Both the position numbers and the translations under genes were made by a program. Shown here piece after piece: positions 1 through 49,000 of a stretch of 49,000 nt of DNA. Under the pieces are notes generated by a model. That model ran no database searches, was not told the origin of the DNA, and saw only the letters and a list, made by a program, of their open reading frames with translations. How positions within the stretch are numbered: position 1 is the stretch's first letter; every line of letters begins with the position of its first letter. The DNA comes from an uncultured virus (IMG/VR IMGVR_UViG_3300005239_001603). Lineage: Duplodnaviria > Heunggongvirae > Uroviricota > Caudoviricetes. Where the stretch lies: the IMG/VR virus record IMGVR_UViG_3300005239_001603. One strand, written 5' to 3'.

Positions 1-566
1 TTCAATAGCATCAATTCAGCACGCCAGTATCATCTCTCGTCACTGTACTCAAACAGTTCGCACTGACATTCCCAAACGTAACCTTTACCTAACTGATAGA
101 AAGGACGTTCTACTTCTACAAATTTAATCTCAAACAAATGCTTGGTAATAGGAAACCAAATAAGATCTCCTTCATTGGGACGACCTTCTACATTTAACGC
201 CGCATTGTCATCCACTTTTTCTTCAAACTTTGAACGGGAAAAGATAAACGTTGTTTTATCTTCAATCCTAATTCCAAACTTGCTAAGTAACTCGCCTTGG
301 CCTTCCCATCCATCAACATTATTGACGTATGCTCTAACTTGGAGTGCTTGATTAAATTCGCTACTCTCAACCTCATTGAGGATAGTGTCTTTATTAACAT
401 ATGTTCTAGGAAGATAGTATATGTTTTGACCATAGATCTCAATACTTTCTATGATCAAATTTTCCATAAACTTCTGCTCTTGAGCAGAACCATTTAAATT
501 GATTCTACAGCTAGAAGTATAGTCTGATTGTACACAATTTGACGGTGTGGGATTACTATAAGACAT
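1..566 (-). CDS. gp14: Neck protein gp14 (head completion), 3'-partial; runs off the window start
   Basis: ORF 30..566 has T4 gp14-family motifs (ESIEIYGQNIYYLPR, GWEGQGELLSKFG, RPNEGDLIWFP, FEIKFVEVERPFYQLGK, CELFEYS) and follows gp13. The stop at 30-32 is probably an artefact: restoring dropped homopolymer bases in 1-40 gives ...YSDEEIDTGVAEIDAIE. Confidence 0.93.
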
Positions 567-567
567 A

Positions 568-1374
568 TTAACCTACGATATCCATTGGGGGCAGTTCATA
601 AACCTTACGAATTTCTTCTTCTAATTGAACCTTTCTAGCAGAAGCATCTTCTAGAATTTGACGACCATTAAGAGTTACACCACCAAGCATTTGGATTCCA
701 TCATACTTACTGAGGTTCCGACCCCATTGCTGCATGAATATTGCTTCGCAATAATCTTTCAACCAATTATCATTATATGCACTAGTATGAATATCAGGAT
801 CAGTTCTCATAATACAGTCAACCATAATATAATTTCCTGCTTGCAACTCATTCCAAGAAAAATCTAAATGCAATTCATTTTCAATTTTGTTATAACGAAT
901 TCTTCTATTTGCACGAGAGTTTGTTACAAAATCTAGAGTCTCTAGATATTGAGAAGTCATAAAGTAATGCAGAATCTGACTGTTGTTGAATGAGTAAATA
1001 TCATTCAAGAAAATCTGATACTTGATATTGAACATATTAGCAGGAACCACACTGCTACTACTGAGGTTAGCATACACCTGATTTACTGCAACCACTCCTG
1101 GAGGAAGATCCACCTTCAGATTGTTTACTGCCCAGTCAGTTCCTGTTATATCTGTAGCTCCTTGAGCAGCAGTTTTGATAGCTTCAGTAACTTCAATTTT
1201 AATTAGTTCTGTATTAGAACCATCGTAATGATATTCTTGCCAGTAATCAATCGCTTCCTCAATAAGGTCATCCAACTGCTCATCACACACGTTGATGTCA
1301 ATTGCAGGATAACCTAACCTACGGAGAGCATAATTTTTTAACTCAGTTTTGTTAGCGGGTCTTGTGGCAGACAT
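568..1374 (-). CDS. gp13: Neck protein gp13 (head-tail adaptor)
   Basis: 268-aa ORF with gp13 motifs: LKNYALRRLGYPAIDINV, QLDDLIEEAIDYWQEYHYDG, WLKDY, QWGRNLSKY, GGVTLNGRQI. It lies directly upstream of gp14. Confidence 0.95.
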   Translation of the reverse strand: MSATRPANKTELKNYALRRLGYPAIDINVCDEQLDDLIEEAIDYWQEYHYDGSNTELIKIEVTEAIKTAAQGATDITGTDWAVNNLKVDLPPGVVAVNQVYANLSSSSVVPANMFNIKYQIFLNDIYSFNNSQILHYFMTSQYLETLDFVTNSRANRRIRYNKIENELHLDFSWNELQAGNYIMVDCIMRTDPDIHTSAYNDNWLKDYCEAIFMQQWGRNLSKYDGIQMLGGVTLNGRQILEDASARKVQLEEEIRKVYELPPMDIVG

Positions 1375-1380
1375 ATTTTA

Positions 1381-4300
1381 TTAAGCGAATGAATTGACAA
1401 CAAGTGATTGAACATCATTAGCACTAACGACTTCTCCAACTTTGAAGAATCCGTCAACATTATCTACGGTGATAGCAGTAGAACCAATAGCAGTAATAAT
1501 TCCTGTGGTGCCAGTGGTAGCACCTGTCACAGTTGCACCAATTTCCATTGTAGTAACATCGGTAAGAGTGAGAGTAGCATCAGTAGCAACAGTAGCAACA
1601 TCAACTGAACCACCTACAGCAGGGTTGAGACCGTCCGCTCCAGTGGGTTGAATAATAGTGATTGTGTCACCGATACTATATCCAATACCGCCGTTGTTGA
1701 TAGTAACATTGGTGATTGCACCAGCAGAGGCAGCGATATTGACAGTTAAATTAACACCACTACCAGTTGTTGCCAGGGCAGTTCCTGTGACATAGTTAGA
1801 ACCGCCTGCAAGAGATGCTAGGTTCAGTGATAACACTTCACCAGCATTGGGGTTAACGATTGTTATTGTCTCATTAACGAGATAATCACTACCACCAGCA
1901 TTAACACTAGGGACAGTGATAACATTACCTGAAATTACAGCATCAACAGTTAAATTAACACCACTTCCACCAGTAGTTGCCAGTCCAAGTACAGTTCCAT
2001 TGGAGAATCCACCACCTCCATCATTTGCAACCGCCATGGTAACAACAGCACCAGGTGTAGGATCACCAGAGAGGTTCAATGTCAGAGTAGTAGAAGTTGC
2101 AAGGTTGGTTAGCATTGCTTGTAATTGAGAGAATGCATTATCCAGTTTTGTCTGTACTCTTGCTTCAGTGTAATACTGATTAATGCCTTCTGAAAGATCT
2201 GAAGTTGACTTGCTGGAAAGATCCAGGTTTGCACCAGTCTGTAGATTAACCTGAGCGTCAGCACGAGCATTTGTATAGTAAAGGTTAGTTCCCTCCGCTA
2301 GATCAGCAGTGTCATGATTTGCAAGAGAAGAAACTTCACCAGTTACGTTACCAATTACATTACCAGTCAAGTCAGCAGTAACCTTATCTACTACCAGAGT
2401 ATTGTTTCCAACACCACCAGAAGTATCAAGCGTAATAGTACTGTTATTAGCAAACAGAGTTCTACCTGAACCAGCACCAACTTGATTGGTCATGGCAAAG
2501 TACATAGTACCACCAGCACCACCAGATCCAGTGCTAACTTGTAGAGCATTGTCTGCATTACCAGTCAGATCACCAGTTACATCACCAACCAAGGTTGCAG
2601 TAACAGTTCCAGCAGCAAAGTCGCCAGATGCATCACGAATAACGAGGTTATTTGCAGCATTGATGCTAGAAGACGTGATAGTAATTAAAGGATTGGCGCT
2701 AACAGCATCCGCATTAGAAATACCAATACCAGATCCACTTACCGTAATCTCACGTTGTGCATATGTACCAGTTCCAGTTCTAGTTACTAGACCAGATCCT
2801 GTCTGAGCAGCAAGGGCAGTAATGTCAGAGTCATTGTAAGTGGTGCTAATAGTAACATTAGCAGAACCATCAAAGGATACGTTACCATCAACTACACCAT
2901 CAACAGTAATCGTCCTGGCAGTTCTCAGTGCGTCTGCTGATGTAGCATTACCTTGAATACCTGCAACAGCACCAATACCGTTATTAACTGTGATTTGATT
3001 TGCAGCAAAATCTCCACTACCGTCACGAGCAACAACAGTAGTTGCTGTACTTGCCGAATCAGTAGTCATGCTGTCCAGAAGATCAGCATTAAGATTGTTG
3101 ATCTTAGCAGTGGTAGGAATGACCAGGGCAGGACCAGAAGAAACCTGAGAGATGATCTGACCATCAACAGTCAGAGTTCCATCAATGTTTGCATTGGCAT
3201 CAACGTCAAGTCCAGTTCCACTTGAAGTTAATTGTAATGAACCAGCTTGAAGTGAAGCATCAGTACCACTGAAGGTTTCTGAAGAGTTTGTAGCTTGAAC
3301 TAAGAATCTATATCTATTGAGGTTATTGTCATAACCAAAGAAACCTAATCTTGCTTGAGTGTCATAGTATCTAAATTCAACACCACGATCCAAGTTATCA
3401 TCAGTTGTAGGAACGCTATCTCCACCCAGAGTGATGATAGGATCGTCCACTGTAAGTGTGGTTGAATTTACAGTTGTGGTTGTACCATTTACTGTAAGAT
3501 CACCACCAACTACGAGGTTGTTTCTTAACTCTGCATTACCTGTAGTCTTTTCAACAAAGAAATTATTTACTGCTCCAGAAGAATCATATACGGTGAAGTC
3601 TCCACCAACCATCATTTTCTTATTGACTCTTGCACCACCACTAACTTTCAGTGCAACAGTAGTGTCAGTAAAGTTACTAACGTCATTACCATTACTAATG
3701 TTTAGGTTACCTGAAATGTCAACAGCATTATCAACATCAAGAGCAGACTCAAATCCAACTGTTCCATAGAATCTAGAATCTCCACCAACCGCTAAATTTC
3801 TTAGTACACCCAGACCAGAAGTGATTCGTACACCACCGTCTGCAGTATATGATCCTGAAACAACGTCCTGATCAGTTGTATTGGTGAAAGAACTAATTCC
3901 CTGAACACCTAGAGTACTATTAAGTTGAGTGGCATTGGAGACCGTTAGGGTGCCGATTACAGCGGTATTGCCATTATCAGTATCAACACTAAACTTCTGT
4001 ACAGCAGAACCATTTCTGATAGAGAATACTTCGTTGGCAGCATCAACAATCAGAGAGTCATTGATAGTTGTCTGACCTTGGACAACCAATGTACCATCAG
4101 TTGCAATGTTACCTGAAGAAGAGGCAACAGTCATCTTATCCGTGCTACCACTTCTAACAGCGAAGTTAGCATCAACATCAACAGTATTATTAAACTCAGT
4201 TGCACCAGTAACAGTTAGTTGAGCACCGAATGTAACATTGTTATCAACATTAAGAGTACTATCAAAATCAACTGCTTGATTAACTGTTAGGTTATCAGTA

Positions 4301-7233
4301 AAGGTTGCATCTGAATTTACCGTAAGTATATCGGTATTTGCATTACCAAGAGTAATCTGAGAACCATTGACGGTCAGATCTCTGTCAAGCAGAGTATCAC
4401 CATAGACAGTTAAAGTACCAACCGATGCAGTACCAGCACCAGAACGACCAATTTGAGTATTACCACTCTCACCTAGAACTGAAAATTCTACGGTGTCGCC
4501 ATTATTAACCTTACCAATATATAAGTCATCACCAATGTGAAGGTCTTGTACAATACCAGCACCACCAAAGATTCTAAGGTTGGAGGAGGAGTGATTTGCG
4601 TAAGATGGATTGAGAGCTTGTACAGATCCACTCTCTAGCTTACGACGAACTCTCAGGAAGTTTTGCTCGTTGAAGTCTTCTGTAGCAGATTCTTTTTGTA
4701 GAATAGTACCGTTGATAACAACGTCACTATCAAACATAAAGTCGCCAGCAATATATCCACCACCATCAAATCGGAATGAACCATAGTCATTGGATTGAAT
4801 TTCCCAAAGACCAGTGCCAACGTTCTGTGCGAATGTGGGTTCATCCGTTGCTTCAAAGTGAACCGTGCTTGATACATTCAGTGTGTTATTGAGATCCAGA
4901 GCACCATTGAGTGTGCTACCCAGAGTAACCTCAAGAGTTCCCGCAGTGTAAGTATTACCACTAGCTGCAGTAACATTAAACTTATTGGTATTAATATTAA
5001 GGTCATTAGTGATGTCAACGACACCATAAAATGATGCATTACCTGTAGTAGATTGAAGTTCAATGCGAGTAGTACCAGCACCATTATTCAGTTGCAATAC
5101 TTTAGATGCACCCTGAAGTACTACATTGTCATCAAATCTAGATGTTCCGTGTGTTCTGAAATTAGTATCAATATCAACAGTACCGCCAATATTAACGTCC
5201 TTAGTAATACCAACACCACCAGCAACAACCAAATCACCAGTTGTATTAGTGGTTGAATTGTTATCAGTAGTAAGTTTTAAATTACCTGCAACAATACCAG
5301 AGTCAGTACCAGTAAAGACTTCAGTAGTATTTGTAGCAGCATGGAGGAAACGATATCCACCACTATGAGAATTCAAATCAGTATAGCTAGTATCCCAACC
5401 ATAGAAACCTAAACGTGCTTCAGTATCATAATAGTTGAATTCAATACCACGATCTAAATTGTCATCAGTTGTAGGTACGGTATCACCACCAAGTAGAATG
5501 GTGACATCATCTACGGTCAGTGTAGTGGAATTAATTGTAGTTGATGTTCCATCAATCTGAAGGTTACCCCAGATACGAACGGTGCCAGCTACAGCACGAT
5601 CATCACCTGGATCAAGATGCATAGTTGCATCTGTAGTTCCAAGGTAGTTTGTCTGGAATCTATAGTCCTCTACATGAACTTTACCTGCTGCTTCTGATGC
5701 ATTAATCTGTACTGTATCTTCAGCAGTAATAATAATGTTGCTGGATCCAGAACCAGCATTGGTTGTGAGAATATTAAAGTTTCTATTTGTAGCAGTATTC
5801 TGACTTAACTGGAAGGTAAGGTTACCATCCCCAGTCTTATCCAGTGTCTGATTAAGAGCGCCGTCAAGAGTAATATCAGGGTCAGAGAAATACGACCGTA
5901 CGTTAACATCAAGTTCGCCAGCTCCGCTGTCCCCCGTATTATTAGCGCCAACGAGTAGATTACCGCTCGTATCATTAACTTTAAGATAGTTAAGATAATT
6001 GAATCCTCGGTATCCAGTGGTTGCAGTAAGTTCTTGATCCAGTTCAAAATTCTTTACGGTGTTACCGTCAGCGAAACCAATACGATTGTTTTGTAGTTGA
6101 AGGTTGTCAACACCAACAGCAGCAATAGTTACATGCCCGTTACTGTCAACATCGAAATCTTCTTGTGCGAAAGAAGCAAGTCCTTTCTGTTCAACTGTTG
6201 CAGCACCGAGATATCTCCATCCACCAGCATCAGAAGCATCAGTATGGGTTGGAGCACCACCACCTGCAGCAATACCAGTAATTGCTTGATATACTCTACT
6301 ACTATCTTCAATAATATCATATCTAACATACGTTACACCTGCTGCATATACCGCATACTTACTACCCTCTCTAGCAGTAGCAATAGGAATAGTCAGGGCA
6401 GAAGTAAAACGACCATACTGATCAACAGTATATCTGGTTGAGTTTACAGTTCTGTTTGCTGCTTCAGGTAGATCATCTCCACCAACTGAAATAAGTGTGG
6501 GAATATTATAAAGACCAGAGCCAGCAATAAATTCTGCTTCTAACGCTACAGTAGTATCAATCAGGTCAAGAGTTGGGTTACCTGCAACGGCGTTACCATT
6601 TACAACCGAAATCCTACCTGAAGAACCCTGTACAGATCTGGTCTGCATGTTTCCTGCAGATGCCCTAGCAATAATACCTGTAGTTGTCAGGTTAGAGATA
6701 GCAGACAGGTCAGAGTCAAGAGGTTGAACATCAGTCAGACCCAGATCCACATAGGATGATGGTTGAGATGCATTAGTAACCCTACCCTTAGCATCAACAA
6801 TTACCTTAGTATACGTTCCACTAGATGTGGTCGTACCATCATAGTGAGGGAGAGATGTTAGAGTTTGAAGTTGAGCGGCAAGAGATAGGTTGGAAGAACC
6901 ATCAAAAGTACCAGAACCTGCAAGATCTTGAGATAACTGAATCTGTCTTGGGTTAGCAAGACGGGAAGAAGTTGCGGAGTTACCAATTAAAGTTGCTGTA
7001 ATAGCACCAGCGGTAAAGTTTCCGTCAGCATCCCTTTTTACAAGAGTATTTGCAGTGTTTGCCACCGACTCAATGGGTCGTTCATATGGCAGGGTATTCC
7101 ATCCCCTAACACCATCTCCGATCTTAAATCGGTTAGTGTCAAGTTCAATGCCAATTTCGCCTTGGGCTAGGGTCGGGTTTTCGTTTGCCCATTCCTGAGC
7201 GCCACCGCGTCTAAGTTGAATTCTATTTGCCAT
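1381..7233 (-). CDS. Large fibre protein (1950 aa) with Mtd_N/hyaluronidase-like N-terminal anchor and beta-rich repeats
   Basis: Uninterrupted ORF. N-terminus RIQLRRG..EW...NPTLAQGEIGIELDT.RFKIGDG..GWNTLPY is the Mtd N-terminal-like motif. The body is G/T/S/N/V-rich beta-repeat sequence. It has its own late promoter and sits just upstream of gp13, as cyanophage 'fiber' genes do. Confidence 0.85.
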   Translation of the reverse strand: MANRIQLRRGGAQEWANENPTLAQGEIGIELDTNRFKIGDGVRGWNTLPYERPIESVANTANTLVKRDADGNFTAGAITATLIGNSATSSRLANPRQIQLSQDLAGSGTFDGSSNLSLAAQLQTLTSLPHYDGTTTSSGTYTKVIVDAKGRVTNASQPSSYVDLGLTDVQPLDSDLSAISNLTTTGIIARASAGNMQTRSVQGSSGRISVVNGNAVAGNPTLDLIDTTVALEAEFIAGSGLYNIPTLISVGGDDLPEAANRTVNSTRYTVDQYGRFTSALTIPIATAREGSKYAVYAAGVTYVRYDIIEDSSRVYQAITGIAAGGGAPTHTDASDAGGWRYLGAATVEQKGLASFAQEDFDVDSNGHVTIAAVGVDNLQLQNNRIGFADGNTVKNFELDQELTATTGYRGFNYLNYLKVNDTSGNLLVGANNTGDSGAGELDVNVRSYFSDPDITLDGALNQTLDKTGDGNLTFQLSQNTATNRNFNILTTNAGSGSSNIIITAEDTVQINASEAAGKVHVEDYRFQTNYLGTTDATMHLDPGDDRAVAGTVRIWGNLQIDGTSTTINSTTLTVDDVTILLGGDTVPTTDDNLDRGIEFNYYDTEARLGFYGWDTSYTDLNSHSGGYRFLHAATNTTEVFTGTDSGIVAGNLKLTTDNNSTTNTTGDLVVAGGVGITKDVNIGGTVDIDTNFRTHGTSRFDDNVVLQGASKVLQLNNGAGTTRIELQSTTGNASFYGVVDITNDLNINTNKFNVTAASGNTYTAGTLEVTLGSTLNGALDLNNTLNVSSTVHFEATDEPTFAQNVGTGLWEIQSNDYGSFRFDGGGYIAGDFMFDSDVVINGTILQKESATEDFNEQNFLRVRRKLESGSVQALNPSYANHSSSNLRIFGGAGIVQDLHIGDDLYIGKVNNGDTVEFSVLGESGNTQIGRSGAGTASVGTLTVYGDTLLDRDLTVNGSQITLGNANTDILTVNSDATFTDNLTVNQAVDFDSTLNVDNNVTFGAQLTVTGATEFNNTVDVDANFAVRSGSTDKMTVASSSGNIATDGTLVVQGQTTINDSLIVDAANEVFSIRNGSAVQKFSVDTDNGNTAVIGTLTVSNATQLNSTLGVQGISSFTNTTDQDVVSGSYTADGGVRITSGLGVLRNLAVGGDSRFYGTVGFESALDVDNAVDISGNLNISNGNDVSNFTDTTVALKVSGGARVNKKMMVGGDFTVYDSSGAVNNFFVEKTTGNAELRNNLVVGGDLTVNGTTTTVNSTTLTVDDPIITLGGDSVPTTDDNLDRGVEFRYYDTQARLGFFGYDNNLNRYRFLVQATNSSETFSGTDASLQAGSLQLTSSGTGLDVDANANIDGTLTVDGQIISQVSSGPALVIPTTAKINNLNADLLDSMTTDSASTATTVVARDGSGDFAANQITVNNGIGAVAGIQGNATSADALRTARTITVDGVVDGNVSFDGSANVTISTTYNDSDITALAAQTGSGLVTRTGTGTYAQREITVSGSGIGISNADAVSANPLITITSSSINAANNLVIRDASGDFAAGTVTATLVGDVTGDLTGNADNALQVSTGSGGAGGTMYFAMTNQVGAGSGRTLFANNSTITLDTSGGVGNNTLVVDKVTADLTGNVIGNVTGEVSSLANHDTADLAEGTNLYYTNARADAQVNLQTGANLDLSSKSTSDLSEGINQYYTEARVQTKLDNAFSQLQAMLTNLATSTTLTLNLSGDPTPGAVVTMAVANDGGGGFSNGTVLGLATTGGSGVNLTVDAVISGNVITVPSVNAGGSDYLVNETITIVNPNAGEVLSLNLASLAGGSNYVTGTALATTGSGVNLTVNIAASAGAITNVTINNGGIGYSIGDTITIIQPTGADGLNPAVGGSVDVATVATDATLTLTDVTTMEIGATVTGATTGTTGIITAIGSTAITVDNVDGFFKVGEVVSANDVQSLVVNSFA
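3328..5550 (-). repeat. Internal duplication in the fibre gene (copies ~5392..5550 and ~3328..3486)
   Basis: GTSTTINSTTLTVDDVTILLGGDTVPTTDDNLDRGIEFNYYDTEARLGFYGWD vs GTTTTVNSTTLTVDDPIITLGGDSVPTTDDNLDRGVEFRYYDTQARLGFFGYD. Confidence 0.9.
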
Positions 7234-7273
7234 CTCTTATATTAAAGGAACGGTGCAGGTACTATCTCAAGAG

Positions 7274-7281
7274 TATTTATA
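7274..7281 (-). promoter_or_regulatory. T4-type late promoter (gp55 sigma), perfect TATAAATA
   Basis: Plus-strand tatttata at 7274-7281 is TATAAATA on minus, about 40 nt upstream of the fibre ATG (7233) and just downstream of a terminator. Confidence 0.88.
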
Positions 7282-7286
7282 ACATG

Positions 7287-7308
7287 AAAAAAGGGGTCCG
7301 TAGACCCC
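7287..7308 (-). terminator. Rho-independent terminator
   Basis: Minus strand reads GGGGTC-TACG-GACCCC-TTTTTT: a 6-bp GC-rich stem with a UNCG-type tetraloop and a U-tract, 5 nt after the stop of the 7314..7522 ORF. Confidence 0.9.
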
Positions 7309-7313
7309 GATGA

Positions 7314-7522
7314 TCATTCTTCAGTTTCTTCACTTGGGGTCTCTTCTTCCCCTTCTTCTTCAGCGATATAAGTTAATGTCTCAATAGCACCCTGAAGTTT
7401 CAGTGCTTGCATTTCATTTTGCTTAATTTTTTCTGCAAGTTGTGCGTTTTCTCTAATCAATACTTCATAACGCTCTTTGAATTGAGCGAGCATATCTTCT
7501 TGTGTACTTTCTCAACAGTCAT
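7314..7522 (-). CDS. Small coiled-coil protein with acidic tail (~69 aa); one apparent 1-nt deletion near 7505; not in the ORF track
   Basis: ATG at 7522 overlaps the upstream TGA (ATGA coupling). Restoring one A gives MTVEKVTQEDMLAQFKERYEVLIRENAQLAEKIKQNEMQALKLQGAIETLTYIAEEEGEEETPSEETEE*. An in-frame ATG at 7493 gives 59 aa without correction. Confidence 0.75.
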
Positions 7523-7758
7523 GATTTTTTCAGTAGGAGTTGTAATAGGTCTTTGATGTCACCCATGTCAGATTTTAGCGCATTAACATCAGTTTGTAAA
7601 GCCGCGTCAGTATCTTTTTTTCTCTGTCTAGCCTCATATCTGGCCATGTATTCTTCATATGCTTTTACATCACAGTTTAGAATACCATTTGTATCGGGGT
7701 CACGATACCAACCTTCGTGACCCTCAACAGGAATCAAATCATCTTCTGGTTCTGCCAT
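7519..7758 (-). CDS. Conserved small hypothetical protein (79 aa) with C-terminal coiled coil
   Basis: MAEPEDDLIPVEGHEGWYRDPDTNGILNCD...ALKSDMGDIKDLLQLLLKKS. It is tightly packed 2 nt after the VrlC-like gene, the usual position of this small cyanophage ORF. Confidence 0.8.
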   Translation of the reverse strand: MAEPEDDLIPVEGHEGWYRDPDTNGILNCDVKAYEEYMARYEARQRKKDTDAALQTDVNALKSDMGDIKDLLQLLLKKS

Positions 7759-7760
7759 AA

Positions 7761-10700
7761 TTATTTCGCGAGAGCGATTGCTCTAAAGTCGGCAATCAGT
7801 GGAACTTTTGCTTGGTTAGTAGACTTCATAACAATCTTAACCTGGAACGCATTGAAATCTAATCCCTTAGTTTCGTATGCATAGTCTTTCCAAAGTTCCT
7901 CTTCGGTAGCAGTGGAGGTATAGTTTGTTTGACCACCAATGTTAACCCAATTAGATTCATCTAATGGAGTAGAAGATCCAACAGACAATGCCTTGAAGTA
8001 AACAGCAAATGTTGTGTCGGGATGTCTACTAGAAGAGAAAGAAACTTGCAATGAAGTTGCTTTAGTTGCAAGACGAGTAAGTCTAGTAATGTATATAGCC
8101 TCGTTAGGATCACCCTTAGGAGCAGTAGAAGGATCTGTAAGAGTACCCCATCCACTAGTACCATACTGCATAGTATAACCAGTACCAGTACTAAGTCCTG
8201 CGTTCATATTGTTGATTCTATTTGAGGTAGTAATCAAGGATGCACGATCAAGGTCAATAACTGGTGATACATTTTCAACTTCACTACTTAAAACGAGTTC
8301 CATATTGAAAGACTTAGCACCAGAGAGCTCATTATCTTCGTTCAATTTTGAACAAATCAGGCGAGGGTTAGTGTAATAGTTTTCTTCATTAAGAACCAAT
8401 TCTTGGAAAGATCCATCGTTGATGAAGGACTGTTGATCCATATCTGCTGCTCTACCAGTTCCCATAGAAGTACCCGATACAGTGTTTGCACGAGCAGTAA
8501 TAGAAGTTTTGGGTAGAACCATAGTCTTCATATTTGGGGTTAGAACCTCAAACGGTAAGTTTTGAGTTGCTGTACCAAATACTCCACCAGAACGAATACC
8601 GTTAGTTGCAACTGAATTTGTATGCAGCATGTAAGTATCCAGAGTAGGACAAGAAATACTAGTGTGTGTTTTGTTAATCTCAATCAACGGAATACCGTCA
8701 AGATTATAACATTCAACAATAGTAGCATTAGCATGTGCTAAGGCAACTGTAGCATCCGCTCCTCTACCATCAGTAGCAACAGTGATTGTTTTTCCATCGG
8801 AAGAAACTGTACTGTACTGAATTACTTCGTCATCAATTTTAATGTAACCAGGATTGCTATTTGAAATAGGAACACCGTTCATTACATTGTGGAACGTTCC
8901 CGCAGATTCTACCGAGATAGAAGTTGCATCTGCAGCCAAAGCAGCAGTAAGAATTGTAGGAGTAATTTCAGATTGAATACCAACAATTTCAACGTTGTTA
9001 GCACGATCAATCATGCCATGGTTTTGGTGGAATATGGTACACTCTCTTTCATCAACACTAAATGTAGGTCCTGCAGTAGGATAAGAGTCTCTGCTATCAC
9101 CAGCATAAGTGATTCCATTATCAGTTGCGGTAGTATCAAATGTACCTTGAATGGTACTATTTTGCACATCTAGAGAATCATTTGTGGTATCAAAGTTACC
9201 AGAAACATATCTAACTGTCAAAACTTTGGGAGTTGGTGAATTATCCCAAGATACAACCTCAGCGGTTCTACCAGTAGACGAACCAACAACAGTTTGTCCT
9301 ACTTCAAACTCACCATTTGCATAAGAACTTAGGTACATAGTTGCAGTAGAACCAGAAGATACAATACCCTGTACAGTATCTCCATTACCATCAACAGAAC
9401 CTGCCAACCAAGTACCAACAATATCAGTAATAGTTACTGTATCTGGATCTGTAGTTGTGTTGAATGCAACCACAGTTGCCTGAGCATTAGTAACCGCTTG
9501 ATAGATACGAGCACCAATAGATAGTGTATAATTAGTACCAACTTCAAGAGTAAGAACTTGCTTGGGTTTGATAGTTTGAAGTGGATTTGTNNNNNNNNNN
9601 NNNNNNNNNNNNNNNNNNNNNNNNNNNNNNNNNNNNNNNNNNNNNNNNNNNNNNNNNNNNNNNNNNNNNNNNNNNNNNNNNNNNNNNNNNNNNNNNNNNN
9701 NNNNNNNNNNNNNNNNNNNNNNNNNNNNNNNNNNNNNNNNNNNNNNNNNNNNNNNNNNNNNNNNNNNNNNNNNNNNNNNNNNNNNNNNNNNNNNNNNNNN
9801 NNNNNNNNNNNNNNNNNNNNNNNNNNNNNNNNNNNNNNNNNNNNNNNNNNNNNNNNNNNNNNNNNNNNNNNNNNNNNNNNNNNNNNNNNNNNNNNNNNNN
9901 NNNNNNNNNNNNNNNNNNNNNNNNNNNNNNNNNNNNNNNNNNNNNNNNNNNNNNNNNNNNNNNNNNNNNNNNNNNNNNNNNNNNNNNNNNNNNNNNNNNN
10001 NNNNNNNNNNNNNNNNNNNNNNNNNNNNNNNNNNNNNNNNNNNNNNNNNNNNNNNNNNNNNNNNNNNNNNNNNNNNNNNNNNNNNNNNNNNNNNNNNNNN
10101 NNNNNNNNNNNNNNNNNNNNNNNNNNNNNNNNNNNNNNNTTCTATCTCCACCGATTTCAAGATCCCCCATACGAGAAATCCAAACCTGATACTCATTAGA
10201 GTCGGACAGAAGAACGAAACAATATTCAACCGATTGTTTAATGTATACTGGTGCTTGGAAAGTGAATGTAGTTGGAATTGCTGCATTATCAGACAGTTCA
10301 ACTTGTTCTGGGTTAAGGGTAACGTCAGAGAACGGAAGAATTGTTTTTGATGGATATCCATTTTCCATAGCACGAACTTGCATGGAGATCGGAATGTTTC
10401 CATCTTTAGTATTGAAGAATACATCAACCGAAGTTAGGAATACTCCACCAGTAGTGTCAACAATAAATGATTGTGCAAGAGGGTCATACCAACCAACTTG
10501 ACGAACTTCTGTTCTAGTTGATGTAACAGTACGGCTATCAGTAACAGTATCCTTAACAATCTGAGCATTTCTAACTGCAAGAATGTTCTCGCGAACAGTT
10601 TGCAGAGTACCCTTTGCTACGAATTCCGATTCTGCCGAGGAATCAACAGTTCCAGGAACTGTAGAGTTGGCTTCACTAGAACTAAATCTAAACAATCTAG

Positions 10701-13700
10701 TACCAGTCTTCCAACGTGGATTTACATTCTTAACAGGTTTAGGGATAAAGAATGCACCTCTAAGGAAACCGCGCTTATCAGTAATAAGACGGCGGTCTTT
10801 AACAACTGCACGAGCACCAGAAGTCATGCCAAGGAGAACTTCTCCAACTTGCATGTTACCACGAATTTTCGGATTCTTAATGCTAGCAAGTTGTGCTGAA
10901 TTATTATTCAGAATATTAGTCTGTGAAGAATATGAACTTGGAAGTGGATCGTTGTTTGTAGTATATGGGTTAGTATCATAGACACTATTTGGTTTCAGGC
11001 ATTTGAGACGGCAATCAGAAGTCAGACCTCTTACAGTCTCTCCAGGAACGAAAGGAGTCTCATTAGTTCTAGAATCTTCAGAAGAATTCTTTACAAGTTC
11101 AATTAGTTTAGGAGTACAGTAATTGGTAATTTTCTTTCTATCAAAGAAACCATACATACGAGTCTTAGGCTTAGCACGGTTGACCGTATACCTAAGGTTT
11201 CTACTACGCATCCACGGAATTGCAGTTTGCGACAGGATAGTATCACCGAGTGACTTACGCTCAATTTTGGGAACAACTCTAGTTCTTACACCACGACGAC
11301 CTTGGTTGTTTACAACACGGAAGGTACGACGTTCGTGGAGGAAGAATAGACCTTGCTGACGACCAGCGTGACCCAGACGACCTAAACGGCGACCACCACC
11401 GATGTTAGTGTTAGAACGATACTGACTTCTACCAGTCAATTTACGACCAGTCCAGTTAGTCTTCCAAGCACCCCATTGAATGGGAGCGAAACCATTCTTA
11501 TCAACGTTCAAATCTCTAGCGACTGATGAGAAATCACCCTCAACATTTTCTACACGAGCAGGAAGACGTTTGATATCAATCCAGTCATCAGAACTGGGAA
11601 GCATATCCAAACGACCGATGAAAGTAAATACGTTAAATGGGTTGACGTTTTCTACTCTAGATGCATATGGTTGTTCAATTTGAGTAATTTCTTGGTATGG
11701 TAGAGTTACGAGAAGTGCTTCTTCAAAGTCTTCAGGATCTGGACCACTCCACTGAACATTTTGTGATGATAGTGGGTCAAACTCAAGAGAAACATTATTA
11801 GTATAATGTGATGGTCTCAAGTAACCATTTTCAAAATCAAGAGATGCATTATAGTCAGCATTTAGAACATCACCTACCGTATGATCAGTAAAGTCATCAA
11901 CGATATATCCATTCTTAAATCTATTCAGACCATCGTCATCATATGTAGTGGCATTCTGTGCCTCAGATTCTAGTAGTGACAGTGAAGTATAGTATTCAAC
12001 GTTTGTTAGTCTTTCTTCAATATTACCGATGTCTCGCATCGTGTAACGTCTGTTATTCTCAGCTTGGAATAGTACGTCTCTTTCTGGATCATAACCATAA
12101 GGTTTATGTTCAATAGTTGCCAAGAACATGGCAGAGTCCATTGAATCTGGTGGTTGAGGATCTTCATCAGACTTACCTTTAATTAACTGGAAGTCTCCAT
12201 CATGAGTCAAGAACAACTTATCAATTCTTGGTAGATAATAATCAAAGTCACATCTAAACGCTGTGCCCTCATCCATAATATCAAAGACTGTAGCATTAGC
12301 ATCATAAATTCTAGATGCGAAATCCAAACTAGTACAGTTTACATAATATGGAGATCCAACAGTACCACTACCATTTGCAAGTTCTTTAACACCTGGACGG
12401 AAATCTAAAGTGTCCCTAAGGAACATAATACCACCGTCAGGTTTCCAAGTAGGAATGTCTTTATATCCAACCCCAACATAAGATTGAGCATTGAAATAAT
12501 CACCAGATGCTTCATGAACAAAGAAGTCAAAAATTACTTTCAGTCTTCTTCTAGGTGGAGAATATGCAGATCCTCTAGAAAGTCTAGAAATATCATAGTA
12601 ATATGAATCTTGACCTGGATCCAATATGTATTGTTCTGTAATATCAGTTGAACCTTGTTCAATAGATCCTTCAGCGTCAGAAATAAATGCGCTAATTGTC
12701 TCACCATTACTATCTTCACCCGTCACCAACTCACCAGAGATGAACACACCATCCAAAATAACATGATATAGTTTCAGATTAGAAGATGTGAAATCTACAA
12801 CTCGTGCTCTTGCACCAGAAGTTCCACCTTCAATAAGAGTACCAGTAGCAAAGAATGCAGACTCAACTAAGGTGACAAAAGGAATTTTTGCTGCTGAATC
12901 ATCGTTTGATTCATACACAGCGTGGATATCATAAACATCATTAAGACCCAATGAAATTTCATCATCTTCAATACGAGTACCATAAAGTCTAGAATAACTT
13001 AGACCATACAAAGGAGCATCGGTATTATTAGAAGTTTTAGTTACTTCCAATATCTGCATTTTAGATGCAGTCTTCACCTTTCTCTGAACAACGTTCTTTG
13101 AGAATGCAACGTTGACTTTAATTGAACTTACACCATAGAGACCAGTACTAGCACCACCAGGAGAACTGAGTGTGCATGTCTGACGGTCAGCACCAAATGA
13201 AATTGCAATAGCAGATGCACCAACTGCAGCTTCCAGATCAACAATTTCTCCAGTAGTATATGTTGCACTAGATCCTTGATTTTCAATAATCAGGACAAAA
13301 TTATCATTATCAAAAACTGCAAACTGCTCATTCTCGCTAAGGGTAAGCGTAACACCACCATTGACAATTGTCTGAGCGGTATAAGTTCTATATGCAGTGA
13401 AAGATTCATCAGAAATACTCTTGATGGATGTCTTCGGCATATCAATGGTTAGGTTACCATTCTGATAATCTTTAAGGAAGACCCTAGGACGCAAACGTGT
13501 TACCTTACCGTAAGTTCCATCAGCAACAGTTCCAATTAATTTAGTAGAATCTAGAGTAACGCTTTGTGTCGTAGGTGTTCCGAAGATAATATCAGTACCA
13601 CTATTTTGGTTAGCAGTGCTAGTATTGATATCTGTTTGATCTACAGAGTCTACTCTAAATGTATTAGTGCCAGTTTCAGTTGAAATTCCTACAGACAATA

Positions 13701-15753
13701 CATCACCAGGACGCAGATCTGAAGCTAGGTTTGATGCAAATCCAGTAAGTGCAGCATCTGCACCTGAACCACTGGTTAGATCAACAGTGAAAGATTTACC
13801 CGAGATATCTTCTGCTACATTGAGGAGAAGGTCGGCAGTAAATACTACCGTAGAAGAAAGGTTGGTTGGATCTGAACGACCCAAGAAAGATCTGGCGTCA
13901 GTAAAATCAAATCTAAAGGACGAATCAATTGTTGTAAGAGCAATACCATCAAGGTTGACAGTTTCTCCATTCTGGAAGTCACCTCTAACCCCAAGGAGTT
14001 TGACGGTAGTTCCACTAATTTCTCTAACAAATCCACGAGCAGCGGAAGTTGCACCAATTAAAAGGTCTCCTTCCTGCAATGAAGCAGAGACATCAACATT
14101 CAAGTTGATTGCAACATACATGTCTACGTCCATAAACATAAGCATGTTGCCCTCTTGGGCATTAGGAATTCCACCTGTAGTAGTATCGTTACTGAGTTGA
14201 ACAGTACGGCAGAATCCGATGATGTTACCATCAGGACTATTATTAGCAGCTGCTGGATTCCAGTCGTCTCTAATTTCCAAAACCTGATAATTGTATGCCA
14301 AGTTTGGTCCCGTTAGAGAAGGCCATCCCCAAATATTAGTTACAAGAACGGACTGTCTCAGTTCAAAAGGAATAATAGTATTCTGAACATCCCTGGTATC
14401 CCTAGCTTTGGGAACATCAATAAAAGTAGGAGACAGATTTTCAATACGATAACCTCTCACATATGCCTTACCAGGAGAGATCTCACATGCCATATATTCA
14501 TCTGATGCTACCTGCCCTGCGGGAGATACCTCACCAGTTTCATATACACCATCATTGAATCCATCATTTTTATGTTCTCTGAATGCTAGATCAAAACTAT
14601 CCAGAGCATAATCTCCAGACTCTTCATAAGTTCTTAAAGCAATACTCTTCTCAAGTTCACTGTATTCAGTTCTTTCTACAAACTGTTGTACTTTAGAATT
14701 TAAGAGACGAAGAAGTTCAACAAAGTTTTTATCCGAGTCATCATCAATAGATTTCTTTACCAGAGTAGTTCTGATCCTAAATCTATGTGCTCCAGGTGCA
14801 GAGTAGTTACTAGTACCAGCAGCATTATCATTAAGACTAGGGTCATCTTCAGAAGTAATGATAGATTCTGAGATTGAGAGACCAACTCTATACGAAGGAG
14901 TATTAGTATACTGATCAAGGATAATATAAGAAGAGGGAACATCTACAAAATACCCTCTGATAAAGTATACACCTTCATTGATATACGCTGCAGATGCTGT
15001 AGCAGTAGAAGCAGAAGGGAGCATTTGTGCAAATGGAGACTCTGCTTCAATCAGAGTAGTTCCAAATGTGATATCAGCATCAGCANNNNNNNNNNNNNNN
15101 NNNNNNNNNNNNNNNNNNNNNNNNNNNNNNNNNNNNNNNNNNNNNNNNNNNNNNNNNNNNNNNNNNNNNNNNNNNNNNNNNNNNNNNNNNNNNNNNNNNN
15201 NNNNNNNNNNNNNNNNNNNNNNNNNNNNNNNNNNNNNNNNNNNNNNNNNNNNNNNNNNNNNNNNNNNNNNNNNNNNNNNNNNNNNNNNNNNNNNNNNNNN
15301 NNNNNNNNNNNNNNNNNNNNNNNNNNNNNNNNNNNNNNNNNNNNNNNNNNNNNNNNNNNNNNNNNNNNNNNNNNNNNNNNNNNNNNNNNNNNNNNNNNNN
15401 NNNNNNNNNNNNNNNNNNNNNNNNNNNNNNNNNNNNNNNNNNNNNNNNNNNNNNNNNNNNNNNNNNNNNNNNNNNNNNNNNNNNNNNNNNNNNNNNNNNN
15501 NNNNNNNNNNNNNNNNNNNNNNNNNNNNNNNNNNNNNNNNNNNNNNNNNNNNNNNNNNNNNNNNNNNNNNNNNNNNNNNNNNNNNNNNNNNNNNNNNNNN
15601 NNNNNNNNNNNNNNNNNNNNNNNNNNNNNNNNNNNNNNNNNNNNNNNNNNNNNNNNNNNNNNNNNNNNNNNNNNNNNNNNNNNNNNNNNNNNNNNNNNNN
15701 NNNNNNNNNNNNNNNNNNNACGGCGTGACGTTAAGGTTAGTATTCTGCGGCAT
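7761..15753 (-). CDS. VrlC-like / DUF4815-type large virion structural protein (~2,500-2,650 aa), spanning two N gaps
   Basis: Starts MPQNTNLNVTP. Contains NYSAPGAHRF, ALRTYEESGDY, YYLPRIDKLFL, RRYTMRDIG.IEERL..VEYYTSLSLLE, NRFKNGYIVDDF and DPLAQSF, and ends FQVKIVMKS.NQAKVP...DFRAIALA. ORFs 9544..15753 and 7761..10427 are one gene joined across gap 9591..10139. Confidence 0.85.
9591..10139. other. Assembly gap (N run, 549 nt)
   Basis: Run of N inside the VrlC-like gene. The flanking frames differ, so the length is an estimate. Confidence 0.99.
15086..15719. other. Assembly gap (N run, 634 nt)
   Basis: Run of N near the 5' end of the VrlC-like gene. Confidence 0.99.
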
Positions 15754-15767
15754 CTTAGGTACTTAAG

Positions 15768-17297
15768 TTAGAATTCAATGACAACTTTAATGTCTTCAAT
15801 CTGGTCGTTTGCACGACTAATGGTTCTTCTATTATCTATGTAGATAACATCTCCACTATTAGATTCAATTTCGGGTTTAGCATAACCAGAAGTAAATCTC
15901 ATTCCCAAATCATATTCGGTGTTATTGATAACCCGAGAAGATGTATTAGGGACTGCAGGGAAGTTAACATCTGGATCTCCAGAAGCACCAGAAGATGCAC
16001 CTTGGATTGCATTTGATCCATCAAATTCATTCAATGAACCTGTAATGGAAGGAAAAATACCATCAACTCTATTTTGATAGTACTTCAGGACCTTTGTTGT
16101 TGTATTCCAAGATACAACTTTACCAGTTGCAGTAACTGATTGTCCACCAACAACACGAGTTTGGGTAATAGTTTCATCTGGAATAAAATTACCTTGGAAG
16201 GTTGTTGCGAAGATAACTGCTCTTGAAGCAGATAAGGTCAAATCCGAAAGAAGTTCAGTTGTTCCATACTTCTTAGGATTGGTAGTAAGACCAATACGAC
16301 GGTAATCGTTATCAACTGGGAAGTCACCTGCTCCTTCATCATATGAAAGTTTGGCGTTAATCATTACACGATATGCACCCATTTCAACAACGGGATTTTT
16401 ACCATGACCACCAGGAGGAGGAATGATAACATCAATCTGACCACCAGTTCCAGTACCGATACCAGAAATAGCGTCAACAGTAACCTTACCGAAAGAATAT
16501 CCAGTACCACCAGAAGTTACAGTAGATGAGATAACGCGACCGCCATCAACTACGATTGAAACTCGTCCACCAGTTCCATCACCGTTGATTGAAACATTAT
16601 CATAAGTACCGTTATTGTAACCAGAACCAGATGAAGTAATTACAACAGTATCAATCTCACCAGCAACTGAGTTAGAAGTAACTGATGCATCGCTGAATAC
16701 TGGCATGTAATCAGCAGAGAAGAACTTCAGAACCTGTGCAACAGAATAGTATACACATACTTCCACCTATAACCATCGGCAGTGGTGATAATTGAAGTAG
16801 AAGTACCAGTGGGCTCAATAGTAGAAGGCTACCGTTAGGGTCACTAGGAGAAGTGCCGTTATAGATGCACTTATAAACTTGGTAGTTGAGTTGACAACGT
16901 AGAAGTCAGAATCATACAACTTAGTTGCACCAGAAGATGCTGTATTAGTTGGGGAATAGTCATGACGATACATGTCATAAGTAAATCCCAAACCACCAGT
17001 GGTTTGTTCTGGAGGAATCCAGTCAATACGACGCACAACTTGAATCGTATCTGCAGCAAGCACTCGCTTCAATGACATCATGTCATCATAAGCATCAGAG
17101 AACTCGTCAAACGAGTCAACAGCCTGCGGCGGAGAGTTTTCGTTGTCCCATTCCTGGGGGCGACCGATGAACAGGTACAGACGATCTCTGTCGTCACCAG
17201 CAATAGTATCACTAGCCAAAGGGTCTGGACCCTCTAGAGATTTGATAAATTTTTGTGCTGTAAAGATCCTGAACTGGTCAGTTAGTAGAGCTGCCAT
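15768..17297 (-). CDS. gp8: Baseplate wedge subunit gp8 (~510 aa), split by three 1-nt deletions (~16890, ~16830, ~16745)
   Basis: N-terminus MAALLTDQFRIFTAQKFI...LYLFIGRPQEW, then YDMYRHDYS. The corrected middle reads YQVYKCIYNGTSPSDPNGKPSTIEPTG...DGYRWKY, and the C-terminus is SGDVIYIDNRRTISRANDQIEDIKVVIEF. 1530+3 nt gives 510 codons plus stop. Confidence 0.92.
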
Positions 17298-17320
17298 TGT
17301 CTAAGTGAGTTCCTCCCTTG

Positions 17321-17328
17321 TATTTATC
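17321..17328 (-). promoter_or_regulatory. Late promoter variant GATAAATA upstream of gp8
   Basis: Plus-strand tatttatc in the intergenic spacer, followed on minus by an SD-like GGGAGG and the gp8 ATG at 17297. Confidence 0.7.
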
Positions 17329-17345
17329 GTAGTTTGCAACAACCG

Positions 17346-20300
17346 TTATTCGTTTCTTGCTAAAGTATCATATTCAATTCTGGATATTCTCCAAGAAGCA
17401 CCTGCAGAACCATTCAATTTCTCACCACCCAAGATAACTTCGCCAACAGCACTGTTTCCAGTAGTGTCGCTTACATTATTTGTAAATACAACCGTTGGGT
17501 GTAATACGCCAGCAGTTACAGTCTTAGAATATCCATATCCTCCATTACTAACAGCAATAGATGAAACTTGGTCACCATCACTAGTCATAGTAACAACACC
17601 AGATGCTTGAAGTTCCCCACTGTTTTCCACTACAATTGTTGGAACTGCAGTATAATCTAAACCAGGATCAATTACTCTTATTTGAGTAATTGTTGAATTT
17701 TCTGAGAACTCATAGAAGTAACCACCAATTCCAAGGTTTACATTATTAGTAAAGTATGGAACAGGGTTAATAACAGTCAGAGTTCTGGTTCCAAGATCCC
17801 ATGATTCCACAGTTGCTTGAATAGAAGAACTTTGTCCAGTGACTGTTTCTCCAACAACAAATGATATACTATTGTTATCACCCTCTTCAAAAATAATATT
17901 CATTCTTGAAGTATGTTCAATTCCATCTCCAAGAGCACCAGCAGATTCAACTGTTGAATATTTAAACGGAATTGAGGCATCTTTTACTTGGTCTCCAAGA
18001 GCAAACAAAGTGGTATTAGTACCACCTTGAGTCTCTTCAATACCATACAAAGAACTGGAAATACCGCCATCTAGATTAATCTGATCTTCAAAGTCCGTAC
18101 CTGTATTAACAATATCAGGAATACCATCACCAGCTCCAGAATTCTCATCGTCATCTTGGAACTTACTATCTTGAAGAGTTAACTGATATAGATTAATAGT
18201 ATCACCAATAGAAGTTTCAATAATATGTGGTAGTTCATTCAAATCAGTCGCACCAGCAGTGCCACCGTCAAACGCAACAGTTCTATCACTAGTTGAAGGA
18301 ATACCTGCATCAATAAATGCTAGCTCGTCAACTTCAAAGATAACAAACAGTTCTCTGGAATTAGGATTCCAATCATAAACTTTTGCAATCTTGTTAGATG
18401 CATTGTCTACTCTACGAACTAGTTTATCTCCTACATTAAATTCATAAGTTGAAACGCCATTTACATTCTGAATACCATCAACAATAACACGCTGGTCATA
18501 TCTGAAGTTTGTACCTCTACTACATCCTAAAAACTTTTTGGCATTCTTACTAGTATACTCAATAGTCTCTCTACCCAAAATAAACTTTCCTGAACCAGGA
18601 AATGCATCGGTAGATTGAACAACTACTTCTGTAGAACTAGTATTTAGAGATTGTTGCAGTGCAGTAATATAAAAGTTAGATGCATTATAAGACTGACGAG
18701 TTCTAATCTTTCTTTTTACGTTTACTAACTTAGTAAAAATAATATTGGGTTGACTTGTATATCCTTTTCCAGGATCAATTACATCAATTCCAACAACTTT
18801 TCCTTGTTCAATTCTAGCCTTTGCTCTACCACCAACACCGCCGCCGCCACTAATAAGAACAAACGGTGGTTCTTGATAAAATCTACCACCATCTGCTACT
18901 GCAATATCAGTAATAATACCAGAAAGATCAATATTAGCAACACCTTCAGCACCTTGTCCACCACCACCTTGGAAAAATAGTGAGGGTGGATTGATATAAG
19001 ATCTACCAGGATTTGATAGTGATAATCCACTGATAGATTGAGTTACTGGAACTGCAGCTGCACCCGTTCCTTCTCCTCCGAGAATATCTGTTCTTGCAGT
19101 ACCAAAGTATCCATCGCCACCAGCGATCATTTTTACATATTGTACTTCTCCAGGATTCTCCTCACTGAGGATAACTTCTGCTCTAGCACCTGTCGGAACT
19201 TCTTGAGATGCGGTTGGCGCAGATTCTCCATACCTGATCACTTCACTATAGTATGATTCTCCAATACAATATGGGAATTGTGGTTCTAAACTAGCATCAA
19301 TAGTTAGGAAGTATGCATATGTTCCATTGGGATATTCTGGAGTAACTGTATATCTTCCATTATGACCATCAAGATCACCATAGGAATTTTCATAGATATA
19401 GTCTTCAATAAAAGTTCCTGCAGTAAAACCAAGATTATTAGTCTTACTTCCCATCAAAGCGTGATATCTACAGAAGTAAGAAAAATTACTTGGTGAAATA
19501 TCAGGTACTACAATCTCAATACTTCTTGTAGTTGCAGATGCAAATCCAGCAATATATTGATCATATGTTACTGTAGATCCATCTAACCTGTAAGTAACTC
19601 CTCTACTATAAAGTATATCTGGATCGTAAAGAGTTTGTCCAGCGGCATGCCATGCTTGACCATTTACATCACCTAAAACATCACTTAACAGTAAAGGATG
19701 TGTATCATTAGTAGCATCATCTTGATTAAATGTTACAGTATCGCCACGATTTAAAAGTAATACTGGAGCGGTTTCATCAGTAAAACCACCACCATTGAGA
19801 ATATATCTATTTGAACCACCTACATTAGCAACAGTGATAGTGTAAGTAACTGCGGCAGGTACATTAATCGCTGCACGATTGCCATCAATTTCAACACCAG
19901 TTTTAAACCTATAACTAGATTCAATTCTTTTTATTGCGGATTGATCATTAAGAGATTCCGAGAACCCATATGGACCATAGATTGGATATCCATCATAACT
20001 AACACCCAATATTTTACTGTGTCCATTATCATGACGAGATTTATCTCCACCAAAATTAGTAACTGAATAATAACTCTTGACTGAAAATAATCCGTTTGTA
20101 CTAGAAAACGAATTAATTAATTTTGAGTCTTGGAAAAAGTAATTGTTATCATTATCTGGATAACCATGATAAACATCATGGTCAAAAATATTAGTATGAA
20201 CTGCGTTAAATTTAAATCCTACAGGTGGAATTCCATTTACACCTGCATCTGGTGAGTATAATGGTGTTCCATTAGAAAGTAATCCAAGTTGTTCTGATCT

Positions 20301-20691
20301 TCTTTCTGGATTATTGAGAGTGGGGATATCTTTACCACCACGATATACAATCTCATGACTGTAATCTTGAGAATAAATGCTATTATTATTAAACGTACTC
20401 GGAAAATCACCAGTAACTGCAGGATCTGGAAGATTATTTGATACTAAACTTAAATGATCTCCAGAAAATGCTCCAGATGTAATTGATACTGATACACTCG
20501 TTAGAATGCTTCGGATATCAAATGAAGATACTCTTTGATTATCATCCTGTTGGGCAGAAATAACCACACGCAAAGGATCATAACCCTTACCAGGAGTTAA
20601 TACTCTTACATGAGTAAGTCTACCACTCTCAATAATAGGATACAATAATGCATCTATTTCGGGTGTTCCACAATTATCAACTTCTAGTTTT
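17346..20691 (-). CDS. gp7: Baseplate wedge initiator (gp7-like, cyanophage type) with a YHYH-like domain interrupted by a cupredoxin-like insert; the 5' end probably lies inside gap 20692..21126
   Basis: Open frame from the gap (KLEVDNCGTPEIDALLYPII..., V..PGKGY repeats, GHSKILGVSYDGYPIYGPYG, DLDGHNGRY..TPEYPNGTYAYF, GGGGQGA spacers) to the stop at 17346, immediately upstream of gp8. Confidence 0.7.
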
Positions 20692-21126
20692 NNNNNNNNN
20701 NNNNNNNNNNNNNNNNNNNNNNNNNNNNNNNNNNNNNNNNNNNNNNNNNNNNNNNNNNNNNNNNNNNNNNNNNNNNNNNNNNNNNNNNNNNNNNNNNNNN
20801 NNNNNNNNNNNNNNNNNNNNNNNNNNNNNNNNNNNNNNNNNNNNNNNNNNNNNNNNNNNNNNNNNNNNNNNNNNNNNNNNNNNNNNNNNNNNNNNNNNNN
20901 NNNNNNNNNNNNNNNNNNNNNNNNNNNNNNNNNNNNNNNNNNNNNNNNNNNNNNNNNNNNNNNNNNNNNNNNNNNNNNNNNNNNNNNNNNNNNNNNNNNN
21001 NNNNNNNNNNNNNNNNNNNNNNNNNNNNNNNNNNNNNNNNNNNNNNNNNNNNNNNNNNNNNNNNNNNNNNNNNNNNNNNNNNNNNNNNNNNNNNNNNNNN
21101 NNNNNNNNNNNNNNNNNNNNNNNNNN
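20692..21126. other. Assembly gap (N run, 435 nt), probably hiding a gene boundary
   Basis: Run of N between the gp9/gp10-N-type sequence and the gp7-like sequence. Confidence 0.99.
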
Positions 21127-22052
21127 AATCCCGCTCCAGTGAAAGTGTAGTGGGAAGATCCATTAGCACCCAAGTCCCATGCAACTATAGGAGAAGTAAC
21201 AGGAACCCAATTGTTTCCATCATAAAAGAGAGTGTCACCTTCCGAAGGTGTGCCAGTAAATTGGAAACCCCCACCACCAGAATAGTTAATGGTCAGAGTA
21301 TCACCACTAATTGTAGTAGTAATATCTGTACCACCAGTTACTGTCAGTGTGTCTGTGGCACCCAACGCAGTGGTAGATCCTGCATCCGCGTTGAACGTTG
21401 CAAAGATGTTACCACCACCAGAAGAACCACCAGTTCCAGGTTCAAATTGTCCATTAACAGCATTCCAAGTAGGAACCTCACCATCGGTATATGATGTATC
21501 TGCAACGTTTGATAGGTCTTGAATCCTACCAGTAGAAGTATCAATTAAATTAATCCAAGCAGTTCCGTTAGAATAGTATGCTTTACTTACATCAGCGACA
21601 TAAGCAAACATTCCATCGTAGTTACTAGATACTGGTAGATTTGCCGCAGATGCATAAGGTGCTCTCCATTTTAAGAATCCATCAGTGCCATCAATAATAG
21701 TATCAGTACTATTTGAAGTATTTCTAAGTACAATATCTCCAGTACCATCTGATTGAATCAGAACATTACCATTTGAAGAGGATACAATATTATATCCATT
21801 AACATTCAAGTTTTGCTCAAGAATGCCTTTATTCTTGGGAATACCAGGAGAAAATGAAGTGCCGTTCCATGTCAATGCATCACTTAGATTTGGAGATGCT
21901 GTACTAATCAAAGATGCAGTGGCACCTGCAGTTCCCCCGAGAGAATCGTACAGCTCGGTAAAGTTTGCATTAACTTTAGTGCCACCCGCTCGGAGGGAAT
22001 CTCCCGTTCCGTCGTTGGCAGAATTACCAAGTTGTAGAATTTCTTTTGCCAT
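21127..22052 (-). CDS. Baseplate protein with T4 gp9/gp10-like N-terminus; the 3' end probably lies inside gap 20692..21126
   Basis: MAKEILQLGNSANDGTGDSLRAGGTKVNANFTELY matches the gp9/gp10 N-terminal motif (G...NDGTGD.LR.GG.K.N.NF.E.Y). It is followed by fibre-like repeats (DALTWNGTSF, IQDLSNV, DTLFYDGNNW). Confidence 0.72.
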
Positions 22053-22070
22053 TAGACCAAGGTTTTTAGT

Positions 22071-22078
22071 TATTTATT
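22071..22078 (-). promoter_or_regulatory. Late promoter variant AATAAATA
   Basis: Plus-strand tatttatt in the 30-nt spacer, about 19 nt upstream of the ATG at 22052. Confidence 0.65.
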
Positions 22079-22082
22079 AAGA

Positions 22083-23838
22083 TTAACCAGCAGAGTTTCC
22101 GTCGCTTTCAATATACTGCCGAATTAGAGCTTCATGACCAGCATCAATGTCGTGACCAGTATTACTCTTAACATGAACTACAGAATTATTAAGGTATTTG
22201 TAGAGATATATGTTGGAGTAAGATGAATACTGTACACCTTGAGGATCTCCTAGTTGATCTCCAGTATAACCTTGAGATGTGGCAAGAAGATATGCACCAA
22301 ATTGCGAATCAAAGAACGTAGTACCAGCAACACCTCCCAATCCACCATTATAAGGAATAACCCCATCATTGGTATTTGCAATAGTCATAATATTTCTACC
22401 AGTTGGAGGAGTTATTGGTAGAGTATAACCATACCGCTCATTTGCAGATCCAGTAGATTCGTTGGTTGGGGGTCTATACCAAACAAAATTGTCCCATTGA
22501 TTAATGTGAAGAGCGGATACTACAGAAACTACTGTAGTTACACCAGCATCATTTAATTCTAAGAATGCCCTAAGTGCTAAAGCCGCACCATTAGATACAC
22601 CAAGAATTCGGAATTTATCACCAGCAACGTTACTATATTGCCTAAGATTTCTAATCAACTGAATTAGAAAATCTATATCAGGTGCTTTACTCTCATCAAC
22701 AATATTCCATGCATTACTATACCCAGTAGGTGCTACTAAAATATCTCCAGGAAGAACGCTCCTCCATCTATTTACAGTATTACTACCATTACCACCACTA
22801 CCATGTAACAAGATGGTTACAGGCAATTGTGAGGGCAGTGGGGGTTCACCTTCAGAGGGGTCTGCAGGCAGACTAACTACAGAATCATAATTAAAATTAG
22901 TTGCTTCGGACCAAGTTTTGGTAATTCTGAGAATATCAGTATTACTAAGAGGTGCTACAGGACCTCCTGTTGGACTATCAACGCCTTCCTCTGGCCAAGT
23001 TCTCTGTTCTTTAGTTGTAGGTCCAAAAATATATGGGTAGACTGGAAGATTATTTTCGTCTAGTGAAAGAAAATATGCATACGTTCCATTTGGATATTCT
23101 GGAGTTTGGCAAAATCTACCATTATGTTCATCCAAGTCTCCAAAACCATTTACATATTCATAGTCTTGAACAAAACTTCCTGCAGTATACTGCTGATAAC
23201 TATATTGCCTTCCATCTGCAGGTGTTGTTAAAATTCTGAAAGATGACTTTAATTTTTTTGTTCCACTCGTTCTATCCTCAACACTATCATATCCAAAAGG
23301 ACCATAAATTGGATATCCATCAAAACAAAATCCTACAATTTTTGAGTGTCCGTCTGGATGCCTAAAGAAATTACCTTTATGTTGAGTGGCACTATAATAT
23401 ACATTAGATTGTATTAAATCATTGCCCCAACAATTCACAAGAAAACTGCCAGAGCGATAGTGATACTCACCATTTTGCTCTGCATGTCCGCCACACGCAT
23501 CACACCATATACACTCTCATTAAATACGGCATTCCAATTAAACCCAGCAGCAGAAAACTGTCTGTCCAGGCAACGGACCAGGACCAGCAGAAGATTAAAT
23601 AAAACTACCCCATTTAATGCTACACCTTGAGCACCTAGAGTAGTTGCTTGAGGATTTTCAGTATTAGTTCCTGCCCTAATAGTAAATGCATATAATCCAT
23701 CTTGACTATCTACAGTATTGGGATTATTGGAAATTTCCAGATCCAAGTGGGGTCCCATACAAAGCAGGTCAGGGAGCTGATCAGTAGTAACTGTCAGCAC
23801 CCCGTTTCTAATACTGCTGTGGTATCAGATTGCGGCAT
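22083..23838 (-). CDS. YHYH-like domain fused to a C-terminal alpha/beta-hydrolase (LpqC/PHB-depolymerase-like serine esterase), ~585 aa; 5' part broken by several 1-nt deletions
   Basis: ATG at 23838 (MPQSDTTAV). ORFs 23435..23800 and 22083..23438 join after frameshift repair (GVALNGVVLFNP...YGVDACGGHAEQNGEYHYRSG...GHSKIVGFCFDGYPIYGPFG). The C-terminal ~280 aa has ILLHGSGG, LVAPTG...W, DIDF, GVSNG, NTNDGVIPY.GG and TGH. Confidence 0.82.
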
Positions 23839-23857
23839 TGTATACGAACCTTTTTAA

Positions 23858-23865
23858 TATTTATG
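23858..23865 (-). promoter_or_regulatory. Late promoter variant CATAAATA overlapping the stop codon of the giant gene
   Basis: Plus-strand tatttatg at 23858-23865, 20 nt upstream of the ATG at 23838. Confidence 0.62.
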
Positions 23866-26800
23866 ATCCACTCACCCAAACGTTGGATGTATCTGACGTT
23901 CGTGTAGTTGCAAAATCAGTTAGTGTAGTAGGAGTTTGGGTGGGGTCGGATGGACCTTGACCTGCGATGTCTCCACTATTGATATTGCTAAGATCTTCTG
24001 GTGCGATCTGCTGAATCTCAGGATCAATAATTTCCTGTGAGAAGAATGGTTCCTCTCCATATAGTGTAATATCTGGACTTGTCCAGTCATCGGGAAATGA
24101 TGTGAGAACATCAATTTCAGGATATCCATAACCAGAACCAGGATTGGTAGTGTCTACACGAGAGACACCCACCAGAGCTTTAATCTCTGCATCAAAACCA
24201 GAAGATGAATCAATCCGAACTGTTGGGCGAGCAGTATATCCAGAACCAGGATTAGTTACCTGAACTCCGTTAACTCTTCCCTTGAGAATGTTAGCAGTAC
24301 CTTGAGCGTCACGACCAAACACGGATCCGATATATTCAAATGTTACTAGAGTATTTGCAGATTCAATAACTGCAACCTCTCTATCTACATTTTCACCTTG
24401 AATTTGCAGTAAGTCTCCAGATTCAATTGGAGGTACAACCTCGGATCTTGTAACGTCTGCATCAGAACCAATGTAAGCAAATCCAACAAATGTGGATCCT
24501 ACACGAGGAATCTCTTTGAAAATGACACGAGAACCGACTAATTCAAAACCAACATCAGGTTCCTGAATAACACCATTGAGAGAGATAATAATATTATTAT
24601 CTGCGATAATAGATTCAGTCTCCTGAACACCTTCCGTAAGCGCGAGCGAGTAGAAAGTTCCATCCCGCTTGAGGTTAAAGGACGAACGCAAGGAGTCAAA
24701 CTCAAAGCTAATATCATCCAGTTGACGCATTTTACCAAGATAGAATCCAGTGAAGGAAGAACCCAGCGTAGGTGCTTCATTGAACAAGATAGTATCAGAG
24801 AATGCGGTATAAGATCCAGCAGCACCAGGAGGTTGTAGGATACCATTGACAAAGATCATCATATGACCTTCGGCATCTGGGAAGTATGGAGTACCATTAT
24901 TCTCAGTCAGTTTGAATGATGTTTGCGTACCATCAAATCCTACAAAGTATCTGCTAGTTCTACCTTGAATATCAATCTTCTCATATGCTGCTGCTATATA
25001 TCCAGCGTCAGAGACCACCGTATCATTGCCACTAAAGGTGCCAACAACATCTGCGAGATATACACGTCTACTTAGACCAATTTGATCAATACGAGTGATT
25101 GTTCCATACGCTACAGTAGTCTGATTAACAGTCGTGGAAACTTGCCCGAAGATTCTAGGAGTCTGAGTATTGCCTAACGGATACTGCGCTACGTTTTGAC
25201 CATTCTGGAAGACAGAAGTGCCAATCGGAGAGACATATAGGTAGTTGTTAGCATCATCCCATCCAGTAACATATCCATATGCACCTTGGAAGATTTGAGA
25301 TAGATTTGAGTTTGCTTGATATACAAGATCACCAACAACGAAATCTGAAGATGCAAAACTACCAGCCAAGGAAATACCCAACCTAGTATATCCAGTAGCA
25401 ACAATGTTATCACCAACATCAATGCCAGTTGGAATACCAGGATGAACAATCAAGTCCAAGAATATTCTCGTCTGATCTGGATAAATTACTGAGGTATCTT
25501 CAAAAGTACCTTCAAGAGACTCAGTGTCAAGAGTTAGTCTTCCTCCAGTATTGTTGGTAACAGCACCTCTGTTACTGATATAGTTTAAGGTATCTGCTTT
25601 AGATCCTGAAGTATATCCTTTGAATGGATATCCAGCAGTAAATCCAATACCATTGACCAAATCAATAACCTGAAGTCTATCAGTAGAAACTTGAATACCC
25701 GCGTTAGTTAAAGTATCAACTTCTAAAGTAATATTATTACCTCCACCATTACCCATACTGACATCTTGGAGTGTTAGCACATCTCCGACTTGGTAACTAG
25801 TACCACCAGCATCAATGATAACGTTTGCTGCTCCAGTATCATCAACGGAAACCGTAAATGATGCGCCGCTTCCATTACCACCAATAGAAGATACTGTATA
25901 AGAACCTTGTACTCTGTTGACATCTGCACCCGCGTTAGTCAAATTAATGAATGAACCAACTAAGTCAGTACCACCCTCAAGATTTGTTCCTGCAGCTGCA
26001 CCAGTCAAACCATCATAGAGACTGAAAGTTCCTCCAGTAACAACAACATCCATGTATCTGAAGTTCTCATCTGCATACAGAGAATAAATTGTTCCCGTAT
26101 TTGCAGCATTTCCAGTAGTCTGAACTGTCTCACCCAGAGCAAAGTCTGCAAGAGCAGTACCAAGATTTACTTGATCTGCATTAAACTTAAATCTCTTATA
26201 AATGGCCGCGACAGTAGACTCATTAAAGGTAATTTTCTCAATTTCACCTTGAGTGTTAGATGATAGTCCGTAGAAGAAATCTGCACTATCAAGTTTTTTG
26301 GTTAGAGAAACTGGGACATTTCTAGAGTTACCCTGAACATATGTTTGATTTGGAACAGTGATTCCAGAAATCTTAGGTACTGTGAGCCAGTATTCACTGT
26401 CTTTCAGTTGCTCCCTATAGAGATTAAAGGTATTACTGAATCTCAACATCGTGGAGGCAGTAGTATAATTTTCAGTTAGTTGAAGATCATAATTTGGAAT
26501 GGTTCCCGATTCCAAAGCAGGGTTGACTTGAGTATTATTGAGTTGAAGTTCAATCAAATCTTCTGTCTTATCAATCATGAATTTCTTGATGTTATATTCA
26601 TCACTGACATACAGTCCTTCACCACTAACAGAGGTATAGATATCCAGACCTCCTTTATTGAGTTTAGCACCCCAAATATAAGAACCTGAAGTACCATCAC
26701 CCTCCGAACCAGTACCAGCTAAAGTACCACTGTTGTTCAACATATATTCTTTGATATCTAACTGAGAGATACCAAAGGGAACTTGGATAGTGATGAATGG

Positions 26801-29800
26801 GCGGAACCAACCAAATCCATAAGGTTTGACACCCCAATCAATACCTTTCCTTGCTTCCGAGTCAGCAAAACTGGTGGAACTCGTTATGTTGTCACCAACA
26901 ATAACGTTACCATTAACAAACAGTGAAGGTCCAACAGCACCAGTTACAGCATCCCAAGTAAATTCTGCCTTATCGGTAGCACTCCAGGCAATACTATGAC
27001 GGAACTTAAAGAACTCATCTTGCTTAACGAAACAAGACCAGGTGTAAGTTTGGAAGGAGATGTTAGCACCTTCGTCAAGAGTATTAGTAGTGTCGTCAAA
27101 GGTGATTGAATCATCATCAAAAGTATCAAATGAAGGTAGAGAATAAGTTCTTTCTATAACCTTAGCAGTAGTATTATTTCCAGGAATATACTTGTCTGCA
27201 GTATTAGTCTTATCGGGAGCTATAGTCTGATCAGCAACTACAGTACCACCAGTTACAGTCCAACCGCCAGCACCAAACTCTTCTCTTTCACCAGCAGGCC
27301 AAATATTGACTGCAGAAGTTTCATTTTCTACAGGCGAATCTATAAAGATTAAACTATCAATAGTTGATGTATTGTTAAATTTGCTTTGTGCAACAGGACC
27401 TTGAATGGCGTCAGATGTAGCTGAAATAAATTGATGTGTATAATTACCACCAGCAATTACAGCATTAGCAGTAGCACTAATGAATGTGTGAGCTTCTCCT
27501 GCTGCAGATCCTGCATTTCCAACATTTAGCGTGATAGTTCCGTCTTGATGATCTAAAGCATTATCAAGGGCGTATTTGAAGATATGGACAGAAGTATTTG
27601 AAGAAACACCAACATTAACATCAAACTGATCATCAGTAACATTAGATACCGTCAACCACTTGTAGCTGAAAGGATCCGAAGAACGAGGATATGCATGCTC
27701 GGTTACATCATTATCTAAACCACAAGTAAATACGATAGACTCATCTTCTATTCTGATCTTATCTCCATTAACGAAGGAATTGCCAACTACAGTGAGTGTA
27801 AGAACTCCAGTACTAGGAACATATACAGCATCATCAATATCAAATGAATCAGTACCAACAGCATCTATATTGATTGTAGTTCCTGCATAAGGATCGGATC
27901 CAGAACGAGGATATGTCTCGTTAGAAACATTACCATCAGAGGTACAAGTAAATGTGAGAGAATTATCTGCAAGTCGGATTGAAGTGTTCTCAAACAAATC
28001 ATGATTGCCGATATTGAGTACTAATACACCATTTCCAGCATCATATGTTGTGCCAGCTCCGACATTGTAATTGACGGTAGGTGATGCTCCAACGTTTACT
28101 GTTATGGTATCAGTAGTTACTGCAGTAATTGCAAGTTTTTCTTTGTATGCTGGATCAGTTTGTCTTGGATACTTATTGTAACTATTGTAGTTATCAGAAG
28201 AGCATGTAAATGTCAGAGAATTTGGTGTGATGAAAATGCCATCACTGGTAGTAAGACCATGATCGGAACTAGTAATAACAAGGTCACCACTAGTAGGATC
28301 GTATGTAGCATTTTCTACCTCGTATGGAGCAGAAACTACATCTGGAGTAGTGATGTTATCATAAAGTGCATCCTGCACAAACTGATCCAACCAATAATCC
28401 TTACCAAATTCAACGAATGTCCAATTGACACCTACAGGATTCGCATTGTTATTTACATCACTTTCATCTGGAGTAGCATCAATAACAGTTCCACTCAAGT
28501 GTGTAGGTGCTATAGAACCAGAGGTTTCTGTATTCTGTGCTTGATAGAGATATGGACCGCTACTAATAATGGATCCTGCAACGTATGCTCTATCAGTGAC
28601 CCATTGTCCAGTAGAAGTTTTCCATACATCACCCCAATCTCCAAGAACAATTTGTCTAAGTTCGGTATCAATATATTCTCTACCGAACATAACCTGCTGA
28701 TTAGAAGAACGAGCAGATTCACTTCCAGGAGCAAGGATCTCAATAATTGTAGAAATTAGAGTATCAATAGCAGATCTTACATTAGTACAGTCTCTAGATC
28801 CATAGTTGTTCGTATCTCCATCATCGGTGCTATCAGTAATAGTACCATCAGTATATGCACTTTCTAATGTAAATCTAGGAACATAGAATTCAAATCCAAG
28901 TGATCCATCACCAGTATTCTGTAGGAGGTTGTTTACCGCCTTCTTACAAAGGAAACCTACACGCTCAATTGCCTCTACAGTAGGTGCAATCTGATCTTCA
29001 ACGTGATTAATCTTATTATTAGAATCAAGATATAGTTTTGCTGCTTCAACAGTACTATAGTTGCCACCAACTAACAAGTCAGAAACAATAGACTTGACAA
29101 TTTCCTCCATATCACGAACACATTTTGCTTTTCCGTCAATGTCACCACCAGGATAGTCAAACGTCTTAATTGTGATACCACCAGAGTTGACATAACTAAA
29201 CTCTTCTTGCATTAGACCAACTGCTTCTTCAGCAATATAAGTCTGGTTAAAGATCAAAAGATCTCCAGCATCACGGAACCTATCTCCCGTAGGAGCAAGA
29301 GTTTCATTAATCAGATCTGCCAAAGTATCAATAGCAGACTTAACATCAGCACATCCACCAGGATCATTAGTGATTCCTGCAGGAGGAATTACAACACGAT
29401 CGGAGTAATTTGCGACTAAAGTTCCGTCAATTGCTGCCTTAGCATAGAATGCTAGGCGTTCATGAGCGTAAAGCGACTGCAAGAGTTGTAGACGGATGAA
29501 TAGAATCTCACCCTCTGCTCCTAAGTAGAACTTGAATGCAGTTACTGTATTACCTGATCCACCAAATTCAATATCATCTGCGATAGAATTAAGTAACAGA
29601 GTAAGGTCAGTTTTGCATCTTAGGGTTCCTAGAGTAGAAGCACCATTAGCATTTCTTGGCATATCCAAAGCGAGTTCTGGATAGCGAGCTAGCATATCTC
29701 CTGCAGTTTCATCAACGATAGTTCCAGCGTTAGCACGGATCAAAGTAGCAGCATCTTTAAATCTATTCTGAGAATCGGGCCAAAGTTGAGTTGATACAAA

Positions 29801-32800
29801 CAGATCAGAATCTGCAAATTCTTTATCGCAAGTAAATTCAGATACAATAGCAGAGTCAACTACTCCAGATCCATGTAAACTAGTTGGAGCAACCCGAGTT
29901 ACAGTACCAAGATGATCTACGGGACTAGCAAGATTTGCCTGCTCAATAGTATCTGAAATAATATCAGCATAAATCGTGATTGCCGAAGCGACGTTGGCAC
30001 AGTATGGAGAAGACGAGTCTCTAGTGATAGTTGCATCTACAACTTGTGTTAGACCATGATCACCAGTAATAGTAAGAAGATCGCCACGCATTACTGAGAT
30101 TGCAAAGTCGCGAACCTTATCAACTGCCCATACTGTCTCACCCTCTTCACCAGCAACATGATTGATTACTACATTTGAAGGATCAGTACGATCAACATAA
30201 TTGGCCGCGGCATCCCATGACTTACTGTTTCCAGTATTTCTCAAGTCATAGGCGATAGAGTCAACCCAAAGACCAGCATCTCTCAGGCAATATGCATAGG
30301 AAGGATGAGTTCTATCTAAAGTAGCGGTAGAACTTGGATATGTTACTGCATCAGATCCACCTGGATCGGATAGTGTATCGGTAACAATTTTAGTGAGAGC
30401 AGTAATTCTGTCCTCGGCAGCAGTATAACCTTCGTAGATGAATGGAATGTTAGTATTTTCTGTTTGAGTAAGACCGTGAGATCCTGTAATAGTAACTGTT
30501 GTATTATTAATGATATCCTTAGCAATATCTCTTGCCTTATTGAATACACTAATAGAAGCAGCAGTTACACCTGTCAGGTGTTGAATTGCTNNNNNNNNNN
30601 NNNNNNNNNNNNNNNNNNNNNNNNNNNNNNNNNNNNNNNNNNNNNNNNNNNNNNNNNNNNNNNNNNNNNNNNNNNNNNNNNNNNNNNNNNNNNNNNNNNN
30701 NNNNNNNNNNNNNNNNNNNNNNNNNNNNNNNNNNNNNNNNNNNNNNNNNNNNNNNNNNNNNNNNNNNNNNNNNNNNNNNNNNNNNNNNNNNNNNNNNNNN
30801 NNNNNNNNNNNNNNNNNNNNNNNNNNNNNNNNNNNNNNNNNNNNNNNNNNNNNNNNNNNNNNNNNNNNNNNNNNNNNNNNNNNNNNNNNNNNNNNNNNNN
30901 NNNNNNNNNNNNNNNNNNNNNNNNNNNNNNNNNNNNNNNNNNNNNNNNNNNNNNNNNNNNNNNNNNNNNNNNNNNNNNNNNNNNNNNNNNNNNNNNNNNN
31001 NNNNNNNNNNNNNNNNNNNNNNNNNNNNNNNNNNNNNNNNNNNNNNTCCTTGGAACATCCCAGTTGCAGGAGTGTATGTGGTGGTATACCTTGCAGTGCT
31101 AGAAATTCTGATTTCATCCATATACCCAGCAAACGCATTTGCATTTGCATAATCAGCACCAATCTTAATTGGTTTTGCTATATGGGTATTGGAGTCCGAA
31201 CCGTTAGCTACTTGAGCACCATCAATAAACATCTTGATAGTGTTACTTGATCTGGTAATCGCAATACTAGTCCAAGTGTCCTGAGCAATAGTTCCTGCAG
31301 CAAGAAGATCACTTCCGTTAATATTATACCGAAGTTGACCATTTTGCAAATATAGTCTAACTGCAACTTCTGAGGCAGAAGCAGCACGGAAGTCCAAAAG
31401 TGTAGCAGTTCCAGTTAAAGCAGATGCACTAGCATAAATTTGTGCCTCAATACTAAAGTCATTAGTTGAGAATGCAAAATCACTATTGCTAGGGATGTCA
31501 ACGTAAGCAGTTCCATTCAGGTACAACGAACCTGCTCCAAATTTCTTCTGAAGAGAAGAGACAATCGCGCCATTTCCTGCAATTGGTACATGAAGATCAG
31601 TTGCACGTCTAGCAACCTTACCTAAGTACAAATACCCACGAGCATAGTTAGTACCAATGACTTCAGCAGTAGCATTCTCACTACGAATACGATCACCAGA
31701 AAGTATCAATCCATCAGGAGCATAATATGCTGGATTGTATGCCAATTTATAAACCCTTACAGTCTCACCGTCAACCAGGTCACCGTTAAGATTAGAGTAG
31801 TTTATAATATTATTTCTAAGTTGTTCTTCAATAGTAAAGTCGCTTGTCGCATTTTCATACTCAAGAACCAAATTACTTACTACTTCCGAATTTGGGAATT
31901 TTGTATTAAATTCAACTGCAGAATCATTAATGTCAGTCAACTGCAACTGAGTTTGAGAAATATTATCCAGAACAACGTTTTGGAAATCAACACTCGTGAT
32001 TCTATTGAATACGATACCGAAGAAAGATGATCCTTCGGAGATAATAACTTGATTATTTGCAGCTCCAGTTACAGGGTCTCTATATGACTGAATACCAGTG
32101 ATCTCAGCAACAATTCCACTTTGCTGTCCAATGATAATATCACCAATGACAATATCAAAGACGCCAGGAGACGATTGATACGTGCCAGCAGTTTTACTCA
32201 GTACAACTTTGTTTCCAACTTCAATAGTAGTACCAAAAACATTACTGTTAGTTTGGTGTCCGACTACAGCTGTACCATCAGCACCCCTATTTGCGACTAC
32301 TGTGTTTCCAGTAATACTTACAACGGAGAATCTTTCAGAATCAATTTGATAAACACCACCAACATCAGCTACAATCGTGAGAGTTGCATCATTATTACCA
32401 GCAGCAAGTGTTACAACTTCTCCGATATTATAACCAGATCCGAAATTCTTAATTTTGACTGATGCAACAGTACCATCACCATTAGCATCAACTTCAATAG
32501 TCAATCCAGTTCCACTACCACCTGTAGTAGCAATTCCGTCAATATCATCAGAATATCCAGAACCAACACTTGCGATAGAAACATCAGACAACTTATATCC
32601 ATCAGCAACATCAAATGTGGTGCCAGTGGCAGATAGACCATTAGGAATAGTTGACAGAACTATACCATTATTACCTTCAAGGTTTACTTCTTCAATAGTA
32701 GCAGTATCATTTCTTAAGTTTTCAATCTCTTCTTTGAATTGGAAGAGATTTTGAGGAGTAATATCTGTAATAGTCGCTAAATCACCTGAGAATCCAGTAG

Positions 32801-35800
32801 CACCAGAGAAAATGTTTTCTCCAATTGTAAAGGCGTCTCCACTATATTCATAATAGAAATCAATTGTTGTAGTTCCTACAGCAACAACAGTTGCATTGAT
32901 GTCAGACACAACTCCTCTAATGCTACCACCAATCAGTGGGAAAATGCCACTAATATTGGTAAGGTCCATTCTATAGATAGTTTTGAAACCTAATGTAGCA
33001 GTAGCATACTGAACATTAGCGGGAGGTTGTGGTGGTGAAGCAAATACTACATTAGAACCCTGTACTGTAAATGCTTCTTCTGGAGACTGTACAATACCAT
33101 TAAGAGTAATAATCAGTTGATTTGCAGCTGCAATAACTGGTTCAGTTACTGGATTTCCATCCCCATCTCTATTTTCTACTTCAAGTGGGAATGAAATTCT
33201 TTCACCATCAAATAGTTGAGAAATATCATTAATTTTCTGTACCGTGGAAGTTAGAATCTGCTCAGAAGAAGTTAGATTCTTTTGGCGGAAACGAACCTCA
33301 GTATTATCAAAGTCAGTATAAACTGGTTCAACTAGAGTGAAATTCTGAAGATTCGGAACGATAGCAGATTCTGCCAAGTTTACCGACTTAGTAAGTTCAA
33401 AACTAGTAGTCTTATTTTCAATAGTACCACTCTCAACTAGACCAAGTTCTCCAAAGACTTTAAATCCGCCAGGGTGAACATTAGTAGTAAGAATTTCTCT
33501 CCAATCAGAAATAGGTACAGGTGCTTGAACACTGTATGAGAAATCCTGATAGAAGTAAGAATCTTGAATCTTCTGAATAATTTCTGAAGGTTTGCCAATA
33601 TCATCAATAAATCTACCAGGAGTTGAAGTAATGGCACCAACTTCCAGAACACCTCTAGCGATGCTTAGGTTATCAATAGTACCAGATGCCTTAGAGATTG
33701 TACCAGTAAGTCTTTCCTGACTAGTAAAGGTTCCAGTGTAATCTACAATTTTAAGGATTCTCGGACCTTCTTGCCAACCATCATTATTGGACACATATCC
33801 AAATGCAGTTGCTTGCTCCTGAGTTTCTCCTTGATATACATATTCGCCTGCAAGGAAACGACCAGTGATTACATTGGCAGAAGCAGCACCACCGAACGAG
33901 TCGGTAAGCAGTTGTTGGCGTCCATCACCAGCATTAGTAAAGGAAATGAAATCACCGATAGCAGCATTGTCTGCAGTAAGGGAAAGTCTCAATTGGTCAT
34001 CTTCAAGAGAATTACCAATACCCGAAATAGCATAGTATGTCGTTGCGGTATTCAATCTACCGAAAGATGAGATTGGAAGTGCTGGATCAACACCAGATCC
34101 ATCATCATTTACGTTAACAGTAACAGCAGCACCGTTAGTAATACCATGAGGGAAAGAGAACTGAAGTAAGTTCAGGTCAAGGTTTACAACATAGTTGAAC
34201 TGTGATTTGAGTGAAACTGTGGGCTGTGAAGAATATCCTGCTCCAGGATCTTTAACTTCAATTTGATCAATACGACCGTTTCTGATAGTTGCTTCAGCAG
34301 TAGCTCCGTTTCCGCCGCCGCCAGCAATTTCTACTGCTGGAGGTGTTGCATATCCAGAACCAGGATCGGTAACAGTGATGCTATCCAGAATACTGGTACT
34401 AGTCAACTGAACGTTAACTGGGAAAGTGATCTCAGGACGTAGAGTATAGTCATGAGTATAATCAAAACCAAAGTTATTATTCTTAAGTTTTTTAATTTTT
34501 CCAATTTCGTCTGCCTTAACAAAGACAGATGCTCCATTACCATTGGGTGGAATAACAACCTTTAAGTCTGCACCAGATCCAGCAAGACTAGATCCAAGGA
34601 TTCCTGCAATAGATTCAATATCAATGAATGCTGTGGTGTATGCTTTACCAGGATCAGTAACAACAATTCTGCTAATTTGACCTGGGATAACTCCCCCTTC
34701 ATCATCAGTACCATCTTCTACAGTAATATTGACTTTTCCTCCTTCACCATCACCACTAATACTAACACCAGTATATTCACCTACAGCATATTCAGTTCCA
34801 GGTTCAGTAATCTCAACTCTTTCAATTTTACGATTTGAAATGATATCGGAGACAACTGGTAACTTAGTATAGAATCCACCACCACTAATGAGACGAATCT
34901 CACCAATTGGACCAGCAGCTGCCTTAGAATAGGTAGCATATGTAGTTCTGGATGCAGTAGCAGTACTTTCAGTTTCATTTAGAAGAGGGAACTTGAAGAT
35001 AGTAGCCCCAGTAGTAATAGTAGCACCATCTAAACGATTGAGAACGAAGTTACCCTTATATGGAGATGTTACTACATCCAAGTAAGTTCCTTGATCTACA
35101 GGAGAAGTATCTCCAACTCTAGATGGATCAAAGTAATATGAAATGTTAGTAACATCATTTGCAACTGACAACTGAACATATGGTTCAGGATCAGATCCAG
35201 CTTGAATTCCAGGTGTGCCAACTCTCTGAATAGAGTTGAAGGAATACTCTAGTTTGAATAGATTATCTTTTGAGAATGAGAAGAAATACCCTTCCAGTGA
35301 AGGGTCGCCCATCATAAATTGATACTTATGATTGTAGAACAACTGAAGCACAGGATGCTTCGTAAAGATCTCAATACTAGATGCAGTTGATAGCGCAGCA
35401 GTTGCAATACTTCTCAACGTAATTGCATATTCTCTAGAAGAAATTAACTGGGATACTGAGAATGATCCATTGAACTGAGCATCAGAATTTCCAGTAATGA
35501 AAAGATTATCTCCTAAGTTTAGTCTATGAGCCTTTTCAGTCTTAACAAATACTCTATCGGTATTATTGACGGCAGTAATCTGAAGAATCTTGTCCAGGTT
35601 GGTGACCAGAGTAACTTCAGTAACAGCAGTCAATCCACTAATTGTTAACTGAGATCTATCTGCATTATAAGTAACCTGATCTTCTGTTGGTGTGATTACA
35701 CTACCGATAATATATGGAGATCCTGCAGGTGCAGTATTATCAATTCTTATACTAAAATCTTCTTGTGCATAAGTTTTGAATCTTGCATCTGTTCCAACTG

Positions 35801-38800
35801 GAATGTCAAAGATAAATGTACCTTGTGTTGTTGTAAATGGTACATTTGGAAATATTGATGAAGCAATTGTATTTGATTCTAGTCCACTAGAAGTAATTTC
35901 TCCACTGCCAGCAAATCCTTGCCAGGTGCTTTCGTTACCATACTGAGCAATGAAGATACCAGAATCGGTAATATCAATAATTGTACCAAGTCCCAGAGTT
36001 TGTCCTGCTGAATTAATCTGAGTTAATACAGACCCAACGTTAAGATTGTAAGTTTGATTTAAAGTAAGTCTTAAAACATTATCTGCTTGAACAGTATTGG
36101 TAACCTTAATATAAAACTTACCAAAAGTTGTGGTAGTTGCTTTTACCTTTTTACCACCAAGAGCAGGAACAGTTGCAGTTCTTGAAGACCAAACATCAGC
36201 AACAGAAGTAAGAGTTACACTATCAAGAACAAGTGAAGAGTTTACATCATTATAATCTAGAACTTGAAGACCTTCAGAAGCAAGAGTAACCGCTGCAGAT
36301 GTAACTGGTTGATTGATAGTAGATGGATATGTATATGATGCAGTAGTAAAGTGGAAATTACTATTAGTTCCAACAAACGTACCCTGACGAGAAAGATCAA
36401 TATTCTTGTCAGTTTTTAAAATGATTGAAGTATCTTCGGTGTAATGATATGTCTTATAGTACTCATTATATTCAGATGAAACCGAAGGTACAGAAATAGT
36501 TCTGACTCTATCAGTAATTCTCAGACCATCAACATCAAAAGATCCTGCAGATTCAATAGTAAATCCACTAGCAGCACCAGTCCAATTAGGAACATTACCC
36601 AGATAAATTTTAGCAGTACTTGGGATAGTTAATGCTGGAAGTGAACCACTACCAACAGATGTTCCATCAGCATAAATGGTGAACAAGTTTCCATTTTTGG
36701 TTACAGCAATATGAACATATCCAGCATCATTAGCAATAATTCCACCTACAGTAGTAATTGGTGATGCAGTTCTAGTTGTAGTAGCAGAAACAAAGAGTTT
36801 CAGTGCCTTATTGGAACGATCTAACTGAAGAGCAAGACCTGGAGTATTTCCATCACCGATTGCCAGTAATGTATGATGAGTTGATCCAAGTCCACCAAGT
36901 CTACTGTCTTGAAGTACAGTAGTCTCAGTTACGCCAAACCAACCTTCAATAGTCCAATTATTATTAGGATTAAAGGTATCGGCATATCCATAAATTCCAG
37001 TATTATTTTCTGGATTGATTACAAAGTGAGTATCTGACCAAGCAGATCCATCATGAGCATCAATCCTGAGAGCACGGGTGCTTCCTACTCCAGTAGGTGC
37101 TCCACTAGCAATATTAGAACCTGTATAGTAGTCACCAATAATATTTCTATTGGTAATGTTACCAGTAGTATCAACAGGTTCTGTTTCTGTAGTTGCTTCA
37201 AAATCAAATAGAGCAACAACTTCGTTGCGATATCCTTGTCCGACTACAATTGGATCACCAGAACTGTCTGAGGAAATATCATTGACTTCAAAACCGACAA
37301 TATTACGATCCAAACTGATCTTATTGCATTTAACTACACTACCATCATATTTGAACTTAACAACCTCACTCTGCTTTCTAAATGCTTCTGAAGTTGATGT
37401 AGATTCATTAATCTCATAGTTTATTGCAATATTATAATTACCAAATACATCAACATTGCCACCGATAACTTGAAGATTTCTGAAAGTTCCCAATGGAGTA
37501 ATTCTCTTACCCCAAGTAACAGTTCCTGCAGGAGTTACTTTACCAACAAAAACTCCAATAGGATTAGATCCAGAATAAGAAGTACCTGCGATTAAGAAAT
37601 CTCCAAATTCATCTAAATCAAATCTAGCATCCCAAAGATTGTAACTAGTAGTAGTAAAGTTTTGAACACCATCTATAACTAGAGCAAACTGTGTCGCTTC
37701 ACACGTTACAATTGCGGCAGACTTTACTGCGCTAGTAGTATCGGGAGCAATTTCTAAAAGAACGTAGAATTTGTTATTATCTGGATTGTATACAATATCT
37801 CTAACTTTCTCGGAATCGCTTGCAGTAGCAACTTTTCTTTTCTGCTGAATACCTAAGTTTTCGTTAAAGATAATTAAGAATGCATCAAAAGGATTACTGG
37901 AGTTTGTATTAGTATGACCACCAATGGCCCACTTATTTTCTCCAACTTTACAGATTGCTTGAACTTCATCCAAACGAGTAGAACCAGAAATACCAGCAAG
38001 TTCTTTTTGGAATTGAATATTAACACTAGAACCAGAACTATTCTGATTAAACTTCATCAATACAATATCAGGATTGTAATTGACGTTTAGTGCATTGGGT
38101 TTAGTTGTACCAGTAACATATACATCCAAAGAAAGACTTGTTTCGTCTACTGTGATTGCTTTAAAATCACAGAATGTATCCGCTCCACTAGGTTGTTCAG
38201 ATCTAGCAGTTTTTTGCCAGATGATATCTCCAGATGGTGAGTACTTAGCAACAAAACCGACTCTGTTGTTAAATTCATCTAAACTATTACCACAGACATA
38301 AATTTCTTTAGTTATGTCGCTGGTATAGGTAGAATTGATTACAGTATTGTTTAGATTTTGAGTACCATTAATAAAATATTCAGATTTCTTAAATTCTTGT
38401 GGATGTGAAATAATCAATCTTGGATTTTCGGTAAATCCATTACCAGATTTTTCAATATTAAAAGTAGAAACAGTACCATTGCTGACATTGATTATAGGTT
38501 TGATATCAGCATGTTGTCCATCACCATCAATTTCAACAGTGATAGGAACATCATCATTATAACCAGTACCAGTTTGAGTTACTACAATTCTCTCAACACC
38601 ATTTACGACTTTGACCTTATACTGTCTATTTTCATTAGAAATATTAGGATCATAGAGCATTTCAACTCTATCACCAACTGACAGTTCATGTGGTCCGTCA
38701 GTTTGAACTACTCCATGAGGAACATCATCAATAAGTTCTGTGGTATAAGAAGAAACATCTTTACCTTGAATAGTTTTGATAGTTGCCGATATTCCATAAC

Positions 38801-41800
38801 CGCCAGTCTCAGTATCATCAAATACTAATCTATCATCAACCTGATAACTATCGCCAGGGTTTTCTACTACAAATGCATTTACTTTAGCATCTTCAAACTT
38901 GGTAATAGTTTCAACTTCAATGTCAACTTTAGAATCAAATCTAACTTTAGGGAAGTAATCAAACAATTCAAGTTTATTTTCTTCCAGTAAAGAACCAACA
39001 TCATTCAGTTCTTCAGTTACATTATCCTCAAGTTCCGTAGTTGCTCTAAATCCAACAAACTCAATATCGGTGATATTTGCACTACCTTGCGATACACCAT
39101 CGCTATCGGTGTAAGTAAAGTCCAATCCAATATATTGATCGTAAGTCTTATCAAAAGCTGGAATGAATTTTTCTACCGATACAATACGTCCAAGTACAGT
39201 ACTATTGGTAATTCCATTTTGCAATACTTGGAAATTTAAAATACCAGTAGATGCTGCATATTGACTATCAGTAGTAACGTATGCTGGAATAGTGTAGGTT
39301 TGACCTACTGCCATAGTAATTGTATTTTGATCAAACGTTAAACGGAATACTCTATCATCATTTCTAGTTGCAAGACGTACTAAAGGAGTTATAGGATTTC
39401 CATCGTCATCGGTTTGATAATTGGTATCAATTACATTATCTCCATCAGCATCTTCCCAAATAGGTTCAAATGTAAGTTCTAATCCATCTTCGGTGGTTAA
39501 AAGGTCCGCAGTAGCATTAGGTTGACGTTCAACATCAATATCAACATTTTCGTAAGGGTCACGATAACGGATAACACCAACAGGAATATTTTGCTGAGTT
39601 GCAGATGCTAAAAGGTTCCAACTATCAACACTAGAATTGAACTGTGGTCCAATAATGTATGGATATACAGAATTTCCTTCTGCAGTTGCGTCAATGCAAA
39701 TAAAGTAAGAATAGACACCATCAGGGAACTCAGGAGTCTTGCCAAAACGACCATTGTAGCGGTCTAAGTCACCTTCTCCGAAGGTATACTCATAATCTTC
39801 TACAAAGGTGCCTGCAGCATCACCTGAGAGCAAAGGACCACCAGTTCTAATTGGATTTGGATTGGTCTGTGCATCAAGAACCAATTCAGACCTCAATTGG
39901 TAACTTGGTTCTAAACGACGGACATTTGAACTTTGATTAGTTGGGTCACCATATCCGTAAGGACCATAAATTGGGTTACCATCAAATGCCCATCCAATGA
40001 TTGGAGAGTGAGTAATGTTTGCTGTGGCTTCAGTTAAATTCCCATTAGAATCCTCAAGAAGATTATCTCCAAGAACAAATCTCAGTCTCTTGGGATTGGT
40101 AAAGTGTGCATACTCACCACCATACTGGTTATTAAATCCAGAAAATACAGAACCTTGAGCATTATCAAGAGTAGTATTAAATGCAAGATTATAATTCCAA
40201 TCTTGAACAGTTGCTTGGAATTCTGCATTGGATCCTACAGAACGTAAGATAATTACAGTAGTACCAGATTCATAGTTAATACCTCTATTGGAAATTGAGA
40301 TACTTGTAACACGTCCAGCGTTCTCCCCATCAGTATCAATATTTGCTCTAGCAATAGCACCAAAACCATTACCATAAATTTCTACTTCTGGAGGAGTTGT
40401 ATATCCAAAACCAGCGTTAATAACAGCAATAGAGATGATACGACCATTTTGTACAATTGCTTGTGCTTGAGCACCAGAACCAGAACTTAACGTTACTGTA
40501 GGTTCTGAGGTATATCCAGTTCCTGTATTAGTCAGATTGACAGCAGAAATAGGTCCTCTAACTGATGCCGTTGCAGTAGCACCTGATCCACCACCACCAA
40601 CAATGGTGATTTCAGGTTTGGAAATATAACCAGTACCACCATCAGTGATAAGAATTCTAGATACTACACTATTGGTAACAACAGCAGTTGCTGATGCTCC
40701 AGAACCACCACCACCAACAATGGATACTAGAGGAGGTTCAGCATAGTTAGTACCAGTATTATCAACATCAATACTGGTAATAGAACCATTAATAACTACT
40801 ACTCCAGCAGCATCATCTCCATCCCCACCAGAAATAGTGAGAGCTGGTGGAGAAGCAGCATCATATGAATCACCCTGAGAGGTAATATTGATTGCTGTAA
40901 GTTTTCCGAAGATTTTTTTCAGATCAGACTTATAAGACCAGATAGATACTCCATTTACCCAAGATCCAATTGGACCAGGTTTGATTGTATCTTTTGTTGA
41001 AATTGTTTGAGATCTTCTAGGGAATCTCAATAGTTTACGCTGATTACCAGGAATTAGTGCTTGTCCTGCGAAAGGACCAATCTTATAATTGGGTATACCA
41101 GAAGCAGCAATGTAAACATAATTATCATTGAAAAATGCATTCTGAATATTTGTAGTGTAAATGCTAATAACATTATTAATAGATTCAATATCAGACTTAC
41201 CCCTGTTAAGGTCAACCGAAATTAGAATATTTCCTTGAGGAACAGTAGCAGCAGGTTGAACTAACTCATATTTAAATACAGTCGTAGACTCTCTAGATTG
41301 TACAAAATACGTGCCATTAAAGAGAATTGGGTTTGCGCCATAAATGGTTACTTGGTCTCCAACCAAAAGACCGTGTGGGTTGTTGCAATATACAGTAGCA
41401 GTTCTATTATTAACGCCACCAAACTCAATACGATCAACAGAAACAAGTTTCTTTACATTATAATTCCAAGTGTTTAGTAGTGGAGTAGTTTCAGATGCGC
41501 CTAACTTAGAGACGGTTAGTTTATCTCCAGGAAGATAATAAGTACCATCATCAGTCAGTGTGGTATTTTCCGCTTTAATAATACCGACAACGTTGACTGT
41601 TACTTGTGTTGGCAGTCCATAGTTGACATATGCATAAAAATTGGAAGTAACTTCCGTAGCTGCATCCCAATCTTCAACAATATTATTTACTGAACGAGTA
41701 CACTCAATAAACTGGTTAAGTGATTTCTCCTTATAGCGGATAANNNNNNNNNNNNNNNNNNNNNNNNNNNNNNNNNNNNNNNNNNNNNNNNNNNNNNNNN

Positions 41801-44302
41801 NNNNNNNNNNNNNNNNNNNNNNNNNNNNNNNNNNNNNNNNNNNNNNNNNNNNNNNNNNNNNNNNNNNNNNNNNNNNNNNNNNNNNNNNNNNNNNNNNNNN
41901 NNNNNNNNNNNNNNNNNNNNNNNNNNNNNNNNNNNNNNNNNNNNNNNNNNNNNNNNNNNNNNNNNNNNNNNNNNNNNNNNNNNNNNNNNNNNNNNNNNNN
42001 NNNNNNNNNNNNNNNNNNNNNNNNNNNNNNNNNNNNNNNNNNNNNNNNNNNNNNNNNNNNNNNNNNNNNNNTGCCGCAGATGGTTTAATGATCTGCTCTT
42101 TTGGATAATTACACTAACATCTTCACCATACAGAATTTTAAAGAGATACTGAATGGATCTTTGAGTACCTTTTGATGCATAGAAGGTACGAATATTTTTT
42201 ATGACCGTATTGATATTAATCTTCTTAAGGTCAATTTTTGGAATGTCTGGAAGATACTGCTCAGTAAATTTAGTGAGCATTTTTTCAATGAATACCCCAT
42301 CAAGACACTCAACTTCAGTAGTAAGTGCGGAATGTGCTGCAGGAACAGTATTATCTTCATATATTACGTTACCATCACTATCATATCCAACAATAGCCGA
42401 GACACCACGAGAGCATCCAACGAATTGTGCTTTGGTATACTCAGATCCATTTTCAACTACACGGAATCCAGTCACTTCACCGAATCCAACTTCCGCAGAA
42501 GCGTTGGCAGAAGGGGGTCTTTGAATAACAACTCTGGGTGGATTTGCGGGATCGTATCCAGTACCAAAATTCGTGATATTCAAATCCGTAATTTGTCCGT
42601 TAAAGATGGATGCTACCGCAGTAGCACCAACTCCACCAATATATGCTCCAGAAGCATCCTTTCTGTTATCTACAATATAGATGGACGGAATGTCAACATA
42701 TCCAGAGCCACCAGATAGCAATTCAATATCAATTACCCTACCAGTACTATCAACAGAAACATCAAGAATCTGAGCAGCACCAGGATCAATTACAGCAACC
42801 CTAGGGGATGCAGTATACCCTCTTCCACGATTAGTGATCGTATAACCTGTTACAGTGCCGTCTGCGATAGTTACATTGATCTCTGCTTGTACTGGATCTG
42901 AACCAGTTGGAGCATCAACGTATACTGATGGGGGAACAGTATATCCAACACCACCAGAAGTAATTTGAATTGAGTCCGAATTCAAAGATCCATTGACATC
43001 AACTGTTGGATATGTAAGTACGCATCCACCAGGATCTTTAAATGTAATTCTAGGTGTGAATGTAAAATTACTTCCAGAGTCGTCAAGAGTAACTGAAGTA
43101 ACAGTTCCGTTTTCAACTATAGCGGTAGCTTTAGCCCTAATTCCACCAGCTGCGGTGGGAACTTCAATATCTACAATAGGAGGGTTCAAATCACTGTATC
43201 CCGCCCCACCACTCAAAAGAGGTAAAGTTTTGATTCCATTGACTAGAGAGTATGCAGCTGCTCCGCCACCACCTACGGTAGTTACAATATTAACTGCTGG
43301 TGGATACTGAATCCTATAGTTAGAACCACCAGATTTTACACGAATTCCGCTAAGTTCTCCATTTGTTGCAATTTGTGCTACAGCAGAAGCTCCACTACCA
43401 AAACTACTGATAGGTGCCTCAATAGAAGCGATATATATTCCCTGATCTGGAGTAGGGGCAGATGTAAGTTTTAGGATATTATTAATTCCATCACTTACAA
43501 TAGTAAAATCAACAAAAGGAACTAGAAGCTTATCCCCAATGATGATATTAAGATATACATCAAGAACTGGGTTATACTTTACTCCATTAGTCTGAATTAA
43601 AAATTCTTTCTTTGCAGAATTAAACTGACTAGAAACATCATCTAATACTTGAATCGCATCTTGAAGAAAACCTTTCAGGTAAAAAATACCAGTCTGTTCA
43701 ACAGAATCTGATGGGTTTGGCGATCTTGGAGGATCGGTGAAGATAATATCAGTACCAGAAATTATAAAATCAACATTAGGGACCTGATACTTGCCAAACA
43801 ACCTTACGACAACATGATCTGGTGAGGGTGCAGAAACAGGATTATTTTCCGAACGTAGTGGGAAAGACCTTTGTACACCATTAAAGTTTAAATATGGACT
43901 TTGAAGTTCAATCCATTTTTCGCGAAATTCTTGATAAGAAACTCCATCAGTTAGAGAAATTTCTGGTGATTTATCTGCTCTTTCATAGTAAACAATTTCA
44001 TCATTGATTAAAAGACTTCCGTTGTCTTGAAGGAAGTTATCTACACTTTCAACCGTGATAATATCAGATGTTGCGCTAACATCTTCAAGTAATGAAGTTT
44101 TACTCTGGATCAGTCCAAAGTCATAACTGTCAATATCTAAGTAAGACTTGAGTTCGTTGAGAATATTTTGAGGTTGACCTGTTTTCTCTTGAGACTTATA
44201 GTAATATTCTAAAAACTTCTCAAATGCAGGAAAATCTGATTTTATAAAATCAGGAAGTTGATTCAGAATATTCTGAGAGACCTTATTTGGGTTAGTCGTC
44301 AT
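23861..44302 (-). CDS. Giant multidomain virion/baseplate structural protein (~6,800 aa), spanning two N gaps and a frameshift near 42110
   Basis: ORFs 41687..44302, 30549..41366 and 23861..31162 form one gene. N-terminus MTTNPNKVSQNILNQLPDFIKSDFPAFEKFLEYYY..QE, then IKNIRTFYASKGT..SI.YLFKILYGE. The shifted frame gives YPKEQIIKPSA, and the frame stays open through 41743..41367 (IRYKEKSLNQFIECTRS...). It also contains KIQDSYFYQDFSY...VHPGGFKVFG. It follows gp6, like cyanophage giant wedge proteins. Confidence 0.82.
27400..28325 (-). repeat. Three copies of a beta-rich module (Y...G.L......H.....I......L.FTC..D.....YPR..DP) in the giant protein
   Basis: YDPTSGDL..SLTFTCSSDN..YPRQTDP; YDAGNGVL..SLTFTCTSDG..YPRSGSDP; YVPSTGVL..SIVFTCGLDN..YPRSSDP. 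Confidence 0.85.
28730..30590 (-). repeat. Tandem ~150-190-aa alpha-helical repeats with CxRD and C-x-[DN]-V-x-S-A-I motifs (phycobiliprotein-like)
   Basis: Three copies carry YCLRD/RCKTD/KCVRD...D[LI]..[GT]G[NS] and PYCANVASAI/GGCADVKSAI/RDCTNVRSAI. A fourth, partial copy runs into the gap at 30591. Confidence 0.75.
30591..31046. other. Assembly gap (N run, 456 nt)
   Basis: Run of N inside the giant gene. The flanking frames differ. Confidence 0.99.
41744..42071. other. Assembly gap (N run, 328 nt)
   Basis: Run of N inside the giant gene. Confidence 0.99.
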
Positions 44303-44320
44303 TGAAGTATATTATGCGAA

Positions 44321-46400
44321 TCAGAAACAAGAGATATTATTAAGACCACCCGTATTGCCAATGTCAATCGGAGTGATTACAGCAGGCACGACTGCATACT
44401 GTTCAGGCGTAAGATTATTTAGCGGAATTGTAGATGGTGGTTGAGTTCCGACAGGTACAATTGTGATAGATGGTATTGGAAGAGAAATAACAGTTCCAGA
44501 CGTAGCAGGTTTAATATTTGATACGTTTGAAGGGATAATTTGAACAGGAAGTACACCAGGAGTTCCAGTTCCATCGTCACCACCATCGCCACCAGGAGTT
44601 GGATCGCTAGTTCCTCCACCATCGCCGCCATCAGTGTCTCCATCGCCCGTGCCAGGATCAACTGTGACTAGATTACCACCATCACCATCTGGTTTTAATA
44701 GTGATACTGGACCAAAACAAATTTTTCCTGTTGAGTAATCTACAGTACCAGCAGTGTTATTAGTATATACTTTACTAGAACCACTATTGTAATATGTTCT
44801 CAAGTTACCATAACCATCATCTTCAAAATATTGAATGACCGTTGGCCTATCAGTAGTAATAAATTGACCAGAAGCAATTACAGGTTCTTTATAGCATGTT
44901 CCCTCACCATTATCACCACCACCACCACGGGATGGATTTGAGTCGTAAATAGGAGAACCAAAATCAGTACAGTAAGTGTTTACAGTTCCAGGATTAACAT
45001 TAAGGTATTTTACAAGGGTAGTTTGTACAGATGCAGAGTCAACTGCCGTATCTGCAAGTCCAATTGCTTTTTGATACTTAGAAAGAGAGAAAGTGGATCC
45101 AAAGTTATTAATGTTCTCTTGATTAGCATATTGCTCAACTGCTCCAAGAACCAATCCTTGCAATTCCGAAATACTCTTACTAGTTTTAGTAGGATCGTAA
45201 AATACAAACAAAGAAGTAGCAACATACAGAAATTCTGCATCAATAACTACAGGTTCAATAGATGCCATTGCATATTGCTTTAAATCCTTAGCAATTGTCA
45301 ATTTAGTCGCATTATTAAGTTGGTTTCCTGTTTGGTCTTAATAGTGACGTAAACTTTTCCATAAACTGGCGGAGAAAGTTCATCTCCACCAAACGCAATT
45401 ACAGACTGTGCGTTAGGATACACTTTTTTCGCAATAATACTATAATCTTGAGCAGTTACTGCGCGAAGTTGAGTAGTATAATCTCTAGGAGCAGTATATT
45501 TGATAGATTCTACGCTTTCTGGTTTATCTCCCATTTGGGAACGCTCAGTAACGCGGACAGCACTATCAATATCAGCAATCGGTCGCCCATACTGATCTGT
45601 TAGTTCCCCAACAAAGTTAAAAGAACTAATATCGTTCGCTAGCTCTTCATGAGTCTTGAGATATGAAATACTAATAACTTCTCCATCTTCCAACTTCCTA
45701 CCAATAACATTATCACCAAAAGTCAAGTCATATCTACTATCTTCAGTTTCTGTCAGAAAATATACCCTAGAAGTTGCTGTAATTGTGGTAATATCTACTC
45801 CCTTCACATAAACGTCTTCTTGAGTTGACTGAGCGTTGGGTTTTACAGTTACTGTTATCGTAGTATCGTCAATCTTATCCGTTGGGATGACATAATTTTG
45901 TTTCTTAAATGAAGATACAGTATACTTATAGGTTAATAGAGTACCTTCACGAACAAGCACATTGGAAAATACTGCTTTACCTGTATTATCTGTCGGTTGA
46001 ATTACATCTATCAAAGAAACGAAATTATAATCGCCTCCAGTAACGATCGTACCTTTTTTTAGAACAACATACTGGGGAAATACATCATTTAAAGTTTCAG
46101 TCTGAACATCAAAACCGATACATGCTTTTGCTGCCCTAGAAGACCTAGGAGTATAGTTTAAAAGTTTAGCAATCGCTACTACATTATCTCTTACTGTAGC
46201 AGAAGAGAGAAATGCCTCATTGATTGCCATGTTAGCATTAAATGCTCCATAGTAAGTATTATAAGCAAGAACATCAATCAGATATGATAGAGTTGAACCC
46301 TCAAATCAAAATCTGTGAATTCTGGACGAGTTCGCAAATAATCTTTGATAGAAGCTTTGATGGAATTAAAATCCATCGCTGTAAGATCTGTTGGAATCAT
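44321..46400 (-). CDS. gp6: Baseplate wedge subunit gp6 (~690 aa), split by 1-nt deletions near 46305 and 45330
   Basis: ATG at 46400: MIPTDLTAMDFNSIKASIKDYLR..EFTDFDFEGSTLSYLIDVLAYNTYY, then NEAFLSSATVRDNVV.IAKLLNYTPRS, FGDNVIG, ESVESIKYTAPR...QLRAVTAQDY, YGKVYVTIK and GTVDYSTG. Confidence 0.93.
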
Positions 46401-46401
46401 G

Positions 46402-46821
46402 TTACTGCGCTCGCTGTAAGATAAAGTCTATAGTTTGTACAAGAGGTTGACCAACAATCCTATATTCAACATCAACTCTTAATTGGTGATAATCATCCTC
46501 TGCAGAAATTTCTACCGAAATGACTTCAATTCTTGGTTCATAATTCCTAAGGGTGTCAGTTATTTCATCCCTAAGAGTATCTACTGTAAATGGGTCCAAA
46601 GGTTCAAACAATAGTTGAAACACCTTTGAACCCACATCGGGTTGAAATAATTTTTCTCCAGGAGATGTCAAAACCAAATTTTTCATAGCTTGCTTGACAG
46701 CTTGCTGATCCTTTAAAACAGTAAGGTCTTTCGTAATAGGATTACGAAGAAAAGAATTCGCAAGATCCTTAAAATTACGAGAAACCTTAAGATTTTTAGA
46801 TGTTATTGGTTTTATTGCCAC
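46402..46821 (-). CDS. gp25: Baseplate wedge subunit gp25 (GPW/gp25 family)
   Basis: 139 aa with GTG start. Motifs FKDL..SF..NPITKDL, AVKQAMKNLVLTSPGEKLFQPDVGS....LLFEP and NYEPRI. Directly upstream of gp6. Confidence 0.94.
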   Translation of the reverse strand: MAIKPITSKNLKVSRNFKDLANSFLRNPITKDLTVLKDQQAVKQAMKNLVLTSPGEKLFQPDVGSKVFQLLFEPLDPFTVDTLRDEITDTLRNYEPRIEVISVEISAEDDYHQLRVDVEYRIVGQPLVQTIDFILQRAQ

Positions 46822-46823
46822 TG

Positions 46824-46982
46824 TTAGTCAGTTTCTTTTTTTACATTACTGGTATCATCATGAAGTTTTGTCTGAACTTTGCTTAGGTAAAGGTCAGCAC
46901 GAGGGTCGGTAATAAGAACAATCGTACCATGATCATTTTCCATTAACGACGGAACAGTATCAGGATTTGGAGAGTTTGCCAT
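46824..46982 (-). CDS. Small hypothetical protein (52 aa); not in the ORF track
   Basis: MANSPNPDTVPSLMENDHGTIVLITDPRADLYLSKVQTKLHDDTSNVKKETD*. An SD-like AGGA precedes the ATG, and the stop lies 2 nt before the gp25 GTG. Confidence 0.75.
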   Translation of the reverse strand: MANSPNPDTVPSLMENDHGTIVLITDPRADLYLSKVQTKLHDDTSNVKKETD

Positions 46983-47035
46983 ATTCCTATAGAATTATAT
47001 ATTAGAACTTTTAGCGAGGTTACTATCTCCTTTCT

Positions 47036-47043
47036 TATTTATC
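47036..47043 (-). promoter_or_regulatory. Late promoter variant GATAAATA
   Basis: Plus-strand tatttatc in the intergenic spacer upstream of the 52-aa ORF/gp25/gp6 unit. Confidence 0.65.
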
Positions 47044-47054
47044 GCAGTTAGGGA

Positions 47055-47196
47055 CTAACGTCCTTGTCCACGGTACACTTTACGCTTATTATTACGTGAA
47101 GTGGAAGCATACTTGGTATTCTTGCCACTTCCTTGACGAGTTTTCTTAGCTTTGATTCAATCAGTTGTTGCCCTGAGATGCTACTTTGATCTACAT
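47055..47196 (-). CDS. Small, very basic protein (~50 aa); 5' part garbled by deletions
   Basis: Clean C-terminal frame KAKKTRQGSGKNTKYASTSRNNKRKVYRGQGR* (stop 47055-47057), with a probable ATG at 47196. Confidence 0.65.
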
Positions 47197-47199
47197 GAT

Positions 47200-47674
47200 A
47201 GGTCTACGAGTACATTTGGACTCCTGACGATACAGAGAGGCATGCGGTCTATGATCCGCTACTTTGCCATGCCAGACATAGCATAAACAGTCTTGTCAGT
47301 GCAGTCACCTTCTTGGATGTCCAATACTTTGGAATCTCAGCCGCCAACAAACTACAAACACACGGCATTGGAATTGGTGGAGTTTGCCCACACGGTCCAA
47401 CCATAACAATGTTAGTAGTAGGAGATTTGTGTGGAGTTAGAATGTCTTGATCGCATATTGGAAAGATACCATTAACGATCACAGTTCGGATGTAAGGTCC
47501 TGCAGGAGCAAGAACTGTTGGCGGCCAAAGACAAGTGGCATCTTTGACTTGTACTGGTTGCACCGATGCTGTGATACAAGTAGTACCACAAGGTTCATAA
47601 CTGTGAATGTGTGCTGGAATGGGTATACCATGCCCAGAACAGTTTCCTCTGTATAAAGCGGCGGGAAGTCCCAT
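47200..47674 (-). CDS. PAAR-like / gp5.4-like baseplate spike-tip protein; C-terminus broken by deletions
   Basis: MGLPAALYRGNCSGHG...WPPT.....TVIVNG....DILTPH. Frame-shifted fragments GHPR, TVYA, KVAD and SPNVLV continue to about 47200, matching the PAAR pattern (CSGH, TV.VNG, GS.NV). Confidence 0.65.
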
Positions 47675-47685
47675 CTAGTATACTC

Positions 47686-49000
47686 CTATTGACATTTAAA
47701 TGCAAATGGATTTCCATATGCATTTACAGCTAGTTCGTAAATATATGCACCATTTGTTAAGTCATTATAAACATCTACTTGCCCTTCGGCAGAAAATTGT
47801 CTACAACCTTCACCAAATGGACCCGTGATTACGGAAGCATATGTAACTGATGTTGTTGTTGAACTGTCACCTGAAGTTGTAGTTGTTGACCCTGCATCAG
47901 TACCAACAAATGGGTAATTAATTGCACACCCAGTATTGTCAGCACAACTTGTAGATGCGGTTGGTTCCCAATTTAAAGTAATGTAAATTGCAGATTTGTT
48001 TCTACTATCAGGTTTAAACTGTCTTAACATATATTTAGTATAGGTAGAGGCACAAGGTAAATCAAACGCAGTACCTCTAACAGTACGAACTTCTTCACGG
48101 TCATATGTTGCCAACTTGATTCCACTGGCAGATACTTCTGGTGCCTCTGAATTTAGGTCCAGAATTTCATTTTTACGAATCTCATCATTTACTACAAGTT
48201 GCTCCATAAACTTTCTAGCACCACCTGGAGCATCAATAAATGCATCTGGTAGTCTAGAATCCAGTGTTTTCCACTGAAGATCTTCCAAATCTTCTCTATC
48301 GGGCAAAGCTCGTTCCAATCTTTCTGTTCGGAGGACACCTTTTGTTCTTTTTAGGTCTTTTACCTCGTTAGTTGGGTTGTCAAAGCGCACTTCTTCATAT
48401 TGAGACTTATTCAGAGCGGATCTTATGTCCTTTGGACGCAAAGAAGTCTTGAAACGCAGACTTTCTAGTCCAACAGAATCACCTTTACTCTTCGGACGGT
48501 CATTTGCCGCACGTTGAAGGATCTTTTGGAACTTTTCATAGGTGTCAATAGCACCACCTTCGTAGTTATAGTCTATAGGTTTGCGATTAAACTCCGTAGC
48601 AGTGTCAATTTCTATAGTTTTTCCCTCATTTGACGAGTTTTGGAACTCTTTTAGACCATATACAGCATCTCCAAGCTCATTTGCAGGGTCAGCACCGCGT
48701 TCGCTAGATGGCCAAGCAACATTATCCCGCGTTTTCATGGTTTGTGGGATGGCAATATCAATTGCTACGCCCTGAGCATACCCAGCTCCGCGACTTTTTA
48801 CATTAACTGACTGTAAAACTCCACCAGTGAACTGATAATCAATCTCAGCAGCGGATGTTGCTGGTTCGCTTGAGGAAACTAGCACTAATAGAGGGGGTCT
48901 TTGCAGCAGTTGCCAGTTTTGTCCGCCATTTGCTACACGAATACTGAGTATTTGACCATTAACAATCTCAATTAGAGTGATTCTAAGTTTACCATTGTAA
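47686..49000 (-). CDS. Hypothetical (probably structural) protein, 5'-partial
   Basis: The frame of ORF 47686..48885 stays open to the window end (YNGKLRITLIEIVNGQILSIRVANGGQNW...). It contains V...G.GY beta motifs like the other structural genes and has a Cys-containing C-terminus. Confidence 0.7.
   Translation of the reverse strand, partial: YNGKLRITLIEIVNGQILSIRVANGGQNWQLLQRPPLLVLVSSSEPATSAAEIDYQFTGGVLQSVNVKSRGAGYAQGVAIDIAIPQTMKTRDNVAWPSSERGADPANELGDAVYGLKEFQNSSNEGKTIEIDTATEFNRKPIDYNYEGGAIDTYEKFQKILQRAANDRPKSKGDSVGLESLRFKTSLRPKDIRSALNKSQYEEVRFDNPTNEVKDLKRTKGVLRTERLERALPDREDLEDLQWKTLDSRLPDAFIDAPGGARKFMEQLVVNDEIRKNEILDLNSEAPEVSASGIKLATYDREEVRTVRGTAFDLPCASTYTKYMLRQFKPDSRNKSAIYITLNWEPTASTSCADNTGCAINYPFVGTDAGSTTTTSGDSSTTTSVTYASVITGPFGEGCRQFSAEGQVDVYNDLTNGAYIYELAVNAYGNPFAFKCQ

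What the first reader, a model, noticed from the sequence alone, without database searches (positions are those of the whole stretch)
28730..30590. Tandem phycobiliprotein-like domains with the Cys84 bilin-attachment motif inside a giant phage virion protein
Seen in sequence: an alpha-helical repeat island in an otherwise beta-rich protein. Copy 3 reads RFRDAGDLLIFNQTYIAEEAVGLM...YPGGDIDGKAKCVRDMEEIVKSIVSDLLVGGN (Cys 29120-29122). Copy 2 reads RFKDAATLIRANAGTIVDETAGDMLARYPEL...LRCKTDLTLLLNSIADDIEFGGS (Cys 29615-29617). Copy 1 reads YAYCLRDAGLWVDSIAYDLRNTGN (Cys 30287-30289). A further partial copy runs into the gap. Established knowledge (sequences recalled, aligned by eye): alpha-phycocyanin has [24 protein letters not shown], and beta subunits have ..NASTIVANAARALF...PQLI.PGGNAY....AACLRDMEIILRYVTYA..AGD. 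In these, Cys84 binds the bilin and Arg86/Asp87 contact it. The phage copies keep N-x3-I, P/PGG, C-x-R-D (including CVRDMEEIV vs CLRDMEIIL) and the terminal GG at similar spacing. They appear to lack the N-terminal X/Y helices used for alpha-beta pairing, as expected for monomeric globin-like domains strung in one chain. Inference: the virion displays phycobiliprotein-fold modules that may carry covalently bound bilins.
Basis: partly seen in the sequence, partly recalled or inferred. Interest (0 to 1): 0.92.

Follow-up and report, generated by a model that had tools for sequence, protein, structure and literature searches.

The report
Phycobiliprotein-like domains in cyanophage baseplate protein
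A giant tail-baseplate protein of a marine cyanobacterial virus contains four tandem domains that are true relatives of its host's light-harvesting pigment proteins and keep the pigment-attachment site, so the virus particle may carry pigment and perhaps sense light, though no pigment binding has been shown.

Summary
On the minus strand at 28658-30590, running into an N run, lie four tandem units of about 165-215 aa. They sit inside a roughly 6,800-aa virion/baseplate gene (23861-44302) of a cyanomyovirus 92% identical to Synechococcus phage ACG-2014d.

**Homology and fold**
- Profiles of the units hit only phycobiliproteins in the PDB (best E 1.7e-8).
- hhalign against CpcB gives 94.9% probability.
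- AlphaFold models of two units match phycoerythrin beta (Z 16.6 and 15.1) from helix A onwards. The X/Y helices are absent.

**Conservation of the attachment site**
- Among 431 domain copies from 60 loci, the Cys-x-Arg-Asp motif is complete in 405.
- 312 of 403 jumbo-phage copies contain only that one cysteine, so a disulfide does not explain its conservation.

**Distribution**
- Among 50,697 phage records the domain occurs essentially only in cyanophages.
- Uncultured T4-like jumbo phages carry arrays of up to about 40 copies.

**What remains open**
- Bilin attachment is untested, and I put it at about 50%.
- The closest complete genome lacks bilin reductase, heme oxygenase and CpeT.
- Three phages that adsorb only in light carry the domains; three that adsorb in the dark do not.

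I found no paper describing this. The scan has noted the same kind of domain twice before, on other DNA.

The parts
23861..44302 (-). Giant virion/baseplate structural gene, about 6,800 aa. It is interrupted in the window by N runs at 30591-31046 and 41744-42071.
   Evidence: ORFs are listed. The three pieces match phrog_701 'virion structural protein' at profile positions 2-725, 971-3766 and 5134-6136 of 6136. The orthologue in ACG-2014d is a single 6817-aa CDS. L002 shows one continuous frame across the first gap; the N run is 8 nt shorter than the real sequence.
30350..30590 (-). Unit 0, visible C-terminal half only (helices G-H). Its N-terminal half, including its Cys (C-I-D-D), lies in the N run.
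   Evidence: hmmsearch hit at P0001 residues 1-98 and the full unit at L002 aa 965-1132. Alignment row L002:2893-3396.
29855..30349 (-). This is a short form that starts at about helix E. Motif C-L-R-D with Cys at 30287-30289; second Cys at 29999-30001.
   Evidence: The HMM match starts at model position 38 of about 188.
29282..29809 (-). Motif C-K-T-D with Cys at 29615-29617. Second Cys at 29351-29353 within PPAGITNDPGGC.
   Evidence: AlphaFold model m60f13407f953: pLDDT 83.5, pTM 0.82. Best PDB match is phycoerythrin beta 5aqd_M: Z 16.6, rmsd 2.9, 151 residues aligned. All 36 chains that Foldseek printed, down to rank 48, are phycobiliprotein-type.
28658..29302 (-). Motif C-V-R-D with Cys at 29120-29122; second Cys at 28787-28789.
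   Evidence: AlphaFold model m06488f291318: pLDDT 78.4, pTM 0.80. Best PDB match is 5aqd_M: Z 15.1, rmsd 2.8, 151 residues aligned. The top 8 rows are all phycobiliprotein family.

Best explanation
The island is four tandem domains of the phycobiliprotein / bilin-binding-globin family. Each has helices A-B-E-F-G-H and no X/Y helices; one unit is a short E-H form. They are embedded at about residues 4500-5200 of a roughly 6,800-aa baseplate-cluster virion protein of a T4-like cyanophage. Homology and fold are shown (my confidence about 0.97). Inferred: during assembly in the infected cyanobacterium, the cysteine equivalent to Cys82/84 receives a host-made bilin by thioether linkage. This could be autocatalytic, as in BBAG globins, or use host S/U-type lyases. 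The adjacent Arg and Asp would hold the pigment as they do in phycobiliproteins. The particle would then carry a few tens of pigments on its baseplate. More speculative: the pigment makes the baseplate or fibre apparatus light-responsive and so contributes to light-dependent adsorption. The confidence given is for bilin attachment.
For: **Homology**
- The 630-aa island hits PF00502 at E 5e-4, 20.5 bits.
- The only PDB hits of the single sequence are phycocyanin beta and phycoerythrin alpha. They place the Cys on Cys82/84.
- Profile A1 finds 175 PDB sequences at E<=1. The 60 listed are all phycobiliproteins, best E 1.7e-8.
- Profile A2 finds 94, the listed ones all phycobiliproteins or smURFP.
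- 12 of 103 single units hit PF00502 and no other Pfam family.
- hhalign of A1 against 35 CpcB sequences gives 94.9% probability, E 4.2e-8. It maps C-x-R-D onto C82-L-R84-D85.
- 20 of 40 homologous giant proteins carry a precomputed PF00502.

**Fold**
-.

**Site conservation**
- Cys is present in 418 of 431 copies, Arg in 413 and Asp in 428. The full C-x-R-D is present in 405 of 431 copies at about 20% overall identity.
- 312 of 403 jumbo-phage copies have exactly one Cys.

**Host link**
- All 363 phage records that match are Synechococcus or Prochlorococcus phages or are named 'Cyanophage'.
- With a jumbo-phage array as query, 39 of 40 matching records are cyanophages.

**Pigment genes**
- 12 of 13 domain-bearing cyanomyoviruses examined have CpeT.
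- cpeT lies 1.0-1.5 kb upstream, on the same strand, of a domain-bearing giant 'short tail fiber' gene in S-PM2, S-RSM4, S-CAM1 and S-WAM2.
- 2 of 39 jumbo or other uncultured records have adjacent heme oxygenase and bilin reductase genes.

**Precedent**
- CXRD-bearing BBAG globins bind bilins without lyases (PMC10151467, passages read).
Against: - No chromophore can be seen computationally.
- ACG-2014d, the closest complete genome (99% complete), lacks Fe_bilin_red, CpeT and heme oxygenase.
- In the window only 2 of 4 units have the full triad. Unit 2 has Thr and unit 0 has Asp in place of Arg.
- Unit 1 lacks helices A and B, which in phycobiliproteins help form the pocket (recalled).
- Phage bilin genes and the domains are not tightly coupled. 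P-SSM2 and pelagiphage Mosig have a bilin reductase but 0 domain matches. The 93%-complete jumbo genome G007 has the domains (18 domain matches in its locus L018) but neither heme oxygenase nor reductase.
- 0 of 39 uncultured records carry psbA, so many carriers may infect non-phototrophs.
- The equivalence of the second Cys to beta-Cys153 rests on a non-significant HMMER stretch (-2.1 bits). hhalign did not recover it.
- Classical phycobiliproteins usually need lyases.
Confidence: 0.5

Rival explanations
1. The domain is a pigment-free structural or receptor-binding module. An ancestral phycobiliprotein/globin domain was co-opted as a rigid helical spacer or adhesin in baseplate and fibre proteins. 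C-x-R-D is kept for folding or inter-domain contacts, not for a chromophore.
For: - The domain sits in tandem arrays of up to about 41 matched stretches per protein, like other fibre repeat modules.
- Short forms without helices A/B exist.
- The nearest genome has no bilin or lyase genes.
- The Arg is degenerate in 13 of 28 marine copies.
- Carriers without psbA are common.
Against: In phycobiliproteins Arg and Asp of the motif are known for chromophore contacts only (PMC10151467). Here they are 96% and 99% conserved at about 20% overall identity. A lone, 97%-conserved cysteine in a virion protein that ends up outside the cell is hard to explain structurally.
Confidence: 0.3
2. The site binds something else or cross-links. 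The conserved Cys could form an intermolecular disulfide or another covalent link between subunits. Alternatively the globin pocket could hold a different ligand, such as heme, biliverdin held non-covalently, or a metal.
For: - The fold also matches heme-binding globin sensors and RsbR at Z 10-12.
- The family has extra invariant residues that phycobiliproteins lack: Asp 14 residues after the Cys (98%) and a Tyr (99%).
- Photocobilin-type globins score Z 11.7 and 10.7.
Against: Phycobiliproteins outrank all other globins in sequence and in structure. I made no check for a conserved His that could ligate heme; none appears among the nearly invariant columns.
Confidence: 0.15
3. The similarity is chance resemblance of an unrelated helical bundle.
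For: Each unit alone is below Pfam's cut-off. Helical folds give middling Z-scores easily (note).
Against: - Profile E-values are 1.7e-8 and 5e-6, with only phycobiliprotein-type chains listed.
- hhalign gives 94.9% probability.
- Z 16.6 and 15.1 over 151 residues, with the top 8 rows all from the phycobiliprotein family.
- The motif aligns residue for residue.
Confidence: 0.02

Closest known systems
Phycobiliprotein beta subunits (CpcB, CpeB; Pfam PF00502)
   Same: Both have the globin-type helices A-B-E-F-G-H. The Cys-x-Arg-Asp motif lies on helix E and aligns to C82-x-R84-D85. The Asn in helix A/B and the GG after helix E are also kept. Beta subunits are the best structural matches. Marine copies also have a Cys just before helix H, as beta subunits do at position 153; this equivalence is suggestive only.
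   Different: There are no X/Y helices, so the classical alpha-beta pairing is not expected. The domains are not free subunits but 4 tandem copies inside a roughly 6,800-aa virion protein, and up to about 40 copies in relatives. Identity is only about 15-20%. The phage family has extra invariant Asp and Tyr residues. Chromophore and assembly state are unknown.
Phycobiliprotein-like domain of the core-membrane linker ApcE (LCM)
   Same: It is a phycobiliprotein-type bilin domain embedded in a large multidomain protein. It is a structural match at Z 14.0 and 12.9 (4xxi_A).
   Different: ApcE has one such domain and belongs to the phycobilisome. Here the domains are tandem and sit in a phage baseplate protein. 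Autocatalytic attachment in ApcE is recalled, not checked here.
BBAGs, bilin biosynthesis-associated globins (Rockwell, Martin and Lagarias 2023, PMC10151467)
   Same: They are non-light-harvesting relatives of phycobiliproteins. Some have CXRD, and they bind bilins without lyases (passages read). The Shemin-pathway phage paper names BBAGs as a possible partner for phage-made bilins (PMC11480375).
   Different: BBAGs are stand-alone cellular proteins clustered with heme oxygenase and pre-PcyA genes. The phage domains are parts of virion proteins, and in the window's lineage they are not linked to bilin genes. I could not place them on a tree because no BBAG sequences were at hand.
Photocobilins / photoglobins (globin-B12 photoreceptors)
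   Same: Same globin fold, and they bind bilin. Z 11.7 and 10.7 (8j2w_B).
   Different: They score lower than phycobiliproteins. They have a CXQD motif (per PMC10151467), are fused to B12 domains and are cellular.

Membership tests
Phycobiliprotein family (Pfam PF00502) | Significant sequence similarity to the family profile or its members | tested here: met
   The island alone scores 20.5 bits, just under the 22.2 cut-off. Profiles of the units reach E 1.7e-8 and 5e-6 against PDB phycobiliproteins. hhalign gives 94.9% probability against CpcB. 12 of 103 single units hit PF00502 at E<=0.01.
Phycobiliprotein family (Pfam PF00502) | Globin-like fold with helices A, B, E, F, G, H | tested here: met
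   Two models (pLDDT 83.5 and 78.4). Phycoerythrin beta scores Z 16.6 and 15.1 with 151 residues aligned. The top 8 rows are all phycobiliprotein family. All 36 chains that Foldseek printed, down to rank 48, are phycobiliprotein-type.
Phycobiliprotein family (Pfam PF00502) | N-terminal X and Y helices that build the alpha-beta monomer | tested here: not met
   The structural alignments begin at chain residue 28-30 of phycoerythrin beta. Sequence alignments begin at residue 32-39. Consecutive units follow each other without room for extra helices.
Phycobiliprotein family (Pfam PF00502) | Cys84-x-Arg86-Asp87 chromophore site | tested here: met
   Units 1 and 3 are complete (CLRD, CVRD). Unit 2 is CKTD, and unit 0 is CIDD (seen in L002). 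Family-wide the motif is complete in 405 of 431 copies.
Phycobiliprotein family (Pfam PF00502) | Covalently bound bilin | not testable with these tools
   This needs expression with bilin synthesis genes, or mass spectrometry of virions.
Phycobiliprotein family (Pfam PF00502) | Second attachment site equivalent to beta-Cys153 | tested here: inconclusive
   PPAGITNDPGGC aligns to DPAGITPGDC in one non-significant HMMER stretch of -2.1 bits. The Cys is present in 21 of 28 marine copies and 0 of 403 jumbo copies. hhalign did not align it.
Phycobiliprotein family (Pfam PF00502) | Assembly into trimers or hexamers with linkers in a phycobilisome | not tested
   This is unlikely given the missing X/Y helices and the fusion into a virion protein.
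BBAG bilin-binding globins | Stand-alone globin encoded next to heme oxygenase / FDBR genes | tested here: not met
   The domains are internal to a giant virion gene. ACG-2014d has no heme oxygenase or FDBR. Only 2 of 39 uncultured records have such genes, and they lie far from the array.
BBAG bilin-binding globins | CXRD motif and lyase-independent bilin binding | tested here: inconclusive
   The motif is met. Binding is not testable here.
T4 gp7-type baseplate wedge protein | Position in the baseplate gene cluster, after the gp25- and gp6-like genes | tested here: met
   By my reading from size and order, phrog_261 (139 aa) corresponds to gp25 and phrog_219 to gp6. Both lie directly upstream, and baseplate wedge PHROGs lie downstream. 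The ACG-2014d neighbours are annotated gp9 and gp8.
T4 gp7-type baseplate wedge protein | Sequence homology to T4 gp7 | not tested
   Only PHROG labels were seen: 'virion structural protein' and 'baseplate wedge subunit'.

The most novel reading that the evidence does not exclude
The domains are chromophorylated and act as a virion-borne photoreceptor on the baseplate and tail fibres, gating adsorption by light. This would explain light-dependent adsorption of cyanomyoviruses. It would also give a substrate for the orphan phage lyase CpeT and a purpose for phage bilin-synthesis genes, including the hemO-pcyX cassettes of jumbo phages of non-phototrophs.
Probability: 0.2. Interest if true: 0.95.

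Novelty: new variant of a known kind. Interest (0 to 1): 0.82.

Why it matters
Three open questions become directly testable.

1. **What senses light in light-dependent adsorption?** Some cyanophages adsorb to their hosts only in the light, independently of host photosynthesis. [quoted passage not shown] A bilin-type domain in baseplate and fibre proteins is a concrete candidate. P-HM1, P-HM2 and S-PM2 carry 5-10 copies, while the dark-adsorbing P-SSM2, P-SSP7 and P-GSP1 carry none.

2. **What is phage cpeT for, and why do phages make bilins?** Both are called unresolved or a mystery (PMC3037559; PMC11480375). A phage-encoded phycobiliprotein-like substrate would be an answer.

3. **How far does the family reach beyond light harvesting?** It would extend the bilin-binding globin family into virus particles. 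The tandem arrays of up to about 40 copies could also be of interest as natural fluorescent scaffolds.

Tried and rejected
- **Single-sequence searches are weak.** No single unit reaches PF00502 at E<=10; unit 3 gave only stray COQ9 and PSMdelta hits. phmmer against the PDB gives E 0.24-0.73.
- **Alignment query failed.** The search for related loci with alignment A1 found no conserved stretch to search with, so I used single proteins instead.
- **No stand-alone relatives found.** The search for proteins of 81-398 aa gave 17 hits, mostly on short contigs that look like fragments of giant genes. None carried a PF00502 label.
- **ESM Atlas was uninformative.** Only unnamed clusters from Myxococcota and Acidobacteriota at score 0.89-0.90, with low recognition.
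- **BFVD adds no names.** It returns only cyanophage or uncultured-phage giant proteins, none named as a phycobiliprotein.
- **The broad profile is weak against CpcB.** hhalign of A2 against CpcB reaches only 35% probability, E 4e-4. The narrow CpcB alignment (Neff 1.9) limits this test.
- **The beta-Cys153 equivalence was not confirmed**.
- **A tight link between phage bilin genes and the domains is rejected.** ACG-2014d, S-PM2 and G007 have the domains but no reductase. P-SSM2 and Mosig have the reductase but no domains.
- **CpeT co-occurrence is not significant.** The counts are 12 with both, 1 with the domain only, 0 with CpeT only and 1 with neither, in 14 non-randomly chosen, related genomes. 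One-sided Fisher p is about 0.14 (hand calculation).
- **psbA could not confirm cyanophage identity** of the uncultured carriers: 0 of 39 records.
- **A disulfide explanation is rejected family-wide**.
- **Not available.** The window's own assembly is not held. Gasper et al. 2017 on phage CpeT (PMC5336146) is not held. Jia et al. 2010 is known to me only through its citation in PMC6628666.

Full report
**Observation**

The minus-strand frame from 30589 down to 23861 is open for 2,242 codons. The three cysteine codons lie exactly where stated.

The window has five N runs, and one of them (30591-31046) cuts the island. L002, an IMG/VR contig 100% identical over the query, shows a single continuous ORF across the gap. 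It also shows that the N run is 8 nt shorter than the sequence it hides. This explains why the two flanks appear in different frames in the window.

An HMM built from the window's units finds four units:
- Unit 0: half of it is hidden in the gap.
- Unit 1: a short form that begins near helix E.
- Unit 2: full-length.
- Unit 3: full-length.

The motifs are C-I-D-D (unit 0, seen in L002 only), C-L-R-D, C-K-T-D and C-V-R-D. Units 1-3 have a second cysteine just before the last helix.

**Gene and genome context**

The island belongs to one giant gene running from the ATG at 44302 to the stop at 23861. Its three visible pieces match phrog_701 'virion structural protein' at positions 2-725, 971-3766 and 5134-6136 of 6136.

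The closest named relative is Synechococcus phage ACG-2014d, a member of Kyanoviridae. It is 92.4% identical at the amino-acid level over the island, and the orthologue there is a single 6,817-aa 'virion structural protein'. In ACG-2014d the four domain matches lie at about residues 4500-5200 of that protein (my arithmetic from the coordinates).

Upstream in the window lie a PAAR-like gene, a 139-aa baseplate wedge gene (phrog_261) and a gp6-sized wedge gene (phrog_219). Downstream lie further baseplate wedge PHROGs and neck genes. The giant gene therefore sits inside the baseplate cluster, in the place where T4 has gp7. I did not test homology to gp7 itself.

**Homology to phycobiliproteins**

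- *Single sequence.* The signal is weak but pointed. PF00502 scores E 5e-4 and 20.5 bits against a cut-off of 22.2 for the 630-aa island. The only PDB sequences found at E<=10 are two phycocyanin beta chains and one phycoerythrin alpha chain. All three alignments place the phage Cys on Cys82/84.
- *Profiles.* With profiles the signal is clear. An alignment of 15 units from marine relatives (A1) hits 175 distinct PDB sequences at E<=1, the 60 listed are all phycobiliproteins, and the best E is 1.7e-8. An alignment of 103 diverse units (A2) hits 94, the listed ones all phycobiliproteins or the phycobiliprotein-derived smURFP. Several phycoerythrin-beta alignments span profile positions 13-125.
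- *Pfam on single units.* 12 of the 103 units hit PF00502 at E<=0.01, and no other Pfam family is hit.
- *hhalign.* I fetched 35 cpcB genes from public genomes. hhalign of A1 against them gives 94.9% probability and E 4.2e-8 over 68 columns. It maps C-x-R-D onto C82-L-R84-D85. The broader A2 gives only 35% probability (E 4e-4), covering helices E to G.
- *Database annotation.* Of 40 giant homologues in the protein database, 20 already carry a precomputed PF00502 label.

**Fold**

| | Unit 2 | Unit 3 |
|---|---|---|
| Mean pLDDT / pTM | 83.5 / 0.82 | 78.4 / 0.80 |
| Best PDB match | phycoerythrin beta 5aqd_M | phycoerythrin beta 5aqd_M |
| Z / rmsd / aligned residues | 16.6 / 2.9 Å / 151 | 15.1 / 2.8 Å / 151 |
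| Model range ↔ chain range | 10-172 ↔ 28-184 | 4-191 ↔ 30-184 |

Both were AlphaFold2 predictions without templates, and both models show six main helices. All 36 chains that Foldseek printed, down to rank 48, are phycobiliprotein-type. Nearly all are beta subunits, with TM-scores (normalised to the query) of 0.54-0.72.

In an all-against-48,161-chain structural search, phycoerythrin beta is followed by allophycocyanins, the ApcE bilin domain and phycoerythrin alpha. Only after these come photocobilins, RsbR and heme globin sensors, at Z 9-12. Unit 3 gives the same order.

The alignments start at about residue 28-30 of the beta subunit.

**Family-wide conservation**

Two relatives with long arrays (P0013 and P0023) led to 50 more IMG/VR loci. 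The unit HMM finds 767 domain hits in 60 loci, with up to 28 per locus.

Against 1.84 billion representative proteins, the A2 profile finds:
- 1,670 proteins at E<=1e-3
- 1,357 proteins at E<=1e-10
- up to 41 matched stretches in one protein

Among 431 unique copies covering at least 60% of the model:

| Position | Copies that keep it |
|---|---|
| Cys (Cys84 equivalent) | 418 of 431 |
| Arg | 413 of 431 |
| Asp | 428 of 431 |
| Full C-x-R-D | 405 of 431 |

Mean column identity across A2 is only 21%. The second cysteine is confined to the marine cyanomyovirus group: 21 of 28 copies there and 0 of 403 elsewhere. In addition, 312 of the 403 other copies have exactly one cysteine. An intradomain disulfide therefore cannot explain the conserved cysteine.

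The family also has its own invariant residues that phycobiliproteins lack. These are an Asp 14 residues after the Cys (98%) and a Tyr (99%).

**Who carries it**

tblastn of the island against 50,697 phage records finds 363 records: 285 named Synechococcus phage, 60 'Cyanophage' and 18 Prochlorococcus phage. A jumbo-phage array used as query finds 40 records. Of these, 39 are cyanophages and one is a marine single-cell virus record.

The long arrays sit in uncultured T4-like phages. They have a Gp23-type capsid gene, and the two near-complete records are 328 and 332 kb. None of the 39 uncultured records searched has psbA, including those two. Their hosts are unknown.

**Pigment supply and lyases**

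ACG-2014d (99% complete) has no ferredoxin-dependent bilin reductase, no CpeT and no heme oxygenase.

I examined 14 cyanomyovirus genomes. They were chosen non-randomly, and several are close relatives.
- 13 have the domains, with 3-15 matches each.
- 12 have CpeT. The P-TIM40 match is weak.
- 8 have a bilin reductase.
- P-SSM2 alone lacks both the domains and CpeT.
- ACG-2014d has the domains without CpeT.

In S-PM2, S-RSM4, S-CAM1 and S-WAM2, which belong to four genera, cpeT lies 1.0-1.5 kb upstream, on the same strand, of a giant 'short tail fiber' gene that carries the domains. Gene order is broadly conserved among these phages, so these are not four independent events.

Among the 39 uncultured records, 2 (G005 and the 92%-complete G012) have overlapping heme oxygenase and bilin reductase genes. 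The closest isolate homologue of that reductase is the one in pelagiphage Mosig, at 40% identity. Mosig itself has no domain match, and the 93%-complete G007 has neither enzyme. Phage bilin genes and the domains therefore overlap but are not tightly coupled. In cyanobacterial hosts the cell itself could supply both bilins and lyases.

**Light-dependent adsorption**

Liu et al. 2019 (PMC6628666, passages read) report the following:
- P-HM1 and P-HM2 do not adsorb in the dark.
- S-PM2 adsorption is light-dependent and independent of photosynthesis (citing Jia et al. 2010, which I could not read).
- P-SSM2 adsorbs in the dark.
- The podoviruses P-SSP7 and P-GSP1 adsorb and replicate in the dark.

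The A2 profile finds 6, 5 and 10 domain matches in P-HM1, P-HM2 and S-PM2. It finds none in P-SSM2, P-SSP7 or P-GSP1. This is 3 of 3 against 0 of 3. However, P-HM1 and P-HM2 are one species, and two of the negatives are podoviruses without giant fibre genes. It is a lead, not a test.

**Literature**

Full-text searches found no paper describing phycobiliprotein-like domains in phage virion proteins. The term sets combined:
- cyanophage, 'phycobilisome protein', structural protein and PF00502
- cyanophage, phycobiliprotein-like and virion
- cyanophage, phycobiliprotein, baseplate and domain
- PcyX, phage and phycobiliprotein
- phycobiliprotein, tail fiber, cyanophage and bilin

Passages I read in the candidate papers do not mention it either. 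Supplements were not examined.

Rockwell et al. 2023 (PMC10151467) show that phycobiliproteins belong to a wider clade of bilin-binding globins (BBAGs). Some of these have CXRD and self-attach bilins. The Shemin-pathway phage paper states that the benefit of phage hemO and pcyA/X is a matter of speculation.

Two earlier notes of this scan describe the same kind of domain on other DNA.

**Reading**

Shown:
- The domains are homologous to phycobiliproteins and share their fold.
- The X/Y helices are absent.
- The domains lie in a baseplate-cluster virion gene.
- The attachment triad is exceptionally conserved.
- Among cultured phages the domain is restricted to cyanophages.

Inferred:
- The triad is conserved because a bilin is attached (about 0.5).

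Speculative:
- The pigment makes adsorption light-responsive (about 0.2).

The main rival is a pigment-free structural module (about 0.3). A different ligand or a cross-linking cysteine is also possible (about 0.15).

The window's own copy is not the cleanest example. Only two of its four units have the full triad, and its lineage lacks phage bilin and lyase genes.

Noticed in passing
window 9591-10139, 15086-15719, 20692-21126, 30591-31046, 41744-42071: There are five N runs, each inside a giant structural ORF. The run at 30591-31046 is 8 nt shorter than the sequence it replaces in the identical contig L002, so the flanks fall into different frames.
   Followed up: partly
window 44321-46230, 22083-23800, 15768-17297: Three baseplate-cluster genes appear split into two adjacent or overlapping ORFs: phrog_219 as 310 + 326 aa, phrog_2576 as 121 + 451 aa, and phrog_438 as 160 + 332 aa. 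For phrog_2576 the ACG-2014d neighbour is a single 588-aa CDS. These could be frameshifts, assembly errors or real splits.
   Followed up: no
S-PM2 NC_006820 163952-177267; S-RSM4 NC_013085 162121-177038; S-CAM1 NC_020837 62808-75478; S-WAM2 NC_031935 17190-33280: The phage cpeT (T-type bilin lyase homologue) lies 1.0-1.5 kb upstream, on the same strand, of a giant 'short tail fiber' gene that carries phycobiliprotein-like domains. This holds in four genera.
   Followed up: partly
L012-L061 (IMG/VR), handles G003-G035: Uncultured T4-like jumbo phages (near-complete records of 328 and 332 kb) carry arrays of the same domain, with most loci giving 10-28 domain matches. In the protein library some proteins show up to 41 matched stretches. 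None of the records has psbA.
   Followed up: partly
L073 (G012:C1:155000-172000) 8225-11166: In one jumbo phage, overlapping heme oxygenase and Mosig-like bilin reductase genes sit between a ClpS homologue and CsgF/CsgG curli-secretion homologues. This hints at a Gram-negative host.
   Followed up: no
P-SSM2 NC_006883 (whole record): P-SSM2 is the only one of 14 cyanomyoviruses examined without the domains and without CpeT. It still has a bilin reductase, and it is the myovirus reported to adsorb in the dark.
   Followed up: partly
window 29855-30349 and relatives: Many units are short forms that match the model only from about position 40-50 onwards. They lack helices A and B but keep C-x-R-D. 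Such forms occur in the window (unit 1), S-PM2, S-RSM4 and S-WAM2.
   Followed up: no
L072 (S-PM2 NC_006820 168556-173383): The RefSeq table places 16 tRNA features inside the 3,779-aa 'short tail fiber' CDS, all under the locus tag S-PM2t009. This looks like an annotation coordinate problem.
   Followed up: no
window 47249-47674: A 141-aa ORF matches a PAAR-motif PHROG and lies just upstream of the baseplate wedge genes.
   Followed up: no
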